Below are positions 1 through 64,000 of a stretch of 64,000 nt of DNA, piece by piece (positions within the stretch are counted from its first letter, which is position 1; every line of letters begins with the position of its first letter). The stretch spans positions 7,294 to 71,293 of the forward strand of contig JABJOE010000006.1 of NCBI GenBank assembly GCA_018664485.1. The letters are read 5' to 3'. This stretch comes from Candidatus Uhrbacteria bacterium. GTDB taxonomy: Bacteria; Patescibacteriota; Patescibacteriia; UBA9934. A program made the position numbers and the translations under genes. Below the pieces are notes generated by a model, which did not search any database, had not been told where the DNA came from, and was given only the letters and a program-made list of their open reading frames with translations.

Positions 1-625
1 CGTTAATCAGTCCAGGAAGTGTGATAATTTCAGAAATTCCCTGTACCCCCTGTCGCAACACATCATCGATAATTTGGAAGGACTCTAGAAGAGAGGTCTT
101 CTTATCAATGATCTGTAGTACACGATCGTTTGGAATAGTAATAATTGTGTCGACGTGCTCTGAAAGCTCGTTGTATGCATCGTCGGCAATACGCTTGCGC
201 TGTGCTCCTTCAAATGAAAATGGCTTGGTAACAACGGCTACTGTAAGCGCTCCTGACTCGCGGGCAATCTTTGCAACTTCAGCGATAGATCCAGATCCAG
301 TCCCTCCGCCTAGTCCAGCCGTGAGGAAAACCATGTCAGTATTTGAAACAGAATTTCGGATATCATTCGCACTCTCTTCTGCTGCACGACGGCCGAGCTC
401 TGGATTCATACCAGCACCAAGTCCACGAGTTACAGTTTTACCAATAGCTAGCTTAGACTTTGCTAGGTTCTGGTGAAGAGCCTGGACATCGGTATTCACT
501 GCCACAAAATCAACGCCCCTTAGGTTCTCTTCAATCATTCTATTGATAGCCGAACCACCACCACCTCCGATACCAAAGACCTTAATCTTGGCGAATGTTT
601 CTATGTCTGGTTTTACCTGTGCCAT
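1..625 (-). CDS. ftsZ: Cell division protein FtsZ. N-terminal ~208 codons are present; the C-terminus runs off the window start.
   Basis: Reverse-complement translation from the ATG at 625 gives MAQVKPDIETFAKIKVFGIGGGGGSAINRM... and the GTP-binding GGGTGSG-type motif further on. The six-frame track misses it because it is truncated by the window edge. Track ORF 21..476(+) is its antisense shadow. Confidence 0.85.
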   Translation of the reverse strand, partial: MAQVKPDIETFAKIKVFGIGGGGGSAINRMIEENLRGVDFVAVNTDVQALHQNLAKSKLAIGKTVTRGLGAGMNPELGRRAAEESANDIRNSVSNTDMVFLTAGLGGGTGSGSIAEVAKIARESGALTVAVVTKPFSFEGAQRKRIADDAYNELSEHVDTIITIPNDRVLQIIDKKTSLLESFQIIDDVLRQGVQGISEIITLPGLIN

Positions 626-1012
626 ATGCGTATACAAAATTTATTTTCCCCCATTCGTGTTGAACACTTATTGTGTTCAATTTAGCTAACTCTAGAACAA
701 TTTTTGTACTCTCAATTTACCACATCTTAGGATCTATTAAAACTAAACGTGGATAAGTAGCTACAGGTAATAATTCAGAAACGCCTTTCTCCTGAGCCTG
801 TGCTGTCTAGGGGTAGGTCGGTCTTCACAATCTGCAGAACCCGGTGTCCGTCGATTACCAATGGTTTCGACGGATAGGTTCTGCTATTCAATTACTCCGC
901 CAAACCGTGACCTTAGACTTGCTCGGAGCGTTTCTGAATTTTATTACCCTTCGCTGTGGTTAAGGGAAATACGACAGCGGCAGCAATGCGTTTACCGTTG
1001 TTCAGTCGGAAT

Positions 1013-1045
1013 CAAAAAAGAACGGTGTCATCAACCGTTCTCTAT
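1013..1045 (-). terminator. Rho-independent terminator downstream of ftsA.
   Basis: On the minus strand: stem gaacggt, loop tgatgac, stem accgttc, followed by TTTTTTG. It lies about 35 nt after the ftsA stop. Confidence 0.5.
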
Positions 1046-1078
1046 TCTGAGAAACATAGCCAGGGAAAATCTGAGAGC

Positions 1079-2329
1079 TTATGGCACTAACGATTTCAAC
1101 CATGTTCGGATCTGCTCCCCAACCTGCCCGAAACCATCCCATTTAAGGAAACTTAGTCCTCGTCGCTGTGAACCACGAATGCTGTAACCCCAAATAGCCA
1201 ATCCAACGGCAGTTGCGTAGCTTGGATCCTTAACCTCATCTATAACGCTACTTACACCAACCGTCTGTCCGATAGTAGCTGGAAGACGCAAAACCCGTTT
1301 CGCAACGCTTGATACGCCCTGTAAATTCATCGTAGCTCCAGTAAGTACGATACCGACAGGAAGCATTCCAGATCGATCAATCTTACGCAATTCATCGTCC
1401 ACCGCCTCAAACAACTCTTCAACTCGCGCCTCAATAACCTCTGAGACAAAGCGAGCTTTTACAGGGTCTTCCTCAGACGAACCAAAGTCCTGTAGCGTGA
1501 ACACATCTTTACGATCGACATCATCTGGCGATGCATTTCCAATCCGCATCTTAATATCCTCCGCAACCTCAAGTGAAGTTTTCAACCCGATAGCAATATC
1601 ATTTGTAATGTGATCACCTCCAACTGGCAGAACAGCCGTATGGAGAATATCTCCCTCCTCGAAAACCGCCATGGTAGTGGTAGAAGCTCCGATATCAATC
1701 ACGCATACTCCCAACTCCTTTTGCCGGTTTGTGAGCACTGCCTCGGCAGTAGCAAGTGGCGTGAACACCAAGTCGTCGATATTCAAACCTGTCCTGTATA
1801 CACTTTTTGTAAGATTCTTAATGTGAGACGACAGTGTCTGGATAATAACTGCATCAACCTCTAAACGGATCCCATTCATGCCTACAGGGTCTTTAATACC
1901 CTGCTGACCGTCCACTGTGAAGCTTTTAGGGATAACATGGAGTATTTCGTAGTTTGAGGGTGTTGCAACAGTACGGGCGGCCTCAATAGCACGCTCAACG
2001 TCCTCTTCCTTAATCTCACCATCTCCACGGCCGACTCCAACCACACCCCTACTCTCTTGAACAAAAATATGATGCCCTGCGATAGACGTCCAAGCACTGT
2101 TGACTGCAACTCCTGTCATGCGCTCAGCACGCTCTAAAGCCTTTGAAATCGAAGAAACAGCATCTTCCATGCTGGAAATACTACCTTTATGGATCCCCTC
2201 CGACGGTACAGAAACCGCACCAATGATATGTAATTGTGCCTTACCCTCATCTGAAGGGACTGCCTGACCTACAACGACACGAATATGGGATGAACCCAGG
2301 TCAAGACCGGCGATTAAATCATCTGACAT
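1079..2329 (-). CDS. ftsA: Cell division protein FtsA (actin-like ATPase).
   Basis: 416 aa. N-terminus MSDDLIAGLDLGSSHIRVVVGQ... is the actin/HSP70 fold phosphate-1 motif. Lies immediately upstream of ftsZ on the same strand. Confidence 0.9.
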   Translation of the reverse strand: MSDDLIAGLDLGSSHIRVVVGQAVPSDEGKAQLHIIGAVSVPSEGIHKGSISSMEDAVSSISKALERAERMTGVAVNSAWTSIAGHHIFVQESRGVVGVGRGDGEIKEEDVERAIEAARTVATPSNYEILHVIPKSFTVDGQQGIKDPVGMNGIRLEVDAVIIQTLSSHIKNLTKSVYRTGLNIDDLVFTPLATAEAVLTNRQKELGVCVIDIGASTTTMAVFEEGDILHTAVLPVGGDHITNDIAIGLKTSLEVAEDIKMRIGNASPDDVDRKDVFTLQDFGSSEEDPVKARFVSEVIEARVEELFEAVDDELRKIDRSGMLPVGIVLTGATMNLQGVSSVAKRVLRLPATIGQTVGVSSVIDEVKDPSYATAVGLAIWGYSIRGSQRRGLSFLKWDGFGQVGEQIRTWLKSLVP

Positions 2330-2353
2330 AGTAATAGTATAGCCGACATTGCC

Positions 2354-2722
2354 TTATACGAACAGTTCCGCCAAGGCTGGCAGTAAAATCATTAACCCAA
2401 TGATAACTGATGTTATAGATGTAAGTAAAACGGCTCCAGCCATCATATCCTTCACTTCCTTTACCATGGGATTCAATCGAGGCTTTAATCCGTCTGTAAT
2501 TCGCTCTACGATACTGTTTACAACCTCCATTATTAATACGGATGCTGAAAGTAGGATGAGTATGACTTGCTCCCAAGTAGCGAGGTCCAGTAGAAAGATA
2601 AGTATTACAACTACGATCAGTCCTGCCAATTGCAGTCTAAAACTCTGCTCGTGTCGTGCAACATTTTTAAGTCCACGGATAGCGTGACTCAAACTTCTTC
2701 TAAACTGCTTTATTGAAATCAT
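2354..2722 (-). CDS. dgkA: Diacylglycerol kinase / undecaprenol kinase family membrane protein (DgkA-like).
   Basis: 122 aa with 3 predicted TM helices and an ...EVVNSIVERITD... core typical of prokaryotic DAGK. 4-nt overlap with ybeY, the classic ybeY-dgkA arrangement. Confidence 0.7.
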   Translation of the reverse strand: MISIKQFRRSLSHAIRGLKNVARHEQSFRLQLAGLIVVVILIFLLDLATWEQVILILLSASVLIMEVVNSIVERITDGLKPRLNPMVKEVKDMMAGAVLLTSITSVIIGLMILLPALAELFV

Positions 2723-3138
2723 ACTACTAGAACTTTATCGACAATATCATCTTGAATTTGAAACATCTTCTCCGCATCTTCTGACACCTCATGATCGTAT
2801 CCCAACACATGCAATATACCGTGAACGATGAGCATGGACACTTCGTCGCTTGCTCCGTTTGGCGCCTGCCTTTCCGCTTGTGCGTAGCAAATTGCAACGT
2901 CACCCAGAAGCTCTCCCGGGTCATGCATATAGGAAAACGAAAGCACGTCTGTAACTGAGTCCTTCCCTCGATACATCCGGTTTAATTTATGTATCTCACG
3001 TTCATCGACAAATCGCAAAGCGATAACTCCGTCCGCTTTTTGTGAATCGTTCACCAAACGAACAATGTTATCAAATCTACCTTCTGCCAATTGCTGATCA
3101 GAAGTTAAAGCCTCCTGATTCACATCGAGCGTTATCAC
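2719..3138 (-). CDS. ybeY: Endoribonuclease YbeY (rRNA maturation factor).
   Basis: 139 aa. HGILHVLGYDHE metal-binding H3xH5xH motif. Confidence 0.85.
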   Translation of the reverse strand: MITLDVNQEALTSDQQLAEGRFDNIVRLVNDSQKADGVIALRFVDEREIHKLNRMYRGKDSVTDVLSFSYMHDPGELLGDVAICYAQAERQAPNGASDEVSMLIVHGILHVLGYDHEVSEDAEKMFQIQDDIVDKVLVV

Positions 3139-4142
3139 AAAGCGATAATGTAAAAACTATTGATTAGCATCTGGAATGTCTGGAGGAAGTCAACGGTAAC
3201 CTCATCATCCAAATCATACGTGAAAGAATAGAAGAAACTGTCAGTAACCACGACCGATGTCCGCTCATCGCTACTCATATAGACCACATAGCCCTCCTTT
3301 GTAAGGAGTTCAATTGACATTGGGAAAGACGTTTCGATTGCAGGCGTTATAACTATAGAAAAGCTTGCATTTGTATTTGTGCTAACGACTACTTCTTGTA
3401 CTCCTTCGGCTGGATCTACCGCTTCGCTCACATCCCAGCCGGTTGGATGCGTAAATCTAAATACTTCGTCTGAAGACACAAACTCTTCCACGGCTCCGGT
3501 GTCCAAAAGCGTTGCCCCTGAAGTGCTCAATGGACTGTAACGATGGAAAACTTCATTACCATCTAGGAATGAATCACCGTCTGAATCTGGGTTTCGATCA
3601 TCTGTACCGTACAGATCTTCCTCAACATCTGTAAGGCCATCACTGTCGGTATCAACGCCAGGTCCCGGCTCTACAACATCTTCTGGGCGATCATCTTTTG
3701 AATCGCATACGTCACCCTTATCATCGTCGTCTATATCAGATTGGCTGGCGTTTGCATCTTCTGGACAGTTATCTTCACTGTCAATAATTCCATCTCCATC
3801 GATGTCGTCTGTCACCTCCTCTTCTTCTACGTTTAGAGATTGCACTACAAAATACCCAACCACAGCAAGTACAGTGATCAGAACTATTCCAACACCCAAA
3901 ATAATGAAAGGTGCCTTGCTTTTCTTTTTTGGCACAGGCTTTGGTGCAGGTTTCGGTTTTGGAACTGGTTTCGGCTTCGGCACAGGCTTAGGTGCTGGCT
4001 TTGGAAGTTCTTTCACCGTCGCCTTCTTCTGCGCGAATGATGCTGGCATTACATGAATTTCAACATCTGAAAGAAGCGACTTGCGCTCTTTCTCCTGCTT
4101 TGCTAGCTCTTCAGGTTTCATGTTTTTACCAGACTTCTTCAT
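3135..4142 (-). CDS. Membrane-anchored protein with a Pro/Lys-rich spacer and thrombospondin-type-3-like Ca-binding Asp repeats.
   Basis: 335 aa. PKPAPKPVPKPKPVPKPKP low-complexity segment, one TM helix (FIILGVGIVLITVLAVVGYFVV), then DGDGIIDSEDNCPED / DTDSDGLTDVEED / DSDGDSFLDGNEV DxDxDG repeats. Confidence 0.6.
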   Translation of the reverse strand: MKKSGKNMKPEELAKQEKERKSLLSDVEIHVMPASFAQKKATVKELPKPAPKPVPKPKPVPKPKPAPKPVPKKKSKAPFIILGVGIVLITVLAVVGYFVVQSLNVEEEEVTDDIDGDGIIDSEDNCPEDANASQSDIDDDDKGDVCDSKDDRPEDVVEPGPGVDTDSDGLTDVEEDLYGTDDRNPDSDGDSFLDGNEVFHRYSPLSTSGATLLDTGAVEEFVSSDEVFRFTHPTGWDVSEAVDPAEGVQEVVVSTNTNASFSIVITPAIETSFPMSIELLTKEGYVVYMSSDERTSVVVTDSFFYSFTYDLDDEVTVDFLQTFQMLINSFYIIAL

Positions 4143-4151
4143 AAAAAACGT

Positions 4152-4883
4152 CTATGGTTGATCAGGAATCTCGAACAGTTTTCCGTCACCATTTGGATTA
4201 AATCCACCTGCTACTTCTTGACCATCTAAATATCCATCTCCATCTGTATCAGCTTCAAGAGGATCTGTTCCGTAAACCTGAACCTCTTCACGATCTCCAA
4301 GTCCGTCTTTGTCTGTATCTAACTCGGAAGGGTCGGTACCCGCTACGATTTCTTCTGCGTCCGTTAGACCGTCACCATCGGAATCTACTTCCTCGGTTTC
4401 TTCCTCCGGATCTTCATCTTCAATAACCTCATCGTCCACAACTTCGTCATCTACCACCTCATCGGCAACCACTTCGTCATCTACTACCTCTACTGTTTCT
4501 TCATCGATAATCTCATCATCGATTGTAGATGGGCCAAAAATCAATGCATACGCAAGCCACCCTGCAACACTAATAATTACAAGAGCAACAATAACGATTA
4601 ATAGAATCTTACCAAACCCTGACTTACGTTTTGGCATCATTGGTGGTGCTACCGGGGACCCACCTGCGGACGGTGGGACTGGTACTGGCGCGCCCGTTGG
4701 TGCCTGTGCCACGGGAGCTGGTGCCGGAGTTGGCACGGGAGTAGGTACTGGCGCCGGTGCCGGGGTTGGCGCAGGTGCTGCGGCCGCTACTGGCAAATTC
4801 ACCGGAGCATCAAACATATCTTCAACGGGTGGTTGAGGTGCCGCTCCTGGTTTTGGTGTCTGGTCATCGAACATAATTAACAA
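4152..4883 (-). CDS. Membrane-anchored protein with a Pro/Ala-rich N-terminus, an acidic (DEVV)n spacer and a C-terminal thrombospondin-type-3-like repeat module.
   Basis: 243 aa. TM helix ILLIVIVALVIISVAGWLAYALIF. C-terminus DSDGDGLTDAEE...DTDKDGLGDREE...DTDGDGYLDGQEVAGGFNPNGDG. Confidence 0.6.
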   Translation of the reverse strand: MLIMFDDQTPKPGAAPQPPVEDMFDAPVNLPVAAAAPAPTPAPAPVPTPVPTPAPAPVAQAPTGAPVPVPPSAGGSPVAPPMMPKRKSGFGKILLIVIVALVIISVAGWLAYALIFGPSTIDDEIIDEETVEVVDDEVVADEVVDDEVVDDEVIEDEDPEEETEEVDSDGDGLTDAEEIVAGTDPSELDTDKDGLGDREEVQVYGTDPLEADTDGDGYLDGQEVAGGFNPNGDGKLFEIPDQP

Positions 4884-4907
4884 TAACAGTAACTATTTAC
4901 ATTAACA

Positions 4908-5852
4908 CTACTCGACTTCCGCTTCGGCCAAAGGATCAAACCCACCAGCGACTTCGTCTCCATCGGAGTAACCGTCACCATCTGTGTCAGCATTCGTTGG
5001 ATCAGTCTCATAATCGCGCAATTCATCATAGTCAGTCAGACCATCTGAATCTGTATCAACCATATCATCGCTCGTGCCGGCCTCACCTTCTTGAAGTAAA
5101 TTCAGTCCGTCACCGTCTTCATCGATTGATGAAAACATGTCCTTACATGACTCAATTGCAGAAGATGTAGCCAGCCAATTGCAAGCAGTTATATTACCAA
5201 CAATTACAGCTTCTTCCAGATCATTTTGGTCATTACACAGTGTGACATCTACTCCGCTCTTATTACAATTTCCGGATGAAGCTGCGTTAGCGCTTATAGC
5301 TAGCTGACAGCGACCAACCACACTCTCGTCATTCATTTTACTGCAGTCATCATACTCAAGCGAATCAACGATCGACTCAAACGAAACTGAATCGAAACAA
5401 TCATCTTGAGACTCACCTTCTAATAACTGACACACATCCGTATCGTCAGTTTCTTTCGCGATAAATAGAATACAATTCTCTGCAGCATCATCACTCGCGG
5501 ACTCAAGACACACAGACGGCTCCATGAGTTCTCGAGCGATGTCCGTCCAAACATGATCTACACAATACTGTTCATCCTCTTCCTCCTCGCATTCCTTAAG
5601 GTCTGCCTTAATCAATTCGTATACCTCTGAAATCTCATCGTTCGTCATCTCTTGTACGCTTGACCCGAGAAGTGCGCGAACACCCCAAACTGCCAACAAT
5701 GCAACTAGTATCAATATAAGAATTACAACAATGTACCGGACCAAAGGTCTATGAACTGGAGGTTGCGACTCACCCGTTCCCGATACCTCTACCGGCGCAA
5801 CTGGCTGTCCAGATGCATCAAGTTCATAAAATTGTTGATCTTTTGATTCCAT
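4908..5852 (-). CDS. Membrane-anchored Cys-containing protein with a C-terminal thrombospondin-type-3-like repeat module.
   Basis: 314 aa. TM helix YIVVILILILVALLAVWGV. C-terminus DEDGDGLN...DTDSDGLTDYDE...DTDGDGYSDGDEVAGGFDPL, the same terminal motif as 4152..4883. Confidence 0.6.
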   Translation of the reverse strand: MESKDQQFYELDASGQPVAPVEVSGTGESQPPVHRPLVRYIVVILILILVALLAVWGVRALLGSSVQEMTNDEISEVYELIKADLKECEEEEDEQYCVDHVWTDIARELMEPSVCLESASDDAAENCILFIAKETDDTDVCQLLEGESQDDCFDSVSFESIVDSLEYDDCSKMNDESVVGRCQLAISANAASSGNCNKSGVDVTLCNDQNDLEEAVIVGNITACNWLATSSAIESCKDMFSSIDEDGDGLNLLQEGEAGTSDDMVDTDSDGLTDYDELRDYETDPTNADTDGDGYSDGDEVAGGFDPLAEAEVE

Positions 5853-6032
5853 GTGATGTATTTACTCAACTTATAGTCTCGTTATTGAACTGCTAGCAAA
5901 CTTTTTGGACGTATGTATTTTAGATCAATTTCACCTGTGCAGATACCCTAGTAAAACTAACCGGGGACCGCCTGTCCTTCGTAGCTTTAGCGCAGAATGG
6001 ATAAGTTGAAAATGGTCCAAATACATAGTCCA

Positions 6033-9000
6033 TTACGGTTCGCAATACCTGAATCTCATATCATCAAGCGAGACCGTTCCACCGCTATCATTGTCATCAA
6101 ATGAAATTCGAATTGGAATCTCCTGTGAGTTCTCGCCGTCACACGCAAACCCTGCGGGCCACGGAATCTCTACGTCGTCCCCCTCTGTAACGTTTCCACT
6201 TACAGCCTCACCGTCAATTACGTACGTGAAACGAATCGATACGATTGAATTTACAATCTCTTCATAGATCTCCTCCAACTCATCGGCTGATGAACCGTTA
6301 TGAGCATAGTCAACATCATTGTCATCATTCGGGTTACCAGAAGACCAACATGCCATTTGATCGATCAAATCAAGATCAACATAATCAGCGGCACAAGTTT
6401 CAGATGTAGCCGCACGCGCTACTGGGATCTCGACTAATTCAAGCGCGAAGTCGGCGACAGACTCAGCTATAGACATAACTTTCCATTCCTTGATATTCCA
6501 GGAGATACGTACAGGTGAAATCCATGGAGAGTATAACGTCTCTGCTGGACAGTCGAACGGACAGTCCGCGTATGTCTCTCCCACATCACAACTCCCATCA
6601 TTATTACATGAAGACGTACCGGAACCACTACCTGGGTTACATGTAGCATCACAGCCACCGCATGTCGTTATGTCAGCTACACCCCCTTCAGCATAACAGT
6701 CATACGTAGACACGCCATAGTATCCCGAACAACACTCCCATGAAATAACGCAGCTACTACTACAGCTAGATATATCTGAGCCGGTATCACCATCACAAGT
6801 TTCACCGTCTGCAGTATTTGTATATTCGTCACCACACTCGGATTCCTGACAGTCGGTAGCAGGATGATCATCTTCATCAGCTTCTTCGTCATAATTACAG
6901 TCTGCAGTTTCCGTTCCGCCTGAATCACACTCCTCTTCGCCATTAATTACTCCATCTCCACAAACCGGAGAGGTACACTCGTTGGTACAATCATCTTCGT
7001 CTACATCATTTCCATCATCACACTGTTCATCTGCAACATCATCGACTACTCCGTTTCCACACAAGGAATCCATCCACTCCTCCTCGTCCATCCAACCATC
7101 CTCCGTTCGATAATCATCGCAGAATGCATCTTCTACTGGCGACACTTCACTGTCAGACCCTGAATATAGGGCGACTGTGTAAATCTCGACCCCGTCATCC
7201 TTTAGCTGACATGCCATGAGTGCCGGGTCGATCTGTGACGCACCACAACTCTCACAACTCCATAAACCATCCGTCATCAATACAACAATTTGACGATCAT
7301 CGGTGCTAGAATAAGTAGTAAACGCTGTCTGAGCAGCCTTAAGTCCGTAGTAAGTATAAGTACCACTGCGTGCAATGTATGAAGCGACCTCAGACTGTGC
7401 ATATACGCTATTGTCTGCATCATAGAAGAAGCCATCGTCGACATTTGAAGCGTATGTATATTCAACTTCCTCAACCGCTCCACACGTCTCCGTATCTGGA
7501 TCACAATCAGAGTCTTCCATATAGTTGGTGAATCCAATGAACCCAATTTCTACGCCACTACCGAGACCTTCAAAGATTCCGTCAACCGAAGTCTGTAGAG
7601 AGTCGATCGTCGTATCCATTCGAGTTTCACCTTCACATTCAACAGACTCATCCTCTTCACATGTTGAGTCATAATGACAGCTTGTACCGTCGTCAGCACA
7701 AGTACCATCCCAGACGTATGCCATTGATCCAGACATATCCGTTGAGAAGATAATCTTTGTGTCTGGAATATCGAATTCGTAATCAACGTCGGCAGTTAAC
7801 CTTGTAGCTACAGTACACGCTGGGAAATAGACAGTCGCTGAGTTTCCGTAAGTAAGCAATGTTCCACTGACATCAGCATCGTATGAAATCATTTCGATTT
7901 CATTACTTCGTCTTGCGCCCAGCTCGTTAGTCTTCATCAAGAGTTGGTCGTTCTCGTAGGTAAACGGACAAGTAGACTCGCAACCATCTGCACAACTCGG
8001 AAGAATACATTCGCCATCTCCGTCGTCGTCTTCGCAGCCACTATCATTAAGGCACATCAGCCCATTATTATCACCACCATTACAGACACCCACATTGGAA
8101 CATCCATAATATGCCAAACTGTCAGGCCCCACGATTACAGCACCTTCGTCTTCTCGATCACACATTCCATACACGTTACCCTCGGGATATAACGATCCGT
8201 CCAACTGAGCGTACCAATAAGGTAGGTCGGTTCCATCACAAACTTCTTCATCTTCTATTATTGTATCTCCACAAAATGCTCCGGAGTACGTTACTTGAAC
8301 ACATGAATCGTTACAGTAAGAACATGTTGAGTCGTATTGAGAATCGCAAACCACTCCATTATCTGACCCTTCATCACATTGCTCTTCGCCATCATAAAGA
8401 TATCCATCTCCACAAACATTTAACTGACACTCGGTAGTACAGTCATCTGTAGAGTCATCGTTTCCGTCGTCACACTCCTCACCATCATCAACAACTCCAT
8501 CTCCACAATCGGATGATGCCACACAGCTAACACCCTGCCAGAATGCCGTTGTAGACCAAGGACTATTCCATCCACAAGTCTCACCACCTTCACCGTCATC
8601 GGCACAAGTGATAGTTCTAGTTGTTGGGAATGTTGAAGTTGAGCATACTCCGTCGTCCGTTCCACAATATGAGTTAGAAGTACACGGATAACCGATCAGA
8701 CTTTCAGTACCGGCCAAACATACTGTTGTTATCTCACATGCCTCAGACCATGACGAAGAACTATCTCCACATACCGCGCTGTCGCAGTCGGCATCGTCTT
8801 CACAAGCAGCACCTTCGTCAGTACCACCTACACATAATTCACCATCCCATGAGTCACTATTTCCATCACATACCTCTCCCTCACCATCATCAACTTCTCC
8901 GTCTCCACAGAATGAAGCGGCTCCTGAACAATCCCAGGCACAACTGCTATTAGGGTTTGAATTGTATGTTGAGTTTAAGTCAGTACATGCTGAACCTCCG

Positions 9001-12000
9001 TAGTTTAATCCTGACACTGAGCTTGATCCACAGTCACAAAGCTCTCCACCTGCAAGCGACCCATCTCCACAACTAAATGTAGAAGCATAAGTACAGTCAT
9101 TGTCACAGAATCCATATCTTCCGTTATATGAACCGTCGTCACATGTTTCACCAGTATCAATCACTCCGTTTCCACACTCAAACGCTTCGCATGTTGCGCC
9201 GTCTAGATCTTCACCGCCCAAACAGTCACTTGCACATGTCTGCGAGATTGAACCGTCAATATCATTTGTAGCGTCTCCGTCTCCGTCTGAGTCAACCGAA
9301 GCATCAGAGTCACAAGTAGCAGCGTCCATCTCCTGTCCGATTTCACAAATCTCAGTACCACCTATGACGCCATCTCCACAGATCGTCTCATCACCCCACC
9401 TTGTATTTGCACAGAAATACGATGGCGATGCGAAACCGTCACCACTTCCAGTCTTTGCATAAACCTGGAAGTTGTAGCTGTCAGATGTGTCCTGATCAAG
9501 ATCTTCTGTCCACGGAGTTCCGTGGAATTCCAACTCAGCACCCATGTAATATCCACCCTTACCATAAGCGCGGTAGTGGTAAACATTAGTCTCACGGTTA
9601 GGACAGAGATATTCTCCGTTAGTCTGATTCACACATGTATCTGCATCGTAATCAGTGTAATGACCATCTTCTCCACAGTTCACATATGCGTTTAGCGGAT
9701 CTGAAGGAGGCTCTTCTCCAAGTTCAGATCGGAGCTGTTCATTCCAAGAGCTCCACGCGGAAGAACTTAATGAAGCCACAAACGTTCCAGACTCAAGCTG
9801 AGGCGTTGCAGGAACACATTCTTCTGAATCTGGGCATTGACTATCACTTGTACATGTTTGAGAAGTTGTGTCGGAACAATATCCGTTTACATCTCCGTAG
9901 TCTTCGATCATTGCCGCGAGATCAGTAAGGTCAGTCAAACGAGTCATGTCACGCATGACCTTTGCAGCCTGATCGTCACATCTCTCACTATTCGCCCAAT
10001 CACAATCCTGGTCAGATACACATGTGTCATCCGTATATGAACCACCTGAGTCCATGCACAATGCCGTATCATCAAAGTTAGTATTAAATTCAAGGTTTGA
10101 AATCAACTGATTGTAGACTTCAACAGTCTCAGATGAAGCCCCCGAGTTGTAAGAGATAACAAACATATCCGAATACAACACAGAAGATGTCCTGTTCGGG
10201 AACGACACATAAGTAGTACGCCCATCTTGAACCGCCTTATATCCGCCAGCTACTGCAATTTCTGAAGGTGAACCAGCAAAACCTTGCTCCGTGTACCACG
10301 CCATTGGGCTTAGGTACTCTGAGTTTGAAGCAATACGAATTCCGATAGCGTCTCCCGTTGACTCGCCGTCAGCAAGTAGACGGAAGAAGTACTCTTTAAT
10401 GACATCATCAGTTTCAGTGTCTTCTGTCAGAACAACATCAACCTCTGGGAGATCATCATCTTCTGTTTCAGCTCCACTGTCCATACAATAGTATGTGGAG
10501 AAGTTCATCCAACCGATACCAGCTCTTGCACCATTTCCAGTACCAGTACTGTCATCAATGAATGGGAAGTCAGTAATTGCTGGCCATGGATTTTCACAAA
10601 CCATAGCTGTAGCAGATGTCGTTCCACTATGAGACTCGCCTTCAGTCTCTGACTGTACATCAACAGTAATAGTTGCAGTAGCGGTGATATTCACCTCTCC
10701 GTTTTCACCGGCCGCCGCATAGTTGGAGTCAGCCGTTCCGTCAGTGCTTGAACTCTCACTTTGCTGCGCTAGAATCTCCTCACCGGCGTCATCAGAACTC
10801 CAAGTAGACCACGTCCAATCATAGACGCTGCTAATAGGTTCAATTTGCTGTTTGATTCCAGTCTGATAAGAGAAACCGGCAGCCGTGTAGTCATGATCTT
10901 CTGAAACCTGCGTATAAACCCCAGGACTATCTTCGTCTGAGTCGGTTACCTCAACTACATCCATCAAACAAAGTTCATCATATGTTGTGAAATCAACATG
11001 ATCACTTTCCATTTCCACTCCATAGAATGACAACGCGCCCTCCTTATCTACATCAGTGTCAGACAAATCATCACCAACTACATATATTGTGTAGTCAGAA
11101 AGAGCTTCAAGGACAGTATCGTAATGGAATAAAACCTTGTAATCTCCGCTCTCCTCTAGGCTTTGAGATACGCTCGTAATTTCAACTGCACAATCTCCGC
11201 TTGACTGAGCTTGTACAACTCCAGTTCCAAATAGAGCACCAACACGGAAGAATGCACGCGCGAGCCAGCTATTTCCAACAGTTGCAGTTTCGGCATGTGC
11301 AATAGATGTATGTGTTTCCGGACAAGAACCGGAACCTATATCTAGAACAAGATACATGTTCTGTATATCCTCACCATCATCCAAATCGGTATAGAAGAAA
11401 CTTCCTAAGTCCATCTTTTCACTGAACAATCCGTAAATTGCAGCGTTACGGCAAGCGTCTGATCCGTTTGGATAAAGGCTTACCTCTGGACGCGCCATAC
11501 AACATGAGTTGTCCGCAGGTCCGTAATCACTTTCACAATCACTATCAACTTCCGCTACACATGAAAGATAAAGCGCAGTGCTGTCTGAAACGTCCTCATA
11601 CGTAACTTCAATCAAAGTTTCTGCCAATCGGCTATCTGTATCAACCTGCTCGGCAGCAGATGTCATGATCTCAACAAGCTGAAGAGGATCGATTATACCG
11701 TCACCTCCAGTTGCGTCATAAGTAGGATCTTCACATGATTCGAACTCTCCGGTACCAGCCTCACCGTCTCCACAGACTGACGGACTTGCATATGAGGTTG
11801 ATGCACCCTCCCAAAGACATTCATCACTACACCCTTCTGTTCCGTCACAATCCTCTCCCTCACCATATGCCCCTTGGTCAACGGCGTTATCTCCACAATC
11901 TCCATAATCTCCATCTGCACCTTCACGCAAACATATTGATGAACAACCGTCTTCGTCTTCAACTCCCCAGTCATCGCAGGTTTCGTAAGGTGTATCAATT

Positions 12001-15000
12001 ACTCCATCTCCACACTCGGCAGCGACTGACGTAAGTGCTGTAGAGCCTTCATTTAAACAAATTGCAGAACAACCATCACCAGATGAAGTACCTCCGTCAT
12101 CGCAATCCTCACCACCAACACTGTCGGAATGACCAACGCTTCCGTTTCCACAAGTAGCGCCCGCAGCTGCAGACCCTTCGTTGATACAAGATGAAGAACA
12201 TCCATCTCCGTCGGTAATATTACTGTCATCACACTCTTCTCCCGCATATGAGGAGTCCACGTCTACAACGCCATCTCCACAACAACCAGATCCAACGGCA
12301 TCACATGTGTCAGCGTAGGTACAGTCTGCATCAATAGCACAAACATCTCCACTCACAGAACACACACCTTCCTCTGAATCATCCGCGATTTCACATGTCT
12401 CGGCACAATCTTCATCGTCTGAACATGAGTCACCGCTTGAAGCACAGGTAAATGAACAGCTATTAGTTCCTTCCGCTAAACACTCTGAAGAGCATCCGTC
12501 TCCGTTTGTAACGTTTCCGTCATCACAGTCTTCTCCAGTTTCAATATCACCATCTCCACAAATTGCAGTGTAGACCTCGGAACCACCAGCAAGACACGAC
12601 TCGGTACAACCAGGCGCTATACCGTCTAAATCAACATCAAATAGTGAGGAGTTTATTTCAGTCCACTCTGCAACATCAACGTCATCAATAGGAACTGACC
12701 ATTCATAGTCATAGCTATAAGCAGATAACTGCTGACCAGTGGATGAACATTCATCCTGCTGACCATATGGCTGTACAAAATATTCAACAGTTTCACCAAT
12801 TGCCTCGGCTGTATAATTCTCAGGTGAAACTTCGAGCCGATCAACAGTACACAGAGACTCATCATCTTTTGTTGAAAATACCCAAGAGAAATCATCACCG
12901 TAGTTAGTGTCAGTTAGAGCAACCCCACTACTAGACTCAACGTCTCCGGAAATAATCACACGGAAATATGTATCAGCTGTCAGCTGGGCGTCCCATCCAG
13001 ATTCAGTAATTGTAAGTACAAATTCCTCACACTCAGACGATGTACAGCCAGCAGTGACGTCTACCTGAGTCAGTCCGACACACAACTCATTAGAACACTC
13101 GTACATGGTCACCATACCTGTGTCCTGAATTGAGCTGTCCATGTCGATATTGAAAGATGCACCGATCCCACTGTTAACACAAGCAGTATTACAGTTCGGA
13201 TAGTAGCTTGTTACATACGGATCTCTGTAGTCAATCTCAAGATCAGCGTCATCACCAATTCCGCTATCGTCTTCAATGGCATTTACAACACTCTCCCCTT
13301 CCGCAAGAGCTTCCGCTACAGCACAGGAGTCGTTCAAACTTGTATCATCACAGATTCCTTCCGTAAGTGACGCGTATGAAGATGTGTCTAAACTCCATGT
13401 CCATGCATATGTAGCACCACTTAACACCTGACAATCAGCAACAGGAAGCGCTTCATATTCAGTTGTTTCACCCTGCTCCTCAAGCAATTCAGAACTAGGG
13501 CTCACGATAACTCGCTCAATTTCACAATCGGCTGAGCTGTCATCTGTTAGGAACTCCCAGGTAACATCGCTATCCATCTGCACACCTTCTTCTGATTCAA
13601 CATCGCTTGAAACGGTTACTAAGTACCGTGTCTCGGTTGAAAAGCCACTGTGATCAATAGTGAAAGACGTAGCTGTTGAGCTTGATGTAATAGTTGGGGC
13701 GTCCATTGTGAATGTAGAGACGTCTTCACATGAAGAATCCGCACACTCTTCCACCGTAATATATTCAGATGTGAGGAAGTCTTCGTCCATAAGCTCCGTA
13801 AACGTTGCGCGAATCACAGCGTCAACACATACCTCATCTGTAAATCTCTCGTTTGGAACAGCTGAAATATCATCATCAGAACACTCAACTACGATTCCTG
13901 GCGTCTCAGGGATTGATCCTGTTCCAAAATACCAACTATAACCACCGTCCACAGTAGCCTCTTCGTCTTCCTCATCATCAGCACCAATCTCAAAATTTGA
14001 AGAGTTACTATCCTCCCCTTCATTATTCGTTATAAAAACTGGACCTGTTACCGCATCTGACGGAACAGATGTAACTATTTCGTCGTTTGACCAATCGTCA
14101 TCCTCAACGCTCGCGCTTGAACCGTCGTAGAATTCAATTGACCCTGTGCTTGATCCGAAATTGTCTCCATAGATAGTTACTGTGTCTCCAGACTCGCCGT
14201 CGTCTGGATCAATAGCACAAATACCAGGGGTTGGATCATCTTCTGTTACTTCAAAATCTACAGCATCGGACTCACCGCCGCTCCGCTTTTCAATATACAA
14301 CTCATAATCCCCAGCCTCCACGTCGTCTTCATTTGAAAATTCTTCCGGAACGATAATGACGATCTCAGAAGCACTCCAAAAACTTTCAGAACATGCGTCC
14401 GGGAACTCAATACTTCCCTGTGCTGCACCTAACGTTGGATGTTCAAACCAAACACTTCCAACGGAAGTTCCAAATCCAGAACCTGAAATGGTTACGTATT
14501 GTCCGATACCTCCCTCTTCCGGATCGATTGCGGAAATGATTGGTGAGTCATCATCCGTATCTTCCACTCCAAAACTGACAGTATTAGATTCAACTCCGTC
14601 AACCGTAATTGAAACGTCATAATAATCATTCACAGTAACAGACGGAACCGTTGCAGCTACATCAGTTGCGGACCATGACGTGTAAGAACCAGCCTCAGTC
14701 TCATCCTCATCTTCAGCTGTAAAAGTAATAACTGAATCACTCTGCGAATCTCCGAAATTCGTTCCCTCGATCGCAAATGCATCATTCACTTCAGCCTCGT
14801 TCGGCGAAATATCACACAAATTAGGACGAACGGTAGTATTCACGTCAAAGTCATCAATGATAGCACCGTTATCGTCGTCAGTTGTTTCCTCGTAGTCATT
14901 GCGAGTTACGATTGTAATTGGACCGTCTCCAGCACCTTCTGGCACCTCAACAATCACTTCATCATCACTCCAACCGTCTCCACATGAAGGAATCGTAGCC

Positions 15001-16385
15001 TCAACAGTTGAGCCGGCTCCATCGTCAAAATATACAGTACCTTCAACACTACCGAATCCGTCACCAGAGATAGTAACGAATGTTCCTTCAATTCCGTTAT
15101 CAGGTGACACGCTTTCAATTTCTGGATAGGACACACAAGTTCCTTCCAAACATGTACCCGACTCACAATCGCTATCTTCTTCACAACTTGAACCGTCACA
15201 AGACCCGCAATCCTCACCTCCACAATCCTCACCCTCTTCGTCTTCATCCTCTGTATCGTTGAAACAGTGAGCTGCAGTTGCCAAAATGCTGATTGAGTCA
15301 GTATCTGTGTTTCCTGCAATATCCGTCGCAGTCACTTCAAGCGTATATCTTGTTCCAGCCTCTAAATCTTCTGTAGAGTATGTCGTTTCAATAGTTACGT
15401 CCGACAAATCATCACCTTCAGCCGGAACACTATCAAACAGTACCTCTTCATCATCGTAGAAGTCAGCGGTTGCAACCTCGCTGTCATCTGTCGCTGTAAC
15501 CTGAACAAGAGTAGATGAATCTATTGAAATACGTTCACCGCTGTCTGGATATGTGAGTTCAACTTCAGGATCTTCAGTGTCTACTAATTCACCACTTGTG
15601 AAGCTTGAAGTACAACTATCATCCGAACATACGAGTGAGCTTCCTGAAGTACTTTCAATGTCATCACCAACCTCAACCGTGAATGCAGTATTTTCGTCGA
15701 AACAGTATCGATCATCGTTTGGCTCAGGGCATGCTGCGTCTGGTACAAACGTAATCTTGTTAGACGTAACGCTCAATGTTCCATCTACCTCTTCGCCAGT
15801 TTCATCATTTGTAATTGTAACGTTACCTGCGACCGTATCTTCATCAACTGATCGAGAGAAAGTAATTTGAACTTGAATATTTCTAATAACAACCTCGCCT
15901 TCTGGCGAGAAGTCGGTAACTGCAAAAGAAGTAACGCTCGATCCAGAACATCCTCCCAAACAGCTATCGCTACCGCTATCACTGCCAGAACCTGATCCCG
16001 ATCCACCACTTCCAGCTTCCAAAATAGACCCCAATATAAAGGATGTGATCGCAAATGAAAGCATTATAATGGTAAGTCCGACAATACCATTGAGCAATAT
16101 CTTTTTAGCGCTTTCAACCTTACTCGCATCACCACCGGCTGTCATCCAAACAAATCCACCCCATATAATAATGAGCACCGCAATGATTCCGAGCGTTCCT
16201 AAGAAAATTCGGATTATATTTGCAATGGTAACTTCCAGAGATTGGGTTGCAAGCCCTGACGCATCGCCTAACTCATCTAATGAGTCCTGTTGTGCATGCG
16301 TTACCTGCGGTATAGCCAAAAGCCCTCCCGTCATTATAAACAAGATGGCAAAGGCCGCGAATAAATTACGAAGTTTTGAGATCAT
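6033..16385 (-). CDS. Giant (3450 aa) cell-surface adhesin-like protein. Architecture: signal peptide plus two-helix membrane hairpin anchor, Gly-Ser linker, bacterial Ig-like domain, about 4 IPT/TIG-like domains, arrays of Myxococcus-type Cys-rich repeats, and a vWA domain with MIDAS.
   Basis: Single uninterrupted ORF. N-terminus MISKLRNLFAAFAILFIMTGGLLAIPQVTHA, then IIRIFLGTLGIIAVLIIIWGGFVWMTAGGDASKVESAKKILLNGIVGLTIIMLSFAITSFIL, then GSGGSGSGSGSDSGSDS. Repeated P..G..GT.VTI.G.GFG motifs (IPT/TIG). More than 15 copies of CGDG(V/S)(I/V)D.GE.CDDGN....DGC...C (Myxococcus cysteine-rich repeat). DMSGSM (DxSxS MIDAS) ...VVLMTDG (vWA) near nt 7180-7790. Confidence 0.85.
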   Translation of the reverse strand: MISKLRNLFAAFAILFIMTGGLLAIPQVTHAQQDSLDELGDASGLATQSLEVTIANIIRIFLGTLGIIAVLIIIWGGFVWMTAGGDASKVESAKKILLNGIVGLTIIMLSFAITSFILGSILEAGSGGSGSGSGSDSGSDSCLGGCSGSSVTSFAVTDFSPEGEVVIRNIQVQITFSRSVDEDTVAGNVTITNDETGEEVDGTLSVTSNKITFVPDAACPEPNDDRYCFDENTAFTVEVGDDIESTSGSSLVCSDDSCTSSFTSGELVDTEDPEVELTYPDSGERISIDSSTLVQVTATDDSEVATADFYDDEEVLFDSVPAEGDDLSDVTIETTYSTEDLEAGTRYTLEVTATDIAGNTDTDSISILATAAHCFNDTEDEDEEGEDCGGEDCGSCDGSSCEEDSDCESGTCLEGTCVSYPEIESVSPDNGIEGTFVTISGDGFGSVEGTVYFDDGAGSTVEATIPSCGDGWSDDEVIVEVPEGAGDGPITIVTRNDYEETTDDDNGAIIDDFDVNTTVRPNLCDISPNEAEVNDAFAIEGTNFGDSQSDSVITFTAEDEDETEAGSYTSWSATDVAATVPSVTVNDYYDVSITVDGVESNTVSFGVEDTDDDSPIISAIDPEEGGIGQYVTISGSGFGTSVGSVWFEHPTLGAAQGSIEFPDACSESFWSASEIVIIVPEEFSNEDDVEAGDYELYIEKRSGGESDAVDFEVTEDDPTPGICAIDPDDGESGDTVTIYGDNFGSSTGSIEFYDGSSASVEDDDWSNDEIVTSVPSDAVTGPVFITNNEGEDSNSSNFEIGADDEEDEEATVDGGYSWYFGTGSIPETPGIVVECSDDDISAVPNERFTDEVCVDAVIRATFTELMDEDFLTSEYITVEECADSSCEDVSTFTMDAPTITSSSTATSFTIDHSGFSTETRYLVTVSSDVESEEGVQMDSDVTWEFLTDDSSADCEIERVIVSPSSELLEEQGETTEYEALPVADCQVLSGATYAWTWSLDTSSYASLTEGICDDTSLNDSCAVAEALAEGESVVNAIEDDSGIGDDADLEIDYRDPYVTSYYPNCNTACVNSGIGASFNIDMDSSIQDTGMVTMYECSNELCVGLTQVDVTAGCTSSECEEFVLTITESGWDAQLTADTYFRVIISGDVESSSGVALTDTNYGDDFSWVFSTKDDESLCTVDRLEVSPENYTAEAIGETVEYFVQPYGQQDECSSTGQQLSAYSYDYEWSVPIDDVDVAEWTEINSSLFDVDLDGIAPGCTESCLAGGSEVYTAICGDGDIETGEDCDDGNVTNGDGCSSECLAEGTNSCSFTCASSGDSCSDDEDCAETCEIADDSEEGVCSVSGDVCAIDADCTYADTCDAVGSGCCGDGVVDVDSSYAGEECDDSNITDGDGCSSSCINEGSAAAGATCGNGSVGHSDSVGGEDCDDGGTSSGDGCSAICLNEGSTALTSVAAECGDGVIDTPYETCDDWGVEDEDGCSSICLREGADGDYGDCGDNAVDQGAYGEGEDCDGTEGCSDECLWEGASTSYASPSVCGDGEAGTGEFESCEDPTYDATGGDGIIDPLQLVEIMTSAAEQVDTDSRLAETLIEVTYEDVSDSTALYLSCVAEVDSDCESDYGPADNSCCMARPEVSLYPNGSDACRNAAIYGLFSEKMDLGSFFYTDLDDGEDIQNMYLVLDIGSGSCPETHTSIAHAETATVGNSWLARAFFRVGALFGTGVVQAQSSGDCAVEITSVSQSLEESGDYKVLFHYDTVLEALSDYTIYVVGDDLSDTDVDKEGALSFYGVEMESDHVDFTTYDELCLMDVVEVTDSDEDSPGVYTQVSEDHDYTAAGFSYQTGIKQQIEPISSVYDWTWSTWSSDDAGEEILAQQSESSSTDGTADSNYAAAGENGEVNITATATITVDVQSETEGESHSGTTSATAMVCENPWPAITDFPFIDDSTGTGNGARAGIGWMNFSTYYCMDSGAETEDDDLPEVDVVLTEDTETDDVIKEYFFRLLADGESTGDAIGIRIASNSEYLSPMAWYTEQGFAGSPSEIAVAGGYKAVQDGRTTYVSFPNRTSSVLYSDMFVISYNSGASSETVEVYNQLISNLEFNTNFDDTALCMDSGGSYTDDTCVSDQDCDWANSERCDDQAAKVMRDMTRLTDLTDLAAMIEDYGDVNGYCSDTTSQTCTSDSQCPDSEECVPATPQLESGTFVASLSSSAWSSWNEQLRSELGEEPPSDPLNAYVNCGEDGHYTDYDADTCVNQTNGEYLCPNRETNVYHYRAYGKGGYYMGAELEFHGTPWTEDLDQDTSDSYNFQVYAKTGSGDGFASPSYFCANTRWGDETICGDGVIGGTEICEIGQEMDAATCDSDASVDSDGDGDATNDIDGSISQTCASDCLGGEDLDGATCEAFECGNGVIDTGETCDDGSYNGRYGFCDNDCTYASTFSCGDGSLAGGELCDCGSSSVSGLNYGGSACTDLNSTYNSNPNSSCAWDCSGAASFCGDGEVDDGEGEVCDGNSDSWDGELCVGGTDEGAACEDDADCDSAVCGDSSSSWSEACEITTVCLAGTESLIGYPCTSNSYCGTDDGVCSTSTFPTTRTITCADDGEGGETCGWNSPWSTTAFWQGVSCVASSDCGDGVVDDGEECDDGNDDSTDDCTTECQLNVCGDGYLYDGEEQCDEGSDNGVVCDSQYDSTCSYCNDSCVQVTYSGAFCGDTIIEDEEVCDGTDLPYWYAQLDGSLYPEGNVYGMCDREDEGAVIVGPDSLAYYGCSNVGVCNGGDNNGLMCLNDSGCEDDDGDGECILPSCADGCESTCPFTYENDQLLMKTNELGARRSNEIEMISYDADVSGTLLTYGNSATVYFPACTVATRLTADVDYEFDIPDTKIIFSTDMSGSMAYVWDGTCADDGTSCHYDSTCEEDESVECEGETRMDTTIDSLQTSVDGIFEGLGSGVEIGFIGFTNYMEDSDCDPDTETCGAVEEVEYTYASNVDDGFFYDADNSVYAQSEVASYIARSGTYTYYGLKAAQTAFTTYSSTDDRQIVVLMTDGLWSCESCGASQIDPALMACQLKDDGVEIYTVALYSGSDSEVSPVEDAFCDDYRTEDGWMDEEEWMDSLCGNGVVDDVADEQCDDGNDVDEDDCTNECTSPVCGDGVINGEEECDSGGTETADCNYDEEADEDDHPATDCQESECGDEYTNTADGETCDGDTGSDISSCSSSCVISWECCSGYYGVSTYDCYAEGGVADITTCGGCDATCNPGSGSGTSSCNNDGSCDVGETYADCPFDCPAETLYSPWISPVRISWNIKEWKVMSIAESVADFALELVEIPVARAATSETCAADYVDLDLIDQMACWSSGNPNDDNDVDYAHNGSSADELEEIYEEIVNSIVSIRFTYVIDGEAVSGNVTEGDDVEIPWPAGFACDGENSQEIPIRISFDDNDSGGTVSLDDMRFRYCEP

Positions 16386-16423
16386 GATATTAGGGAGGAG
16401 TTGGAATGAAAATTACATTTAAG

Positions 16424-18319
16424 CTAACTACTGAAGTAGGAACAGTCAGTTGATTGAGCCTCACCGTTACAACAGAAAGGTTCTGTGTCACTCGTTCCAC
16501 AAGAACCACCCGAATCATCCGGCCCTTCTCCTGGAACGTAACAGTTTTGATATTGATTCCTCACTCCTTCCGTTACATCCACTGAGTAAAGATAGCTAGT
16601 TCCGTCGGTGTAACACTGCAGATCAGTATTACATGCCTCGCCCGACTCACAATCACCGTCTACAGCACAACTCTCACCCGTAAGTGCATCGTCGGTGGAA
16701 GCGAGGAATACTCCGTGCCGGATACCTGCCTGAGTTGCAACTGCAGTCTGCTCGGACGATACAACTTCATCGCCGTACTCATCGATTGAGTCAGTGCTAA
16801 CTACGTACCACATTTCGTGTGACGGGTTTGGTGTCGCGACAATATATTCACTCGACATTGTGTTACTCATCATGATGGAGTCAAACAAAACCGTAATCTC
16901 CTGATCCAACTCGACATTCTCCTCTAAAATATCTGGACCAATTGATTCAATCTCCGGCGCTTCCAAATTTACGTCGTCAGATGTTGAAAATGACCAGTCA
17001 TAGTCGTCTCCAGCTTCACCATCACCGTCACCGTCCAATGCATTTGCTGATACATCAACGATTCCGTCATATGGTGTCTCGGCCTGCGGCGCCGCATCTT
17101 CGTCAACGGTAGCGGCAATAACATCGACCGTAATATCTTCAAGTCCAGGCAAACAATAAATGAGTTCACCACACGAGTTTTCTCCACATTCATCGTCGGT
17201 AGTGTACGTAACAGTTTTGTAACCATTTGAAATAGCGTACTCACCAGTTAGCGGAACTGAGTCACCAATATGCGTTTGGATATTGCTAAATCCACTACCA
17301 CTCTCACGAGTTCCGGTTGACACTGTCGGATCCACAGCTTCTGAGAATGTAATTTGCACAACAATGTTTCTGTCATACTCGTCACCTGCTTCAGGCGACA
17401 CGCTCACAACATATGGCGGCGTTAGGTCAATTTCAGTTCCAACTTCGAATGACCACTCATACCCGCCAGTGTTTACCACCTGGTCGCCATCCTTATCTCC
17501 AACATCCTCCGAAATGAATACCGTGTACGAAGTATCTTCTGTTGAAGATCCAAGATAATCCTCTGGTGAGAAGCTAAACGTCTTTAGATCTTCCGTAAAC
17601 GTCACGCTCACTTCTTCAGATGTCAGGATACCTTCTTCTCCGTCCTCAGATCGATAAATCAAAATGTTGTCTGTATTTAATGTTGTCGCAACCGTATCGT
17701 CACTCGTATCATCCGGTGTACCGTTGGTGTCGTAGCCATCGATAAGCCCCTCAATGTCCATCGCACTCTTAAACGTAACTAGAATATTGATATTTCTCGC
17801 AGCACCAGTCGCATTGCGCGCTGGGAAGTGGTCGCGGATTCCACCCTGCCCAAGAGATCCAGAACTTCGCTCGATTGATGCCGAGCTATCACTTCCGCTT
17901 CCAGAACCGCTTCCGCCACCTCCACCGATCAATGCACCCGTAAGCGCGCTAATGATAAAAGCTGTGATCGCATAAGATGCCATAACTATCACAAGTCCGA
18001 CAACTCCGTTGATCATCCACTTCTTTGCTTTTTCAACTTTGTCAGCATCACCACCGGCTGTCATCCAAAGGAAACCAGCGTAGATGATAATGATCAGAAG
18101 AACGATTCCAAGTGCACTCAAGAATACACTTACTAACGTCCCTATAACTTCTGGCAGGCTTGCGGTACTAAGACCTGACGCACCTCCGGCTACAGCGAGC
18201 TCCGACGATTGCGCAAGAACAGCGCTCGGAATAAACGCAAAAATACCGGTGACCAGAGTGATCCCGAATAGGAGAACAAGCGCTTTTGATAAACGCATCG
18301 TTATTTGATTCACATGCAT
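16424..18319 (-). CDS. Paralog (631 aa) of the giant surface protein, with the same N-terminal anchor module and Ig-like domain but a short Cys-containing ectodomain.
   Basis: N-terminus MRLSKALVLLFGITLVTGIFAFIPSAVLA, then ...YAGFLWMTAGGDADKVEKAKKWMINGVVGLVIVMASYAITAFII, then GGGGGSGSGSGSDSS. A 25-nt identical stretch (18045-18069 vs 16126-16150) encodes the WMTAGGDA loop. The TPPYVVSVSPEAGDEYDRNIVVQITFSEAVD bacterial Ig-like motif matches the giant's ISPEGEVVIRNIQVQITFSRSVD. Confidence 0.8.
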   Translation of the reverse strand: MHVNQITMRLSKALVLLFGITLVTGIFAFIPSAVLAQSSELAVAGGASGLSTASLPEVIGTLVSVFLSALGIVLLIIIIYAGFLWMTAGGDADKVEKAKKWMINGVVGLVIVMASYAITAFIISALTGALIGGGGGSGSGSGSDSSASIERSSGSLGQGGIRDHFPARNATGAARNINILVTFKSAMDIEGLIDGYDTNGTPDDTSDDTVATTLNTDNILIYRSEDGEEGILTSEEVSVTFTEDLKTFSFSPEDYLGSSTEDTSYTVFISEDVGDKDGDQVVNTGGYEWSFEVGTEIDLTPPYVVSVSPEAGDEYDRNIVVQITFSEAVDPTVSTGTRESGSGFSNIQTHIGDSVPLTGEYAISNGYKTVTYTTDDECGENSCGELIYCLPGLEDITVDVIAATVDEDAAPQAETPYDGIVDVSANALDGDGDGEAGDDYDWSFSTSDDVNLEAPEIESIGPDILEENVELDQEITVLFDSIMMSNTMSSEYIVATPNPSHEMWYVVSTDSIDEYGDEVVSSEQTAVATQAGIRHGVFLASTDDALTGESCAVDGDCESGEACNTDLQCYTDGTSYLYSVDVTEGVRNQYQNCYVPGEGPDDSGGSCGTSDTEPFCCNGEAQSTDCSYFSS

Positions 18320-18465
18320 GTTGCTATATAGGTTGTACGAAGTTGTTCCCTCGCACCTACATTATAAAGGAACGCGAGTATGAACGCGAACGGGGTGTGG
18401 AATAAACTCAACACCCGTCCAACCACACAGATCAGACGGGTGAGAATATATAGATTTTTTAAAAA

Positions 18466-18837
18466 CTATTTTGTTCGCTTTCGAACAGCGCCATGAATAA
18501 TTCCAGCGATTACAAGGTCGATCAACACGAACCAAAGGAATGAATCTCCGCTAATTCCCCAGTACGAAATTTCAGCGATCCATGAATAAAGTCCGATCGC
18601 CGCGTCAAGCAACACGAGTACAAAGAAGAACCATAGAAGATCCGACTTGCTATGTTTTCCAACTGCCTGCCAGTTTAAAAGCGCAAGCGCCGCTGTACCA
18701 ACGAGTGCTACAGCTGAAATCCATAACTCAACTTCGAATGCACCAATAGTAGCTGGCGCCTGAAACGCTAAACGCATTGCGTGTAGCGCTGCCACGGAAG
18801 TGAAAACCGCCGTGTTAACGATATGTATTTTTTTCAT
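18466..18837 (-). CDS. Hypothetical small integral membrane protein (about 4 TM helices).
   Basis: 123 aa, highly hydrophobic segments. No recognisable family. Confidence 0.5.
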   Translation of the reverse strand: MKKIHIVNTAVFTSVAALHAMRLAFQAPATIGAFEVELWISAVALVGTAALALLNWQAVGKHSKSDLLWFFFVLVLLDAAIGLYSWIAEISYWGISGDSFLWFVLIDLVIAGIIHGAVRKRTK

Positions 18838-18904
18838 ATGTTTTTAGTATACAAAACAACAGCAACTTCTCCCAGAAATTACTGCACAGCTTGATCTCTA
18901 GGGT

Positions 18905-18933
18905 TGACAAAAAGGCAATATTGCACTATGGTC
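18905..18933 (+). promoter_or_regulatory. Sigma70-like promoter for the 18949 gene.
   Basis: TTGACA, 17-nt spacer aaaaggcaatattgcac, then TATGGT. Sits just upstream of 18949. Confidence 0.4.
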
Positions 18934-18948
18934 CACGCAGAACTTTAA

Positions 18949-19299
18949 TTGGAGTCCAAATTGACCACAGCAGCAATCGCAATGATCTCTATGTATAGCG
19001 GCGTGATGATCTCAGCTTTCGGGATTGTGTTGTCGCTTTGTTCCTCCACCTCCGCAATCCGCGATTTTGTAGGTCGGCTGCTGATTACCATCGGCTGCGT
19101 GATCATGACGACCGGCTATCTAGCTGTAGGCGTCGTAGATTTTGTTCACACCCCTCCACAAGACCTGCAACCTCTTCCAATCTTCTTCACATCATTCCTT
19201 GGAGTGGCCCTCATCTTTCTCTGCTTCTCTACAGCGTCCGATGCCATGTCCATGATTCGCGGCAAATGGGTAAAACGGCGCGAACTACCGACACCCTAG
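18949..19299 (+). CDS. Hypothetical membrane protein.
   Basis: 116 aa with 3 hydrophobic helices. Preceded by the promoter above. An alternative overlapping frame 19038..19376 is less protein-like (Arg/Ser-rich). Confidence 0.4.
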   Translation: MESKLTTAAIAMISMYSGVMISAFGIVLSLCSSTSAIRDFVGRLLITIGCVIMTTGYLAVGVVDFVHTPPQDLQPLPIFFTSFLGVALIFLCFSTASDAMSMIRGKWVKRRELPTP

Positions 19300-19352
19300 A
19301 CTGCGTACACCTCGTAACACCTCCCTACCACTGGTCGGGGGGTGTTGAACGT

Positions 19353-19826
19353 TTAATAGCTGTAATCAATTTCTGAATCCTTCCAACCAATGTCGCTGTA
19401 TGGCTCGTTCTTATTTACGAGCGTAAACATATATTTGTAATAATCGATAACGTCGTCAGGGATATTGTCTAGCGGAGCCCAAACGAGCTCACTACACTTA
19501 TGCGGCTCGGCGTTTGTAGGCTCCCCCTCCAACTCTTTGCACATGAAAAAGAAATCAACACGCTCGTGATCATCGCATTGACGATGCATCGTGTGTGCCA
19601 ACTTTAAATTCTTTGGATCTAAATTAAGCCCCGCTTCTTCTTTTGCTTCTCGGCACATTGCGTCAACCATCCTCTCACCTCCGTCTACATGTCCTGCAGG
19701 AAGTCCAAGTTCACCATCTTTAAATCCGGTGTTATGTCGTCTAAGTAGCAAAACTTCGTCCTTGTCATTAATGAGAAGAAGATACACCGACGCTATCATG
19801 CGGAACTTATCTTTCCAGTTCGCCAT
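19353..19826 (-). CDS. NUDIX hydrolase.
   Basis: 157 aa. Nudix box GHVDGGERMVDAMCREAKEEAGL (Gx5Ex7REUxEExGU). Confidence 0.8.
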   Translation of the reverse strand: MANWKDKFRMIASVYLLLINDKDEVLLLRRHNTGFKDGELGLPAGHVDGGERMVDAMCREAKEEAGLNLDPKNLKLAHTMHRQCDDHERVDFFFMCKELEGEPTNAEPHKCSELVWAPLDNIPDDVIDYYKYMFTLVNKNEPYSDIGWKDSEIDYSY

Positions 19827-19827
19827 A

Positions 19828-20445
19828 CTAGTTAAGCTGCAATGTAATCTCGCCAGAAACCGTATTTACTCTCACGGCAAAAGAAAACTCGTCGTCAACA
19901 CATTCATTCGTGCAGTACGAGTGCACACCTTCATACGTTGCAATGTACAAACCGTCTACCGTCTCTTCCGCTACCAAACACGCACTACCATCTAGGTGAG
20001 CGTACAGTCCTATGATTTGCGTACGCAGCAAAGCGTCAACAATCTCGCTTGGAGAAACTTTTTCGAGCAACTCTTGAGTCGCTGTCGTAATTACAACTTC
20101 ATCTTCCCCTTCACCAAAACCAGTAGCACTATGAACTGAAACATCACCAAACATCTGCTCATCAACGAAAATTTCCCCCGTCGAATCCTGCCACAGTACT
20201 TGCTCATCGCCGAGTGTCCAATCATTTAAAATATTTAACGGCGCCAGATCGGTACCACTAATTTCCCGCGCCGTAATTAATGTCTGCTCGTAACGGTCGA
20301 AAGAGTCTTGTGTAATTGATTCTGCTAAGCACTCACCTTCCCCAGACAACACAACATCCCCAGATTTATTGTCCGAGTAATAAACAGCTAGCCCGATAAT
20401 GAGAATAAAAGCTAGAACGCCGATTGCTAAAATCATTTTTTTCAT
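19828..20445 (-). CDS. Hypothetical secreted or membrane-anchored protein.
   Basis: 205 aa. N-terminal signal/anchor MKKMILAIGVLAFILIIGLAVYY. Start is 1 nt from the Nudix gene's end. Confidence 0.55.
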   Translation of the reverse strand: MKKMILAIGVLAFILIIGLAVYYSDNKSGDVVLSGEGECLAESITQDSFDRYEQTLITAREISGTDLAPLNILNDWTLGDEQVLWQDSTGEIFVDEQMFGDVSVHSATGFGEGEDEVVITTATQELLEKVSPSEIVDALLRTQIIGLYAHLDGSACLVAEETVDGLYIATYEGVHSYCTNECVDDEFSFAVRVNTVSGEITLQLN

Positions 20446-20462
20446 ATTTATTTCAAAACTTT

Positions 20463-20996
20463 TTAAACAAACTCAGTTAGCCTTCTCTCAACCATCTCGA
20501 CAACTTCATCGATAGACAAATTACTTGTATCAATTCTTTCGACTGAAGAGTCATCGACTCTATGTTCGTGATACCACGCGATGTTACGTTCCACACGAGA
20601 GCGAGGACTTGGTGGATTCGGGCTACTTTTCTGACGCGCGAGGACACGTCTCATCGCCGTCTCATCGTCGGTGAATAGTTCAATATGCAAAAACTTATAG
20701 CCAAACTCTTCTGCGATCTTTCGAAACTGTGCAGGTTCTTCGGGCCTCAACGTTTGTGGAAGAACGATACTTATTCCATGCTTACAGTAATTTCTGGTAA
20801 GTGATCGCACACCATCACGAACGATAGCGTTATCGCCGTCGCCACGTACAAAGTCTGAAATCTGCCACTTAATATCATCCATATCAAAGACAGCTACACG
20901 CGAAAGCTTTTCCTTAAGCTTCCTACCGACCGTAGTTTTTCCAGCACCAACCATGCCGGAGATGAGTAATATGAATTGTGTATTGAGTGCAATCAT
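20463..20996 (-). CDS. P-loop NTPase / small-molecule kinase-like protein (AAA_33 / zeta-toxin-like fold).
   Basis: 177 aa. Walker A LISGMVGAGKTTVGRKL at the N-terminus. Confidence 0.65.
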   Translation of the reverse strand: MIALNTQFILLISGMVGAGKTTVGRKLKEKLSRVAVFDMDDIKWQISDFVRGDGDNAIVRDGVRSLTRNYCKHGISIVLPQTLRPEEPAQFRKIAEEFGYKFLHIELFTDDETAMRRVLARQKSSPNPPSPRSRVERNIAWYHEHRVDDSSVERIDTSNLSIDEVVEMVERRLTEFV

Positions 20997-21532
20997 GCGT
21001 CGATACTATCCTCAGGTGAGCCATCTACTATTCCCAACTCTTTCAAAACTTTTGGATTCATAATTGCCGGAAGAGCCTGATCGCTCCCCTGAACTAAACC
21101 GGACATAACAGCAGCCCTATCAAGGACGTCCTCATATACCTCCAGTTCCTTCAACCTTTTTGACAAAAGATTGAATTCTGTTTTGGCGTTTGCAAAAACA
21201 GGATCCTTCATTGCCCTCTCTAACAATGAATACATGCGTATAGCCCTCTCACTCATTTTGTCTTTATATAAATCGCTTACTCCAGGCTCATCTACAATAT
21301 CCTGTATTTCCTTTATGACTGCTCGTATATCCGTAATAGTATCCGGCTCAATACCATCCCTCCACTCTAAAGGTTTTTCTTTTTGCCGTTTTAGAATATC
21401 GAGTAACTCAGCGATCCTATCCACTACAGCCTTCATCTCAACACGAGCATGAGAGAAGTCTCTAATATCCTCACTCCCATCTGGTTTTACACGAAAACCT
21501 CTTTCTGAAAATCCCGGTGAGCCAACCCCCAT
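20993..21532 (-). CDS. Hypothetical protein.
   Basis: 179 aa. 4-nt overlap with the downstream kinase gene and 2-nt spacing from the GatB/YqeY gene (operonic). No known motif. Confidence 0.55.
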   Translation of the reverse strand: MGVGSPGFSERGFRVKPDGSEDIRDFSHARVEMKAVVDRIAELLDILKRQKEKPLEWRDGIEPDTITDIRAVIKEIQDIVDEPGVSDLYKDKMSERAIRMYSLLERAMKDPVFANAKTEFNLLSKRLKELEVYEDVLDRAAVMSGLVQGSDQALPAIMNPKVLKELGIVDGSPEDSIDA

Positions 21533-21534
21533 AT

Positions 21535-22008
21535 TTATTCCTTCGGTGCAATTAACCGCGCAACAATCTCGCGAACACGATTACCGTCAACGTTACCTTT
21601 TAATTCCTTCATTACAGCTCCCATTGCTTTCCCCATTCCACCGGCGTCCCCATCTTCCATTTCATCCACAACTTTTTGCACAGCAGCCTCCAAATCCTCG
21701 TCACTCATCTCGGGTGGCAAGTACTTCTTTAAAACTTCAATCTCTACGCGAGCTGCCGCAGCTAAATCCTCACGCTCCCCTTTTACAAACTCCCCAAGAG
21801 CATCGTTCATCTTTTTAACATCAGAACGCACAACGGAAATCACATCCGCATCTTCGAGCTCGCGCTTAAACTCAATCACCTGATTCTTCAAAGAAGCCAT
21901 CAGCATGCGAAGTATGCTAAGCGTCTGCGTGTCCTTAGCTTTCATCGCGACAACTAGGTCGGCTTGAATATCTTTAAATAAACTCATATTGCAATGGTTA
22001 TAGTACAC
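21535..22008 (-). CDS. GatB/YqeY domain protein.
   Basis: Central ...LKKYLPPEMSDEDLEAAVQKVVDEM...GMGKAMGAVMKELKGNVDGNRVREIV... is typical of the YqeY/GatB C-terminal domain. The true start may be the internal Met (MSLFKD, nt 21987). Confidence 0.8.
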   Translation of the reverse strand: MYYNHCNMSLFKDIQADLVVAMKAKDTQTLSILRMLMASLKNQVIEFKRELEDADVISVVRSDVKKMNDALGEFVKGEREDLAAAARVEIEVLKKYLPPEMSDEDLEAAVQKVVDEMEDGDAGGMGKAMGAVMKELKGNVDGNRVREIVARLIAPKE

Positions 22009-22183
22009 CTCTAATGGTAAGAGTTGATCGACTGCGGGTCAAGTAACATGTGGCCAAGGCTCTGCAGAAAATAAAGCGATGCGTGGGCATAGTCCTTACA
22101 AGTAACCGTATTTTGCGTTAACTTTAATGAGTGAAGGGAAGATAAATTTAAAACAGGTTTACGGATCGAGTCCTTATACGACC

Positions 22184-22343
22184 AGACCTCTACATACGCA
22201 CATGTTCTGCATTCATTTCATATGGATGTTTGAGCGAAACGAATGACGACCGAGGAGGCATAGTAGAACTATACCGACGAGGTTGGAGTTTGTTGTAGCC
22301 AAATCATACAATGAATGCAGAACATGGGCGTCTGTAGAGGTCT
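22184..22343. repeat. 160-bp element bounded by 34-nt terminal inverted repeats (2 mismatches) with a 91-nt spacer. Candidate MITE-like element or long-hairpin structured RNA.
   Basis: Left arm agacctctacatacgcacatgttctgcattcatt (22184-22217). Right arm caatgaatgcagaacatgggcgtctgtagaggtct (22309-22343) is its reverse complement apart from 2 substitutions. Located in a 370-bp non-coding gap. Confidence 0.5.
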
Positions 22344-22344
22344 A

Positions 22345-22380
22345 AAAACAAAACGAGGCCGTTAGGCCTCATTTGTTTTT
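22345..22380 (-). terminator. Rho-independent (bidirectional) terminator after rpsU.
   Basis: gaggcc-gtta-ggcctc hairpin flanked by an A-run and a T-run, immediately after the rpsU stop. Confidence 0.6.
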
Positions 22381-22627
22381 AACGACGACGTCCTCGGCGC
22401 TTGTCCTCTACAAGCTTACCGATACGAACGAGCCATTCACGCTTCTCCGCTTTTTTGAGCGATCGAAGCTTAGAAGCTTTACGCTTGTTACTTGCATCCT
22501 TGGTCTTATGAAATCGACCAGACTGCAAAGTAAAGCGTTTTCCGCTTCGTTGGTAGCGACGAGTCCATCGGCGGAATGCCGCTTCAAAACTCTCACCTTT
22601 CTTTCTTTTTACGTATATATCAGACAT
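22379..22627 (-). CDS. rpsU: 30S ribosomal protein S21.
   Basis: 82 aa. MSDIYVKRKKGESFEAAFRRWTRRYQRSGK... and a basic C-terminus. Confidence 0.85.
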   Translation of the reverse strand: MSDIYVKRKKGESFEAAFRRWTRRYQRSGKRFTLQSGRFHKTKDASNKRKASKLRSLKKAEKREWLVRIGKLVEDKRRGRRR

Positions 22628-22759
22628 AGAATTTGTGCCAAGATAATAGCTAATTGCAATAATTATGTCAAGCCAAAAACCCTAGATTATTTATAAATTT
22701 GTAGTATTAGCAGCTAGTATGTGTATACTCTACCTATTATCAAGTTTTAATTACTTTCT

Positions 22760-24820
22760 ATGACGCTTCGTATTTCATCAATTTCGCTGCTATTTGCAGC
22801 TTTTATACTCGCACCCTTCAGTCAGGCGCTTGCCATTGCAGGCTCAGACTCCTGGTATGACACCTATTCTGACGGTACAAATTTCGTATATTACGGGATA
22901 ACTTCAGATGACGATACTATCTATGCAGTTGGATACACAGGTGCCATTGCAACTTCAACAAATGGAGATGATTGGGATTTGCAAAATATAACAACCGAAA
23001 GCCTCTACGACGTAGCGGAAAGTGACTACGGAATAGTTGCTGTCGGAGGGGGTGGAGAAATTTATACATCAATAGATAGCGGAGACTCGTGGCAAAGCCA
23101 AACATCTCCGACTACAGCTGACTTATTGGCTGTTGAATTCCGTGGTAACAAAGGATATGCAGCCGGAAGCAGTGGAATATTAATCACAACGATTGACGGT
23201 GGTCAAAGTTGGTCAACGGCTCTTGCGACCTCATCAAACAGTTTTCACGGTATGCATGTTGGTGTTGGTGAATCATGGATGGTCGGATCATCTGGAACTA
23301 TCAATAACAACGGAGCATTCGCAGGATTATTCGGAGCACAAACAAGCGGCGTTGGAAATAACTTATTCGATGTATATTTCCAAGATGATGATTTGACAGG
23401 TTGGGTAGTTGGAACAACTGGAACACTTCTTGCAACTACGGACGGTGGGTCAACGTGGTCAGCTGCCACATCTGGTACCTCTGAGCACCTATACTATATT
23501 GTTGGCGACGATGAAGATGATGACCACTTCTACATCGTGGGGGAAAATATTCTCATGGAAACGACAGACGCTGGTGCAAGTTTCGACACAGTAACTTTCA
23601 GTACCTTGTCTTTATACCAGATGATTGCCGGTACAGTTTTTGAAGACAAGATGTACCTCGCCGGACTCGATTCAGGCGGAGGCGTCGTAGTAACTACGGA
23701 TACAAACGCACCAACAGCGCCCGCTATTATTGGCGTAGACCCAACCTCCCCAACCGCTGAAACTGACATTACCTTGAGCTGGCATACAACTTCAGACGAT
23801 GAAACAAGCATTGACGAGTATCTTGTATACCTAGACGGTGTATATGTAGATTCACCAATTGTATTTCTTTCCGGTAGCTACGAATTCACAGGCCTCGCTG
23901 AAGGAAGCTACGAACTTGGAGTGAGCGCTAAAGATGATGCCGGCAACGAAAGCGCGATCAGTACAGAAACGGTTGTAGTTGATCAGTCAGGTCCATCTAT
24001 TACAAGCGAGAGTCCAACGGAAGCTACTGTCGACACAGCGGTTAGTGTATCTGCAACAGTTACAGACTCACTATCAACTATCGACGGTTGTGCCTTGTAC
24101 ATCGATTCAGTATCGAGCGGAAGCATGAGTGCAAGCGGAAGCACATACTCACTAAGCCAGACATTCACTTCTACCGGTGATTACAGTGCATACGTTGCAT
24201 GTGACGACACTGTTGGAAACATCTCGGTTGGATCTACCTGGACAATCACCGTAAGTGAAGATAGCGGATCAGGTTCTGGTTCGGGTGACAGTGGCTCAGG
24301 AGATTCCGGCGATAGCGGGGACTCTGATGATAGTGGAGACGTTGAAGAGTCAGCAGATACAAGCACACTTATTAAGATGCAGTGTGAAGGTGGCGAAGCT
24401 GCAGACGATCCATGTAAAGCTGTTTACTACTACGGATCAGACGAAATGCGTCACGCATTTACAAACGAAAAAGTTTACTTCACTTGGTACGAAGACTTCG
24501 ATGATGTGATCGTTGTAACAGACGAATTCATGTCTTCAATTAGTCTCGGACCAAATGTTACTTATCATCCAGGAACCAAGATGGTTAAGTTCCTGACTGT
24601 AAACACGGTGTACGTTGTGGAGCAAGGTGGTGTGCTTCGTGGAATTACAAGCGAAGATGTTGCAACTGACCTTTACGGATCAGACTGGAATACAAAGATT
24701 GATGATATCTCAGATGCATTCTTTGGAAACTATTCCTTTGGAGATGATGTGGACGACGCATCCGATTATGACGTCGATGATGCGTTAGACTCCGTAAGCT
24801 CTCTCGACGACAACTTCTAA
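22760..24820 (+). CDS. Secreted protein with BNR/Asp-box (Ycf48/sortilin-like) beta-propeller repeats, an Ig/FN3-like middle, a Gly-Ser-Asp linker and a C-terminal domain of unknown function.
   Basis: 686 aa. Signal peptide MTLRISSISLLFAAFILAPFSQALA. Repeated S/TxDxGxxW motifs (TSIDSGDSWQS, TTIDGGQSWST, TTDGGSTWSA, TTDAGASF). Linker GSGSGSGDSGSGDSGDSGDSDDSGD. Confidence 0.75.
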   Translation: MTLRISSISLLFAAFILAPFSQALAIAGSDSWYDTYSDGTNFVYYGITSDDDTIYAVGYTGAIATSTNGDDWDLQNITTESLYDVAESDYGIVAVGGGGEIYTSIDSGDSWQSQTSPTTADLLAVEFRGNKGYAAGSSGILITTIDGGQSWSTALATSSNSFHGMHVGVGESWMVGSSGTINNNGAFAGLFGAQTSGVGNNLFDVYFQDDDLTGWVVGTTGTLLATTDGGSTWSAATSGTSEHLYYIVGDDEDDDHFYIVGENILMETTDAGASFDTVTFSTLSLYQMIAGTVFEDKMYLAGLDSGGGVVVTTDTNAPTAPAIIGVDPTSPTAETDITLSWHTTSDDETSIDEYLVYLDGVYVDSPIVFLSGSYEFTGLAEGSYELGVSAKDDAGNESAISTETVVVDQSGPSITSESPTEATVDTAVSVSATVTDSLSTIDGCALYIDSVSSGSMSASGSTYSLSQTFTSTGDYSAYVACDDTVGNISVGSTWTITVSEDSGSGSGSGDSGSGDSGDSGDSDDSGDVEESADTSTLIKMQCEGGEAADDPCKAVYYYGSDEMRHAFTNEKVYFTWYEDFDDVIVVTDEFMSSISLGPNVTYHPGTKMVKFLTVNTVYVVEQGGVLRGITSEDVATDLYGSDWNTKIDDISDAFFGNYSFGDDVDDASDYDVDDALDSVSSLDDNF

Positions 24821-24844
24821 ACCACAACAACGAAGACAAACAAA

Positions 24845-24880
24845 AAAACCGCCGGCTAACGCTGGTGGTTTTTACTTTAA
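24845..24880 (+). terminator. Rho-independent terminator after the 22760..24820 gene.
   Basis: aaaaaaccgcc...ggtggttttt stem with one G·U pair, followed by a T-run. Lies between convergent genes. Confidence 0.5.
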
Positions 24881-24929
24881 ATGCGAAACGCCACTCAGTC
24901 CACGATGGAACCGAGCGGCATGAGTTGCC

Positions 24930-25748
24930 TCAGACTAGAATAGCTACATTCTGTACTGAAAGACTTCGCAGATAGCGATCTGCAAGCAACAGAGCTGTAA
25001 GCGTGTGCATATCACACAAAGTTGAACCGATCATTCCGGGCACATCGGCGATAGGAACGAGGCGAGACTTGTGATCAACCTCTCCATCATAGCGACCGAG
25101 ACTAGGCATATCTTGTTCCGGCGGGAATACTACGCTCACCAGAAAGATATCCGGCGCCGCACTATCTGTTCCCGTGTTCTGAAAAACCTTTCCAAGAGAA
25201 GCTACGGAGCGGATACCTACAACCGCATCATCGCCAATCTCCTCAGACATCTCGCGAAGAAGCACCCTTACTCCAGGTACTCTCAGGTCTTCAAGCGAGC
25301 CTAACGAGCTACCTCCGCTCGAATACTGAACATCTTCATCTTCAGTGAAGCCACGAGGAAGTCCCGTGACCCAATCACCAACACTATGACGCCACTCCTT
25401 GACTAGTGCCAGGTACTGCACCCCTCTATGCTCGATAATGACAACGAACACCGCACCGTCACTCACAGCGCCGTTTGCGTTGTAACGCATCGGCAGTTCT
25501 ATGATGCGACCATCCTTCAGGCACACCGCACAGTAGATAGTCCGGTGAAACCTAGGTGTACGTTCATCGACATGGTAGATGCCGAGAATCAACTGCTCGC
25601 CATCATTCCCACCAATACTTTCACGCGGCTTGAGACCACGATCTGACAACCAGAGATTGAGCGCAGCAAGGCGTTCATCTGGATCCTTGATCATCGCCTC
25701 CAGCTCATGACCTTTCTCAACGAACAAAGAATGAATATTCACTGTCAT
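24930..25748 (-). CDS. Hypothetical protein with a possible degenerate Nudix-like segment. By eye its GC is higher than the flanking genes.
   Basis: 272 aa. ...GLPRGFTEDEDV...VRVLLREMSEEIGDD resembles a split Nudix box. No confident family. Confidence 0.5.
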   Translation of the reverse strand: MTVNIHSLFVEKGHELEAMIKDPDERLAALNLWLSDRGLKPRESIGGNDGEQLILGIYHVDERTPRFHRTIYCAVCLKDGRIIELPMRYNANGAVSDGAVFVVIIEHRGVQYLALVKEWRHSVGDWVTGLPRGFTEDEDVQYSSGGSSLGSLEDLRVPGVRVLLREMSEEIGDDAVVGIRSVASLGKVFQNTGTDSAAPDIFLVSVVFPPEQDMPSLGRYDGEVDHKSRLVPIADVPGMIGSTLCDMHTLTALLLADRYLRSLSVQNVAILV

Positions 25749-25972
25749 ATCCCTCCATGAACACTGTTCCGAATATCCAGCCTGCTAGCCGAATTTCCTT
25801 TTCTCATCGACCTACCGGCAAACAAGAAGGGTCTAAACGTAAAAACGACCCCAGCCGCAGAGAGCTACATGCCCCAAGCGAGAAATCTTTTTAACACAAA
25901 AAAGCATGCGCGTCAACGTATAACCATTGTATTTGCGGCTTTTCTGCAATACCACCCACACTACTCCCAGAA

Positions 25973-25996
25973 CAAAAAAATCCCACTTTGGGATCT
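25973..25996 (-). terminator. Candidate terminator in the long gap downstream of hisS.
   Basis: atccca-ctt-tgggat hairpin followed on the minus strand by TTTTTTTG. About 135 nt after the hisS stop. Confidence 0.4.
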
Positions 25997-26130
25997 ATTC
26001 GCTCGTTTCGAAGGGTGTACTCATTTGAGACTAGCTCTAGGCGTAGGGAAAATGGTGAGAAGCCGTACTAACTGTACGGTGACGAACCATAGGGGCCCTA
26101 GAACAACGAGATAGTCCAAATGAGCAGCCC

Positions 26131-27456
26131 TTATTTCAACATCTTTTTTACTATCTCTACTACCTTGGCCGAATCCACAATCTCCTGACCACCTGACTCC
26201 ATATCGCGGATAATAATCGTACCGTCTAGAACCTCTTTCTGACCAAGGATCAAGGCAACACGAGCACCCTGCTTATCAGCAAGCTCGAGCTGAGCTTTTA
26301 GCGACCCCTTTCCAAATGCTTCTGCAATCGGAATCCCTTGTGTTCTAAAGTTATCAAATACACGAAGACCCGTTCGACGCGCAGCATCACCTAACTGACA
26401 GAAGAAAACTTGTACCTGTCGTGTATTAGGCAACTCAACCTCCTGGTGCTTCATGGCAAGAACGATTCTCTCGATTCCCATCGCCATTCCCATCGCAGGA
26501 GTCCCTTCACGTCCACCTAGAAGTTCAATCAAACCGTCATAACGTCCACCACCACCGATGGCGTTCGCATTCTTTCCTTCAAACTTCGTTGGCAAAATCT
26601 CAAATACTGTTTTGTTGTAATAATCGAGTCCACGCACCAAGAACGGATTAAGCTCATATGGCACCTCCATTTCATCCAAGTACTCAAGCACCTTCATGAA
26701 GTGTTCTTTTGAATTGTCATCCAACCAATCGACAATCTGAGGAGCGTCAATCTTCAACTCATCCATTCCCTCCGCCTTAGAATCAAGAAGTCGAAGTGGA
26801 TTCTTTGTAAGTCGCTTCTTATCAATGTCAGAAAGCTGCTTTCGGAACTGCTTGAAGTACGCAACCAACTCCATTTCATATTCACGACGGATCTCAGGTG
26901 TACCAATAGAGTTAATCTGGAACACAACTTCCAAACCAAGCTCTTTTAGAATCTGGTGACACATGATGATAATCTGTGCATCAATGATCGGTTCCTTTGA
27001 ACCAACAGCCTCCAATCCAAACTGCCAAAACTGTCTGTAGCGACCGGCCTGTGGGCGATCGTGTCTGAACATTGGCCCTTCGTACCACATCTTTACTGGC
27101 TGTGGACGATCAATCATTCCGTGCTCAATATATGCACGTGCAACAGACGCCGTTGCCTCTGGCCGAAGAACAACTTTGTTATTGCTCTGATCAACGAAAG
27201 AAAACATTTCTTTATCAATGATATCAGTTCCCTTTCCAACAGAACGTTCAAACAAACTAGTCTGCTCCAAAATCGGAAGACGAATACGGTTGAAGCTGTA
27301 GTCCTGTGCAATTCGAGTGATAACTTCCTCGATGCGCGCCCAGTACAACTCCTCTTCAGGCATAATGTCACGGAACCCTCGCAAGAGCTGTGGCACTTTA
27401 ATCTTCTTTTTCGGTACCTCCTCTTCTACCTTTTTTGCTGCTTTCTTTGGGGGCAT
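26131..27456 (-). CDS. hisS: Histidine--tRNA ligase.
   Basis: 441 aa. Class-II motifs ...RGFRDIMPEE..., ...VVLRPEATASVARAY..., ...GGGRYDGLIELLGG... Has a Lys-rich N-terminal extension. Confidence 0.9.
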   Translation of the reverse strand: MPPKKAAKKVEEEVPKKKIKVPQLLRGFRDIMPEEELYWARIEEVITRIAQDYSFNRIRLPILEQTSLFERSVGKGTDIIDKEMFSFVDQSNNKVVLRPEATASVARAYIEHGMIDRPQPVKMWYEGPMFRHDRPQAGRYRQFWQFGLEAVGSKEPIIDAQIIIMCHQILKELGLEVVFQINSIGTPEIRREYEMELVAYFKQFRKQLSDIDKKRLTKNPLRLLDSKAEGMDELKIDAPQIVDWLDDNSKEHFMKVLEYLDEMEVPYELNPFLVRGLDYYNKTVFEILPTKFEGKNANAIGGGGRYDGLIELLGGREGTPAMGMAMGIERIVLAMKHQEVELPNTRQVQVFFCQLGDAARRTGLRVFDNFRTQGIPIAEAFGKGSLKAQLELADKQGARVALILGQKEVLDGTIIIRDMESGGQEIVDSAKVVEIVKKMLK

Positions 27457-27505
27457 AGTAATTGTTTATATTTCTTGAGACTCTCTCCTAACTTATCTTG
27501 ATCTC

Positions 27506-28111
27506 CTAGTCATTGTAAGAATAATATGGCAAGTCTATCGTTCCAATCCGATCAAACGGCAATCCGCGAATCCACACTTTTCCGACAATCAGATCCTCGT
27601 TAACCGCTCCGAATTTTCGCGAGTCCAAACTTTCATCACGATTGTCGCCAAGAACGAAATACTCATTCAAGCTCAGTGTCACACGTTGATGGCCTGACGT
27701 GTAGTCCTCAATGTAATCCTCTCGAAGCTCTACACCATTTGGATACTCATCATTGAAAACACTAATCACTCCATCTTTTATTTCTACCGTCTCACCTGGA
27801 AGACCAATTATGCGCTTGATGTAATGATCGTTAACTCCTGTTGGTGGCCGGAATACAACGACATCTCCGCGATTGGCATCGTTAAATCTGTAAGAGATCT
27901 CGTCAACGATCAAATATTCATTCTCGAAAAAGTTTGGCTCCATTGAAGCTCCCTTTACGATAAATGGCTGTACAAGAAAAAAGCGTACAGGAATGATAAT
28001 CGCTGCCGCAATAATCACAATCTGTACTACTTCCAAAAGAAACATTACCACCGCTCCAAGCGTGGCACCGAATATCTTATATACAAAGGGGATCTTCTCT
28101 TCCTTATTCAT
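27506..28111 (-). CDS. lepB: Signal peptidase I.
   Basis: 201 aa. N-terminal TM, catalytic VKGASMEPNF (Ser box) and VLGDNRDESLDSR (box E). Confidence 0.85.
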   Translation of the reverse strand: MNKEEKIPFVYKIFGATLGAVVMFLLEVVQIVIIAAAIIIPVRFFLVQPFIVKGASMEPNFFENEYLIVDEISYRFNDANRGDVVVFRPPTGVNDHYIKRIIGLPGETVEIKDGVISVFNDEYPNGVELREDYIEDYTSGHQRVTLSLNEYFVLGDNRDESLDSRKFGAVNEDLIVGKVWIRGLPFDRIGTIDLPYYSYND

Positions 28112-28409
28112 AATTCAATGACAATACTTGACCTCTAGATGCGCCTACTATACACGAAAATAAGAAAAAAGCAACAGAAAAAAGCCAGTAAATACGTAAA
28201 AAAACAACCCCATTCACTATTTCTAATTTGCCGTATTCCCGAACCCTACCTATTTGATCTAAGCCACAATAAAATATGTTTTACGCGCCAAAACAGCGCC
28301 TCGACTTGGCGGCCCCGTAACTCGGGGTCGTTTGTGCACTTAAGCTCAAAAAGTATAAAAACACCGTACTTCACAAACCCATGCAAAAACTGTAGTATAC
28401 AATCGTCTT

Positions 28410-29879
28410 ATGGAAGAACATTCAGTAGATTTTTTAAAGAAGAAGTACGACCTTGCCCCATCGCGAAAAAAGGCCCGTCGTCTGCGCTCAACGATGAAAA
28501 TCGTCGGCACAGCACTGGGTCTGATTGCTATCGTGGGTGTGGTCTTTTCTTACAACCTCTCTTCAAACGTAGAAACAACTCCAAACGAAGTCGAAGGATT
28601 TTCCTTATTCTCTTCATTTCGAAACCTTGTTGGCTCTGACGAAAAAGGTCTTATCGGTGAAAATGATGATCGCATCAACCTACTTCTTTTAGGTATCGGT
28701 GGATCAGGACATGCCGGACCGGAGCTAACTGACACTATTATTTTCTCAAGTTTGCAACCGTCAACAAGCGACGTTGCGATGCTATCAATCCCCCGCGACC
28801 TCGCCGTTCCAATCCCAGGATACGGATATCGCAAAATCAACTCAGCGAACGCCTACGGTGAACTCGAAGAAAAAGGACAGGGACCAGAATGGCTATCTAC
28901 CATAATCGAAGATCTTCTCAATCAAGAAGTTCATTACTACGTCAAAGTCGACTTTGATGGATTCGTTGACTTGATCGATGCCGTTGACGGAGTCGATGTC
29001 TACGTAGAAACAGCTTTCACAGACTATACATACCCAACTGATGACTACCTAGTAAAGACCGTAAGCTTCGAGCAGGGCTGGACACATATGGACGGAGAGA
29101 CTGCACTAATGTTTTCACGATCACGACATGGAACTAATGGCGAAGGATCTGACTTTGCACGCGCAGCACGTCAGCAGAAAATTCTTCTCTCGGTAAAAGA
29201 CCAGGTTCTTTCAACTTCAACACTACTTAACCCCGGACGATTAGATCGCGTGATTGAAACTTTCCAAGATAACGTGACTACCAACATGTCATTCTGGGAA
29301 ATGATTAAGCTCGCTCGTTACGCGCCAGACATCGAACTTGAAAATGTTCACTTGAGCGTTCTGGACTCCGGACCAGATAGTCCACTATATTCGACAACGA
29401 TAAACGGCTCATACGTTCTTCTACCAAAACAGGATGATTGGTCTGGGCTCGAAGAAGTTGCAAACAATATATTTGAAGCAGATTCACAGTCTAGTCCAGT
29501 TATCGAAGTGACACCGGAGCTAGAAACAGCACGTGTAGAAATCCAAAATGGTACTGCAGTCTCTGGGCTCGCCTTTCAAGCATCACAAATGCTAACCGGT
29601 ACATCATTTGAAGTTGTCTCAATTGGAAACGCTGACAGCAAAGAATACGAAACTACCATCATTTACGACCTTTCAGGTGGTGAAAAGGATGCAGAACTAG
29701 CTATTTTAAAAGAATTCCTTGAAGCAGACGTATCGATGACCGCGTCAGGTTGGGCCTTCTCAGATGAAGTTGTGCCACGCGAATTGACAGTTATTAGTGA
29801 CGAAGACCAAATCGAAGACGAGGAGGTTGACTTTTTGATCATTTTAGGGCAAAATGCCGAAAATCTTGTATTACGATAG
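28410..29879 (+). CDS. LytR-CpsA-Psr (LCP) family cell-envelope phosphotransferase with a C-terminal LytR_C-like domain.
   Basis: 489 aa. N-terminal TM, then LLLGIGGSGHAGPELTDTIIFSSL...MLSIPRDL...V..KIN.A LCP core. Confidence 0.85.
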   Translation: MEEHSVDFLKKKYDLAPSRKKARRLRSTMKIVGTALGLIAIVGVVFSYNLSSNVETTPNEVEGFSLFSSFRNLVGSDEKGLIGENDDRINLLLLGIGGSGHAGPELTDTIIFSSLQPSTSDVAMLSIPRDLAVPIPGYGYRKINSANAYGELEEKGQGPEWLSTIIEDLLNQEVHYYVKVDFDGFVDLIDAVDGVDVYVETAFTDYTYPTDDYLVKTVSFEQGWTHMDGETALMFSRSRHGTNGEGSDFARAARQQKILLSVKDQVLSTSTLLNPGRLDRVIETFQDNVTTNMSFWEMIKLARYAPDIELENVHLSVLDSGPDSPLYSTTINGSYVLLPKQDDWSGLEEVANNIFEADSQSSPVIEVTPELETARVEIQNGTAVSGLAFQASQMLTGTSFEVVSIGNADSKEYETTIIYDLSGGEKDAELAILKEFLEADVSMTASGWAFSDEVVPRELTVISDEDQIEDEEVDFLIILGQNAENLVLR

Positions 29880-29972
29880 ATACGCCATTTACCAACATCT
29901 TTTAGTCTATTCGACTAAGGTTGGACTAAAATCGCAAAACGTATAACCAGCCACTAATCTGGCGAAAATTCT

Positions 29973-31403
29973 ATGCACGTAACACCTCCAAAGGTAGTCA
30001 TCGTTGGTCGAACTAACGTTGGTAAGTCTACCCTCTTCAACAAATTGATTGAGGAAAAGAAATCTCTCGTATCCAATATTCCTGGAACGACCCGTGATCG
30101 CTATGAGGCAGATTGTATCTGGCGAGCGGAAGTGACTCGGATAATCGATACAGGTGGACTCGACCGCGAAGCTGTCGACGAAGTTGAAGAGCAGATCGCA
30201 AAACAGGCACGCCTTGCTATTGAGCAAGCTGACCTGTTACTTTTTGTTGTGGACTTGCAGACTGGACTACTTCCGGAAGATCGCTTGCTTGCAAAGGAAT
30301 TGATGGAAGCAAAACAGCCAATTATCGTTGTTGGAAACAAAGCAGATAACTTGGAGATTATCCGTTCAGTAAACGAAAAGGAATGGCATAGCTGGCCACT
30401 TGGAGTGCCCCTCGCAGTTTCTGCATCTCGTGGAACAGGTACCGGAGATTTATTGGATGAAGTTTATAGCGAGTTGAATAAAATCAACAAGCCGCCCGTA
30501 TCCATTTCAGACGTTGCCGCGACGCGAGTAGCTGTGATCGGACGACCGAATGTTGGTAAGTCTTCACTTTTAAATGCGGCACTTGGAGAAACTCGTTTCA
30601 TTACATCTGCAAAAGCCCACACAACTCGTGAGCCTAACGACACACATGTATCCGTCGACGGTCGTGACTACATCCTCGTTGATACTGCTGGTATAAGAAA
30701 GATGGGTCGGATCTACAAAGGAAAATCAAAGCTAGAAATTTCAGGAGTTGAACGATCTAAACGTGCAGCTAAAAAGGCAGACGTAATTCTGTTCGTTGTA
30801 GACGTAGCAAAGAAAATCTCTACACAGGATCGGCACCTTGCAGGAATGGTTCAGGCATCTGGAGCAAGTGCGATCATCATCGCAAACAAATGGGACGTAA
30901 TTCCGGACAAAGAAACAAACACAATCAACGACTACGAAGAAAACTTGCGCGCTCAACTCCCAATGCTTTCATGGGCTCCGATCGTTTTCACAAGTGCCCA
31001 CACTGGTAAACGAGTTCCACACGTATTTGACGTAATCGACACTGTTTTCCAAAACCGATTCACACAGCTTAACAACTTGGAGGCAAAAACATTTATCAGT
31101 CGAGCTATCTCACGACACAAGCCTAGTCGAGGAAAGGGAGTTGCCCATCCACAGGTCAAGTCATTCGTTCAGGCTCATGTGAATCCCCCATCGTTTGAAC
31201 TTCGCATCAACCAGAAACGAGTAGACACTCTGAACATTTCATACTTACGATTCTTGGAAAACCTTCTTCGTAAGTTCTACTCCTTTGACGGAACGCCAAT
31301 TCGTATTAAAATTATTGCAAAGAAGAAGTCACACACAACCACGGCACCAATTGAATCAAATAAACCAAAACGACATGCCGGCACTTATCGTGGGAATCGG
31401 TAA
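29973..31403 (+). CDS. der: Ribosome-biogenesis GTPase Der (EngA).
   Basis: 476 aa. Tandem GTPase domains VVIVGRTNVGKSTLFN and VAVIGRPNVGKSSLLN, each with DTAG/NKxD, plus a KH-like C-terminus. Confidence 0.9.
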   Translation: MHVTPPKVVIVGRTNVGKSTLFNKLIEEKKSLVSNIPGTTRDRYEADCIWRAEVTRIIDTGGLDREAVDEVEEQIAKQARLAIEQADLLLFVVDLQTGLLPEDRLLAKELMEAKQPIIVVGNKADNLEIIRSVNEKEWHSWPLGVPLAVSASRGTGTGDLLDEVYSELNKINKPPVSISDVAATRVAVIGRPNVGKSSLLNAALGETRFITSAKAHTTREPNDTHVSVDGRDYILVDTAGIRKMGRIYKGKSKLEISGVERSKRAAKKADVILFVVDVAKKISTQDRHLAGMVQASGASAIIIANKWDVIPDKETNTINDYEENLRAQLPMLSWAPIVFTSAHTGKRVPHVFDVIDTVFQNRFTQLNNLEAKTFISRAISRHKPSRGKGVAHPQVKSFVQAHVNPPSFELRINQKRVDTLNISYLRFLENLLRKFYSFDGTPIRIKIIAKKKSHTTTAPIESNKPKRHAGTYRGNR

Positions 31404-31899
31404 CCCTGGAAAAAAATACGAGAACACGCGACATAACGCGGGGTTCATGGTTGTTGATGCGCTCGCACAACAGTTAGGATGGAATTGGTCAAAAAAGTTT
31501 CTTATAAACGCACTGGTCACTGAGGGAAATATCGACGGACAAAAAGTGATCCTCGCAAAGCCGCAAGCGTTCATGAATCTGTCCGGTCAAGCTACCGGAA
31601 AGTTAGCTAAGAAATATAAAGTTGATCCATCAGACATTGTCGTCGTGTACGATGACGTTGATATAGACCTCGGAAAGCTCCGATGGCGAGACACCGGGTC
31701 AGCCGGAGGGCATAACGGAATGAAGTCGATCATCTCAGTACTCGGCACTCAAGATTTTGGAAGACTGCGAGTAGGAATAGGCGCCGCTGCCGAACATGTA
31801 CCACTCGAAGATCACGTACTTGGAAAGCTATCAAAGAAAGAAAAAGAACAGTTGCCAATTGATGAAGCGACAGCAATGCTTCTAGAGAAAGCCGCCTAA
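31375..31899 (+). CDS. pth: Peptidyl-tRNA hydrolase.
   Basis: N-terminus MPALIVGIGNPGKKYENTRHNAGFMVVD. Start chosen at the conserved ATG at 31375 (track ORF starts at an upstream TTG). 29-nt overlap with der. Confidence 0.9.
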   Translation: MPALIVGIGNPGKKYENTRHNAGFMVVDALAQQLGWNWSKKFLINALVTEGNIDGQKVILAKPQAFMNLSGQATGKLAKKYKVDPSDIVVVYDDVDIDLGKLRWRDTGSAGGHNGMKSIISVLGTQDFGRLRVGIGAAAEHVPLEDHVLGKLSKKEKEQLPIDEATAMLLEKAA

Positions 31900-31916
31900 G
31901 TGGCGGTTTTTTCTTT
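31888..31916 (+). terminator. Rho-independent terminator overlapping the pth stop codon.
   Basis: gccgcc-taagt-ggcgg hairpin, then TTTTTTCTTTTG. Confidence 0.6.
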
Positions 31917-32010
31917 TGCATAAACGTCACCACCCTTGACACAAAGCCAGCGAGTCAGTTTTTCTCCATGATACAATTAACATACAGTAAAAATTTATTA
32001 AGTCCTCCCT

Positions 32011-32038
32011 ACAGCTACCCAGCTGTATTTTTTATTTC
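32011..32038 (+). promoter_or_regulatory. Second terminator-like hairpin, 16 nt upstream of the dprA start. Possible attenuator or end of a small leader transcript.
   Basis: acagct-accc-agctgt perfect 6-bp stem followed by ATTTTTTATTT. An extended -10-like TGATACAAT sits at about 31969-31977. Confidence 0.35.
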
Positions 32039-32053
32039 AAACACCCTCATAGT

Positions 32054-32923
32054 ATGAACTCAGAAAAAAAGTTTAAAACAGTTAACCTTAATGACAATAC
32101 ATACCCAGCCCTTTTAAAAGAAATATTCGACCCGCCTCCGACATTAATGACGAAAGGCGTAATGCCCGATATAAAACGACCACATCTTGCAGTCGTCGGG
32201 TCTCGCAAAGCAAGCCCCTACGGCAAAGAAGCTACTAGATCACTCGTAGGTGCTCTGGCTCGAGCCGGCGTCGTTATTGTGAGCGGTCTTGCATATGGAA
32301 TCGATCAGGCAGCCCACAAAGCTACAATGGACGCAGGTGGAACAACAGTCGCAGTCCTTGGGTTTGGTATAGATTTTAAATGCACTTACCGAGAACAGAA
32401 ACTTCGTGACAACATAATAAAATCAAACGGCGCGATCATAAGCGAGTTTCAACCAAAAGAACCTGGTCACAAATCAAACTTTCCAAAACGTAATCGAGTT
32501 ATATCCGGAATATGCCAAGGTACTCTAATCATAGAAGCGGCCGAGCGAAGTGGATCACTTATTACAGCACGCATGGCAATGCAACAAAATCGTGATGTTT
32601 TTGCAGTACCGGGCCCAATTACCTCCCAGACATCAAAAGGAACCAACAACTTACTAAAAGACGGCGCCTTCCCAGTTACATGTGCAAAAGACATATTACG
32701 AATACTAGGAGTCGAAGTATCAGACAAAAAACCATCACAGGTGCCAAACCTATCCGCGCCGGAAAACACAATCCTAAACACTCTTTCAGACAAACCTACA
32801 CATATCGACGATATTGCACGCGCGAATAATAGCCCAATTAACGTTATAGCCGTACTACTCACAAGCCTTGAAATAGCTGGACATATTAAAGATATCGGCG
32901 GAGGCAACTTTGTGATAAAATGA
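32054..32923 (+). CDS. dprA: DNA processing protein DprA (Smf).
   Basis: 289 aa. ...LAVVGSRKASPYGKEATRSLVGALARAGVVIVSGLAYGIDQAAHKA... Rossmann-like DprA core. Confidence 0.85.
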   Translation: MNSEKKFKTVNLNDNTYPALLKEIFDPPPTLMTKGVMPDIKRPHLAVVGSRKASPYGKEATRSLVGALARAGVVIVSGLAYGIDQAAHKATMDAGGTTVAVLGFGIDFKCTYREQKLRDNIIKSNGAIISEFQPKEPGHKSNFPKRNRVISGICQGTLIIEAAERSGSLITARMAMQQNRDVFAVPGPITSQTSKGTNNLLKDGAFPVTCAKDILRILGVEVSDKKPSQVPNLSAPENTILNTLSDKPTHIDDIARANNSPINVIAVLLTSLEIAGHIKDIGGGNFVIK

Positions 32924-32950
32924 ACTGGTAAATGATACGTTTAAGAAGTT

Positions 32951-34228
32951 ATGGATCCCTACCAAGCAGCCTACGAGCGGCTTCTTTCGCTCAACAACCT
33001 GGTCTTAAAGCCTTATACAGACTCACCAAAAGAACTACGCGCATCGCTCAAACGCATGCGTGCCTTTTTAGACCATATAGGCGCACCAGACGAAAAGATG
33101 CAGATCATCCATGTTGCCGGTACAAGCGGAAAAGGATCTGTCACCTCTATGCTTCGCTCAATCCTACATACAAGCGGACAGACTGTCGGAAGCTACATCT
33201 CCCCACATACAACCACATACCTGGAACGCTTCTCAGTTGGCGACAAATTAATAAGTCCAGACACACTAACGGAAGCCATCAATAACGTTTTAGATCTATA
33301 CACAACATTCTTAAAAAAAGAACCGGTACCGCTTTCATTCTTTGAACTATCCACAGCAATAGCACTATACGCATTTGCTTCGAACAAAATAAAATGGTGC
33401 GTACTTGAAACTGGTTGCGGCGGACGTTTTGATGCTACCAATGTCATTTCCACCCCTCGCGTTGCTATCATTACAAATATCGGCAAAGATCATACTCATA
33501 TTTTAGGCAACTCACTCACACATATTGCGCGAGCAAAAGCTGGAATCATAAAAAAGAACGGTGTAGTTTTCTGTGGAGAAATGCGGCCAGCTATTCGTAA
33601 GGTTTTCATGAAAGAAGCGATCAAACACTCAGCAGCGCTATTCTTCGTTCACCCCCCTTATCAAAATCTACTGCCAGAAAGTTTTGGCGCACACCAGCAG
33701 CACAATGCAGCGATCGCAATGTCAGCGGCAGAAGAAATCGGTATCCCCCAAGACACAATACAAAAAGCATTTTCTTCTCTCATGCTCCCGCCTTGTCGAT
33801 ATGAGACAATTCAAGATAGCCCACGCGTTATAATAGACGGCGCCCACTCCCCCGTGAAGGTAAAGGCGCTCGTTAAACAACTCGAAAAAATCGAAGGACC
33901 GATCCATGTTCTTTTTGCATGCACCGGAACAAAGGAATGTAAGCCAATGATCGAACAGCTAGCGAAGGTAGCAGACCGCGTCACAACAACCCGTTTCACA
34001 ACAGGGTTCCGAAAAGTCGCGAATCCGTTTGAACTTATTAAACTCGTTGGAAAGAGAAAACGAGCGGGTTCATACCTTGAGCCGTTCGAAGCTCTTGGTG
34101 AAGCTCTCAAATCTACAAAAAAGGGAGAAACATTAGTAATCACTGGATCCCTATATCTATGTGGAGAACTGCGTCAATACTGGATTTCAGAAAGTGATAT
34201 TTTAAAACACCAGACATCAAGGCCATAA
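32951..34228 (+). CDS. folC: Folylpolyglutamate synthase / dihydrofolate synthase (Mur ligase family).
   Basis: 425 aa. ATP-binding IHVAGTSGKGSVTSML and Mur-ligase middle and C-terminal domains. Confidence 0.85.
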   Translation: MDPYQAAYERLLSLNNLVLKPYTDSPKELRASLKRMRAFLDHIGAPDEKMQIIHVAGTSGKGSVTSMLRSILHTSGQTVGSYISPHTTTYLERFSVGDKLISPDTLTEAINNVLDLYTTFLKKEPVPLSFFELSTAIALYAFASNKIKWCVLETGCGGRFDATNVISTPRVAIITNIGKDHTHILGNSLTHIARAKAGIIKKNGVVFCGEMRPAIRKVFMKEAIKHSAALFFVHPPYQNLLPESFGAHQQHNAAIAMSAAEEIGIPQDTIQKAFSSLMLPPCRYETIQDSPRVIIDGAHSPVKVKALVKQLEKIEGPIHVLFACTGTKECKPMIEQLAKVADRVTTTRFTTGFRKVANPFELIKLVGKRKRAGSYLEPFEALGEALKSTKKGETLVITGSLYLCGELRQYWISESDILKHQTSRP

Positions 34229-34314
34229 TCTCAGCGTTTGACAACTATATAGGGTCTACTGCATTATGCGCCCCATAATCCTAAAAGTGCTGAATTGAGC
34301 CAAATACGCCCGAT

Positions 34315-36660
34315 ATGAAACGTCTCCTTATTGTAGAGTCGCCTACCAAGGCCAAAACAATCAAAAAGTTCCTCGGGTCAGATTACGAGGTAACTTCTTC
34401 TTTTGGGCATATTCGTGATCTTCCTCGAAAGGAGATGGGAGTAGACATGGATAACAAATTTGAGCCTACATACGTTGTTCCAGACAATAAGAAGAAACGA
34501 GTAGCTGATCTAAAACGAGCCGCAAAAGGAGTAGACGAAATCTATCTAGCGACTGATGAAGACCGGGAAGGAGAAGCGATCGCTTGGCATATTGCTGAGA
34601 TTTTGAAAATCAAAACAGAAGACATTAAGCGCATCACATTCCACGAAATTACAAAGCACGCGATTGAGCACGCACTGACAGAAGCTAAGGGGCTGGCGAT
34701 GCCTGTTGTTGAAGCCCAGCAAACTCGCCGCATCCTAGACCGTCTCGTTGGATACGAGTTGTCTCCATTCCTATGGAGCAAGGTACGTCGTGGTCTTTCT
34801 GCTGGTCGTGTGCAATCTGTATGTGTACGCCTTGTTGTAGAACGTGAACGTGAACGAAATGCTTTTGACCAAGATGAGTACTGGACTATAGAAGGACTAT
34901 TTGAGACAGGTACGGCTGTCATGGAAGGAAAGCTTAATGCTGTCGATGGTGAAAAGTTGAAGAAACTTTCAATCGGGACTGAAGCTGCTGCGGCAAAGAT
35001 AATTGACGACCTTAAAGGTGCTAGTTTTACAGTTGATGCAATCACAAAAAAGCAGGCATCTCGAAAACCACCTAAACCTCTCACAACATCTTCCCTTCAG
35101 CAGGAAGCGAACAACAAACTTGGTTTCTCTGCAAAACAAACAATGACGCTAGCGCAGAAACTATATGAAACAGGTCGCATCACTTACATGCGTACCGACT
35201 CTTTGAACCTAGCTGACAAATTCCTAGGCGAAGCACAGAGCTACATCAAAGCAACTTTTGGAGATAACTACGCAACCGGTGCGCAAACATACAAAACAAA
35301 AAAGAAAGGGGCACAGGAAGCTCATGAAGCTATCCGCCCAACAGACCCAAGCTTGCATCCGGACAAACTACAAGCTGAGCTTGAAGCTGGTCAGTGGAAA
35401 CTTTACAACCTTATTTGGCGCCGAACGCTCGCAACACAATTCCCTCCAGCAAAGCTCGAAAGTACTGCAATCGACCTTCTTGCAAAGACATATAACTTCC
35501 GAGCAAATGGTAGCGTTATCGTGTTCGACGGATTCATGAAGATCTATAAGAGCGCAAAGGAAACCATCCTGCCAGAGCTTAAAAAAGGTGATGATGTAAA
35601 AGCTCAGTCTATTACGCCAGAGCAGCACTTCACACAGCCACCAGGTCGCTATTCAGACGCGACACTTGTCAAAGTACTTGAAGAGCATGGTATTGGTCGG
35701 CCGTCTACCTACGCCCCAACAATCAGTACGGTGATTGATCGTGGTTACGTAGATCGTGATGACAATAAAAAGCTCTTCCCTACTGACACGGCATATATCG
35801 TGACAGATCTTTTAGTGGAGCACTTTCCAAATATCGTAAACCTGGAATTTACTGCAACAATGGAACGAACGCTCGATGAAATTGCTGAGGGAACCGTTCA
35901 CCGTGTTCCAACGCTCGAAGCATTCTACGGACCATTCCACAAAAACCTACAAAGCAAAACAAAAGAAATTACATATGCTGACGTTGTAAAAGAACGTGAG
36001 CTTGGAGCCGACCCTGAATCAGGAAAAATGATCGTTGTAAAAACCGGACGTTTCGGTCCATACGTTCAACTTGGAGAATGGTCTGAGGAAGATAGAAAAG
36101 AAAAGATCAACAAGCCGAAGATGGCCTCTCTCATGAAAGACATGGATATGGAGACCGTGAAGCTTGAAGAAGTTCTAAAACTCTTTACCCTTCCACGTAC
36201 TGTCGGACAATTGGAAGATGGTACACCAATCACTGCACAAACCGGACCTTACGGACCATATCTGAAAGCCGGGAAAACAAATGCATCAATCGAAGAACCC
36301 CAGCTATTTAGTCTCGATGAAAAAGAAGCACGAGAGCTCATTATCGAAACTGCAAAAAAGAAAGCGGAGATGATGAAACCTTTGGCTGAACTTGGAGCAG
36401 ATACCGTGAGTGGCGAACCAATCGTCGTTAAAAACGGTCGTTTTGGCCCGTACGTAACTGACGGAAAAACAAACGCATCTATCTCAAAAAAGATTGACCC
36501 CATGACGGTCACACTTGAGATGGCGACTGAAATGCTTATCAAAAAACGTGAGCGGCAAGCAAAGAAAGGTGGTGCTAAAAAAGGAGAACCGAAAGCCAAA
36601 CCACTAAAGAAGAAAACTACAAAGAAAAAATCTACAGCAAAGAAAAAGAAGAAGGCCTAA
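34315..36660 (+). CDS. topA: DNA topoisomerase I with a Lys-rich C-terminal tail instead of Zn-ribbon repeats.
   Basis: 781 aa. Toprim N-terminus MKRLLIVESPTKAKTIKKFLG...EVTSSFGHIRDL. Active-site Tyr region ...RITYMRTDS... C-terminus KKGGAKKGEPKAKPLKKKTTKKKSTAKKKKKA. Confidence 0.9.
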   Translation: MKRLLIVESPTKAKTIKKFLGSDYEVTSSFGHIRDLPRKEMGVDMDNKFEPTYVVPDNKKKRVADLKRAAKGVDEIYLATDEDREGEAIAWHIAEILKIKTEDIKRITFHEITKHAIEHALTEAKGLAMPVVEAQQTRRILDRLVGYELSPFLWSKVRRGLSAGRVQSVCVRLVVERERERNAFDQDEYWTIEGLFETGTAVMEGKLNAVDGEKLKKLSIGTEAAAAKIIDDLKGASFTVDAITKKQASRKPPKPLTTSSLQQEANNKLGFSAKQTMTLAQKLYETGRITYMRTDSLNLADKFLGEAQSYIKATFGDNYATGAQTYKTKKKGAQEAHEAIRPTDPSLHPDKLQAELEAGQWKLYNLIWRRTLATQFPPAKLESTAIDLLAKTYNFRANGSVIVFDGFMKIYKSAKETILPELKKGDDVKAQSITPEQHFTQPPGRYSDATLVKVLEEHGIGRPSTYAPTISTVIDRGYVDRDDNKKLFPTDTAYIVTDLLVEHFPNIVNLEFTATMERTLDEIAEGTVHRVPTLEAFYGPFHKNLQSKTKEITYADVVKERELGADPESGKMIVVKTGRFGPYVQLGEWSEEDRKEKINKPKMASLMKDMDMETVKLEEVLKLFTLPRTVGQLEDGTPITAQTGPYGPYLKAGKTNASIEEPQLFSLDEKEARELIIETAKKKAEMMKPLAELGADTVSGEPIVVKNGRFGPYVTDGKTNASISKKIDPMTVTLEMATEMLIKKRERQAKKGGAKKGEPKAKPLKKKTTKKKSTAKKKKKA

Positions 36661-36690
36661 GCGGCCTTCTTCTTTTTTGCAGGTTTTTTA
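36640..36690. terminator. Bidirectional terminator shared by the convergent topA and 36657..39140 genes.
   Basis: aagaaggcc-taagc-ggccttctt perfect hairpin flanked by an A-run and a T-run. Both stop codons lie within or next to it. Confidence 0.5.
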
Positions 36691-39140
36691 TCAACTTTCT
36701 TTACCGGTTTCTTCTTAGGCTTCTTACCCCATCTCGCATTACGAGCGTCATCGCGTGACTCTTTCGCCCCCTTACCGTCATCGCGTATCTCTTTCGCCTC
36801 CTTACCTTCACCAGATACGCTACCCAACAGATCAGCGCCAATGTCGGTGGCACCGCCCAACAGATCAGCACCTATATCAGCAATATCTTCCTGTACATTG
36901 CCCCAGTTTTTATCTATTTCTTCATTACCCTTTGAAACAGCTGTAATACTTTTATCTTGTTGACCTACAAGCTCCAGAGCGCCTTCTTTCAAGAAATTCC
37001 ACATGGACTTAGCAGCCATTCTAGTAGAGTTCAATCCAATTTTTACAGAATTATAGGCAGCACTCAAACCTACTCTTGCCCCTTTAACACCGCTCTTGAG
37101 AACAAATCCTGAACCCGCTAAACCAACTGTAGCTACCGCCGGAATCCTACCTACAGCCTTAACAGCCGTCTCTTCACCTGATTCATTTAGTTTTTTTAAT
37201 TTATCATAATGAATAGACGCTTCCAACTGCTTAATTGCGCCTCGCGGATCTTGCTCATATAAATCCCTACGAGATTCCATCCATGACTCTGCATCATCCT
37301 CCGACATACCCGACTCAATCATCATAGCAACCGCCATAACGCCAAGAGCCTCAAGCCGTTTAGGTCCCGTAATATCTCCAAGTTCACGAATATTCTCATC
37401 ATTACTCTCTTTTTCCAATGCCGCATCACGATCCTCTTTACTTAATCCACGCATCCTCTCTCTGAAATTTTGAAGTCTATCAGCGTCAATACCACGAGCC
37501 TCCTTACGATCGGTCAACTCCATCATCTTTAATTCAAATTTGCTATCTTCATCATCTGGGTTAAAAAGTGAACGTTCACCACCCCTCTCAATAACACCGG
37601 GTGCAACCTCATCAAGTCCAAGCGCCAAAGGAATATCCCCTCCGGACGTACCATCAGGAGATTGTAAATATGAAGGCACCTCAGGCTCCTCATCACTGGT
37701 CAATGCTTCCCAATCATCTGCAAGATCTTGTTCATCAAGTGAGAAACTCTCGGCCTCAGGCTTAGCAACGGGTTTCTCACTATTCCTCTCTAACGCCTCT
37801 ATCCGGTCAAGTGCCTCTTGCTCGTTATCAGGGCTGGTATTTACTTCCAACGCATTCCATTGATCAAGGATATCGTTCCCACTCGAATTAGTGGAAGTGC
37901 TAGCAACGGCCACATCGCCCGAACCGGTCGATGGTTCATCTTCATCTATGTCGTCTATTGTGTCATCACCACCCTCGATATCATCCATTGTCTCATAATC
38001 TTCGTCATCAAGAGAATCCTGAGATAACCCACCTTCCTCACCATCTAAAATATCATCATTAATCTCCTCGCTAGGTGAGGGATCAGTTCCTTCATCTATA
38101 TCATCCAATATATCGTCATTTGATGTTTCCCCACCTTCAATATCATCGCCCTCATCGTCAAGGATGTCATCATTTGAAAACTCGCCATTACCTACCGACA
38201 CTTCAGTGCCACTAGTAACCGCCTCGGCAATGTCAGAAGCCGCTTCGCCTCCCGTAGGTACTGACGATTCAACGCCAGAATCAACCGGCTCGCCACTAGG
38301 ATTCGATATTTCATTCATACTCTCAATTTTTGCAGCTAAATCAGCTCCCGCGCTAACTGCTTCGGCGACTATCTCAGCTGTACCTGAAGCTGCCGCTACC
38401 TCAACGACTCCCGCGCCAAGAACCTCACTTGCGACGTCCGCGCCAGCCCCGCCACCTTCAACTACAATACCCTCCTTAGCTCCACTAGTCCCCGATCCCA
38501 AAACACTGTCGATCACAACATCTGCGCCCGTCTCGATATTTTCTATACTAGCGCTAGGTTCCGGAGTGGCATCAACACCTTTATTCCTACCAGTAATCCT
38601 TACGGGAGGATCTTCCGATCCCGCAGGAGCTCTATTCTCTTCTCGTTGTGCTACGGCTACATGACCTTCATCCTCTCGCAAACCCTTAACAGAATCTTTA
38701 CGATGAGCCTCTTGAACATTAGAACCACGATCAGAATCTTGAGCCATCACGTCAGCTACATCCTGGTTACTATCCGCCCCCTCTTCCTGCTCTTCTTGCG
38801 CGTCAAGCTTAACAAACTCTGCCTCGCGAGCCTCGCCAATTCTATCTTTCTCATCCAATTCGTCTGAGCTTCTCGTATCCTCGTAAACACCTTTCATAAG
38901 GTCTTCATGAGAAGGAGGATTGCCCCAGTTTTCAACAATTTTTCCTTTTATTTTTCTTACCACAACTAAATCAACAGCTTTCGATGCGGCGACCTCCTCT
39001 CCAAGCACAGCAAGCTGTTCACTTATTTGCTTCTCTTGCTCAGCAAGCTCGCCAGCGCTAACCTCAGGTTGCTCTCTACCACCCTCAATTTTTTTCACCG
39101 CTTCAATTGTACCGTCTTCAGATCCTTCTACCATATACAT
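36657..39140 (-). CDS. Large (827 aa) highly acidic, low-complexity (probably disordered) protein with NDDILDD repeats and a Lys-rich C-terminal tail.
   Basis: No TM or signal peptide. Three SNDDILDDEGDDIEGG-like repeats. Ala/Gly/Ser/Glu-rich throughout. C-terminus WGKKPKKKPVKKVDKKPAKKKKAA. No catalytic motif seen. Confidence 0.6.
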   Translation of the reverse strand: MYMVEGSEDGTIEAVKKIEGGREQPEVSAGELAEQEKQISEQLAVLGEEVAASKAVDLVVVRKIKGKIVENWGNPPSHEDLMKGVYEDTRSSDELDEKDRIGEAREAEFVKLDAQEEQEEGADSNQDVADVMAQDSDRGSNVQEAHRKDSVKGLREDEGHVAVAQREENRAPAGSEDPPVRITGRNKGVDATPEPSASIENIETGADVVIDSVLGSGTSGAKEGIVVEGGGAGADVASEVLGAGVVEVAAASGTAEIVAEAVSAGADLAAKIESMNEISNPSGEPVDSGVESSVPTGGEAASDIAEAVTSGTEVSVGNGEFSNDDILDDEGDDIEGGETSNDDILDDIDEGTDPSPSEEINDDILDGEEGGLSQDSLDDEDYETMDDIEGGDDTIDDIDEDEPSTGSGDVAVASTSTNSSGNDILDQWNALEVNTSPDNEQEALDRIEALERNSEKPVAKPEAESFSLDEQDLADDWEALTSDEEPEVPSYLQSPDGTSGGDIPLALGLDEVAPGVIERGGERSLFNPDDEDSKFELKMMELTDRKEARGIDADRLQNFRERMRGLSKEDRDAALEKESNDENIRELGDITGPKRLEALGVMAVAMMIESGMSEDDAESWMESRRDLYEQDPRGAIKQLEASIHYDKLKKLNESGEETAVKAVGRIPAVATVGLAGSGFVLKSGVKGARVGLSAAYNSVKIGLNSTRMAAKSMWNFLKEGALELVGQQDKSITAVSKGNEEIDKNWGNVQEDIADIGADLLGGATDIGADLLGSVSGEGKEAKEIRDDGKGAKESRDDARNARWGKKPKKKPVKKVDKKPAKKKKAA

Positions 39141-39238
39141 ACATTCTATCTGATCTTGCCCACCTCGACAATCTCTCAGTACCCCATGCCATACCCTAAA
39201 AACTTGTCCGAGAATGTCCTTAGGGTTACTCTATTAGT

Positions 39239-40723
39239 ATGCCTGAAACGCTAGATTTCCTACCGCTTGCGCAAAAGCTCAAAAACTCTGGTCCATACAC
39301 GGACGAAGATGTTGTTTTTACGAAACGAGCGTTTGAAATGGCAAAGGCCGCTCACAAAGGTCAGATGAGAAAAACCGGTGAGCCATATGTCATCCATCCG
39401 TTTGCAGTTGCGATGAAATTAGTAGACATGCAGTTGCCTATAGAGGTTGTAGCTGCAGGTCTTCTCCATGACGTTCCAGAAGATACAGATGTAACAGTTG
39501 AGGAGATTCAGCATGCTTTTGGTGACGAAGTTGCCACCATGGTAAATGGTGTTACGAAATTGGGGCATGTTCGCTACACGGGACTTGAGCGATATGTGGA
39601 AAACTTGCGGAAGATGTTCCTTGCAATGGCGCAAGACGTGCGAGTTATCTTCATTAAATTCGCCGACCGGATGCACAACATGGAAACCCTCTATGTTATT
39701 CCCGAAAGCAAACGAATTCGAATCGCGCGTGAGGTCATGGAAATCTACGCACCAATCGCTAACCGTCTTGGAATGGGAGAATACCGCGGGCTGTTTGAAG
39801 ATTACGCATTCCGCTACCTGAGCCCAAAAGAGTACAACTGGACAAAACACCTTCTAGAGCAGAGCGTTAAGAAAGCCGGACCTGCGATGGAGCGTGCCCT
39901 TCGTGACGTTGAAGATGCGCTTCGTGATAACGGATTAAGACTCGCCAATGTTCATGGGCGAATTAAGTTCTGCCACAGTCTTTACAAGAAATTAAAGAAG
40001 TACGACAAAGACATCAATAAGGTGTACGACCTCATGGCTCTTCGCATCATTGTAAACGATGTAAGCGAGTGCTACGGGGCGCTTGGGATCCTCCACAGCA
40101 TGTATACGCCGCTTTCAGGACGTATCAAAGATTATATTGCACAACCAAAACCAAATGGTTATCAATCCCTTCACACAACGGTGTTTGATGAAGATGGATC
40201 TATTTTGGAATTCCAAATTCGTACAACGGAAATGCACGAAGAGGCTGAGTACGGTATTGCAGCCCACTGGAGATACAAAGAATTCAAGAGCAAAGATAAG
40301 AAAGTTCGCTGGATGAATGATTTGGTTCGTATTCAAAAAGAGCTTAATGAAACTGACTTCATGGATCGGCTTGATGAACTTAAGCTCGACATGTTCCACG
40401 ACCGTATTTTCGTCTTCTCTCCAAACGGAGATGTGTTCGACCTACCAGAAAACTCAACACCAATCGATTTTGCCTACGCAATTCATACAGATATCGGAAA
40501 CAAAGCGTCTACAGCAAAAATTAACCACCAAGTAGTAAACCTTGGATCCCCTCTTAAGTCAGGAGACATGTGTGAGATAATTGTCGACAAAAACCGTAAG
40601 GGGCCAAGTGCAGATTGGCTTAAATTTGTAAAAACACATCACGCTCGATCAAAAATTAAAGATGCAGTTAAAAAGAACAAGCGTTCATTCCTAGCCTCTT
40701 TCAAAGACCGATCAAAACGATAG
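39239..40723 (+). CDS. rel: Short bifunctional RelA/SpoT-family (p)ppGpp synthetase/hydrolase: HD, synthetase and TGS domains, no ACT/RRM domain.
   Basis: 494 aa. HD motif LLHDVPEDT. Synthetase region ...YQSLHTTV... TGS-like ...IFVFSPNGDVFDLPENSTPIDFAYAIHTDIGNK... Confidence 0.85.
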   Translation: MPETLDFLPLAQKLKNSGPYTDEDVVFTKRAFEMAKAAHKGQMRKTGEPYVIHPFAVAMKLVDMQLPIEVVAAGLLHDVPEDTDVTVEEIQHAFGDEVATMVNGVTKLGHVRYTGLERYVENLRKMFLAMAQDVRVIFIKFADRMHNMETLYVIPESKRIRIAREVMEIYAPIANRLGMGEYRGLFEDYAFRYLSPKEYNWTKHLLEQSVKKAGPAMERALRDVEDALRDNGLRLANVHGRIKFCHSLYKKLKKYDKDINKVYDLMALRIIVNDVSECYGALGILHSMYTPLSGRIKDYIAQPKPNGYQSLHTTVFDEDGSILEFQIRTTEMHEEAEYGIAAHWRYKEFKSKDKKVRWMNDLVRIQKELNETDFMDRLDELKLDMFHDRIFVFSPNGDVFDLPENSTPIDFAYAIHTDIGNKASTAKINHQVVNLGSPLKSGDMCEIIVDKNRKGPSADWLKFVKTHHARSKIKDAVKKNKRSFLASFKDRSKR

Positions 40724-40761
40724 CGTTACATACTCAGAAGCAAAAACGTGCCTCACTTGGA

Positions 40762-40797
40762 GACACGTTATTGTTTTATATAAATCGTAGGGGCTAG
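40762..40797. terminator. Hairpin terminator between convergent rel and parB.
   Basis: aacgtg...cacgtt 6-bp stem with a 13-nt loop, then ATTGTTTTA. Confidence 0.4.
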
Positions 40798-40804
40798 ATC
40801 CAAA

Positions 40805-41671
40805 CTAATCAATCAAGCGCTTAACCAAATTCCTTAGATCGTCTTTAGAATAAAAGTGGATCACCATCTTTCCAGAAGTACCTGACATTTTTAGCTCTAC
40901 CTTTGTTTCAAGTGCATCTCGGAGTTCATCCTCAATAGCTCTTATATTCGCATCTTGTGGCCGCTTCTTGGACCCTGGCCGTGCACCCGATGCCTTAGCC
41001 TCTGCCTGACGAACGGTAAGCTTCCCGGCAAGCATCTGGCGGAACATCTCCAGCCGCCTTACCTGATCGACCTCTGAAAGCAATGTCCTTGCATGCGATC
41101 GAGTGATCTTACCCTCCATCAAAGCTTGCTGGATCTCAGTCTCCAAATCTAAAAGACGAATGATATTTGCAACATATGAACGACTCTTCCCGATTCTTTG
41201 TGCAACCTGCTCCTGCGTTAGAGAAAACAATTCAACAAAAGAATTATATGCCTGAGCTTCTTCAACGGCATTAAGATCAGCACGCTGGATATTCTCAATC
41301 AATGCCAACTCCAACTTTTGCTGTTCTGAAACATCTGCACGAACAACTGCCGGCACAGTTTGTAAACCAAGCAGTCGAGCACTACGCAAACGACGCTCAC
41401 CTGCAATAAGCTCATAGTTCCCATCGTCCTTCTTGGTAACTAAAAGTGGCTGCAGAATTCCGTGTTCTTTAATCGAACCGACCAAATCCTCTAAATCCGC
41501 CGGCGCAAAATAAGTACGCGGCTGATGTGGATTCTCCACGATCATATCTATTTTGATCTCGGATTCAGGGGTCGCTGCCACAACCGCCTCCTGCGTTCCA
41601 ACTATTGGCGCAATCTTCGGCGGAATCAACGAACTTAAACCACGACCTAATCCTCCTTTTGCCTTTGCCAT
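40805..41671 (-). CDS. parB: Chromosome partitioning protein ParB.
   Basis: 288 aa. ParB-box ...LIAGERRLRSARLLGL... and an HTH region. Confidence 0.9.
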   Translation of the reverse strand: MAKAKGGLGRGLSSLIPPKIAPIVGTQEAVVAATPESEIKIDMIVENPHQPRTYFAPADLEDLVGSIKEHGILQPLLVTKKDDGNYELIAGERRLRSARLLGLQTVPAVVRADVSEQQKLELALIENIQRADLNAVEEAQAYNSFVELFSLTQEQVAQRIGKSRSYVANIIRLLDLETEIQQALMEGKITRSHARTLLSEVDQVRRLEMFRQMLAGKLTVRQAEAKASGARPGSKKRPQDANIRAIEDELRDALETKVELKMSGTSGKMVIHFYSKDDLRNLVKRLID

Positions 41672-41680
41672 ATTAATATT

Positions 41681-42478
41681 CTAAACAACAGTATCTTTTT
41701 GTGTAATAGCGATCGGTGTGTCTTCCCGCATCAAAAACTCCTTTGCTAGCCGCTCATATGCACGTCCAGCCTTACACGTTGGATCAAATTGCAAAATAGA
41801 CTGACCATAACTTGGAGCCTCAGCAAGTCGAACACTTCGTGGAATAACGGATCTGAAAATCTTTTCTGGAAAATGTGCGTACAGCTCTTCCAAGACCTGA
41901 CGAGAAAGTTTTGTACGCGTATCAAACATAGTAATGACTGCTCCCATAATTTCCAACTCCGGCTTGATCGACTGGCGAACCATATCGACCGTCTGCATAA
42001 GTTGCCCGAGCCCTTCAAGCGAGTAGTACTCAGCCTGCACTGGAATAAGTACGCTGTCAGCAGCCACCAAACCATTAACAGTCAAAAGTCCGAGCGTTGG
42101 TGGATTGTCGATAATGATGTAATCGTAGTCATTGCGCACCTCAAGAAGTGCTTCGTGCAATTTTCGCTCACGTCCCATCTCACTTACAAGCTCTACCGAT
42201 GCACCTGCGAGGTCTGGACCACCTGCTAGTAAAAATAGCCCCTCGTGTGCCGTTGGTAAAATAATATCCTTAGCCTTACCGTTTCCAGATAGGGCATGAT
42301 ACGTCCCTTGCACCTCATGACTGACAACGTTAAGTCCACTTGAGGCATTACCCTGTGGATCAAGGTCAACCAACAAAACATACTTCCCGAAATGGGCCAA
42401 GTATGAGGCAAGATTGACGGCAGTCGTTGACTTACCAACACCACCCTTCTGATTTACGATTGAAACTATATGAGCCAT
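41681..42478 (-). CDS. parA: Chromosome partitioning ATPase ParA/Soj.
   Basis: 265 aa. Deviant Walker A KGGVGKSTTAVNLA. Confidence 0.9.
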   Translation of the reverse strand: MAHIVSIVNQKGGVGKSTTAVNLASYLAHFGKYVLLVDLDPQGNASSGLNVVSHEVQGTYHALSGNGKAKDIILPTAHEGLFLLAGGPDLAGASVELVSEMGRERKLHEALLEVRNDYDYIIIDNPPTLGLLTVNGLVAADSVLIPVQAEYYSLEGLGQLMQTVDMVRQSIKPELEIMGAVITMFDTRTKLSRQVLEELYAHFPEKIFRSVIPRSVRLAEAPSYGQSILQFDPTCKAGRAYERLAKEFLMREDTPIAITQKDTVV

Positions 42479-42493
42479 AACGGCCTCAGTATA

Positions 42494-43702
42494 TCATTTC
42501 TTAGCCACCCTTGCGACCGCGCTTGAAACGCTCTTTACAACCATAGGATCAAACGCATCTGGAATAATATTTGTAGGATGAGGCTCCTTAACCACCCCCG
42601 CCAATGCCTGCGCTGCCGCCAGTTTCATATCTTCCGTGATTTCTTTGGCCTTTGCGTCAAATGCACCTCGAAATACTCCAGGGAAAGCGAGCACATTATT
42701 TATTTGGTTTGGAAAGTCTGATCGACCAGATGCTACAACTGCAGCTCCAGCATCAAGCGCATCTTGCGGCATAATCTCTGGATCAGGATTAGCCATAGCA
42801 AACACGATTGCATCTTTTGCCATAGATTTCACCATCTCCGATGAAACGATTCCACCAACACTCACTCCAATGAATACATCAGCACCTTCGAGCGCATCAG
42901 CTAAAGTTCCACCTTTCTCATTAGGGTTGGTAAAACTGAGCAGATCTTTCTTTGCACCGTTTAGATTGTCACGATCTGGTGAAATAATTCCTTTTGAATC
43001 ACACATAACAATGTCTGCAACACCTTGAGATGAAAGTAACTTCGCAATTGCAGTGCCTGCGGCTCCAGCCCCACTCATAACAACCTTCAATCCATCAAAC
43101 GTTCTATTTGTAACCTTGAGTGCGTTGATAAGGCCTGCAACCGTAACGATTGCAGTACCATGTTGGTCGTCGTGAAAAACTGGTATATCCAGTCGTTCCC
43201 GAAGACGCCGCTCAATCTCAAAACACCGAGGAGCAGCAATATCTTCTAAATTAATCCCACCAAAGCTCGGTGCTAATCGAACAACCGTTTCAACAATCTC
43301 ATCTACGTCTTGCGTTGCAAGGCAGATCGGAAAAGCATCCACGTTAGCAAAAGTCTTAAATAGCACAGCCTTCCCTTCCATTACCGGGTACGCAGCTTCG
43401 GGTCCAATATTTCCAAGCCCCAAAACAGAAGAACCATCAGTTACAACAGCAACCCAGTTACCTCGTGGCGTATATTTCCAAACATTCTGCACGTCCTTTG
43501 CGATCTCACGGCAAGGCTCTGCAACGCCCGGCGTATAGTAAGTTGAAAGATCATCACGATTCTCCAAAGGTACTTTTAATCCAAGTTCAATCTTCCCCTT
43601 ATTCTCCGCATGACGCTTAAGCGACTCTTTATTGTAATCCATACCGGCACAGGGTAACACGGTTGATTGCGGATGTTCAAGATGACCTGTATACATTGAC
43701 AA
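42494..43702 (-). CDS. NAD(P)-dependent malic enzyme (short, about 400-aa form).
   Basis: 402 aa. ...DLSTYYTPGVAEPCREI..., Rossmann GAGAAGTAIAKLL, ...FANVDAFPICL... Confidence 0.85.
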   Translation of the reverse strand: MSMYTGHLEHPQSTVLPCAGMDYNKESLKRHAENKGKIELGLKVPLENRDDLSTYYTPGVAEPCREIAKDVQNVWKYTPRGNWVAVVTDGSSVLGLGNIGPEAAYPVMEGKAVLFKTFANVDAFPICLATQDVDEIVETVVRLAPSFGGINLEDIAAPRCFEIERRLRERLDIPVFHDDQHGTAIVTVAGLINALKVTNRTFDGLKVVMSGAGAAGTAIAKLLSSQGVADIVMCDSKGIISPDRDNLNGAKKDLLSFTNPNEKGGTLADALEGADVFIGVSVGGIVSSEMVKSMAKDAIVFAMANPDPEIMPQDALDAGAAVVASGRSDFPNQINNVLAFPGVFRGAFDAKAKEITEDMKLAAAQALAGVVKEPHPTNIIPDAFDPMVVKSVSSAVARVAKK

Positions 43703-43906
43703 AAGGCCATTTTTGTGATATTCTTGTGCGTCAGATAAAGACGTTTTCTCATCATTTTGTGGTGATTTAACGCCTTTATCTGCATATTTAGCCGATCGCG
43801 AAAATCATCTGCCTATAGTGGTGGGTGTGGGGTAAATTAGCCTATTCGTGTTAGGGAATATGTCTCGCCGTTCCTGGTGAGTTTAAGATGAGGAGAGAAG
43901 AAGACC

Positions 43907-44905
43907 ATGTCAGACGGAAAAGAGTCCGAAAACGAAGAGTCCACGAACGAAGGGTCCAGCAAGTTTCGCCTGTCCTCCCTCGCCTTCATGTTCGTCATGT
44001 CGAACCTCGGCATTATGATCGCTGCGGCAAAGGGTGACTGGTTTAATATCTTTGGCGTAGTCGGTAGCCTTACCTTGGGATACGTTATCGTGTCTCAGTG
44101 GCATGCGCTGCGGGACCTACGCAAAGAGTTCAAGATCAAGGAGGTCGATCTCCAGAAAATAGTTGTCGATCTCGCCATGGAAAAAACTACGGTCAGAGTC
44201 CTCACACAACAAAGAGACGATGCAATCGAGCATGAGAGAGCTCTCCAAACGAAGGTCCATGACCTCGAGGCCGCGAATGCGGTGCTCAAAGAAGAGAAGA
44301 GTGAGGCAGAAGGCGAAAGCGCACGGCTCAAGGGTCGGAACGACCGCCTGACAGAGAGCGAGAAGCGCGACCGCAAAGCGCTTCTCACGTTCCTGAGCTT
44401 CGTCCTCAAGCAGATGCAGATCATCCGGTCTGCAAAAGCCAAGGACATGGATGGAACCTGGGCCTCCGAATTGCGACAGCGTCTAGCGCATGAAGTGATG
44501 CGATTGGCGACGACGCAGGAGCTGGAGCCAGACTTCTTCGCGACCAAAGACAGAGCGGAACTGGTCTTCGATGTCATGACAGAGATGGCAGAAGCCCTTC
44601 ACAGTCGCAATAGGCTGCGCTTTGGTTCAATCTTCAGGCGTCAGCATGAAAGCGAACTGTGGGACCTCGGAATTCCCCGCATCTTGTTGGTGTCTCACAT
44701 GACCCGTATCGACAAGGGGAACGATCAGGATGTGGCCACACAGCACCTTCTTGATGGCAATGGAGCGATCCGCCCCATGTACTTCAGAGCAGCACATGAC
44801 CTGGCCCGAGAAATTCGGGAATCCAAGACGATGGAGATCCTTTCGGTAACGGAATCCGCCGGCTTCCTCTGGCTTACCGGACTCTTCGAGAAAAAATCAA
44901 ACTGA
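43907..44905 (+). CDS. Hypothetical TM plus coiled-coil protein. By eye it is markedly GC-rich compared with the genome.
   Basis: 332 aa. One TM helix (LAFMFVMSNLGIMIAAA...VVGSLTLGYVIV), then a heptad-rich coiled-coil (VHDLEAANAVLKEEKSEAEGESARLKGRNDRLTESEKRD). Confidence 0.5.
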   Translation: MSDGKESENEESTNEGSSKFRLSSLAFMFVMSNLGIMIAAAKGDWFNIFGVVGSLTLGYVIVSQWHALRDLRKEFKIKEVDLQKIVVDLAMEKTTVRVLTQQRDDAIEHERALQTKVHDLEAANAVLKEEKSEAEGESARLKGRNDRLTESEKRDRKALLTFLSFVLKQMQIIRSAKAKDMDGTWASELRQRLAHEVMRLATTQELEPDFFATKDRAELVFDVMTEMAEALHSRNRLRFGSIFRRQHESELWDLGIPRILLVSHMTRIDKGNDQDVATQHLLDGNGAIRPMYFRAAHDLAREIRESKTMEILSVTESAGFLWLTGLFEKKSN

Positions 44906-45015
44906 GCATTACGCCTGTAGCCATGCGACCGAGTGGTCCTTGAGCACAGCCGTCAATTCCCACACCTCGTCTAACGGGGGGTGGGAATTTACATTTAAAA
45001 AAACATCTGCATTGG

Positions 45016-45045
45016 TTGACGTTTTGAGCGATTTATGATAGTATC
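45016..45045 (+). promoter_or_regulatory. Near-consensus sigma70 promoter upstream of 45114.
   Basis: TTGACG, 17-nt spacer, TAGTAT. Downstream AAAGAGGAG Shine-Dalgarno sits 7 nt before the ATG at 45114. Confidence 0.45.
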
Positions 45046-45113
45046 TACAGTCGTATCTTCGGCAAACAATACACGCGCAGCAAATCGAATTACCCTACAA
45101 AGAGGAGCCTGCA

Positions 45114-45833
45114 ATGACACAAGATCCATCTGATGCCGTTACCCTTGAAGAGGCCGCAGCGCTACTTGCTGCCGTGATGAAAAGGCTCGTCGGTAAAGAT
45201 GGCCGCGCCTGGCTCACAACCATTGAGCGCCTTTCACTAGCTGATGATCCACAACATACGGAAGCTGTCAGCGCAGGTACTCCAGCACTCTCCGTTCCCA
45301 ATGGACTGACAGTCGACGATGCCTGGGCGCGATCAGTAATCCATCGATCAGGATTCGACGCCGCGATTGCAGAGTGGGAGAAAGCATACACCCAAGCAGA
45401 GAGCCTGGGGCTCCCGCTACGCATCCCTCGCAACGCGCGAATCCTACACTCCTACCTCGCCTCCGATCACAGCACACGGTTGCCGAAAGACAAGCCTGGG
45501 AGGAAGTTTGCCGTATGGCTCGTAGATCAGATCTATGAAGCTACGATGACAGGACTCACTCGCGACACATACAGCAGGCGGCGAGAGGCGTCCGTGATCA
45601 TGTTCCGCGCAGCCGTGCTCGTACTGAAGGTAGTGTCAGAAGAAGTAGAGGTAGTCACAGATATGCCTAGGTCCACATCATCAGCCGACACAAATTGGAC
45701 CATTCAAGGTGGCATCGCTCAGAAAATTGGAAGCGAAATGCGTCCGGACGAAAGCTGGCTCCAAATCGGCATTTTGCTTCGACCGCAGCTCAAGTTCAGC
45801 GACGGCACGTCCATACCCGGCGACGTCGCATGA
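45114..45833 (+). CDS. Hypothetical protein, GC-rich by eye.
   Basis: 239 aa. Good RBS. No recognisable motif. Confidence 0.45.
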   Translation: MTQDPSDAVTLEEAAALLAAVMKRLVGKDGRAWLTTIERLSLADDPQHTEAVSAGTPALSVPNGLTVDDAWARSVIHRSGFDAAIAEWEKAYTQAESLGLPLRIPRNARILHSYLASDHSTRLPKDKPGRKFAVWLVDQIYEATMTGLTRDTYSRRREASVIMFRAAVLVLKVVSEEVEVVTDMPRSTSSADTNWTIQGGIAQKIGSEMRPDESWLQIGILLRPQLKFSDGTSIPGDVA

Positions 45834-45948
45834 AACCACCGCCAACTCCTCGGCAAACAGACTGCCCCGTATCGACCCCTGGTCTTTGCGGGGATTCGTG
45901 CATCAATAAACAATAAAAATAGAAATCTCCAAATAAACCTTGAAGCAA

Positions 45949-46230
45949 CTACTTCCAGCGCTCCAACCTTGGGATACCTCGCGTTAAAATCCAGGCAAGA
46001 ATACCATTCATACCTTTCTCTTTCATTTTTTCAATACAGAGTATTTGCATTTGTTTTGGGTCTGTAATTTCAGGGCTTAAAAATGGTCCGTCTTTAAAAC
46101 AGTACGAGCAGTACATATCACTCTTCGCCCCATCTTTTTCAGATCCCCCTCCCTTAGGATCACCACTAAATGGCATCCCGCAACTCTGACAAAATTTATT
46201 CTTTTTCATATACGCAAAGTATATCAGCAC
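45949..46230 (-). CDS. Zinc-ribbon domain protein.
   Basis: 93 aa. CQSCGMP...CSYCF Cys pairs (C-x2-C ... C-x2-C). Confidence 0.6.
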   Translation of the reverse strand: MLIYFAYMKKNKFCQSCGMPFSGDPKGGGSEKDGAKSDMYCSYCFKDGPFLSPEITDPKQMQILCIEKMKEKGMNGILAWILTRGIPRLERWK

Positions 46231-46263
46231 GGTTCAAAATCATGAATTCTGCGTTTCTAAATT

Positions 46264-46551
46264 CTATAAGTGTTTGTATCCAAGTCTCTTTAATTCATGT
46301 TGATGCTGTCGCTTAAATTCTCTGTGTCCACCTCCACTCTTCAAATAGACTTCACGAGCCATTGCATCATTCTTATTCTTATAATTTTCATAATAGAATA
46401 TTTTCGCAGGCAATCTGTGCTTTGTAGATTTTACAGAGCCTGATTCGTGAGCCCTTAACCGATCTTTAAGATTTGTAGAGTAACCGATATACAGCTGATC
46501 ATCTGAACAAAATAAAACGTAAACAAAATACATACATATACATCCTAGCAT
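46264..46551 (-). CDS. GIY-YIG nuclease-superfamily small protein.
   Basis: ...YFVYVLFCSDDQLYIGYSTNLKDRLRAHESG... GIY-YIG core with a conserved Arg and Glu. The true start is probably the internal MYFVYVL. Confidence 0.7.
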   Translation of the reverse strand: MLGCICMYFVYVLFCSDDQLYIGYSTNLKDRLRAHESGSVKSTKHRLPAKIFYYENYKNKNDAMAREVYLKSGGGHREFKRQHQHELKRLGYKHL

Positions 46552-46606
46552 TAGCGACGTCGGACGTCGCTTTTGGACCCGTCAAACGGGTCTCAGGCCT
46601 TCACAG

Positions 46607-46645
46607 CAAAAGACCCACGACGTAATGTCAGTGGGTCTTTTTGGT
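46607..46645 (-). terminator. Terminator downstream of tRNA-fMet.
   Basis: gacccac...gtgggtc stem followed by TTTTG on the minus strand. Additional palindromes cgacgtcggacgtcg and gacccgtcaaacgggtc lie at 46555-46597. Confidence 0.45.
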
Positions 46646-46676
46646 TGCCCGAACGGCTTTAGGCCGTCCGACGGCC

Positions 46677-46753
<77 letters not shown>

Positions 46754-46758
46754 GGCGC

Positions 46759-46787
46759 ATAATAGGTAAAATATGGGTTTATGTCAA
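46759..46787 (-). promoter_or_regulatory. Consensus sigma70 promoter for tRNA-fMet.
   Basis: On the minus strand: TTGACA, 17 nt, TATTAT. The -10 ends about 6 nt before the tRNA 5' end. Confidence 0.55.
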
Positions 46788-46810
46788 GCAAACGTCCTTT
46801 GAGCGCACCG

Positions 46811-46839
46811 TTGACTAACCTGCAGTAATCTGGTAATAT
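46811..46839 (+). promoter_or_regulatory. Sigma70 promoter for tRNA-Leu.
   Basis: TTGACT, 17 nt, TAATAT. About 20 nt upstream of the tRNA 5' end. Confidence 0.55.
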
Positions 46840-46859
46840 TCGCATCGCAAAACAAGTTT

Positions 46860-46946
46860 GCCGCGATGGCGGAACTGGTAGACGCGCGGGACTCAAAATC
46901 CCGTGATGGCAACATTGTGAGGGTTCAAGTCCCTCTCGCGGCACCA
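46860..46946 (+). tRNA. tRNA-Leu (anticodon CAA), type II with a long variable arm.
   Basis: GCCGCGATGGCGGAACTGGTAGACGCGCGGGACTCAAAATCCCGTGATGGCAACATTGTGAGGGTTCAAGTCCCTCTCGCGGCACCA. Anticodon loop CTCAAAA. Encoded CCA. Confidence 0.85.
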
Positions 46947-47131
46947 CTGAATTCATATACTTACTACTTCTCAATAAAGAGGAAGACAGTATATCTAGAT
47001 CGGTTGCGATTACAACGCAGTCAGTTTGGTATAGTTTCGATGAAAGGGTGGCACGCAAGGAAACGTACTCAATGTACGTAGACGAAGCGTGTCGGGCCCC
47101 TTGAGTCGAAAATAGCCCAAAATGACAAGTT

Positions 47132-47208
47132 GGCTGGGTAGCTCAGTTGGTTAGAGCGCGGGACTCATAAGCCTGAGGTCGAGAGTTCAAGTCTCTCTCC
47201 AGCCACCA
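47132..47208 (+). tRNA. tRNA-Met (anticodon CAU), elongator type. tRNA-Ile2 (lysidine) cannot be excluded from sequence alone.
   Basis: GGCTGGGTAGCTCAGTTGGTTAGAGCGCGGGACTCATAAGCCTGAGGTCGAGAGTTCAAGTCTCTCTCCAGCCACCA. D-loop and T-arm resemble elongator tRNA-Met. Confidence 0.8.
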
Positions 47209-47240
47209 AAAACACACCTGAAACAGGTGTGTTTTTGTAT
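47209..47240 (+). terminator. Rho-independent terminator after the tRNA-Met.
   Basis: acacacctg-aaa-caggtgtgt 9-bp stem followed by TTTTTG. Confidence 0.6.
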
Positions 47241-47281
47241 TGACAAAACCCATTAAATAGTATAAGTTCACTCCTCGGCAT

Positions 47282-47809
47282 TTGATTCCTGTCGAGACAC
47301 CCCACTCCGGAGACTGTATGCCCGATCTCATCCTCGCCCATGCAACTAGCTTGGCACAGGCAATTCAGAAGGTGAGCGCTCCGAACGTCACCCATAAAGG
47401 CTCCGGCTGTGAAAACTACAACCCCAATAGCCACTACATAGAACACTCTCCAATCCGTCCGCGAGGTGGCCAGTGGCTGATCGTGACTGCAAGAAGCAGT
47501 TTCAAAAATAACGATAAGAGGTTTGAAGCGTATGTGACGGCCTGCATCGTCGCCCCCTCCCTCTGCCATGAAGAAACGAGAGGTGACCCCACCGCCTTCT
47601 TCCGGATCTACTACCACGACAACCGGAAACTCGTCTGGCATGTCACCTGGCGCCTTGAGCCAACGAAAGGTCAATGGCGTCTGGATGAAGCGCACACTAC
47701 GCTTGATACCATTCCTGAGTCCTGCAAAGAGGATATCAAGACCGGCGTCTACGACAACATCGAGGACCTCGCGAAAATGCTCGGCACATTCGCAACAGCA
47801 ATGAGCTGA
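47282..47809 (+). CDS. Hypothetical protein, GC-rich by eye.
   Basis: 175 aa. The start may be the internal MPDLILAH (47318). No motif. A degenerate terminator hairpin and T-run follow the stop at about 47833-47870. Confidence 0.45.
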   Translation: MIPVETPHSGDCMPDLILAHATSLAQAIQKVSAPNVTHKGSGCENYNPNSHYIEHSPIRPRGGQWLIVTARSSFKNNDKRFEAYVTACIVAPSLCHEETRGDPTAFFRIYYHDNRKLVWHVTWRLEPTKGQWRLDEAHTTLDTIPESCKEDIKTGVYDNIEDLAKMLGTFATAMS

Positions 47810-47862
47810 CTCGAAAGCTCGACTCCGTCAGAGCGCCTCCACTAGGGGGCGTTCCTTGCTTT

Positions 47863-48360
47863 TTGCAAAACTATGCTATACTCCCGCACACTATGACTTT
47901 GACCACACATACTGCAATTGGCGCTGCTATTGGCTCATCTGTCGGAAACCCCATCATCGGGTTTCTTCTTGGATTTGCATCTCACTTCCTGGTAGACATG
48001 ATTCCACATGGTGACAGTAAAATGTCTGACTCATTCCGACTACTCCACAAAAAAGGACCCGTGGCGTATGCATCAATCGATGGAGCTATCGCTCTATACC
48101 TTGTCCTCACCCTTTCAAACATTATTCCGTCAGCACAACTATTTGCATTCTCCCTGGCTGTCGCAGGATCTGTACTCCCTGACCTTCTAATCGGATTACA
48201 AGACCTGACTCACTGGAGAATACTAAAACCTTTCTTTAGATTTCACTTTTTCTTCCACGACTTTTTTACAAAAAAATACGGCGATGTAAAACTTACATAC
48301 GCCCTTGCAGGACAAGCTGCTGTTATTATTTTTATCCTTCTCCCGCTTGTTAACGGCTAG
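47863..48360 (+). CDS. Hypothetical integral membrane protein, possibly DUF457 / YdjM-like membrane-bound metal-dependent hydrolase.
   Basis: 165 aa with about 4 TM helices. LVDMIPHGD His-containing motif near the first helix. Confidence 0.45.
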   Translation: MQNYAILPHTMTLTTHTAIGAAIGSSVGNPIIGFLLGFASHFLVDMIPHGDSKMSDSFRLLHKKGPVAYASIDGAIALYLVLTLSNIIPSAQLFAFSLAVAGSVLPDLLIGLQDLTHWRILKPFFRFHFFFHDFFTKKYGDVKLTYALAGQAAVIIFILLPLVNG

Positions 48361-48366
48361 TTCCCG

Positions 48367-48858
48367 CTAAAAATAAACATCGGCGCTTACACTCAATATA
48401 CTCACAATGATACCGGCAGTTATCACACCAGGAATAATACCCCGTATCGCATAACGAAAAGGTACTTTCAATGCTACAGCTGCCAGAGTAGCAGTCCACA
48501 GGCCGGTCATAGGAAGCGGTAATGCCGTAAAGAGAAATAATGCAAACGCCCCATAACGGGCGTATTTATGTTTTACTTTTCCCTTCGCTCTCTGGATTGA
48601 AAGCTCCATAATACGCCCAAACCACGGCCAATGTTTCGTCGCCAATCCATGCAAGGCGTCTAGTCCGAAATATAATGGAACAAGTGGAACAAGGTTTCCA
48701 ATCACGGCGTACCCGAATGCCTCGAGCGGTTGCAGCAGCCAAACATGCGCCGCTACAGGAATCGCAAGCCGCAATTCAAAAATAGGCATGGCAGCCAAGA
48801 TCATCGTGGCGATCGGTCGCGGAACCTCACTTAGAAATAATATTACAGACTCAATCAT
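48367..48858 (-). CDS. Small integral membrane protein. The family call is uncertain (I recalled a possible match to putative small multidrug export proteins, but this was unverified).
   Basis: 163 aa with 4-5 TM helices. ...PIFELRLAIPVA... motif. Confidence 0.5.
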   Translation of the reverse strand: MIESVILFLSEVPRPIATMILAAMPIFELRLAIPVAAHVWLLQPLEAFGYAVIGNLVPLVPLYFGLDALHGLATKHWPWFGRIMELSIQRAKGKVKHKYARYGAFALFLFTALPLPMTGLWTATLAAVALKVPFRYAIRGIIPGVITAGIIVSILSVSADVYF

Positions 48859-48864
48859 ATAAAG

Positions 48865-49842
48865 TTACTCGTCCCAACTAAAAGTTTTAAATGCCCAGGC
48901 TGCCAATCCCTTTGCTTCATCTGCGCGAGCGTCCTTGCTTTCAGCCCCCATTACGATCACATGGACAGCATGATCACCCTCCTGCACGGTTGTTGCAAGA
49001 ACATACCCTGCTTCTGGCAAAAACCCCGTCTTCCCACCCAGTACATCATAGTTCCCATTATTCAGGAAGCTTGTTAGTAACACATTCGTATTATTAACCG
49101 TAATACTGTTACCGCTTTGCGAAAGAGTAGTGCTCGACGACTGCATAAACGACTTTATAATCTCATTCTCGTCAGCCACCTCAAGTAGAGTTACCAAATC
49201 ACGAGCGGTCGACAGATTATCAGGATCAACCCCTGTAGGATCTGCAAACATGGAATTCGTCATCTCAAGCTCCACCGCTTTTTCGTTCATGCGAGCAATG
49301 AAATCCTCTATATCCAATCCTGAAAATCGAGCTAATGATTGTGTTGCAGTATTATCTGACCCTACAAGACTGGCAGCTAACACATCTTCCAGTAAAACCG
49401 GCTCATAGAAAGCAACGTAATGTCGCCCTCCCCCTACGTAATCTTGCTTTGGATCAAGTGTAACGTATTGCGATAAGTCAGGCTCCGTGTCCAAAAATAC
49501 CAGAGCACTCATCAACTTTGTAACACTGCCGATCGCTCGAAGCTGGTCAGGTTGTTTAGCGAATAATATCGCACCACTGTCGCGGTCTACCACCAACGCA
49601 CTCCGCGCCGACGTTACAATACCGAAAGAATCTGTATCAACTTTAACAGGTGCATCGTATCTTGCCTGCGCCTCAGGCAAAACCTCCATAGCAAGGCGTA
49701 ACTCTTGCGAACTCCACGCGGGTCGATCTATATCAACGGCAGCATCCGCCTGCCACTGATAATAGCCCGCATCAACTGGAAACAAGTTAACTAAAGTTGT
49801 TGCAAAAACAAGTTGTGTGATCGCCTTGAAAATCATAGCCAC
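48865..49842 (-). CDS. D-alanyl-D-alanine carboxypeptidase (peptidase S11, PBP5/6-like).
   Basis: 325 aa. Signal peptide. SxxK (IGSVTKLM), SxN (VGSDNTA) and KTG (GGKTGFL) active-site triad motifs. Confidence 0.8.
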   Translation of the reverse strand: MAMIFKAITQLVFATTLVNLFPVDAGYYQWQADAAVDIDRPAWSSQELRLAMEVLPEAQARYDAPVKVDTDSFGIVTSARSALVVDRDSGAILFAKQPDQLRAIGSVTKLMSALVFLDTEPDLSQYVTLDPKQDYVGGGRHYVAFYEPVLLEDVLAASLVGSDNTATQSLARFSGLDIEDFIARMNEKAVELEMTNSMFADPTGVDPDNLSTARDLVTLLEVADENEIIKSFMQSSSTTLSQSGNSITVNNTNVLLTSFLNNGNYDVLGGKTGFLPEAGYVLATTVQEGDHAVHVIVMGAESKDARADEAKGLAAWAFKTFSWDE

Positions 49843-50387
49843 TATCCATCGAGCGAATGAAGCATCTGATCGATCTTGGAATGCTTGTGAAGATCTTCAA
49901 AGTCCGGCAACTCATCAGCCTTATGAATTCCGAGATGACGGAGCATGTCTGTTGTTAATGAGAACACTGGAAGTAGCTTAATGTCATCATCACGTTCATC
50001 AATCAAACCGCGCATCAAAAGATTTCTAATAATCAGAGAGCAATTAACACCTCGGATATGCTCTACTTCTGCCTTTGTAATAGGGCCGCGGTATGCAATG
50101 ATCGTTAAGGTCTCAAGCTGAGGTCGTGTGAGCTCAGACTTCATCTCATCTTTCGTTTGAGTCTTTAACTCTTCTCCGAATATTGGATTTGTAACAAGAG
50201 CTACGCCATCTACAGTAGATAATATGTGGATACCAGACGCATCTACATTTCTGAGTTTCATCAAAGTCTCTACCGACTCCTGAACCTGCTCGCTTTTAAC
50301 AGACAAAATACGCGCAATAGCCTTAAACGTCATTGGCTTTGTGCGAAGGAATAATATAGCTTCGATTTTTGCTGCAAGATTTTCCAT
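49842..50387 (-). CDS. scpB: Segregation and condensation protein B.
   Basis: 181 aa. Winged-helix ...IEAILFLRTKPMTFKAIARIL... and ...TIIAYRGPITKAEVEHIRGV... Confidence 0.85.
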   Translation of the reverse strand: MENLAAKIEAILFLRTKPMTFKAIARILSVKSEQVQESVETLMKLRNVDASGIHILSTVDGVALVTNPIFGEELKTQTKDEMKSELTRPQLETLTIIAYRGPITKAEVEHIRGVNCSLIIRNLLMRGLIDERDDDIKLLPVFSLTTDMLRHLGIHKADELPDFEDLHKHSKIDQMLHSLDG

Positions 50388-50435
50388 AATAATTTTATAC
50401 GACTACGTAAACGATTCAGATATATCTATCAAACT

Positions 50436-51134
50436 CTACATCCTTTCAATTAAGACATCCTGCCCCGACTGCCGCACAGACACATGCTGTCGCCGTGCCA
50501 ACTCGAGCAACGCAAGAAAGCTTACGACCACATCCATCTTTCGCTTAGCGCCAGACACCACATCTTGAAACTTCATCGAAGCACGAGATTGAAGTACTGT
50601 CGTTAATTCTGAAATACGCTCCTCCACAGACTTCACACGCTCCATTGAAACCTGTTGCAAAGTAAAGAACGGTTGAAGACGTTTTAGCAATCCTGCAAAT
50701 GCTGTACGTAGATTATCTGATGTCAGATTTTCTGCCGGTGCAAATGCTGGTTTCTGATCAATTTTAATACGAGTGAAGGGCCGCTCAAAGGAACGTTCTG
50801 TATTTGAAAACTGTTCATTGATCTTCTCTGCCGCATTAACAAACAAACGATACAATCTCAACTGCTCCTCGAGCTCGCCAATCTCTTCCTCCTCTTCATC
50901 CATGCGAAGATAAGGCATCAACTCACGACTTTTCAAATAAATAAGTCGAGAAGCGATTAACAAAAAATCAGCCAGCTCCTCTGGAAGAACGTCGGCCGAT
51001 TCTAAACGCAATAAATATTCGTCAGCAATGTCGGCAAGAGCAACATCTGTAATCTCAAGCTCTCTCTTGTCTAGCAATTCCAAAAGAAGCCCAAGTGGGC
51101 CTGAAAACGCATCTTGCTTAACTGAAAACTCCAT
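50436..51134 (-). CDS. scpA: Segregation and condensation protein A.
   Basis: 232 aa. ...LELLDKRELEITDVALADIADEYL... kleisin N-terminus. Adjacent to scpB. Confidence 0.8.
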   Translation of the reverse strand: MEFSVKQDAFSGPLGLLLELLDKRELEITDVALADIADEYLLRLESADVLPEELADFLLIASRLIYLKSRELMPYLRMDEEEEEIGELEEQLRLYRLFVNAAEKINEQFSNTERSFERPFTRIKIDQKPAFAPAENLTSDNLRTAFAGLLKRLQPFFTLQQVSMERVKSVEERISELTTVLQSRASMKFQDVVSGAKRKMDVVVSFLALLELARRQHVSVRQSGQDVLIERM

Positions 51135-51290
51135 AACCCCTACATTTTAACACATTTCGTCCTTCCACTCACGAAAACTATAAGATCATCAAAACACTAT
51201 ACTGCAGGCAAAAAGCTGACATAGATAACATGGAATTCTATCTGTTTTAAAGGCTGATTTTAGCTATCCACAGAAACTGACGAAAAATGT

Positions 51291-51318
51291 TTGTCAGAAT
51301 TTCCGCGGCTCATATACT
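51291..51318 (+). promoter_or_regulatory. Sigma70-like promoter for glmS.
   Basis: TTGTCA, 16 nt, TATACT. About 65-nt leader. No glmS-ribozyme core motifs seen in the leader. Confidence 0.4.
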
Positions 51319-51388
51319 ACTCAACGTAGTCACAAGTCACCGTACCACTACAAATAAACAACGTCTTACAAACTACTTCATAAAGTCT

Positions 51389-53221
51389 ATGTGTGGAATC
51401 ATTGGTTATACCGGAACACAGGAAGCCTCCCCTTTTCTGCTCGCAGGGCTTAAGCGATTAGAATATCGAGGATACGACTCTGCAGGCATCGGCGTGTTAA
51501 ACAAAGAAATAAATATTGTACGTGCACAAGGCCCGATCTGTGAGCTCGAAAAAACTCTAGTGAAAAATACACCCGACGGTTCTTGCGGTATTGCGCACAC
51601 TCGCTGGGCAACACATGGGGTTCCCTCAGAAGCCAACGCCCATCCCCACCGTGACTGTTCAGGTGACATTGCCATCATTCACAACGGGATAATCGAGAAC
51701 CACTTAGTTCTCCGTCGTGCACTAACGCTACGGGGCCACGTATTTAAATCTCAGACAGACAGCGAAGTTATATCTCACTTACTCGAAGAGACCATCGCCG
51801 ACACTGACTCCCTACAAGATGCGTTTGAGCAATTATTAGGACAGCTCACTGGCGCGTATGGAATTGTGGCGATGATTAAAAGTAGTCCTGGCACCTTATT
51901 TGTAGCGCGTATGGGTAGTCCTATCGTGCTTGGCAGACGAGATGGAGATCGGTTTGTTTGTTCAGATGCGACAGCGATGGCGGACTGGGTGGATGATGTG
52001 ATTTATTTGGATGACGGGGAACGCGCACTCCTACAACCCAATAACGAACCCATCATATGGACAAAAGAATCCGAGAACATCTCAAAGCAACATCACACTA
52101 TCAGCTGGGATACATCCGTTGCGTCCAAGAAACGCTACGCCCACTTCATGCTCAAGGAGATGATGGAACAGCCCAAGGTAGTAGAGGATACGATGCGCGG
52201 CAGACTGATCGCGCAGAAAGGTATTGCCCACTTTGGTGGCTTGGAGGATGTTCGCGAACGCCTCCGAGAAATAGATCGTCTGATTATCGTTGCCTGCGGC
52301 ACGGCGTACTACGCAGGATGCGTCGGTGAATACATGCTCGAGCACTACGCAGGCATTCCCGTCGAGGTTGAGCTCGCAAGCGAATTCCGCTATCGCCACC
52401 CAGTTATAAATAGACACACTGCGGTACTTGCGATCACCCAGTCTGGTGAAACCGCCGATACACTCGCTGCAATACGCGAGGCGAAAACACAAGGGGCCCT
52501 CACGCTTGGAATAGTTAATGTTCCGGGGTCAACAATCGCTCGCGAAACAGATGCTGGAATATATACAAGAGCGGGCTCTGAGATCGGCGTAGCTTCAACT
52601 AAGGCGTTTATAACACAGGTTACAGCACTCGCAATGCTCACTCTCTTTTTTGGACGTGACCGTAACCTCGAAGAAACAGAAGCAATCAAAATCGCAAAAG
52701 AGTTGGAACTTATACCAGACAAGATAGAAAGTATTTTAAAACTTCGCCCGCAAATAAAAGCGTTGGCAGATAAATATCAATGGATGCAAAACGCATTCTT
52801 CCTGGGTCGAACATACCAAGCCCCTATCGCATATGAGGGAGCTCTAAAGCTAAAAGAGATTAGCTTGATTCATGCTGAAGGATATAGTGCCGGTGAATTG
52901 AAACATGGGCCGCTCGCCCTTATCGATGAGAGGTTTCCAAGCATTGTAATATGCCCACGCGATGAAGTGTACGAAAAGACGCTTTCAAACATTGCAGAAA
53001 TTAAAGCGCGCAAAGGACCCGTTATTGCAATTACGGACATTGGTAATACCGATATCGTAGAGCTTGTTGACGACGTTATCCACATTCCAAGCACACATGA
53101 AATGCTCTCACCACTTCTCACGGCAATCCCAACGCAGCTATTCGCATATGAAATGTCGCTTCTTCAAGGCTATGACCCTGACAAACCTCGCAACCTTGCA
53201 AAGAGTGTTACTGTCGAATGA
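51389..53221 (+). CDS. glmS: Glutamine--fructose-6-phosphate aminotransferase.
   Basis: Starts MCGIIGYTG (Ntn Cys2). Two SIS domains. The track ORF begins 34 codons upstream at a non-conserved Met. Confidence 0.9.
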   Translation: MCGIIGYTGTQEASPFLLAGLKRLEYRGYDSAGIGVLNKEINIVRAQGPICELEKTLVKNTPDGSCGIAHTRWATHGVPSEANAHPHRDCSGDIAIIHNGIIENHLVLRRALTLRGHVFKSQTDSEVISHLLEETIADTDSLQDAFEQLLGQLTGAYGIVAMIKSSPGTLFVARMGSPIVLGRRDGDRFVCSDATAMADWVDDVIYLDDGERALLQPNNEPIIWTKESENISKQHHTISWDTSVASKKRYAHFMLKEMMEQPKVVEDTMRGRLIAQKGIAHFGGLEDVRERLREIDRLIIVACGTAYYAGCVGEYMLEHYAGIPVEVELASEFRYRHPVINRHTAVLAITQSGETADTLAAIREAKTQGALTLGIVNVPGSTIARETDAGIYTRAGSEIGVASTKAFITQVTALAMLTLFFGRDRNLEETEAIKIAKELELIPDKIESILKLRPQIKALADKYQWMQNAFFLGRTYQAPIAYEGALKLKEISLIHAEGYSAGELKHGPLALIDERFPSIVICPRDEVYEKTLSNIAEIKARKGPVIAITDIGNTDIVELVDDVIHIPSTHEMLSPLLTAIPTQLFAYEMSLLQGYDPDKPRNLAKSVTVE

Positions 53222-53263
53222 TGCAAACAAAAAACCGAGCACAGCGCCCGGTTTTTTACTTTT

Positions 53264-54658
53264 TTAGATATCTAGCTTGATATGTGCTTCTTGAAGTGAA
53301 GCTCCAGTTACTTCAGACGGTGCATCCATGATTGATGTCGTGGCTCGACCAGTCATTGGGAAGGCCTGTGTCTCACGTAGAGACTCCTCGCCAGTCATAG
53401 TCATCAATGTCCGCTCAACACCAAGTGCAATACCTCCATGAGGCGGAGCGCCGTACTCAAAGGCTTCTATCATATGCCCAACGGACTCCACAGTCTCTTC
53501 TTCTGTATAGCCCATATTCTTGTACGTAGCCTTCAAAACTTCCGGCTCATGCGCACGAATACTTCCTCCGCCGGCCTCATATCCATTACAAACAAGGTCG
53601 TACTGAGAGGTCAAAATCTTTTCAATGTTCGTACCGGCAAGATGGTCTTCTCTCCACTCTGGCAGAGGATTTGAGAACGGATTATGTGTAAACGTCCATT
53701 GTCCATCTGCAGCTTTCTCAAAGAAAGGAAAGTCTACCACCCAAGAATATGCCAATACGTCGCCAGCTTCTTTCTCTTCCTCTGTTCGAAGGTCAAACTT
53801 ATCTGCTCCAAACTTCTCCATAGCCTCCGCGTACGTAAATCGTGGGAAAGGCTTCTCCTTGATCTTCATTCCCATTCCTTCTGCAACCTCAATCATCATA
53901 GCCTCAACTAGCTCCATGACATCAGCCTGCTCCACAAAACTCATCTCCAAGTCAATCTGACTATGCTCAAATCCACGATCTGCTCGAGGGTCTTCGTCAC
54001 GGAAGCAACGCGCAATCTGGAAATAACGTTCAAAACCACCAACCATCAACAACTGCTTGTACTGTTGTGGGCTTTGTGGAAGAGCAAAGAACTTTCCTGG
54101 CTGCAAACGAGCCGGCACAATAAAGTCACGTGACCCTTCTGCTGTAGCCTTTGTAAGATATGGTGTTTCAATTTCGGTAAATCCCTTTGTGTAAAGATGA
54201 TCTCGAACTCCGCGTACCATCTCGGATCGCATCTTCATGTTTTTGTTCAAACGATCTGAACGCAAGTCCAAGTAACGATATTTCAAACGAACTTCTTCAT
54301 TCACACCGATAGTGTCTTTATCGATCTCAAACGGAGGTGTCTTTGATTCATTTAAAACCGTAATCTTTGTAGCTAGAATTTCAACTGTTCCGCTTAGCAT
54401 GTCTGGATTTATCTGCTTCTCGCTACGCTTCTGTACAACACCCTCAATCTGTACAACCCATTCATTACGAAGCTTTCCGGCAACCTCAGCAAACTCGCCA
54501 AGTTCAGAAGGCACAGCAACAATCTGTAAAAGACCATCCTTATCTCGAAGGTCAAAAAACTTTACTTTCCCCATGTCTCGTCTGGCATGGATCCAACCAG
54601 CAACCATAACAGTCTCCTCTGCGTGATTTGGTGTCTCTGATGTCAATATTCGTTTCAT
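53264..54658 (-). CDS. aspS: Aspartate--tRNA ligase, bacterial-type core but lacking the GAD insertion domain (464 aa).
   Basis: N-terminal OB fold. Motif 2 CFRDEDPRADRGFEHSQIDLEMSF. ...PFPRFTYAEAMEKFGADKFDLR is followed directly by ...WVVDFPFFE... where the GAD domain normally sits. Motif 3 GGGSIRAHE. Confidence 0.85.
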   Translation of the reverse strand: MKRILTSETPNHAEETVMVAGWIHARRDMGKVKFFDLRDKDGLLQIVAVPSELGEFAEVAGKLRNEWVVQIEGVVQKRSEKQINPDMLSGTVEILATKITVLNESKTPPFEIDKDTIGVNEEVRLKYRYLDLRSDRLNKNMKMRSEMVRGVRDHLYTKGFTEIETPYLTKATAEGSRDFIVPARLQPGKFFALPQSPQQYKQLLMVGGFERYFQIARCFRDEDPRADRGFEHSQIDLEMSFVEQADVMELVEAMMIEVAEGMGMKIKEKPFPRFTYAEAMEKFGADKFDLRTEEEKEAGDVLAYSWVVDFPFFEKAADGQWTFTHNPFSNPLPEWREDHLAGTNIEKILTSQYDLVCNGYEAGGGSIRAHEPEVLKATYKNMGYTEEETVESVGHMIEAFEYGAPPHGGIALGVERTLMTMTGEESLRETQAFPMTGRATTSIMDAPSEVTGASLQEAHIKLDI

Positions 54659-54670
54659 ATGGGGTGTATA

Positions 54671-55471
54671 TTACACGTTTGTAGGTACGGAATCAAGTGT
54701 CAAAACCCCTTGCCAAAAGGGTATTTCTGAAGCAAAAGGTACGTGATATTGCATTAGTTCATGAGTAATGTCGAGCATTTGTCGAAGATGATCTAATGGC
54801 AATCTAGCCGCCAAGAGGTCATTGAACTGATTTTCGCGAGCCATGCGAAGCAACATCACCATCTCCTGGGTAACAGACTTCGTATCTATCCACTCCTGTT
54901 TTTCGTCTTTCACGCAGTCGGTACAAACCAGTCCTCCCTTACCCGTATGCCAGCGAAAAGAAAGCGGCATGATCTGCTCTTGGCAACTAAGGCAATTCCG
55001 CAACTCCACCTTATAGCCCAGTCGCTCCATGAATCTTAATGTGAACGCACTGAGCAAAAATCTGTAGCGCCATGTTGAAAAAGCCTCTACGTTATCCAAA
55101 AATTTTAACCACGCATATAAATCCTCGTACAAGTCTCGATCAGGATCTTCCACGTGTGTGTGCCTATCTATAATTCTCATCATCGACTGGGCAAACAGTC
55201 TATGCTCAACAACGTTTGCAACATTTGAAAATGACTCTTCCCGTTCAACGGAAATAACAGTCATACTTCTGCGGCCTCTGACAATTTCTAAATCGACAAC
55301 AGCGAACGGTTCGAGATGTGCCGCTAGTTTTGCCTTTGATTTACGTGCCCCCCGCCCCATGAATGACACCTTTCCGTATTCCGGAGTGAGTGCACGATAC
55401 AAACGATCAACCTCGCGAATAGGTTGCGAGGTGATTACAATAGCTTTAGTTTTAAGCGTAGACCAGCTCAT
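54671..55471 (-). CDS. recO: DNA repair protein RecO.
   Basis: 266 aa. N-terminal OB ...KAIVITSQPIREVDRLYRALTPEYGKVSFMGRGARKSK... C-terminal Zn finger CLSCQEQ...CTDC. Confidence 0.8.
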   Translation of the reverse strand: MSWSTLKTKAIVITSQPIREVDRLYRALTPEYGKVSFMGRGARKSKAKLAAHLEPFAVVDLEIVRGRRSMTVISVEREESFSNVANVVEHRLFAQSMMRIIDRHTHVEDPDRDLYEDLYAWLKFLDNVEAFSTWRYRFLLSAFTLRFMERLGYKVELRNCLSCQEQIMPLSFRWHTGKGGLVCTDCVKDEKQEWIDTKSVTQEMVMLLRMARENQFNDLLAARLPLDHLRQMLDITHELMQYHVPFASEIPFWQGVLTLDSVPTNV

Positions 55472-55875
55472 TTATTTTCATCAATCCAAGCCTGAAGCAA
55501 AATCATGGCAGCTAAAGAATCCTCATCTGCAAGTGCACCTTCTTCTTTTTGTAAACGTTGAGCTTCACGGGAAGTGTGACTCTCATCTATCTCGTGAATT
55601 TCAATAGAAAGACGATCAGCGAGATCATCAATAAATGCTCGAATTTCTTTTAGCTGGTCGCCAGAATGAAATGAACCGACAGCTAACGGCACACCGACAA
55701 CTAGCAACTCAGGCTCTTCTTGTGCAACCATTTTTTCAACTACATCCGATGGTGACTGACCGTCAGCAACATAAACAACCTCAAGAGGTGCAGCGACCCT
55801 GCTTTGTTTATCACCAAGAGCAAAACCAATCTTTGCTCGTCCATAATCAACACCCATTATTCGCATACTATTCAA
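55468..55875 (-). CDS. ruvX: Holliday-junction resolvase-like RNase RuvX/YqgF.
   Basis: 135 aa. MRIMGVDYGRAKIGFALGD... RNase-H-like N-terminus. Confidence 0.85.
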   Translation of the reverse strand: MNSMRIMGVDYGRAKIGFALGDKQSRVAAPLEVVYVADGQSPSDVVEKMVAQEEPELLVVGVPLAVGSFHSGDQLKEIRAFIDDLADRLSIEIHEIDESHTSREAQRLQKEEGALADEDSLAAMILLQAWIDENK

Positions 55876-56332
55876 CCGTTATCTCATCGCTTATCTCACT
55901 CGGAAAAGAAACGAATGATGGCCGAACTACCTCACCATTTACGGACACTGGCAGGTCATCTTCAATGTCGAAAACTTGATCACCATTATCAACATGTAGA
56001 AGTGTAATGTAGCGCCACCCCTTTGTCATCTCTTCATCTAGATTGATTACCATATCGTCATAAGCGCCAGCCTCAAGATACTCAGACACACCAACGACTT
56101 CCGCTGGAGCTCCGCTCATAGAAAAGTGAACAGTAATCCAACCCGGCTCTGAAAGTTCTGCATCGAGAGTTACCGTTTCTGTAGCATCCTGATCTTCAAC
56201 AAGGATCGAACCCCCATCAAGATCTACCGGCTTATAACCGATTTGTGGAGCTGATTTCGAAAATGCGAAGTAGGCTGCGAGCAGGATAAGGATCGCTACT
56301 ACTCCGATAACTGATAAGACATCTTTTTTCAT
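55868..56332 (-). CDS. Hypothetical membrane-anchored acidic protein.
   Basis: 154 aa. N-terminal TM VIGVVAILILLAAYFAF. 8-nt overlap with ruvX. Confidence 0.5.
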   Translation of the reverse strand: MKKDVLSVIGVVAILILLAAYFAFSKSAPQIGYKPVDLDGGSILVEDQDATETVTLDAELSEPGWITVHFSMSGAPAEVVGVSEYLEAGAYDDMVINLDEEMTKGWRYITLLHVDNGDQVFDIEDDLPVSVNGEVVRPSFVSFPSEISDEITVE

Positions 56333-56370
56333 ATTTTGATGGTAATCTTTTACAGATATATTCTATCACG

Positions 56371-56400
56371 AATAAAAAAATGGCTAAAATAAGCCATCTT
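56371..56400 (-). terminator. Rho-independent terminator after map.
   Basis: atggc-ttatttta-gccat hairpin followed by TTTTTTT on the minus strand. Confidence 0.55.
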
Positions 56401-56411
56401 TTCATCTAACT

Positions 56412-57194
56412 TTAAATTCCAACTTCGGGTTGTGGTGTTAGAATCTCGGGACCATTCTTGGTTACCGCAAGAGTTACCTCGAAATGACCAGCATCTGAAC
56501 CATCCTCTGTAACGATGGTCCAACCGTCATCCGCTGTTTCAATCTCATGAGTTCCCGTTGTAAGCATCGGCTCAATAGCCAAACACATCCCCTCTTTGAT
56601 TTTCACCTTTGGAAATGACCCACCTCTGAAGTTCGGAACATGTGGCTTTTCATGAACCTTATGGCCAACACCGTGACCAACAAGCGCGCGAACGATTCCA
56701 TAAGTCTTCATATCGATGGCGTCCTCCACAGCTCCTGAAATATCTGAGATCATATTACCAGCCTTGGCATTTTCGACACCGGCATACATAGAATCACGCG
56801 TTGCGCGCAATAGCGCCATACGTTCCTTTGAAATATTCCCGATAGGAATTGTAACAGCCATATCTGTACACAGATCCTTGTACCAACAACCAATATCTAG
56901 CCCCAAAATGTCTCCATCTTCGAGAACAATATCTCGGCTGCCGACACCGTGAACCACCTCATCATTTTTTGATATACAAACAGTTGATGGGAATGGGATA
57001 TCACCCCCACCCTTATACCCCTTAAAAGATGGCGTACCTCCCCCTTCTTCAATTACGCTGGTTGCTATCTCATCCAAATGACGCATAGTCACACCAGGTT
57101 TTGCTACGTCTACCGCAGCTTGCAAGGCACGCGAAAGCAATGCACCACCTTGGCGCATTATCTCTATTTCATCCTCTGTTTTAATCAAGGCCAT
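56412..57194 (-). CDS. map: Methionine aminopeptidase type I.
   Basis: 260 aa. ...FPSTVCISKNDEVVHGV..., metal ligands D...D...H...E...E. Confidence 0.9.
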   Translation of the reverse strand: MALIKTEDEIEIMRQGGALLSRALQAAVDVAKPGVTMRHLDEIATSVIEEGGGTPSFKGYKGGGDIPFPSTVCISKNDEVVHGVGSRDIVLEDGDILGLDIGCWYKDLCTDMAVTIPIGNISKERMALLRATRDSMYAGVENAKAGNMISDISGAVEDAIDMKTYGIVRALVGHGVGHKVHEKPHVPNFRGGSFPKVKIKEGMCLAIEPMLTTGTHEIETADDGWTIVTEDGSDAGHFEVTLAVTKNGPEILTPQPEVGI

Positions 57195-57196
57195 AT

Positions 57197-57748
57197 CTAA
57201 AGTCCTAGGGCGTTGTTAATATTTTCTGAAATTTCTTCGATCGTACCAATACCATCAATATCATGCACGACGCCACTGTCACGATAAGAATCAATGATCG
57301 GCTTTGTTTCACCCTCGTAAATATCTAAACGTCTGTTGATAGCCTCAGGCGTATCATCCACACGTTGTTCCACCTTAGCTCGCTCCAAAATACGGTTCAC
57401 TGACTCCTCTCGTGGAACGGTGATGATCAACATAGCCGTTGGCTGATCAAAGGTTTTGTACGTCTCGTTCTGCGCCGCATTTCTTGGATACCCATCTAAA
57501 ATATATCCGTCCTTTGCATCTTCCTGGTCGAGTCTTTGCTTCAACACTTCCAGAGCCGTTTCATCAGGAACCAACTCACCACGATCGATGATGCCACCAA
57601 TTGTTTTTCCGAGTTCAGAGCCACCACTTTTAACTTCTCGAAGAAGCTGTCCCATTGAGAGTGCTGGAATCCCTAATTTGTCTGCGAGGATATTTGCCTG
57701 TGTTCCTTTTCCGCTTCCCTGTGGTCCTAGAATTAAGATCTTATGCAT
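57197..57748 (-). CDS. adk: Adenylate kinase (short form).
   Basis: 183 aa. P-loop ILILGPQGSGKGTQA. No Zn-lid cysteines. Confidence 0.9.
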   Translation of the reverse strand: MHKILILGPQGSGKGTQANILADKLGIPALSMGQLLREVKSGGSELGKTIGGIIDRGELVPDETALEVLKQRLDQEDAKDGYILDGYPRNAAQNETYKTFDQPTAMLIITVPREESVNRILERAKVEQRVDDTPEAINRRLDIYEGETKPIIDSYRDSGVVHDIDGIGTIEEISENINNALGL

Positions 57749-57750
57749 AT

Positions 57751-57978
57751 TTAAAATATCTTTGATAATAGACTCTTTACAGCTCCGTCACTAATCAGTC
57801 CGGCGTTTGCAAGATCTCGTAACATCTCTTTTGTATGAGCTTCACTTAATCCACTATGTTTCTCTTGTAGAACCCTCAGAGCAGCGCTCACGAGGTCTCT
57901 TTTTGCGCCAGAGACATAAGAAACACGCCCAGTGAGTTCGCGAATTTGATATTCAGTTAGTTTTTGTTTTTCACTCAT
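57751..57978 (-). CDS. Hypothetical small protein (75 aa) inserted between secY and adk.
   Basis: Reading frame is tightly packed, 2 nt before adk. Helical and basic. No recognisable family, and it is not L36 or IF-1. Confidence 0.4.
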   Translation of the reverse strand: MSEKQKLTEYQIRELTGRVSYVSGAKRDLVSAALRVLQEKHSGLSEAHTKEMLRDLANAGLISDGAVKSLLSKIF

Positions 57979-58015
57979 ACCGTGTCTAGAGTACCGTTGA
58001 TTACCCTTTTCTGCA

Positions 58016-58046
58016 ACTAAAAGACCCGCCTTATGGCGAGTCTTTT
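58016..58046 (-). terminator. Hairpin terminator after secY.
   Basis: gactcgcc-ataa-ggcgggtc stem with one G·U, followed by TTTTAG on the minus strand. A stronger T-run lies on the opposite strand. Confidence 0.45.
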
Positions 58047-58062
58047 TATTTGGAAATTTTAA

Positions 58063-59355
58063 CTAAATCTCGTAATTTCGCATTGCAACCTGAGCTTCGA
58101 TCTGTTTCACCATATCGATTAACACAGCAACTACGATCAAGATTGACGCTCCTCCAACTGCTAGATTCGGGCTTCCAGTAGCTGCCTGCACAAAGAGTGG
58201 AAGAACAGCGATAATCGACAGGAACAGCGCTCCACCAAGCAGAATACGGTTTCGCAACCATTCCAAATAGCTCTGAGTCTGCTCACCCGGTCGAACACCT
58301 GGAATGAATCCACCCTGCTTCTGCAGATTCTCGGCAACCTGGTCAGGCCGGAAAATGATAGCTGCGTAGAAGAATGTGAAAGAAAATACTAGTAGGAAGA
58401 ACACTACTCCGTAGAACAGGTTATCAGCAAAGATAACGATCACCCAGTTAGCAGCCTTCTGCACTATCTCTGAGCGAGCATCTGCGAAGAACTGAGCTAG
58501 AAGTGGTGGGAATACAATAATTGAAATAGCGAAGATGATCGGAATCATTCCACCCATATTCACTCGCAATGGCAGATGTGACTGTACCTTTTGACTAGTA
58601 CCACCACGAATTCCACGAGCATACTGAACAGGAACGTTTCGCTGACCCTCATTAATCACAACCACCGCAACCACTGTAACGAGTGTCAGAGCTACGTACA
58701 TAATTACGTTGAATAGCTCCGCAGAAGTATAAGTAGCGATGATCTGCTGAACAACAGTAGGAAGTCCAGAGATAATTCCAGCCAAAATGATAACAGAGAT
58801 TCCGTTTCCTACACCCTTTTCAGAGATAAGTTCACCGAGCCACATAAGGAACATTGTTCCAGCCATCATTGATAGAAGTGCTGCCAGGAGGGAAAATCCA
58901 CCCAGATCAAATCCTGTAGACAAGTGACCTCCCTGCTGTTGGATAATAGTAATAAGCCCGTATCCTTGCACAAGTGCGAGAGGAGCCGTAGCATATCGCG
59001 TCCATCGATTGATTTTTTCACGTCCAGTAGCTTCCTTTTGCATCTCTTCAACCTGCGGGAAAATCATTCCCAACAACTGAAAAGTAATTGATGCCGTAAT
59101 GTATGGAGCTACACCGATAGCAACTAGTGAGAAGCTCTCAAGCGTTCCACCGGAAAATACATTAAGGAGTCCAAGGAACTGATTTGAATCCAGGAAAGTC
59201 GCAAGACCCGTCGGATCAATTCCAGGAACCGTAATATGAGCTGCTACACGAAAAACAGTAATCATCGCCATTAGAAATAGCAAACTGTTACGTAGCTCTT
59301 TAATTCGCCAAATGCTTAGGAATTTTTCCCACATATTATGCTTCGATTGTACCAC
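58063..59355 (-). CDS. secY: Preprotein translocase SecY.
   Basis: 430 aa, 10 TM helices. ...GGTLESFSLVAIGVAPYITASI... plug/TM2 region. Confidence 0.9.
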   Translation of the reverse strand: MVQSKHNMWEKFLSIWRIKELRNSLLFLMAMITVFRVAAHITVPGIDPTGLATFLDSNQFLGLLNVFSGGTLESFSLVAIGVAPYITASITFQLLGMIFPQVEEMQKEATGREKINRWTRYATAPLALVQGYGLITIIQQQGGHLSTGFDLGGFSLLAALLSMMAGTMFLMWLGELISEKGVGNGISVIILAGIISGLPTVVQQIIATYTSAELFNVIMYVALTLVTVVAVVVINEGQRNVPVQYARGIRGGTSQKVQSHLPLRVNMGGMIPIIFAISIIVFPPLLAQFFADARSEIVQKAANWVIVIFADNLFYGVVFFLLVFSFTFFYAAIIFRPDQVAENLQKQGGFIPGVRPGEQTQSYLEWLRNRILLGGALFLSIIAVLPLFVQAATGSPNLAVGGASILIVVAVLIDMVKQIEAQVAMRNYEI

Positions 59356-59773
59356 CTGCGGCAGTAATCTTCTCAGCGGCTGACTTTGATACTGAACATC
59401 CTTTTACGGAAACAGTAATTGAGATCTCCCCTTCTCCCAAAATCTTAGCCCCCTTGAGGATAGTTGGGATAAGTCCCTTTTGCTTAAGCGTTCGAGGTGA
59501 AACCACCTCATCTTTAATATAATTTTCAGCAATAACACCAACATTTACCGTTTCAGCTTCTACATGTGGTGATTTGAATCCACGCAATTTAGGCGTAGAA
59601 AGAATCAAACGTCGAAGTCCACGGCGCTTGAATCCAGATGATCCAGAACGAGACTTCTGACCTTTTTGACCACGACCAGAGGTAGTCCCGCGAGATGCCA
59701 AACCACGACCAAGGCGTTTTTTTCCTTTCGCTCTACCCTTTGATGGAGTTAGGTTGTCCAATGAAATTGACAT
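59336..59773 (-). CDS. rplO: 50S ribosomal protein L15.
   Basis: 145 aa. ...GRGLASRGTTSGRGQKGQKSRSG... Confidence 0.9.
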   Translation of the reverse strand: MSISLDNLTPSKGRAKGKKRLGRGLASRGTTSGRGQKGQKSRSGSSGFKRRGLRRLILSTPKLRGFKSPHVEAETVNVGVIAENYIKDEVVSPRTLKQKGLIPTILKGAKILGEGEISITVSVKGCSVSKSAAEKITAAGGTIEA

Positions 59774-59776
59774 AGG

Positions 59777-60388
59777 CTATGCAGCTTGTTTTTCTTTGGT
59801 TTCAGTTTTCTTTGGTACCTCTTTCTTTTCATCCTTTTTCTTCCCAGTACCTTTCTTTGCCTCTACCTCTTTAACACTCTTAAGAGTTCGCAATGCAGCA
59901 AATGTTGCTTTTGCATTGTTGATCTTGTTACTTGATCCAAGAATCTTAGTAACAGCGTTTGGAACTCCACCAAGCTCTAGCACCATACGTACAGCTCCAC
60001 CAGACTTAAGTCCTGTACCCTTTGGAGCAGGCTTCAAGATGATCTTAGCAGCTCCGAACTTCATACGAACCTCGTGTGGAACAGTCTCTTCGATCAAAGG
60101 GATGTGAACCAAGTTCTTTTTTGCCTTTCGGAACGCTTTTTCAATTGACATAGCAACGTCAGCCCCTTTGGCAACGCCCATACCAACACGCCCTTTACGG
60201 TCACCAATAATCAAACAAGTTCGGAATCGCATTCGCTTTCCACCCTTTGTAACACGTGTAACTCGAGCCAACTCCAAAATCTTCTGCTCGAACTCTCGTG
60301 GTTCTCGCTTCTGATCTCGGCGTCGACCACGACCACGTGGCTTACGCATCTGACCTTTATTAGAGCTATTTTGTTGATCGTTATTCAT
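59777..60388 (-). CDS. rpsE: 30S ribosomal protein S5 (with N- and C-terminal Lys-rich extensions).
   Basis: 203 aa. ...VTRVTKGGKRMRFRTCLIIGDRKGRVGMGVAKGADVAMSIEKA... Directly adjacent to L15, with no L30 gene between. Confidence 0.9.
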   Translation of the reverse strand: MNNDQQNSSNKGQMRKPRGRGRRRDQKREPREFEQKILELARVTRVTKGGKRMRFRTCLIIGDRKGRVGMGVAKGADVAMSIEKAFRKAKKNLVHIPLIEETVPHEVRMKFGAAKIILKPAPKGTGLKSGGAVRMVLELGGVPNAVTKILGSSNKINNAKATFAALRTLKSVKEVEAKKGTGKKKDEKKEVPKKTETKEKQAA

Positions 60389-60391
60389 ATA

Positions 60392-60751
60392 CTAAAACTT
60401 CAAACCTCCTTCACGAGCAGCTTCGGCAAGAGCCTTAACACGACCATGATAAAGGTATGGACCGCGATCAAACACAACCACCGTTACTCCAGCAGCTTGT
60501 GCTTTCTTAGCAATATCAGCCCCAACAAGTGCCGCTACCTCTACAGGCTTCTTTCCGGCAGCGTCAACATGGCTGTCAGATGTAGCTACAAGTGTTTTTC
60601 CGGCAACGTCATCAATCATCTGAACTGAAATATGACGCAAAGAACGGTGCACAGACAAGCGAGGTCGCTCTGCTGTACCCTGTACCTTCATTCGCACTCG
60701 CTTTGCCCGTCGCTTCAAGCGCTCGTTTTTATCTTTCATTTTATCAGACAT
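60392..60751 (-). CDS. rplR: 50S ribosomal protein L18.
   Basis: 119 aa. ...[18 protein letters not shown]... Confidence 0.9.
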
Positions 60752-60754
60752 ATA

Positions 60755-61303
60755 CTATTCGGTCTTTGCAGCCTTACCTGCCTTTCGGCGGATGACTTCA
60801 TCGGTGTATCGGAAACCTTTACCCTTGTATGGTTCCGGCTTCTTAAACGCCCGAATCTCTGCCGATGTTTGACCAACACGCTGTCGATCGATACCGGAAA
60901 TAGTCAAAATATTGTTTTCAATTGTTGCAACGATACCCTCTGGAAGGTTGTATTCAATTTCGTGTGAAAATCCTAATCGCATTTTCAACAACGATCCCTT
61001 AACTTCCATCTTGAATCCAACTCCATTGAGTTCTAAAGACTTAGACCAACCAGTTGTCACACCAGCAATCATGTTAGTAAGCAATGCACGGGTAGTCCCC
61101 CACATAGCTGACTGCTCTTCAGTTTCAATAGTAACTGCGAGAACATCTGCTCCCTCATCCGTTTTTCGTTGTTCTGCAACAACACCAGAGACAAGCTTCA
61201 TTGATAGCTCACCCTTTGGTCCTTTGATAGCAACATCACCACCGTCGATGGTAACAATCACTCCTTCAGGAACGGGAATAAGTGTCTTTCCAATACGAGA
61301 CAT
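60755..61303 (-). CDS. rplF: 50S ribosomal protein L6.
   Basis: 182 aa. MSRIGKTLIPVPEGV... Confidence 0.9.
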   Translation of the reverse strand: MSRIGKTLIPVPEGVIVTIDGGDVAIKGPKGELSMKLVSGVVAEQRKTDEGADVLAVTIETEEQSAMWGTTRALLTNMIAGVTTGWSKSLELNGVGFKMEVKGSLLKMRLGFSHEIEYNLPEGIVATIENNILTISGIDRQRVGQTSAEIRAFKKPEPYKGKGFRYTDEVIRRKAGKAAKTE

Positions 61304-61304
61304 A

Positions 61305-61697
61305 CTAGAAAATTTCGCAAATTACTTCTCCGCCTAAACGGCGCTTTCGTGCCTCACGATTAGTCATCAAGCCATTTGGTGTGGAAATTACAGCCATACC
61401 AAGACCAGATTGCACGCGTGGCAAAGAGTCTGTTTTCACATAGACACGGCGTCCAGGTGTACTAACTCGTTTTATCGAGCTAATCTTATTTCTTCCATCT
61501 TCATAATTAAGCACAACGCGAATCAGCGATCGTTTCGCTTCTTCAACGAGCTCAACTACTCCGACGTACCCCTCTTTCTCGAAGATTTTTGCCAAAGCAA
61601 ACTTTACCTTCGACATTGGGATGTCGACTGTTGTTTTCTTGACCATACCCGCATTACGGATTCTGGTCAGCATGTCTGATATTGGATCTGTCATCAT
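61305..61697 (-). CDS. rpsH: 30S ribosomal protein S8.
   Basis: Starts MMTDPISDMLTRIRNA. The track ORF extends upstream into S14, so the start was trimmed to the conserved Met. Confidence 0.9.
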   Translation of the reverse strand: MMTDPISDMLTRIRNAGMVKKTTVDIPMSKVKFALAKIFEKEGYVGVVELVEEAKRSLIRVVLNYEDGRNKISSIKRVSTPGRRVYVKTDSLPRVQSGLGMAVISTPNGLMTNREARKRRLGGEVICEIF

Positions 61698-61698
61698 A

Positions 61699-61884
61699 CT
61701 ACCAACTTGCTTTTCGAATACCTGGAATTTCGCCTTTGTTTGCCAACTCTCGGAAACAGATTCGGCACAAGCCAAATGCTCTCATGAAGTAACGGTTACG
61801 ACCGCACTTCCAACAGCGATTGACCTGTCGGCTCATAAACTTAGGCGTCTTCTTTGACTTAGCGATTTGATTTGTTGTCGCCAT
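61699..61884 (-). CDS. rpsN: 30S ribosomal protein S14, type Z (Zn-ribbon, 61 aa).
   Basis: [24 protein letters not shown]-x2-C...C-x2-C. Confidence 0.9.
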
Positions 61885-61890
61885 ACGAAA

Positions 61891-62427
61891 TTATTTCGTG
61901 AATGGGAAACCGAGCCCCTTAAATAGGGTCAGTCCTTCCTCACGAGAATTTGTTGTTGTGGTTATAACAACCTGTAAACCGTGAAGTGATTCGACCTCGT
62001 TAGCATTGATCTCCGGAAAGGCCGTGTGTTCTTTGAATCCATAGTTGAAGTTTCCGCTTCGATCAATGGACTTTTCACTAATTCCACGGAAGTCGCGGAT
62101 ACGAGGAAAAGCCACATTCACCAATCGGTCAATAAACTCCCACATTCGCTCACCACGAAGAGTCACCATACATCCAACGACAAGATCTTCTCGGATCTTG
62201 AATCCAGCGATAGACTTTCGTGCTTTTGTACGAACAGGCTTCTGTCCTGAAATACGTGTAAGCGTATCTTCGATCACTTCGATGAACTTTGCATCACGCT
62301 TACTTGAGAGGCCTACGTTTAACGTAACCTTCTCGATATGAGCGGCTTGCAAGTCATTCTTGTGACCGTACTGCTCCTTTAGAGCAGCTAGCACAGTCGA
62401 TTTATATGTTTCTTTCAACATCGGCAT
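61891..62427 (-). CDS. rplE: 50S ribosomal protein L5.
   Basis: 178 aa. MPMLKETYKS...KVTLNVGLS... Confidence 0.9.
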   Translation of the reverse strand: MPMLKETYKSTVLAALKEQYGHKNDLQAAHIEKVTLNVGLSSKRDAKFIEVIEDTLTRISGQKPVRTKARKSIAGFKIREDLVVGCMVTLRGERMWEFIDRLVNVAFPRIRDFRGISEKSIDRSGNFNYGFKEHTAFPEINANEVESLHGLQVVITTTTNSREEGLTLFKGLGFPFTK

Positions 62428-62428
62428 A

Positions 62429-62749
62429 TTAAACGTCTAAATCTTCAGTACCTTTTTTGGTTTTTAGAATACGGACTTTTGTACGCTTTCCGTCTTTGTC
62501 GATAAACTTGTATCCAACACGTCCCTCTCCAGTCTTTCCGACTACTCGGACATTGGATGCATTGATAGGTGCTGTGAATTCAACACGCTGTCCTGGCTGA
62601 CCACCTTTTTTCTTCAGGTGCTTAACAGCCTTGTTTACATTTTCAACGACAATTTTACCAACCTTTGGAAAGACCTGTAAAACCTTACCGGTTTTACCCT
62701 TATCTTTACCAGCGGTTACACGTACATTGTCTCCAGCTTTTATCTTCAT
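62429..62749 (-). CDS. rplX: 50S ribosomal protein L24.
   Basis: 106 aa. MKIKAGDNVRVTAGKDKGKTGKV... KOW motif. Confidence 0.9.
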   Translation of the reverse strand: MKIKAGDNVRVTAGKDKGKTGKVLQVFPKVGKIVVENVNKAVKHLKKKGGQPGQRVEFTAPINASNVRVVGKTGEGRVGYKFIDKDGKRTKVRILKTKKGTEDLDV

Positions 62750-62750
62750 A

Positions 62751-63122
62751 CTAAAGTACTTCAGGTGCTAGTGAAACAATTTTCGGATACCCCGCTTCTC
62801 GGAGCTCACGTGGAACCGGTCCAAAGATACGTGTTCCTTTTGGTTCCTTGTTTTCACGGTTGATAATTACGCCGGCATTTTCGCTGAAACGAATGTAAGA
62901 ACCGTCCTTTCGACGCATTTCCTTATTCGAACGAACAATAACAACGTGTACGATGTCACTCTTCTTCACATTACTGTGTGGAACAGCTTCCTTAACAACA
63001 GCAGTAACAACGTCTCCAATACGTGCATAACGTTTCTTGTAACCACCAAGAACACGGATGACCTGCATTTTTTTGGCCCCGGTGTTATCGGCAGAAAGCA
63101 TCATTGATCGATGTTGTAGCAT
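62751..63122 (-). CDS. rplN: 50S ribosomal protein L14.
   Basis: 123 aa. ...[18 protein letters not shown]... Confidence 0.9.
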
Positions 63123-63123
63123 A

Positions 63124-63381
63124 CTATGATTGCTTAGTTACAATACGCCATGTCTTTCCCTTTGAAATTGGGCGAGTTTCTTCAATCGTAACCTTATCAC
63201 CAGTTTTTGCCTGATTTTCCGGATCATGAGCCTTAAACTTCTTGCTCTTCGTGAAACGCTTTAGGTACTTTGAGTGCACCACAGTGTTATCAACACGAAC
63301 AACAACCGTCTTGTCCATTTTATCGGACACTACGACACCAATCAGTCGTCGGCGTTTAGATTGTTTCTTCTGATCAGACAT
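63124..63381 (-). CDS. rpsQ: 30S ribosomal protein S17.
   Basis: 85 aa. ...[20 protein letters not shown]... Confidence 0.9.
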
Positions 63382-63386
63382 ATAGT

Positions 63387-63602
63387 TTATTCAGTAACCT
63401 TAGCAGGTGCTTCGGCGTTTGAAAGCTGTGAGATACGTGTCATAAGTTGCGCAATGCGCTTACGAGTAACACGAACCTGTCTAACTTCCTTGAGCTGATT
63501 GACGGAAATCTTTAATCGCAAATCATAAAGCTTCGCCTTTTCTTCTGAAAGCATCTTTCCGAGCTCGGTAACGCTCTTTTTGTTCAAATCTTTAAACAAC
63601 AT
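63387..63602 (-). CDS. rpmC: 50S ribosomal protein L29.
   Basis: 71 aa. ...[26 protein letters not shown]... Confidence 0.85.
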
Positions 63603-63605
63603 AGG

Positions 63606-64000
63606 CTAGATGCGCTTTATGAACTTCGTTTTAAGCGGAAGCTTGTGCATCGCAAGGCGGAAAGCCTCTCGAGCCTGCTCTTCCGTTACACCGTCTATTT
63701 CAAACATGACAGTTCCAGCACGTACAGGTGTCATGAAGTAATCAACTCCACCTTTACCCTTACCCATCGGAGCTTCAGCACCGTGACTTGTAATAGGGTG
63801 ATCGGGGAAAATACGGATCCAAATCTTACCACCACGCTTTACGTAACGAGTCATCGCACGACGCGCTGCCTCAATCTGACGTGACGTAATCCATGATTCC
63901 GTCATCGCCTTTAATCCGTAAGTACCAAAACATATCGTCGTCTTAGAAGTCGCAATGCGATCTCCTTTTGTGCGACGTTTATGCCACTTTCGAAATTTCA
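63606..64000 (-). CDS. rplP: 50S ribosomal protein L16 (partial; the N-terminus runs past the window end).
   Basis: Reverse-complement translation to the window edge reads [66 protein letters not shown]..., the L16 signature. The track ORF 63606..63905 is only the part from an internal Met. Confidence 0.85.

What the first reader, a model, noticed from the sequence alone, without database searches (positions are those of the whole stretch)
3135..5852. Three consecutive membrane-anchored proteins with thrombospondin-type-3-like Ca-binding modules directly downstream of the giant adhesin genes
Each protein has a low-complexity Pro-rich or acidic spacer, one TM helix and DxDxDG Ca-binding repeats. 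Two end in the near-identical motif DTDGDGY(L/S)DG(Q/D)EVAGGF(N/D)P. They are co-oriented with and immediately follow the giant genes, upstream of ybeY-dgkA-ftsA-ftsZ. This looks like a dedicated surface or Ca-dependent accessory set for the adhesins rather than housekeeping.
Basis: partly seen in the sequence, partly recalled or inferred. Interest (0 to 1): 0.65.

Follow-up and report, generated by a model that had tools for sequence, protein, structure and literature searches.

The report
Conserved calcium-repeat membrane protein trio
Three real membrane proteins with calcium-binding repeats belong to conserved, uncharacterised families that, in about 140 related ultra-small (Patescibacteria/CPR) bacteria, sit between a giant pilin-anchored surface-protein gene and cell-division or cell-shape genes, so they are probably part of a core surface apparatus of unknown function.

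Summary
Three minus-strand genes encode single-pass membrane proteins: P1 (5852..4908), P2 (4874..4152) and P3 (4142..3135). Each has C-terminal DxDxDGxxD repeats. Pfam TSP3_bac scores P1 at 36.6 bits and P2 at 67.7 bits (cut-off 25). P3 carries a homologous two-repeat module plus a confidently modelled PsbP/Mog1-like domain. P1 also has a helical repeat with 12 invariant cysteines.

The genome is a roughly 1 Mb Candidatus Uhrbacteria (Patescibacteria). P2 and P3 are the conserved core. Across 137 related loci, 80 of 80 with enough upstream DNA have a giant ORF just upstream, and 113 of 114 have a TSP3 protein next to P3. YbeY follows in about 106 of 114, and FtsA lies within the flank in 67 of 67. 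Where ybeY-ftsAZ is absent or displaced, giant-P2-P3 stays together; in two loci it is followed by mreC-mreD-PBP2.

The giant and the 631-aa protein are anchored by VirB2-like pilin domains. P2 and P3 have conserved cytoplasmic N-terminal peptide motifs.

The "accessory set for the giant protein" reading is partly supported. The link to the giant gene is real, but these are core genes packed with housekeeping and division genes. Function is inferred. No paper found describes this cluster.

The parts
4908..5852 (-). P1 gene (314 aa): short cytoplasmic N-tail, one TM helix, Cys-rich helical repeat, three TSP3-type repeats
   Evidence: ORF. The exact protein is in NCBI as a hypothetical protein of Candidatus Uhrbacteria. 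TSP3_bac 36.6 bits against a cut-off of 25. Family alignment A3.
5799..5837 (-). P1 conserved N-terminal motif QQFYELDxxGQPV (residues 6-18), predicted cytoplasmic
   Evidence: Conserved in alignment A3 and in the locus family consensus.
5679..5735 (-). P1 transmembrane helix (residues 40-58)
   Evidence: KD19 of 3.14. AF2 helix spans residues 38-63.
5127..5645 (-). P1 ectodomain: helical hairpin repeat with 12 invariant Cys (88, 97, 115, 127, 141, 152, 170, 182, 196, 206, 224, 236)
   Evidence: The Cys are invariant in A3. AF2 block-mean pLDDT is about 87-97 and the domain is all-helical. No significant PDB fold match.
4929..5126 (-). P1 TSP3 module (residues 243-308), ending DTDGDGYSDGDEVAGGFDPL
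   Evidence: Part of the module (45 aligned residues) superposes on the S. aureus Bap B domain 7c7r (rmsd 0.8 A, 49% identity).
4152..4874 (-). P2 gene (240 aa from ATG 4874; alternative TTG at 4883): cytoplasmic tail, TM helix, acidic spacer, three TSP3_bac repeats
   Evidence: (67.7 bits).
4788..4874 (-). P2 conserved N-terminal cytoplasmic motifs (MFDDQ ... PPVEDMF ... NLPV; family consensus MFD..EPEDIF)
   Evidence: Conserved in close and distant orthologues.
4536..4607 (-). P2 transmembrane helix (residues 90-113 of the 240-aa form)
   Evidence: KD19 of 3.04. Across the family, K+R averages 2.3 on the N side and 1.4 on the C side.
4164..4388 (-). P2 three TSP3_bac repeats plus the C-terminal GFNPNGDGKLFEIP motif
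3135..4142 (-). P3 gene (335 aa): cytoplasmic tail, TM helix, variable spacer, two TSP3 repeats, PsbP-like domain. Its stop overlaps the ybeY start by 4 bp.
4023..4064 (-). P3 conserved N-terminal cytoplasmic motif VEIHVMPASFAQKK (family consensus I-x-V-[MI]-P-x-x-[FY]-x-G)
   Evidence: M32 and P33 are invariant in A1. The corresponding Ile and Pro are invariant in the diverse alignment A2.
3915..4007 (-). P3 KPxP Pro/Lys-rich linker (residues 46-76), N-terminal to the TM helix and so predicted cytoplasmic
   Evidence: Sequence. Across the family, K+R averages 3.66 on the N side and 1.29 on the C side.
3843..3914 (-). P3 transmembrane helix (residues 77-100)
   Evidence: KD19 of 2.83. AF2 helix spans residues 77-103.
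3702..3806 (-). P3 lineage-specific insertion resembling a eukaryote-type TSP_3 repeat, with two Cys (residues 113-147)
   Evidence: PF02412 at 22.5 bits, below the cut-off of 25. Among the sequences shown in A1, present only in the closest relatives, P0003 and P0005. Low pLDDT.
3528..3656 (-). P3 invariant two-repeat TSP3 module: DTDSDGLTDVEEDLYGTDDRNPDSDGDSFLDGNEVFHRYSPL
   Evidence: Invariant columns in A1. 53% identical to the P2 repeats, E 5e-10. pLDDT above 90.
3138..3530 (-). P3 C-terminal beta-rich domain with a PsbP/Mog1-like fold (residues 205-335)
   Evidence: AF2 pLDDT mostly above 93. Foldseek PDB hits to CyanoP, PsbP, Mog1 and Tsi3: E 1e-4, probability 1.0, TM 0.45-0.5. Weak PsbP HMM hits.
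6033..16385 (-). Giant surface protein (3450 aa): signal peptide, VirB2/TrbC-like pilin hairpin, Big_5, Big_7, TIG, Cys-rich acidic repeats, weak VWA
   Evidence: Orthologues carry T4SS_pilin, and one also VWA.
16424..18319 (-). 631-aa paralogue: VirB2-like pilin N-domain plus Big_5
   Evidence: T4SS_pilin 39.4 bits. Orthologues lie upstream of the giant in L137, L143 and L162.
1079..3138 (-). Downstream co-oriented genes: ybeY (3138..2719), dgkA (2722..2354), ftsA (2329..1079). A terminator-like hairpin follows at 1043..1017.
   Evidence: Pfam, 4-bp overlaps, terminator.

Best explanation
P1, P2 and P3 are bitopic (N-in/C-out) membrane proteins. Their ectodomains end in a shared, homologous Ca2+-binding TSP3-repeat module. 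Together with the VirB2-like-pilin-anchored giant protein, and its 631-aa paralogue, they form a conserved cell-surface apparatus of Uhrbacteria-like Patescibacteria.

Proposed mechanism:
- The TSP3 repeats fold and stiffen only when loaded with Ca2+, as in thrombospondin, OmpA-family TSP3 repeats and Bap.
- The repeats present three different heads just outside the membrane: a disulfide-stapled helical repeat (P1), a C-terminal GYNPNGxGKLF peptide (P2) and a PsbP-like domain (P3).
- These heads dock or organise the acidic, Cys-rich, VWA-containing giant protein, or link it to the wall.
- The Pro-rich cytoplasmic tails carry conserved N-terminal peptide motifs that connect the assembly to an unidentified cytoplasmic partner.

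Shown here:
- The genes, the TSP3 repeats and the folds.
- The topology prediction.
- Family conservation.
- The near-universal order giant -> (P1) -> P2 -> P3, with tight, operon-like packing.

Inferred: Ca2+ binding, physical association with the giant protein, and any partner of the cytoplasmic tails.
For: - TSP3_bac repeats score above the Pfam cut-off in P1 and P2. The motif is far beyond chance and is unique to these ORFs in the window.
- The module is homologous in all three proteins. It superposes on the Bap B domain, whose matched stretch is, from memory, the Ca-binding EF-hand-like region.
- P3 is a full-length conserved family, with a confidently modelled TSP3 plus PsbP-like unit.
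- P1 has 12 invariant Cys, which points to an oxidising extracytoplasmic location.
- The positive-inside bias puts the N-tails in the cytoplasm.
- Synteny: 80 of 80 loci have a giant ORF upstream (78 homologous) and 113 of 114 have an adjacent TSP3 protein. Giant orthologues with T4SS_pilin (and VWA in one of the two) end only 1-3 bp before the P1 start in two other genomes.
- Giant-P2-P3 persists where the downstream genes differ.
Against: - There is no direct evidence of interaction, of Ca2+ binding or of expression.
- The same loci conserve ybeY-dgkA-ftsA-ftsZ about equally well. Conserved order may therefore be inherited synteny in small, slowly rearranging genomes. ybeY, which sits between P3 and ftsA, has no known division role (my own knowledge), so adjacency here need not mean shared function.
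- All loci were selected through P3, so the reverse test (giant orthologues lacking P2/P3) was not done. The attempt failed.
- In the window a 180-bp gap with a plausible promoter separates the giant gene from P1.
- P1 is missing from many lineages.
Confidence: 0.45

Rival explanations
1. P1-P3 are lineage-specific divisome/elongasome accessory proteins, functional analogues of bitopic FtsQ/L/B/N or ZipA-type proteins. Their cytoplasmic N-terminal peptides would bind FtsA, FtsZ or MreB-associated machinery, and their ectodomains would act on the wall. Association with the giant gene would be secondary.
For: - P3 overlaps ybeY by 4 bp, and the run P1..ftsA has no terminator-like site until after ftsA.
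- FtsA lies within the flank in 67 of 67 loci, and within 2.5 kb in 65.
- In the one lineage that lost the ftsAZ neighbourhood, the cluster is directly followed by mreC-mreD-PBP2.
- All three proteins are N-in bitopic, with flexible Pro-rich tails ending in conserved short motifs.
Against: - No POTRA, SPOR, FtsL/FtsB-like or other division-related Pfam or NCBIfam hit.
- The tail motifs resemble the local FtsZ C-terminal peptide IPAFIRRKMM only vaguely.
- ybeY and dgkA intervene.
- In L112, L136 and L139 about 6 kb of unrelated genes separate P3 from ftsA while giant-P2-P3 stays intact.
- Ca-binding TSP3 repeats are not known in divisome proteins (my own knowledge).
Confidence: 0.17
2. They are independent, generic Ca-binding envelope proteins, for example wall or cation-binding spacers. 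They would have no specific partnership with either the giant protein or the division genes, and the gene order would be inherited synteny in a reduced genome.
For: - TSP3_bac repeats occur in many unrelated envelope proteins, such as OmpA-family proteins and huge multi-repeat proteins.
- The conserved block also contains functionally unrelated genes: ybeY, dgkA, nrdR and yqeY.
- All sampled genomes belong to one Patescibacteria radiation (record titles).
Against: - Order is kept across orthologues down to about 25-30% identity in P3.
- It survives at least two independent rearrangements of the downstream region.
- Intergenic gaps are minimal.
- The conserved cytoplasmic motifs argue for a specific partner.
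Confidence: 0.28

Closest known systems
Bacterial TSP3-repeat (PF18884) envelope proteins, especially OmpA-family proteins of Bacteroidota, Ignavibacteria and Acidobacteriota
   Same: The same DxDxDGxxDxxE repeat. The P1 tail is 50-64% identical to repeats in proteins carrying PF00691 plus PF18884. All are extracytoplasmic, acidic and presumed to bind Ca2+.
   Different: P1-P3 have no OmpA_C or beta-barrel domain. They are anchored by an N-terminal signal-anchor helix in a Patescibacteria cell. They have only 2-3 repeats, distinct heads and conserved cytoplasmic tails.
Myxococcus TSP3-repeat surface proteins CglD and MtsC/MtsD (NCBIfam NF033765, NF047638, NF047639)
   Same: Partial hits limited to the TSP3 repeats. 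The named families are annotated as gliding-motility or cell-cohesion proteins. The neighbouring giant protein carries the myxo-type cysteine-rich acidic repeat (TIGR02232, 57 bits).
   Different: Scores of 14-29 bits against cut-offs of 350-800, so these are not members. The anchors differ (lipoprotein or MYXO-CTERM), as do size and context.
Staphylococcus aureus Bap B domain (PDB 7c7r, 7c7u)
   Same: Part of the P1 TSP3 module superposes on Bap at 0.8 A over 45 residues with 49% identity. P2 also hits Bap by sequence. From memory, the matched Bap stretch is the EF-hand-like Ca-binding region, and in Bap Ca2+ switches the protein between ordered and aggregation-prone states.
   Different: Only this short module is shared. 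Bap is a large, wall-anchored biofilm protein.
PsbP / CyanoP / Mog1 / Tsi3 fold superfamily
   Same: The P3 C-terminal domain has this fold (Foldseek probability 1.0, E 1e-4 to 1e-2). There are weak HMM hits to PsbP and PsbP_2.
   Different: 9-13% identity and TM only 0.45-0.5. HMM scores are below the cut-offs. There is no photosystem context, and the domain is fused to TSP3 repeats and a membrane anchor.
VirB2/TrbC-like pilins of Patescibacteria type IV secretion systems (PF18895; PMC12102498)
   Same: The giant and the 631-aa proteins begin with a signal peptide plus a two-helix pilin domain above the Pfam cut-off. Two such genes lie in tandem, as in the reported pilin arrays.
   Different: Here the pilin domain is fused to ectodomains of about 500-3300 aa. 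No VirB4, VirB6 or other T4SS gene was found among the window ORFs scanned. The paper does not describe such fusions or the TSP3 partners.
Bitopic divisome proteins with peptide-bearing flexible tails (FtsN, ZipA-like logic)
   Same: Single-pass proteins encoded next to ftsA-ftsZ, with a disordered Pro-rich tether ending in a short conserved motif.
   Different: No homology. The ectodomains are Ca-binding repeats rather than SPOR or POTRA domains. Binding to FtsA or FtsZ is untested.

Membership tests
Bacterial TSP3 repeat, Pfam PF18884 | Whole-protein HMM score at or above the gathering cut-off (25 bits) | tested here: met
   P1 scores 36.6 bits and P2 67.7 bits. The window P3 gives no PF18884 hit at E<=1. 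However, its module is 53% identical to the P2 repeats, and the P3 orthologue in L085 scores 32.3 bits. Membership is therefore direct for P1 and P2 and indirect for P3.
Bacterial TSP3 repeat, Pfam PF18884 | Repeated DxDxDGxxDxxE Ca-coordinating motif | tested here: met
   2, 3 and 2 exact D.D.D[GK]..D motifs. None of 5000 shuffles reaches these counts. The Asp positions are invariant in A1 and A3.
Bacterial TSP3 repeat, Pfam PF18884 | Actual Ca2+ binding | not testable with these tools
   Needs ITC, CD or a structure of the purified ectodomains.
Eukaryote-type thrombospondin type 3 repeat, Pfam PF02412 | HMM score at or above the cut-off (25 bits), with the Cys-containing repeat | tested here: not met
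   P3 residues 112-134 score 22.5 bits against a cut-off of 25. The segment has two Cys. It is a low-confidence, lineage-specific insertion.
PsbP family (PF01789 / PF18933 / NF040946) | HMM score at or above the cut-off | tested here: not met
   13.2 bits against 23.5, 17.1 against 60, and 22.2 against 27 for the L085 orthologue.
PsbP/Mog1-like fold | Structural similarity of a confident model to solved members | tested here: inconclusive
OmpA-family TSP3 proteins | C-terminal OmpA peptidoglycan-binding domain (PF00691) | tested here: not met
   No PF00691 hit in P1-P3. It is present in the heterologous hits.
Divisome bitopic proteins (FtsQ/DivIB, FtsL, FtsB, FtsN) | POTRA, SPOR or FtsL/FtsB-type domains | tested here: not met
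   No such Pfam or NCBIfam hit at E<=1 or E<=0.1.
Divisome bitopic proteins (FtsQ/DivIB, FtsL, FtsB, FtsN) | N-in single-pass topology and a gene position next to ftsA-ftsZ | tested here: met
   (topology prediction). (FtsA within the flank in 67 of 67 loci).
VirB2/TrbC-like T4SS pilin (the neighbouring giant and 631-aa proteins) | PF18895 at or above the cut-off (26.6 bits), with a signal peptide and two TM helices | tested here: met
   32.9 and 39.4 bits. The sequences show a signal peptide plus a two-helix hairpin.
VirB2/TrbC-like T4SS pilin (the neighbouring giant and 631-aa proteins) | Adjacent T4SS machinery (VirB4, VirB6 and others) | tested here: not met
   The 30 other window ORFs scanned are housekeeping genes or have no Pfam hit; none is a T4SS component. 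The rest of the genome was not examined.

The most novel reading that the evidence does not exclude
The giant pilin-anchored protein plus P2/P3 (and P1) would be a Patescibacteria-specific envelope-morphogenesis module. The conserved cytoplasmic peptides (EPEDIF in P2, IxV[MI]PxxFYG in P3) would tether a Ca2+-stabilised surface coat to the FtsA/FtsZ ring or the MreC/PBP2 elongation machinery. Deployment of the giant surface protein would then be coupled to septal or lateral wall growth. This would be a previously unknown link between cytoskeleton and surface layer in ultra-small bacteria that seem to lack recognisable FtsQ/L/B/N-type adaptors.
Probability: 0.15. Interest if true: 0.8.

Novelty: new variant of a known kind. 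Interest (0 to 1): 0.5.

Why it matters
Patescibacteria (CPR) make up a large share of bacterial diversity, and their envelopes and division machinery are poorly understood. This locus defines three uncharacterised protein families. P2 and P3 behave as core genes of a large Uhrbacteria-like radiation. They are always encoded with a giant, VirB2-pilin-anchored surface protein and next to cell-division or cell-shape operons.

If the families form a complex, they give a concrete handle on how these tiny cells build and anchor their surface. The constructs are short, expressible ectodomains and defined peptide motifs. That surface is the interface through which these organisms are thought to interact with hosts.

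If the cytoplasmic tails bind FtsA, FtsZ or Mre proteins, the module would link surface assembly to the cell cycle. If neither holds, the result is still useful: a well-defined family annotation (TSP3 plus PsbP-like) and a strong synteny marker for this clade.

Tried and rejected
**Rejected readings**
1. Chance or non-coding ORFs. The exact proteins are called in 11 contigs. There are hundreds of full-length homologues and confident AF2 models.
2. OmpA-like, FtsQ/FtsN-like, anti-sigma or sortase-type architectures. No supporting domains were found.
3. P3 as a true PsbP. The HMM scores are below the cut-offs and there is no photosystem context.
4. The tail motifs as copies of the FtsZ C-terminal peptide. 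The resemblance to IPAFIRRKMM is only vague. This is kept as speculation only.
5. Pro-rich segments as extracellular stalks. They precede the TM helix and sit on the positively charged side.
6. RNA elements in the intergenic gaps. Rfam finds only three tRNAs, far away.

**Searches that led nowhere**
- A homologue search with the giant's most conserved core, aimed at residues ~2000-2300, returned nothing, not even itself. The submitted coordinates were in frame, but the translation shows they began some 80-90 residues downstream of residue 1990, so they covered only part of that core. The reverse co-occurrence test could not be run.
- Literature searches for Patescibacteria with thrombospondin, divisome, giant or pilin terms found no description of this cluster. 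Only PMC12102498, on VirB2-like pilins, is relevant.

Full report
**What is there.** The interval 3135-5852 holds three consecutive minus-strand ORFs.
- P1: 5852..4908, 314 aa.
- P2: 4883..4152. It is better started at ATG 4874 (240 aa), as gene callers do and as the family N-terminus "MFD" requires.
- P3: 4142..3135, 335 aa.

Upstream on the same strand are a 631-aa gene (18319..16424) and a 3450-aa gene (16385..6033). Downstream are ybeY (3138..2719), dgkA (2722..2354) and ftsA (2329..1079), followed by ftsZ and nrdR. P3/ybeY and ybeY/dgkA overlap by 4 bp. P1-P2 and P2-P3 are 33 and 9 bp apart. The only terminator-like hairpin on this strand follows ftsA, at 1043..1017. A 180-bp gap with a plausible TTGCTA-N18-TATAAG promoter separates the giant gene from P1. 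In two other genomes that gap is only 1-3 bp.

**Source.** The exact proteins occur on a 986-kb contig and several short contigs. P1 is in NCBI as a hypothetical protein of Candidatus Uhrbacteria. The 30 other window ORFs scanned are housekeeping genes or have no Pfam hit. This is a small-genome Patescibacteria (CPR) organism.

**Check of the observation.** Each protein has one strongly hydrophobic helix. The DxDxD[GK]xxD motif occurs 2, 3 and 2 times. It never reaches those counts in 5000 shuffles and occurs in no other ORF of the 64-kb window.

Pfam TSP3_bac scores P1 at 36.6 bits and P2 at 67.7 bits, against a cut-off of 25. P3 hits the eukaryote-type TSP_3 just below threshold, at 22.5 against 25. 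That hit lies in an insertion which, among the sequences shown, is present only in its closest relatives.

The near-identical endings of P1 and P2 are real. The modules are 56% identical over 68 aa (E 1e-18). P3 carries the same module, 53% identical over 43 aa (E 5e-10).

**Anatomy.** The positive-inside bias across the families puts the N-termini in the cytoplasm. For P3, K+R averages 3.66 on the N side and 1.29 on the C side; for P2 it is 2.3 and 1.4. The 12 invariant cysteines of P1 agree with this. The Pro-rich stretches are therefore cytoplasmic tethers, not surface stalks.

Each family has a conserved short motif at the tip of that tail.
- P1: QQFYEL.
- P2: MFD...EPEDIF.
- P3: I-x-V-[MI]-P-x-x-[FY]-x-G, with the Ile and Pro invariant even in a diverse alignment.

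The three ectodomains differ.
- P1 is an all-helical, disulfide-stapled hairpin repeat (model mean pLDDT 87) with no significant PDB match. Only its TSP3 module finds a match: 45 of its residues superpose on the S. aureus Bap B domain at 0.8 A.
- P2 is a variable acidic spacer, three TSP3 repeats and a conserved GYNPNGxGKLF end.
- P3 has an invariant two-repeat TSP3 module packed against a C-terminal domain with a PsbP/CyanoP/Mog1/Tsi3-like fold. pLDDT is above 90 over residues ~160-335, Foldseek E is 1e-4, and TM is 0.45-0.5.

**The neighbours.** Both upstream proteins begin with a signal peptide and a VirB2/TrbC-like two-helix pilin domain (PF18895, 32.9 and 39.4 bits). Next come Ig-like Big_5, Big_7 and TIG domains, myxo-type cysteine-rich acidic repeats (TIGR02232, 57 bits) and DUF4215. 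A weak VWA domain lies near the C-terminus. VWA is clear in an orthologue. VirB2-like pilins are known to be widespread in Patescibacteria T4SS loci (PMC12102498). No T4SS machinery was found among the window ORFs scanned, and giant fusions of this kind are not discussed in that paper.

**Related loci.** P3 is a full-length conserved family. There are 406 hits, 300-370 aa long, named Patescibacteria or Uhrbacteria where named at all. A profile search of 1.84 billion representatives gives 1374 hits at E<=1e-30, of which most of the top 150 are full-length family members.

I fetched 80 species-representative genome loci and 80 metagenome loci, the latter seeded on a distant member. I then scored six-frame ORFs with phmmer against the window proteins. 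Results for the 137 loci that carry P3:
- 80 of 80 with at least 6 kb upstream have an ORF of at least 800 aa ending within 4 kb upstream, and 78 of these are homologous to the giant.
- 113 of 114 have a TSP3 protein immediately upstream.
- ybeY is adjacent downstream in about 106 of 114. Eight of the 14 apparent exceptions are ORF-overlap artefacts.
- FtsA lies within the flank in 67 of 67.

P2 plus P3 is the universal core. The Cys-rich P1 is confined to the Uhrbacteria-like subgroup. Other lineages have a different small TSP3 protein, or none, at that position.

The exceptions are informative. In L085 and L086 the P3 homologue is followed directly by mreC-mreD-PBP2. L085, which has upstream sequence, reads yqeY -> giant -> P2 -> P3 -> mreC-mreD-PBP2. 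In L112, L136 and L139, about 6 kb of other genes (probably clpP, secDF-like genes and a prepilin-peptidase-like gene, judged by eye from N-terminal sequences) separate P3 from ftsA-ftsZ. L135 shows the same start before its contig ends. In L085, L135, L136 and L139 the giant-P2-P3 unit is intact; L086 and L112 lack enough upstream sequence to show the giant.

**Interpretation.** The linkage to the giant gene is somewhat more robust than the linkage to ybeY-ftsAZ, because it survives the downstream rearrangements.

These are nevertheless not an optional adhesin accessory set "rather than housekeeping". They are core genes, packed and probably co-transcribed with ybeY-dgkA-ftsA. After rearrangement they again sit next to wall-morphogenesis genes.

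My best explanation (confidence about 0.45) is a Ca2+-stabilised, membrane-anchored ectodomain set that partners the pilin-anchored giant protein in a conserved surface apparatus, with cytoplasmic peptide motifs contacting an unknown intracellular partner. There are two rivals:
- A lineage-specific divisome/elongasome role (about 0.17).
- Independent envelope proteins whose order is merely inherited (about 0.28).

All functional steps are inferred: Ca2+ binding, complex formation and the tail partners.

**Comparison with known systems.** The repeat places P1 and P2 in Pfam TSP3_bac, and P3 by homology of its module. None of the three is an OmpA-family protein, because no PF00691 domain is present. 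None is a CglD, MtsC or MtsD member, because scores are far below the cut-offs. P3 is not a PsbP family member by HMM. None carries a known divisome domain.

The combination has not been described in the papers I could search. It consists of three families with cytoplasmic motif-bearing tails, a PsbP-like or disulfide-helical head, and obligatory placement after a VirB2-anchored giant protein.

I rate it a new variant of a known kind: TSP3-type Ca-binding envelope proteins in a new, conserved system context. The finding is of moderate interest and opens a testable question about envelope organisation in CPR bacteria.

**Limits.**
- All related loci were chosen through P3, so giant orthologues without P2/P3 would have been missed. 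The attempt to search with the giant's conserved core returned nothing, and its coordinates covered only part of that core.
- Taxonomic breadth rests on record titles: Uhrbacteria, Buchananbacteria, Parcubacteria SG8_24 and "Patescibacteria group". Many are TPA MAGs mislabelled as Gammaproteobacteria. From memory only, these names are orders of GTDB class ABY1.

Noticed in passing
window 6033-16385 and 16424-18319 (minus strand): Both large proteins start with a signal peptide plus a VirB2/TrbC-like T4SS pilin hairpin (PF18895), fused to ectodomains of about 500 and 3300 aa. A pilin domain appears to serve as the membrane or filament anchor of a giant protein, with no T4SS genes nearby.
   Followed up: partly
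window ~9500-10400 (giant residues ~2000-2300): This is the most conserved stretch of the giant protein among distant orthologues (51 of 55 loci), yet it has no Pfam hit. A homologue search aimed at it found nothing, not even the protein itself; the submitted coordinates covered only part of the stretch.
   Followed up: partly
window 3702-3806 (P3 residues 113-147): A eukaryote-type TSP_3-like segment with two Cys is inserted in the variable spacer. Among the sequences shown it is present only in the window protein and its nearest relatives. Other lineages carry what look like fn3-like or Cys-rich inserts at the same place (those two inserts judged by eye).
   Followed up: partly
L085 1369-14040; L086 60-5381: In this more distant Patescibacteria lineage the P3 homologue is directly followed by mreC, a mreD-like gene and a PBP2-type transpeptidase instead of ybeY-dgkA-ftsA-ftsZ. 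In L085 the giant and P2 precede P3; L086 lacks that upstream sequence.
   Followed up: partly
L136 9311-9562; L139 9122-9397: A small single-TM ORF (83-91 aa) sits between the giant gene and P2 in this lineage. Between P3 and ftsA lie genes that look, from their N-terminal sequences only, like clpP (opposite strand), SecD/F, a ~650-aa membrane protein and a prepilin peptidase.
   Followed up: no
window 43907-45833: A local GC rise (0.53 against about 0.45 for the window) covers two plus-strand ORFs of 332 and 239 aa with no Pfam hit. Three tRNA genes follow at 46680-47205.
   Followed up: no
window 19828-21532 (minus strand): Between yqeY and the pilin-anchored proteins lie two ORFs without Pfam hits (179 and 205 aa), a zeta-toxin/AAA_33-like kinase (177 aa) and a NUDIX hydrolase. 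yqeY lies directly or closely upstream of the giant gene in L085, L094 and L099.
   Followed up: no
window 22760-24820 (+) and 36657-39140 (-): A 686-aa protein has Ycf48/PSII_BNR-like repeats (70 bits), and an 827-aa protein has no Pfam hit at all.
   Followed up: no
L006, L008, L010, L012 and many other genome-contig loci: Many MAG records carrying this Patescibacteria-type cluster are titled 'uncultured Gammaproteobacteria bacterium' (TPA assemblies). This looks like a taxonomic mislabel in the records.
   Followed up: no
FtsZ orthologues in L006-L130: The FtsZ C-terminal peptide is almost invariant across these genomes, (E/G)IPAFIR(R/K)KMM, and follows a long Pro/Gln-rich linker.
   Followed up: no

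Follow-up and report, generated by a model that had tools for sequence, protein, structure and literature searches.

A giant pilin-anchored protein, a candidate fibrillar adhesin, in a conserved five-gene envelope cassette of Candidatus Uhrbacteria

Closest described systems

VirB2-like pilins and tandem pilin arrays have been described in Patescibacteria (Quinonero-Coronel et al. 2025, PMC12102498). In Southlakia epibionticum, the sole genetically tractable patescibacterium, epibiotic growth requires the pilins of the T4SS cluster and several adhesins (PMC10633639, Wang et al. 2023), and Paceibacterales that grow on methanogens express proteins with the T4SS-pilin domain at a high level (PMC10936435). 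Two genes, S and G, detected in the 64-kb window (the whole stretch of DNA analysed) resemble the patescibacterial VirB2/TrbC-like pilins in their signal peptide, in a two-helix hairpin scoring above the Pfam threshold and in their patescibacterial host, and as tandem co-oriented paralogues they form a two-gene "array". However, the described pilins are ~100–150 aa in length, whereas the module makes up the first ~4% of the 3450 aa of G and the first ~20% of the 631 aa of S, and VirB2 arrays often lie beside virB4, whereas the S-G locus has no adjacent T4SS gene and sits in a fixed housekeeping neighbourhood. Giant fusions of VirB2-like pilins were not mentioned in the searchable papers on patescibacterial pilins.

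Other surface proteins resemble G in its distal parts. Like the G head, Mfa5 of type V pili (6tnj) and SpaC, RrgA, GBS104 and PitA of sortase pili are vWA-bearing tip adhesins; however, G has no LPxTG-like motif (its C-terminus reads ...MRFRYCEP), genes for sortase or type V assembly are lacking, and the anchor of G is N-terminal and in the membrane, whereas theirs is C-terminal in the cell wall or of the lipoprotein-type strand-exchange kind. PilB of Streptococcus sanguinis (PDB 7b7p) is a type IV pilin with a prepilin-peptidase signal and without a 2700-residue stalk, whereas G and S, of an unrelated class, carry a Sec signal peptide ahead of a VirB2-like hairpin and show no class III signal with Glu5 (G-F/M-T-L-x-E motif) in the first 60 residues. 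The giant adhesins of T1SS (LapA, SiiE, MpIBP/RTX adhesins) share with G a very large, acidic, Ca2+-dependent Ig-like stalk and ligand-binding modules near the far end (vWFA in LapA). They differ in that G would be exported through an N-terminal Sec signal peptide from a monoderm-like host, lacks a C-terminal T1SS signal and, like S, contains no RTX GGxGxD motif, and in that its stalk combines different conserved domains into a mosaic, theirs being built from near-identical tandem repeats. The Myxococcus-type Cys-rich acidic repeat proteins (TIGR02232/DUF4215) share the CGDG..E.CDDGN..DGC..C unit, present 15 times in G, where its three arrays are only spacers within a protein anchored by a pilin module.

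The five-gene cassette and the integrity of the giant ORF

S and G stand at the front of a co-oriented cassette, with three TSP3 genes downstream:

16424..18319, minus strand: gene S, 631 aa, ATG start (ORF list); signal peptide, VirB2-like T4SS_pilin hairpin, Gly-Ser linker, ~3 Big_5 Ig-like domains and a Cys-containing C-terminal domain
6033..16385, minus strand: gene G, 3450 aa, ATG start; giant pilin-anchored surface protein (ORF list and collinear orthologues)
4908..5852, minus strand: TSP3a, 314 aa; spans the membrane once and has a Cys-rich ectodomain together with bacterial TSP3 (Ca-binding) repeats (PF18884, E 4e-9)
4152..4883, minus strand: TSP3b, 243 aa; Pro/Ala-rich N-terminus, one transmembrane helix, acidic linker and three TSP3 repeats (PF18884, E 7e-19)
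3135..4142, minus strand: TSP3c, 335 aa; Lys/Pro-rich N-terminus, one transmembrane helix, TSP3-like repeats and a C-terminal domain (PF02412, weak)

The ORF coordinates agree with the first-pass annotation, made from the sequence alone, in placing two near-adjacent genes for proteins of 3450 and 631 aa on the same strand with a gap of 38 bp; its unit of two genes was too small, the three TSP3 membrane proteins being co-conserved with S-G. The whole proteins S and G are 33% identical over ~375 aa, the first Big_5 included (BLASTP, E 9e-31). S is 100% identical to NCBI HON52_02105 of Candidatus Uhrbacteria bacterium, so the early guess of a "CPR-like" genome was right. A total of 340 homologues of S were obtained, of ~600 aa and 47–70% identity, all of them (340/340) matching PF18895 and PF13205.

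Homologue and synteny searches recovered the order S-G-TSP3a-TSP3b-TSP3c, co-oriented, in 34 species-level genomes, most of them carrying the Uhrbacteria label, with TSP3a downstream of G in nearly all. The position is fixed as YqeY-[cassette]-YbeY-DagK-FtsA in these genomes and in more distant relatives, and the same synteny surrounds giants with only 27–29% identity to G. The cassette is a vertically inherited envelope gene set, and the G/S architecture is that of a widespread family. Its members carry automatic names such as "IPT/TIG domain-containing protein", "cysteine-rich repeat protein", "Ig-like domain-containing protein" and "pilin". The initial statement that no system with this exact architecture has been described stands insofar as our literature search found no paper on the giant pilin-anchored G/S family, but the S-G pair is not singular, as it recurs in 34 species-level genomes.

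Giant repeat-rich genes are often misassembled, and the ORFs are split in a few relatives (L021, L033), as might be expected if the 10.35-kb ORF were a chimera of collapsed repeats or a decaying pseudogene. Against this, no tandem repeats were found in the DNA of G, and its direct repeats are short and diverged (60–80% identical over at most 50 nt). At least 15 independent 50%-cluster representatives, 30–47% identical to G, align with it collinearly over its whole length, and an intact giant ORF of 3070–3661 aa is present in ~29 of the 34 species-level genomes. Since the full-length orthologues are collinear and independently assembled, an assembly chimera is excluded, and both explanations are effectively refuted; the giant ORF proposed at the outset is real.

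Domain architecture of S and G

The following features were assigned along S and G, all on the minus strand:

17957..18166, minus strand: S pilin module, aa 52–121 (PF18895, hydropathy)
16290..16385, minus strand: G signal peptide, aa 1–32; hydrophobic stretch aa 5–29, probable cleavage after THA
16035..16247, minus strand: G VirB2-like T4SS_pilin hairpin, aa 47–117 (PF18895 match, two hydrophobic helices)
15936-16016, minus strand: G Gly-Ser linker, aa 124–150, after the hairpin
15351..15923, minus strand: Ig-like domains Big_5 (aa 155–263) and Big_7 (aa 273–345) (Pfam)
aa 374–418 of G: small Cys-rich knot ahead of the IPT/TIG domains
13986..15128, minus strand: four IPT/TIG domains, aa ~420–800 (PF01833)
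12606..13898, minus strand: block of Big_5-type and other Ig-like domains, aa ~830–1260, boundaries approximate (PF13205, two stretches, E 1.7e-11)
11706..12578, minus strand: Cys-rich acidic repeat array 1, aa ~1270–1560, six units (TIGR02232, DUF4215, regular expression)
10611..11588, minus strand: conserved block without Pfam match, aa ~1600–1925, 26–45% identity among orthologues
9396..10613, minus strand: conserved central domain without Pfam match, aa 1925–2330; PsbP/Mog1/LpqN-like alpha/beta sandwich, then a long helix and sheet
8016..9380, minus strand: Cys-rich acidic repeat array 2, aa ~2336–2790, six canonical units and irregular Cys-rich spacers (DUF4215, regular expression)
6036..7958, minus strand: C-terminal head, aa 2810–3450; vWA with MIDAS inside a beta-sandwich (aa 2810–2872 and 3386–3450)
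6339-7100, minus strand: lineage-specific insertion interrupting the vWA, aa ~3096–3349, holding three further Cys repeats

Hydropathy profiles and alignment gave both N-termini a signal-peptide-like stretch, two more hydrophobic helices (aa ~50–86 and ~95–125 in G) and a Gly-Ser linker, with the short polar loop between the two helices of the module being GGDASKVESAKK. In G the loop DASKVESAKK is lysine-rich, which implies a predicted N-out/C-out topology. PF18895 was matched at 32.9 bits in G (E 6.7e-8) and 39.4 bits in S (E 6.6e-10), against a gathering score of 26.6, and the orthologues of S also match PF04956 TrbC. The N-terminal module is indeed shared, with 52% identity between its S and G copies, but it is not unusual as had been thought: PF18895 is carried by 41,875 cluster representatives and is very common in Patescibacteria. 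No detectable similarity to solved VirB2/TraA pilins was observed, a profile search of PDB sequences giving only a chance PsbM match (E 0.47), so the T4SS link rests on an Mbov_0395-family homologue. This "Mbov_0395 family pilin-like conjugal transfer protein" of a Pontibacillus plasmid is 46.8% identical to the S module (tblastn, E 1e-4), and its gene lies 4 kb upstream of a VirB4-like ATPase, with a cell-wall hydrolase in the same cluster. Together with the TrbC co-match, this cluster supports the predicted identity of the module as a genuine T4SS component in monoderms. The T4SS relation had been missed by the first-pass annotation.

Profile searches recovered every domain class named for the rest of the two proteins (vWA, IPT, Cys repeat and Ig-like). 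Big_5 is common to S and G (E ~1e-15). The four TIG stretches of G score above the gathering score, at 62.4 bits (E 4e-17) in the whole protein and 85.9 bits (E 1.8e-24) on the isolated segment. The Cys-rich units match TIGR02232, "cysteine-rich acidic repeat" (NCBIfam, five stretches, 57.4 bits against a cutoff of 20.8, E 9e-16), and DUF4215 (37.4 bits on the isolated segment); by regular expression the 15 CGDG..E.CD units fall into six (aa 1276–1550), six (aa 2336–2670) and three (aa 3109–3190), with the two long arrays as first described. The block at aa ~1600–1925 is probably Ig-like, judged by its sequence pattern. D+E amount to 21.7% of G and K+R to 2.1%, with 178 Cys; this acidic ectodomain, the few K+R, the many Cys and the hydrophobic hairpin are what an extracellular, oxidised, cation-binding protein would be expected to show.

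The head carries the claimed vWA with an intact DxSxS MIDAS, its residues being D2883-M-S-G-S, the T of SGTYT (~3009) and the D of LMTDG (~3039). The PF00092 score is marginal: 24.7 bits against a gathering score of 23.8 (E 3e-5), obtained only when aa 2770–3120 were scanned alone, with no match reported in the whole-protein Pfam scan. The structural models, with the insertion left out and moderate overall confidence (mean pLDDT 61 and 73), gave a Rossmann-like alpha/beta vWA fold, and the closest solved structures include tip adhesins of three pilus types, namely Mfa5, SpaC/RrgA/GBS104/PitA and the modular pilin PilB of S. sanguinis. The DxSxS..T..D residues, a putative metal site, are kept in most of 15 aligned orthologues, the exceptions being P0129, without the motif, and P0018, with DVSQT. 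Across these orthologues aa 1–2900 are evenly conserved at 30–60% identity, while the vWA region falls to 10–30% and aa 3090–3350 form the lineage-specific insertion; against its closest relative G is 69% identical overall and 35% at aa 2901–3000. The vWA head is therefore the fastest-evolving part of G above an evenly conserved stalk, which fits an attachment device.

Proposed function and alternative explanations

The reading we favour, by a little over even chances, is that G is a giant fibrillar cell-surface adhesin and the centrepiece of the five-gene envelope set (S, G, TSP3a, TSP3b, TSP3c), which is inherited vertically. S and G, which had been proposed as cell-surface proteins and are predicted to be so, would leave the cytoplasm through Sec and be processed by signal peptidase I, to judge by their N-terminal signal peptides, and would stay in the cytoplasmic membrane by the VirB2/TrbC-type hairpin, whose lysine-rich loop would be cytoplasmic and both ends outward under the positive-inside rule and VirB2/TraA biology. 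The ~3300 residues past the Gly-Ser linker, with Big_5, Big_7, four TIG domains, 15 disulfide-rich acidic repeats and the PsbP-like central domain, would form an extracellular stalk of the order of 100 nm, stiffened by Ca2+ and disulfides. At its far end, the vWA within the beta-sandwich, with its conserved MIDAS, may bind an acidic ligand on another cell or surface, and the rapid change of head and insertion could tune it to different partners. S and TSP3a/b/c would probably form a membrane-proximal base or partner complex, as their strict co-conservation suggests. Being membrane-held by a pilin-related module with an integrin-like sticky head at its end, G is a good candidate for the gripping of a partner cell by Uhrbacteria.

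Some observations weigh against the adhesin reading. The cassette is a core locus at a fixed site beside ftsA-ftsZ, which would suit a housekeeping envelope structure just as well as a determinant of host range, and vWA domains are also carried by non-adhesin proteins. The marginal Pfam score, the lack of the MIDAS motif in P0129, the DVSQT of P0018 and the moderate model confidence count in the same direction.

It is rather doubtful that the cassette instead makes a surface coat, constitutive, acidic and crosslinked by Ca2+, or a scaffold for division or cell shape, with the vWA/MIDAS used for self-association or cell-wall attachment. Such a role would suit the extreme acidity of G, its near-universal presence and even stalk, the three co-conserved Ca-binding TSP3 membrane proteins, and the fixed site between SPase-HisRS-YqeY and YbeY-DagK-FtsA-FtsZ across deep divergence, with LytR nearby. 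However, a self-assembly interface is expected to be conserved, whereas the head is the most variable part and carries lineage-specific insertions; an anchor, a long stalk and a single terminal vWA are the layout of fibrillar adhesins, unlike lattice-forming S-layer proteins, and tip adhesins are the best structural matches.

Also unlikely, in our judgement, is that a VirB4-type T4SS with its genes in another part of the genome builds the S and G modules into a VirB2-type filament, either at the tip or scattered along it, so that a vWA head on a conjugation-like pilus physically links the recognition of a partner to the T4SS conduit. The pilin termini of F-type and T-type pili (TraA/VirB2 filaments) lie on the outer surface and could in principle display a C-terminal fusion. 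The above-threshold PF18895 scores, the homologous module within the monoderm T4SS cluster of the Pontibacillus plasmid, the parallel of modular minor type IV pilins (PilB) carrying a vWA module, and the tandem VirB2 arrays common in Patescibacteria and essential in S. epibionticum all speak for it, as does VirB4 in two of three cassette-bearing assemblies (Table S1, PMC12102498). However, VirB4, VirB6 and PrgI are absent from the 64-kb window and, in more than 35 related loci, from the 10 kb flanking the cassette. VirB4 is present in only ~11 of 19 named Uhrbacteria assemblies sampled from that table and is listed as lacking in the cassette-bearing RIFOXYA2_FULL_40_9, counts that MAG incompleteness limits. 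A VirB2 role would take a mature subunit of ~70–150 aa, against 3450 and 631 aa here, a 3300-residue appendage per subunit is hard to pack in a helical filament, and T4SS pili are so far unseen in any patescibacterium.

It is unlikely to about the same degree that in Patescibacteria the VirB2-like module, besides being a pilus subunit, serves more generally to display large ectodomains or to incorporate them in a filament. S and G would then be the first "modular T4SS pilins", which a T4SS from another part of the genome would build into a conjugation-type filament or onto its tip. If true, a fast-evolving vWA head ~100 nm from the cell would have its recognition mechanically coupled to a secretion/uptake conduit, the one through which auxotrophic cells are thought to feed. 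Among the 150 closest homologues of the module, 106 are single-module proteins, 88 of them with C-terminal extensions and 33 of these at least 2000 aa in length, which is consistent with a general display role.

Integrity and domain anatomy of the two genes

The first-pass annotation had described two near-adjacent, co-oriented genes, encoding the giant surface protein G and its shorter paralogue S, that share an N-terminal module, and this observation was confirmed. The two genes are separated by 38 bp, as follows:

6033..16385, reverse strand: G, intact ORF of 3450 aa
16424..18319, reverse strand: S, intact ORF of 631 aa

Both proteins start with a signal-peptide-like hydrophobic stretch, after which come two long hydrophobic helices and then a Gly-Ser linker. 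The two N-terminal modules share 52% identity, and the paralogy reaches through the first Ig-like domain (BLASTP E value 9e-31, 33% identity over about 375 residues). The S-G region is no assembly artefact, a possibility that the annotation had raised for the large ORF: no tandem DNA repeats were found in the region, where direct repeats are only short and 60–80% identical, G is collinear over its full length with many proteins from independent assemblies (30–47% identity), and the same position holds an intact ORF of 3070–3661 aa in about 29 of 34 species-level genomes.

The domains named by the annotation were all recovered in HMM searches (Pfam, NCBIfam), the vWA by a narrow margin and in the isolated segment only. 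The matches comprise four IPT/TIG stretches, Big_7 and DUF4215 in G, and Big_5 in both proteins, while the TIGR02232 'cysteine-rich acidic repeat' scored 57.4 bits in G, where 15 CGDG..E.CD units were counted, spread over three arrays. No Pfam match to vWA was obtained on the whole protein, and the isolated segment passed with 24.7 bits against a threshold of 23.8. The MIDAS residues, D2883-x-S-x-S, T~3009 and D~3039, are kept in most orthologues.

Order of segments in G, from the N- to the C-terminus

aa 1–32: signal peptide
aa 47–117: pilin hairpin, then the Gly-Ser linker
after the linker: Big_5 and Big_7 domains, then a small Cys knot
after the Cys knot: four TIG domains
after the TIG domains: block of Big_5-type and other Ig-like domains
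after the Ig-like block: Cys-repeat array 1
between array 1 and the central domain: conserved unannotated block
aa 1925–2330: conserved central domain
between the central domain and the head: Cys-repeat array 2
aa 2810–3450: head

The head consists of the vWA nested in a beta-sandwich, as is likewise the case in the tip adhesins of sortase pili, and the vWA is interrupted by an insertion of about 250 residues that holds three further Cys repeats. The protein is extremely acidic, with 21.7% D+E, 2.1% K+R and 178 cysteines. A comparison of 15 orthologues revealed an even identity of 30–60% over the first 2900 residues, falling to 10–30% in the vWA region, where the insertion is lineage-specific (occupancy about 0.3), with conservation returning over the last 100 residues. 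Against its closest relative (69% identity overall), G is 63–85% identical outside the head and 35% identical at aa 2901–3000.

The N-terminal pilin module

The N-terminal module matched PF18895 'Type IV secretion system pilin' (VirB2/TrbC-like) with 32.9 bits in G and 39.4 bits in S, against a gathering threshold of 26.6. A weak match to the NCBIfam 'Mbov_0395 family pilin-like conjugal transfer protein' was observed in both, and some S orthologues also matched PF04956 TrbC. The annotation had called this module unusual, but it is far from that: when 1.84 billion cluster representatives were searched exhaustively with its HMM, 41,875 proteins matched at E ≤ 1e-3, of which 11,337 reached E ≤ 1e-10. 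Among the best 150 of the 41,875 matches, 106 proteins carry a single module, always N-terminal, and 44 carry tandem modules. Only 18 of the 106 single-module proteins in this set are short classical pilins, while 88 have C-terminal extensions, 33 of these being at least 2000 aa long. The abundant 'T4SS pilin' domain counts in Patescibacteria would need re-reading, as many matches are probably N-terminal anchors of large surface proteins and not pilus subunits, and the S-G locus for one has no virB4 linkage.

The tandem 'poly-pilin' proteins, P0010 (1775 aa), P0012 (1147 aa), P0007 (820 aa) and 41 others, contain from 2 to at least 9 VirB2-like modules per polypeptide and are perhaps polyproteins, or else pilin arrays that gene calling has fused. 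A look-up of short pilin homologues for T4SS context yielded one contig, of 1.5 kb, that carries three pilins in tandem. Patescibacterial VirB2-like pilins and tandem 'VirB2 arrays' were described in 2025 (PMC12102498), and Southlakia epibionticum requires a pilin array of its T4SS cluster in order to grow epibiotically (PMC10633639).

A tblastn search of plasmids with the S module, run as an independent check, picked out on a Pontibacillus megaplasmid a 'Mbov_0395 family pilin-like conjugal transfer protein' with 46.8% identity to it. Downstream of the gene for this protein, at a distance of 4 kb, are those for a 'VirB4-like conjugal transfer ATPase, CD1110 family' and a large peptidoglycan hydrolase. 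Because this is a Gram-positive-type T4SS cluster, the module type of S and G genuinely belongs to the T4SS loci of monoderms. Solved VirB2 or TraA relatives were not reached when PDB sequences were searched with a profile of the module.

A conserved cassette and its possible role in attachment

S is 100% identical to HON52_02105 of Candidatus Uhrbacteria bacterium, and the Uhrbacteria are placed in GTDB class ABY1. The window is ordinary chromosome, with genes for FtsA, DagK, YbeY, YqeY, HisRS, signal peptidase I, LytR, EngA, DprA, TopA, RelA, ParAB and SecY; neither VirB4, VirB6 or other T4SS genes nor pilin-module genes besides S and G were found in its 64 kb. A total of 340 S homologues were obtained (about 600 aa, 47–70% identity). 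The G central domain, searched with a 4-sequence alignment in one genome per GTDB species, was detected at 34 loci, mostly under the labels Uhrbacteria or 'Patescibacteria group bacterium'. Among the TPA assemblies with the cassette, about ten carry the title 'uncultured Gammaproteobacteria bacterium' and one 'Candidatus Kapaibacterium sp.' (within L005–L036 of the scanned loci), which are probably placeholder names or mis-binned contigs, because the gene content and synteny are Uhrbacteria-like.

Essentially all 34 loci maintain the order (HisRS)-YqeY-S-G-TSP3a-TSP3b-TSP3c-YbeY-DagK-FtsA, with all genes co-oriented, where TSP3a–c are membrane proteins that cross the membrane once and carry bacterial thrombospondin-type-3 (Ca-binding) repeats. 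The same order surrounds giants only 27–29% identical to G, and there FtsZ follows FtsA. The unit is therefore a five-gene cassette of two pilin fusions and TSP3a–c, which has been passed on vertically, always in the same chromosomal place, throughout a deep clade.

The reading we lean towards is that G is a fibrillar adhesin, with the VirB2-type pilin module as its anchor and the vWA/MIDAS head binding a partner cell. The attachment apparatus proposed in the first-pass annotation is thereby partly supported and sharpened: the domains, the hairpin, the vWA/MIDAS head in its beta-sandwich, the pattern of a conserved stalk and a variable head, and the conserved cassette were all observed, while the functional statements are predictions. 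S and G would be exported by Sec and cleaved by signal peptidase, and the hairpin would insert N-out/C-out, the known topology of VirB2 and TraA, given the lysine-rich loop between its helices and the acidic segments on both outer sides. The stalk is predicted to be extended and extracellular, on the order of 100 nm, and stiffened by disulfides and Ca2+. The MIDAS head would bind a ligand on another cell in a metal-dependent manner, head variation might track different partners, and S and the three TSP3 proteins may form a membrane-proximal partner complex.

The module might instead be built into a T4SS filament, making G a modular pilin and the module more than an anchor; this agrees with the module's place in the pilin family, with the fact that VirB2-type pilins turn their termini outwards, with the analogy to PilB and with the presence of VirB4 in two of the three listed cassette-bearing assemblies. 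It seems unlikely, however, as no locus has a T4SS gene within 10 kb, VirB4 is recorded for only about 11 of the 19 Uhrbacteria assemblies sampled and recorded as missing from one MAG that carries the cassette (both subject to MAG incompleteness), and an appendage of 3300 residues would not pack easily into a filament. By sequence G is a member of the PF18895 family, but it lacks two features that mark a functional VirB2 pilin, namely small size and virB4 linkage. If the module does polymerise, G would be the first modular pilin of a type IV secretion system to bear an adhesin. The fixed place beside ftsA-ftsZ and the Ca-binding partner proteins could also point to a constitutive envelope or division-associated scaffold, which the variable head and the adhesin-like architecture make rather unlikely.

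As a fibrillar adhesin, G would by analogy work like a tip adhesin, yet it falls outside all characterised classes: it is not a sortase-pilus adhesin because it has no LPXTG signal, not a modular type IV pilin because it has no prepilin signal, and not a T1SS adhesin because it has no RTX repeats. Patescibacteria form a large share of bacterial diversity, and we know of no explanation of how partners are found and held in their lineages other than Saccharibacteria. The G family offers a concrete, conserved and easily recognised attachment candidate in Uhrbacteria (class ABY1), in which the stalk stays constant while the MIDAS head evolves fast; the head could be produced by itself as a bait for ligands or hosts. 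Many members stand in public databases as 'IPT/TIG domain-containing protein', 'cysteine-rich repeat protein', 'Ig-like domain-containing protein' or 'pilin'. Our literature searches found no description of a giant pilin fusion in CPR/Uhrbacteria, of the cassette or of its fixed position, and the 2025 survey of patescibacterial T4SS handled VirB2 homologues as small proteins, with fusions unmentioned (PMC12102498). What appears to be new here is a VirB2-type pilin module as the putative anchor of a giant vWA-tipped adhesin, in a conserved five-gene Uhrbacteria cassette.

Neighbouring genes and protein composition

Further protein-coding features of the window include:

18466–18837, reverse strand: 123-aa multi-pass membrane protein gene, no Pfam match
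22760–24820, forward strand: 686-aa protein with a BNR/Ycf48-like beta-propeller and a Big_13-like region, very acidic (1.9% K+R)
36657–39140, reverse strand: 827-aa ORF, no Pfam match, extremely acidic and low-complexity, with a lysine-rich C-terminal tail

Between the 123-aa gene and the start of S lies a strong terminator-like hairpin (18412–18442, reverse strand; 13-bp stem, 7 GC pairs), which suggests that S begins its own transcription unit; promoter and terminator scans were otherwise uninformative. In this window, as in the closest relatives (L001, L002 and L005), the gene of the 123-aa protein immediately precedes S, whereas in more distant relatives it is not next to S and YqeY or an HflX-like GTPase abuts S instead. 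The 686-aa propeller may be another cassette-linked surface component, because a homologue lies directly upstream of S in three relatives (L009, L010 and L012). The product of the 827-aa ORF is probably disordered, and it was ruled out as VirB4, being acidic and low-complexity and having neither a Walker A motif nor a transmembrane helix. A GC bump at 44001–46000 (0.533, against about 0.45 elsewhere) covers the unannotated ORFs 43907–44905 and 45114–45833, which are followed by three tRNA genes at 46680–47205, and may be a small acquired segment.

The predicted extracellular proteins, namely G, S, TSP3a–c, the 686-aa propeller and a 205-aa ORF (19828–20445), contain 2–4% K+R with a pI near 4, unlike the cytoplasmic housekeeping proteins. 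Such an acidic surface proteome may be an adaptation to a saline or marine habitat; G orthologues from other assemblies are less acidic, with 10–17% D+E against 21.7% in G.

Follow-up and report, generated by a model that had tools for sequence, protein, structure and literature searches.

Two adjacent genes of a Candidatus Uhrbacteria bacterium encode proteins of 3450 and 631 aa (here the giant and the medium protein) that open with one and the same module of 120 residues, which, judged by its sequence, is a genuine member of PF18895 (T4SS_pilin), the VirB2-like pilin type of Patescibacteria. With a probability of roughly 60%, we propose that the two-helix hairpin of this module, once its signal peptide is cleaved, serves as the anchor and lateral association module of a surface attachment complex specified by a cassette of ABY1-type Patescibacteria. 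In many species the same hairpin stands, conserved, at the N-terminus of proteins of about 600 aa and of more than 3000 aa, which would extend the roles of the module to anchoring or assembling huge ectodomains.

The pair lies in a 64-kb stretch of a 986-kb genome (the window), within a housekeeping neighbourhood (Table 1). In the giant protein the signal peptide and PF18895 hairpin are followed by a G/S/D linker, Ig-like domains of the Big_5, Big_7 and TIG families and DUF4215-type Cys-rich repeats, as assigned by Pfam, and its composition is strongly acidic and rich in cysteine (D+E 21.7%, K+R 2.1%, Cys 5.2%). The medium protein has the same signal peptide, hairpin and linker, then a tandem Ig-like (Big_5) ectodomain and a Cys-rich tail. 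The short spacer between the two genes is consistent with a single transcription unit, and no terminator-like site was found between them. The products of the three genes downstream of the giant gene are membrane proteins with a single pass, acidic regions and TSP3 calcium-binding repeats.

Table 1. Positions in the window of the two-gene cassette, its parts and the genes that follow it.
Feature	Position	Strand	Basis
Three genes downstream of the giant gene (314, 243 and 335 aa)	3135..5852	-	Pfam and sequences
Giant gene, 3450 aa	6033..16385	-	ORF, Pfam, composition
MIDAS-like DMSGSM in giant protein, residue 2883	7722-7739	-	motif coordinates
G/S/D low-complexity linker GSGGSGSGSGSDSGSDS, giant residues 125-141	15963..16013	-	hydropathy/sequence
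Pilin hairpin, giant: helix 1 residues 50-81, loop TAGGDASKVESAKK, helix 2 residues 87-124	16014..16238	-	Pfam, AlphaFold2, hydropathy
PF18895 match, giant, residues 47-117	16035-16247	-	Pfam
25-nt stretch encoding (V/L)WMTAGGDA, the family signature	16126..16150	.	exact identity to 18045-18069
Predicted signal peptide, giant (residues 1-31, cleavage THA|QQ)	16293..16385	-	segment 5-29, AlphaFold2 helix 2-20, A-Q conservation, VirB2 processing-site alignment
Spacer between giant and medium genes, 38 nt	16386..16423	-	ORF ends
Medium gene, 631 aa	16424..18319	-	ORF, Pfam, AlphaFold2, structure search
Cys-rich conserved C-terminal tail NQYQNC...CCNG...C, medium residues 588-631	16427..16558	-	invariant columns
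Medium ectodomain, tandem bacterial Ig-like domains, residues 150-595	16535..17872	-	AlphaFold2, mostly pLDDT >90
Disordered G/S/D linker, medium residues 127-148, pLDDT <50	17876..17941	-	AlphaFold2, sequence
Pilin hairpin, medium: helix 55-87, loop AGGDADKVEKAKK, helix 92-126	17942..18157	-	Pfam, AlphaFold2
Partner of the 25-nt stretch, medium gene	18045..18069	.	exact identity to 16126-16150
Predicted signal peptide, medium (residues 1-36, cleavage VLA|QS)	18212..18319	-	hydropathy, AlphaFold2

The original prediction described in both proteins a signal peptide, two hydrophobic helices separated by a charged loop, and a linker, and this architecture is borne out by hydropathy and by structure models. 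Kyte-Doolittle profiles contain exactly three hydrophobic segments in each protein, all of them N-terminal (residues 5-29, 50-86 and 95-125 in the giant; 8-38, 54-92 and 101-132 in the medium), and none beyond the N-terminal 135 residues of either, which leaves no C-terminal anchor. AlphaFold2 places a signal-peptide helix and two long helices in both modules, with pLDDT up to 97, and the loops MTAGGDASKVESAKK (giant) and MTAGGDADKVEKAKK (medium) carry a net positive charge. By sequence, the G/S/D linker spans residues 125-141 of the giant and 132-146 of the medium. From the sequences we infer the cleavage sites listed in Table 1 as well as the membrane topology; the A-Q pair at the predicted site is conserved at 90% or more in the PF18895 family and aligns with the VirB2 processing site in hhalign. 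The two copies of the module, residues 1-120 of each ORF at 16026-16385 and, as had been predicted for the second, at 17960-18319, are 48% identical in protein sequence (E 1e-28), and no third copy was found within the window.

The proposal that this is a VirB2/TrbC-like pilin module is supported at several levels. Over the N-terminal 140 aa, the two proteins score 43.2 and 42.1 bits against PF18895, and at full length 32.9 and 39.4 bits, where the curated gathering cut-off is 26.6; in the medium protein the match covers residues 52-121. The next pilin family, TrbC/VirB2 (PF04956), is matched below its threshold (15.9 and 19.3 versus 27.9 bits; E 0.015 and 0.0014). Among 49 close relatives, all match PF18895 and 20 match PF04956 at E≤0.01, the best with E 7.9e-08. 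Furthermore, hhalign aligned the family profile with a profile of Agrobacterium-type VirB2 built from 24 genuine sequences (P 4.9e-4 over 82 columns, with a reported probability of 32%), and in this alignment the register holds from the A|Q signal-peptidase site, past the W-M motif, as far as helix 2. A link between PF18895 and classical TrbC/VirB2 is thus supported by the member matches and the in-register profile alignment, and the match is more specific than to generic transmembrane hairpins only. Among NCBIfam models the best match is NF045849 (E 1e-6 to 1e-8), at 28-35 bits against a curated cut-off of 40. Structure comparison is less telling: Foldseek searches of the hairpin model against the PDB gave no match at E≤0.001 and returned generic helical hairpins (ATP synthase c, CnrX, CHMP4B), because a two-helix hairpin is too simple for this method to discriminate. 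A PDB profile search with the family alignment returned designed 'Pizza' repeat proteins only, which we discarded as spurious (six weak, repeated AGxxWxTxxG matches).

Other anchoring classes fit poorly, as had been anticipated. The type IV (PilA-type) class III motif G|F(M)xxxE is absent from both proteins, in which a classical signal peptide of the AxA type is followed by two helices, and their Pfam matches include no type IV pilin family. Neither protein has the features of an LPXTG/sortase anchor, the C-termini (...MRFRYCEP in the giant, ...DCSYFSS in the medium) lacking any hydrophobic segment. The two proteins do depart from the typical form of PF18895, which is stand-alone, about 110-150 aa long and encoded in tandem arrays; small size is typical of the family and not formally defining.

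The loop motif WMTAGGDA.KVE.AKK is present in both proteins, as the original prediction held, but it is not specific to these paralogs, being the signature of PF18895 as a whole. This module type is carried by 72,597 cluster representatives at E≤1e-3 and is therefore far from confined to the two genes. Across 49 family members, G, F, W and G are invariant and M, T, A and G are conserved in at least 90%, and both window proteins have the family-invariant columns G66, G77, F78, W80, G85, A93 and G103. In fused proteins the signature residues (G62, Y71, G73, F74, W76, M77, T78, G81, A89, K90, G99 and others) are at least as frequent as in stand-alone pilins. Their retention in fused modules shows, at the level of sequence, a hairpin that is more than a greasy anchor.

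The reported 25-nt identity between the two loops is exact. Given the shared amino acids, agreement of its five synonymous third positions would arise by chance with a probability of about 0.0055 under the genes' own codon usage, and 6% of within-genome pairs have runs of at least 25 nt over the loop motif, against 0 of 3000 cross-genome pairs. These two results point to an identity beyond chance and to occasional gene conversion between the neighbouring genes. Hairpins of medium and giant proteins are 63% identical within one genome versus 50% across genomes, and within-genome pairs share identical codons at 0.487, against 0.418 expected. We ruled out a separate DNA or RNA element here, as the stretch encodes the family motif and carries a modest gene-conversion signal.

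The distribution of the gene pair shows that it is no oddity. A medium protein (about 600-1000 aa) followed by a giant one (1400-3470 aa), both led by the module, occurs in 57 of the 80 loci sampled from GTDB species-representative Patescibacteria genomes, and also in related loci L003-L008. The 631-aa protein has at least 340 homologues of full length (580-650 aa, 47-70% identical), almost all with PF18895 and PF13205. Orthologues of the giant protein can be aligned over 85-95% of their length in 13 loci, and in L005-L008 as well as in 21 of the 39 complete loci the giant gene is followed by TSP3_bac genes. By this comparison of sequences, the two genes make up a cassette that is conserved in ABY1-type Patescibacteria and is often followed by TSP3 calcium-repeat membrane proteins. 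Stand-alone pilins also exist in these organisms: the genome of the window has five in an array, four other genomes have both the pair and such an array, and tandem multi-pilin proteins occur with AxA|Q-like sites between their modules (P0367).

What the hairpin would display on the cell surface is suggested by the ectodomains. We infer the label 'adhesin' from domain content: Big_5, TIG, Big_7, Cys-rich repeats and the MIDAS-like DMSGSM. In Foldseek, the medium ectodomain most resembles the S-layer protein SbsC, the other top matches being BIg domains of L,D-transpeptidases. This ectodomain is highly conserved over more than 60 homologues, with a mean column identity of 52% and many invariant residues, which is more in keeping with a structural or machine component than with a variable adhesin.

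In the arrangement that we consider most likely, a cleaved-signal hairpin with both ends outside anchors acidic Ig-like and Cys-rich ectodomains on the cell surface. The long signal peptide would direct each protein to Sec and be cut at AxA|Q; helix 1 would cross the membrane inwards, leaving the lysine-rich loop WMTAGG(D/N)..K..AKK on the cytoplasmic face, and helix 2 would return to the outside, acting as the export signal for all downstream sequence, so that the flexible G/S/D linker and, with it, the entire ectodomain would come to lie outside the single membrane. In F and T pili the two ends of the pilin point outward, with the loop toward the lumen or cytoplasm, and a C-terminal fusion is therefore topologically allowed. 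By analogy with VirB2 protomers, the hairpin probably oligomerises the ectodomain proteins: as anchor and lateral association module, it would link the medium and giant proteins to each other, and probably also to stand-alone pilins encoded elsewhere in the genome. The outcome would be a surface-displayed, calcium-dependent attachment complex of a presumably host-dependent cell.

No virB3, virB4 or virB6 machinery was found in the window, and Pfam gave no VirB4, VirB6 or VirD4 match among its 30 other proteins. In L003-L008, no T4SS machinery is present among those neighbours of the related cassettes that have a Pfam annotation; around the stand-alone arrays, no large ORF of nine loci has a Walker A motif, and a Pfam scan of nine large ORFs, taken from six of these nine loci, gave no T4SS match. 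The link to a T4SS is therefore one of homology only. Separately, the window contains an ORF of 827 aa at 36657-39140, which has a VirB4-like size and no Pfam match.

A more far-reaching possibility, likened to modular type IV pilins with adhesin modules, is that the fused proteins are modular VirB2 pilins, extracted into a VirB2-type fibre that consists mainly of stand-alone pilins and carries the adhesin, with the fused proteins at its tip, as its cap or as sparse subunits along its sides. The sequences would permit incorporation into a pilus: the fused hairpins retain all family signatures, no less strongly than the stand-alone pilins whose arrays lie in the same genomes, and the C-terminal position is outside in known conjugative pili. 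The three cassette-bearing genomes checked (two with the pair, one with the giant gene only) are listed as ABY1 and VirB4-positive in Table S1 of a published survey (PMC12102498), which found no PrgB-like adhesin in Patescibacteria T4SS, leaving this role vacant. We nevertheless consider such a fibre rather unlikely, as no pilus of the PF18895 family is known to have been visualised, the cassette never adjoins T4SS genes in L003-L008, and an ectodomain of 500 or 3300 aa on every subunit is sterically implausible and would permit rare incorporation only. In addition, a draft Uhrbacteria genome that is listed as VirB4-negative has two VirB2 matches side by side and seems to keep the pair, which may be a case of the cassette existing without a T4SS. 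Slightly more doubtful still is the boldest version, in which ABY1-type Patescibacteria would possess the first known modular VirB2 pilins, giant adhesins covalently joined to pilin subunits, which would assemble together with the stand-alone pilins into a fibre or membrane platform dependent on a T4SS; if true, these would supply the adhesin missing from surveys of the epibionts' monoderm-type T4SS.

The hairpin might instead act in secretion only, the linker then being cut and the ectodomains freed as an S-layer-like coat or as secreted proteins. The long disordered linker directly after helix 2, the resemblance of the medium ectodomain to SbsC and the sites between modules of multi-pilin proteins, which suggest processing in the family, would suit such an export device. 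It is nonetheless improbable: neither protein has an AxA|Q-like site after helix 2, a plain signal peptide is enough for secretion, and strict conservation of the hairpin signature over 57 loci argues for a retained function. We give almost no credence to a chance resemblance of a generic transmembrane hairpin, or to a pilin gene fused with a downstream gene by faulty assembly or gene calling. The generic Foldseek hairpins and the spurious repeat-protein matches might be read in that way, but the Pfam score is well over the curated threshold, the signature motif is complete, and the identical architecture recurs in uninterrupted ORFs in at least 340 independent proteins and 57 loci of independent assemblies. 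The exact 631-aa protein is found on three independently assembled contigs, and with so many independent full-length homologues a fused-ORF artefact is ruled out.

The presence of the hairpin on large proteins bears on how pilins of these bacteria are counted and understood. VirB2-type pilins are known as small stand-alone subunits, and we found no prior description of pilin-fused large proteins in CPR in the literature, the nearest topics being stand-alone pilin arrays, Pam pili and unspecified 'giant proteins' in Vampirococcus. To our knowledge, no ABY1 bacterium is in culture, and the cassette is a concrete candidate for the host-attachment apparatus of this group. Pilin censuses are likely to be biased: a published survey counted PF18895 matches as VirB2, selecting them by profile coverage without protein sizes (PMC12102498), and fused proteins would therefore count there as ordinary VirB2 pilins.

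In Patescibacteria VirB2-type pilins came as a recent surprise, belonging to a T4SS of monoderm type that is required for epibiotic growth (PMC10633639, PMC12857230), and Candidatus Southlakia epibionticum has an essential six-gene pilin array in its T4SS locus (PMC10633639; surveyed in PMC12102498). The window proteins share with these VirB2-like pilins the PF18895 family, the signal peptide, the two-helix hairpin and the signature [YW][AG]GF[LV]WMTAGG..K..AK. The stand-alone pilins, however, are of 110-150 aa and lie in tandem arrays, often beside virB4, whereas the window proteins have C-terminal extensions of about 500 and 3300 aa and sit in a housekeeping neighbourhood as a fixed two-gene cassette. 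With classical TrbC/VirB2 proteins (PF04956; A. tumefaciens VirB2, RP4 TrbC and F TraA) they have in common a long signal peptide, cleaved or predicted to be cleaved ahead of Gln, a pair of hydrophobic helices with a short basic loop, and a helix 1 that ends in a W-M motif; they differ in their monoderm-type organisms, their huge C-terminal fusions, the absence of adjacent virB genes and a score below the PF04956 threshold. The Mbov_0395/MMCAP2_0565 proteins (NF045849), pilin-like conjugal transfer proteins of Mycoplasma ICEs, likewise have an 80-aa hairpin in wall-less or monoderm bacteria but are small and stand-alone, and the window proteins match them below the curated cut-off. The Pam pili (PamA/PamB) of CPR bacteria are also Sec-exported surface structures with Ig-like domains (PMC13278184). 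Their pilins differ in having plain signal peptides and donor-strand exchange with membrane-anchored chaperones, and in lacking a hairpin of the VirB2 type, and they are found chiefly in Saccharimonadia and Microgenomatia. A parallel in design is provided by PilB and PilC of Streptococcus sanguinis, modular type IV pilins with adhesin modules. These follow the same logic, in which an N-terminal pilin module for polymerisation or anchoring is joined to C-terminal adhesin modules, but they do so with an unrelated pilin fold and machinery, a single N-terminal helix, a prepilin peptidase and far smaller passenger domains.

The hairpin module at the N-termini of the two neighbouring proteins, a giant of 3450 aa and a medium one of 631 aa, belongs to an established pilin family. 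Both N-termini match PF18895 (T4SS_pilin) with 43.2 and 42.1 bits, above the curated cut-off of 26.6 bits, and cover the entire 71-position model. The next pilin family, PF04956 (TrbC/VirB2), fell under threshold (E 0.0014-0.015), as did the top NCBIfam match, the Mycoplasma ICE pilin-like protein NF045849. With both modules as query we retrieved 385 proteins, and nearly all of the top 120 come from Patescibacteria, carry a PF18895 annotation and measure 112-224 aa; for some the source gives the name pilin or VirB2. Forty-nine of them were aligned; PF18895 matches all 49, and TrbC/VirB2 also matches 20 (best E 7.9e-08). Across that alignment the loop motif has invariant G, F, W and G, with M, T, A and G at least 90% conserved; the loop reported as invariant is thus conserved in both paralogs, but as a signature of the PF18895 family rather than a feature specific to them. 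When the module family was aligned by hhalign with a profile built from 24 genuine VirB2 sequences of Agrobacterium/Rhizobium type, the match (P 4.9e-4, 82 columns, reported probability 32%) kept three features in register: the signal-peptidase site with its conserved A|Q, the W-M motif ending helix 1, and helix 2. A hairpin-only fold search returned generic hairpins (best E 0.53), and a PDB sequence-profile search with the family alignment gave spurious matches only. Support for the VirB2/TrbC-like pilin reading of the original prediction therefore comes from sequence profiles and not from the fold search. Many other genes carry the module: an exhaustive HMM search found 72,597 cluster representatives with E<=1e-3, of which 25,108 reach E<=1e-10.

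Features of the two genes and their surroundings, in window coordinates
Feature	Position	Strand	Remark
Three consecutive downstream genes	3135-5852	minus	single-pass membrane proteins, acidic stretches, TSP3 calcium-binding repeats
Giant ORF, 3450 aa	6033..16385	minus	
DMSGSM motif, giant residue 2883	7722-7739	minus	MIDAS-like
Giant residues 1-120	16026-16385	minus	
Identical 25-nt stretch	16126-16150 = 18045-18069		codes for (V/L)WMTAGGDA
Spacer 5' of giant ATG	16386-16423	minus	
Medium ORF, 631 aa	16424..18319	minus	directly upstream of giant, 38 nt between
Medium residues 1-120	17960-18319	minus	
Terminator-like hairpin	18412-18442	minus	13-bp stem
123-aa membrane protein gene	18466-18837	minus	directly upstream of medium gene
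686-aa BNR/Ycf48-like protein gene	22760-24820	plus	secreted product
827-aa ORF	36657-39140	minus	between topA and relA/spoT

The hydrophobic segments number exactly three per protein, and none lies beyond residue 135. The first, at 5-29 in the giant and 8-38 in the medium protein, resembles a signal peptide; the other two are longer, spanning 50-86 and 95-125 in the giant, 54-92 and 101-132 in the medium protein. The loop joining these two (giant MTAGGDASKVESAKK, medium MTAGGDADKVEKAKK) is net positive in charge, and a low-complexity G/S/D linker follows the second longer segment (GSGGSGSGSGSDSGSDS and GGGGGSGSGSGSDSS, respectively). AlphaFold2, run with family alignments, models two long helices in both modules (pLDDT up to 97) and, in the medium protein, a disordered linker (128-148) before a confident all-beta ectodomain (150-595). 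The anticipated order of putative signal peptide, two helices with a charged loop, and linker is borne out, and the hydrophobic-segment scan found no C-terminal anchor in either protein. The two modules are 48% identical in protein sequence (E 1e-28). A similar linker, SGSGSGSGDSGSGDSGDSGDSDD, occurs in the BNR/Ycf48-like protein, so the G/S/D spacer seems general to the surface proteins of this organism, beyond the pilin fusions.

The spacer between the two genes reads ...CTCCTCCC... on the minus strand, the complement of a Shine-Dalgarno sequence, and no canonical ribosome-binding site for the giant gene is visible; the giant start codon is backed by homologues starting MILKLRNLF (such as P0001). 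The terminator-like hairpin separates the medium gene from the 123-aa gene, which suggests that the medium gene begins its own transcription unit. The upstream gene encodes a multi-pass membrane protein without a Pfam family; the same position is occupied in a 68%-identical relative (L003, 9556-9930), and the gene, 123-124 aa in these two places, is missing from the more distant loci L005 and L007.

Medium and giant genes form a conserved chromosomal cassette. The exact 631-aa protein occurs on three contigs, one of 986,404 bp and two shorter ones from other samples, and the window is ordinary chromosome (FtsA, YbeY, DAG kinase, HisRS, TopA, Der, RelA/SpoT, ParAB, SecY, DprA and others) with no third copy of the module in its 64 kb. 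The medium protein has at least 340 homologues; the 120 listed range from 566 to 650 aa and share 46-100% identity along almost their whole length, with PF18895 and PF13205 annotated in all but three. A 63-sequence alignment of medium proteins shows 52% mean column identity and 71 invariant columns, eight of them cysteines, including the C-terminal tail NQYQNC...CCNG...C. Gene order at the loci of four medium homologues is constant, medium then giant, with TSP3_bac proteins (~295 aa) at L005-L008. Giants at related loci (3085-3465 aa) start with PF18895 and carry Big_5, TIG and DUF4215, and their housekeeping surroundings are partly syntenic (signal peptidase, HisRS, YqeY).

Among GTDB species representatives, 592 matches from a pattern scan were confirmed, and all ORFs of the best 80 loci were then searched with the family HMM. 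We found the pair in 57 of these 80 (medium ~460-1070 aa, giant ~1400-3470 aa, several giants being shortened by contig ends), a single large fused gene in 3 and arrays of 3-12 short pilins in 20, counts from a sample skewed to relatives of the query and thus not prevalence estimates. The module is clearly not confined to the two window paralogs. In 13 loci the alignment of the giant orthologue spans 85-95% of the window giant, and in most loci it spans the first ~2000 residues. Named taxa comprise Uhr-, Magasanik-, Falkow-, Komeili-, Buchanan- and Kuenenbacteria; three cassette-bearing genomes found in a published survey are placed there in class ABY1 (PMC12102498). The title 'uncultured Gammaproteobacteria bacterium' stands on many cassette-bearing GTDB records, among them L016, L023-L025, L027 and L030, and one record carries the title 'Candidatus Kapaibacterium'; wrong labels on MAG records seem the likely cause.

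The 25-nt DNA identity claimed for the two paralogs proved exact on comparison. Given the amino acids and the codon usage of both genes, the chance that its five synonymous third positions agree is ~0.0055. Among 50 related gene pairs from other genomes, identical runs of at least 25 nt over the motif occur in 6% of within-genome pairs and in 0/3000 cross-genome medium-giant comparisons. Over the whole module, identical residues use the same codon in 48.7% of cases within genomes, against 41.8% expected from codon usage and 34.7% across genomes, and hairpins within one genome are 63% identical as protein, against 50% for medium-giant pairs in general. This excess of codon and protein identity points to partly concerted evolution of neighbouring medium and giant genes, by gene conversion, co-evolution, or both. 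The 25-nt stretch shows no sign of a separate nucleic-acid element.

The passengers of the hairpins are large. In the medium protein, the ectodomain is a run of bacterial Ig-like domains, with top PDB matches to SbsC, an S-layer protein, and to BIg domains from L,D-transpeptidases (E ~1e-8). The giant contains Big_5, Big_7, four TIG stretches and DUF4215-type Cys-rich repeats; its MIDAS-like motif is suggestive of a divergent von Willebrand A domain, one missed by Pfam. Its composition is extreme (21.7% D+E, 2.1% K+R, 5.2% Cys). The downstream proteins, with thrombospondin type 3 (TSP3) repeats, also have Pro-rich cytoplasmic heads. Genes of this kind come after the giant one at many related loci (21/39 complete ones), so they look like part of the cassette. 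The whole cassette is directed to the envelope and apparently calcium-dependent, and we infer an adhesin role for giant and medium.

Fused and stand-alone pilins coexist. The window's genome has a five-gene array of PF18895 pilins of 113-135 aa (locus L009, 7319-9596), and four other sampled genomes each contributed both a pair and an array locus. No signature residue is less frequent in fused hairpins than in stand-alone pilins, and the top residue of a position averages a frequency of 0.61-0.64 in the former versus 0.52 in the latter (in a sample skewed to relatives of the query), which argues against decay to a generic anchor. An SBP_bac_1 solute-binding protein gene lies directly ahead of the array at L009 (gene and array together 5288-9596) and at L049 (7130-11558), and unannotated ORFs of similar size (~460-495 aa) stand upstream at L039, L052, L087 and L088. 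Some relatives, 'polypilins' P0361, P0367 and P0372, string 2 to 17 tandem T4SS_pilin hairpin modules on one polypeptide of up to 1775 aa; an AHA|Q signal-peptidase-like site ahead of the second module of P0367 hints at processing into separate pilins.

Homology and co-occurrence make a T4SS connection plausible, with evidence on both sides. In its favour, the published survey lists as VirB4-positive three genomes that bear the cassette, two of them with the pair and one with the giant only (PMC12102498). Against it, no T4SS component was found in the 64-kb window, nor T4SS genes among Pfam-annotated neighbours of related cassettes; no large ORF of nine array loci has a Walker A motif, and 0/9 large ORFs from six array loci has a T4SS Pfam match (one is a solute-binding protein, two are PNPase-like). 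Also against it, the survey scores one draft Uhrbacteria genome as VirB4-negative but with two adjacent VirB2 hits (PMC12102498). By length, the 827-aa ORF of the window could be a VirB4-like ATPase; no evidence points that way, and it has no Pfam match even at E<=0.1.

We favour an anchored surface complex in which giant and medium are joined through the hairpin (probability about 0.6). Sec targeting would be followed by cleavage at AxA|Q, a site aligned with the VirB2 processing position, so that the mature proteins would begin at Q32 (giant) and Q37 (medium). The hairpin would lie N-out/C-out with its lysine-rich loop inside, as the positive-inside rule and the known VirB2/TraA topology predict; helix 2 may act as export signal for the ectodomain, and the hairpin as anchor and lateral association module, linking giant to medium and perhaps to stand-alone pilins. 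True incorporation of the fused proteins into an extracellular VirB2-type fibre would fit the retained signature, but is unlikely, and it would have to be sparse or terminal, since for steric reasons subunits could hardly all bear passengers of 500-3300 aa. We consider it more doubtful still that the hairpin is a transient export device with release afterwards. Chance similarity or artefact, despite the generic hairpins of the fold search, is highly improbable beside the profile matches. The pilin reading is supported and reaches well beyond the two paralogs, with polymerisation and adhesion as candidate functions.

Stand-alone PF18895 arrays have been surveyed in Patescibacteria and are essential in one cultured species (PMC12102498, PMC10633639, PMC12857230). 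The survey, with its 3,035 genomes, chose hits by HMM coverage, gives no protein sizes, enters neighbouring hits plainly as VirB2 (552/553 in a Uhrbacteria genome, for example), and reports no PrgB-like adhesins (PMC12102498). Our literature search found no description of pilin-hairpin fusions to large ectodomains, nor of the cassette; the domain pair is present in automatic annotation, one homologue bearing the JGI name 'Type IV secretion system pilin/Bacterial Ig-like domain'. The Pam pili, described recently in CPR bacteria, are a separate system that lacks the hairpin. Thus, the module family is already known from Pfam, and what appears new is its fusion to large ectodomains in a cassette.
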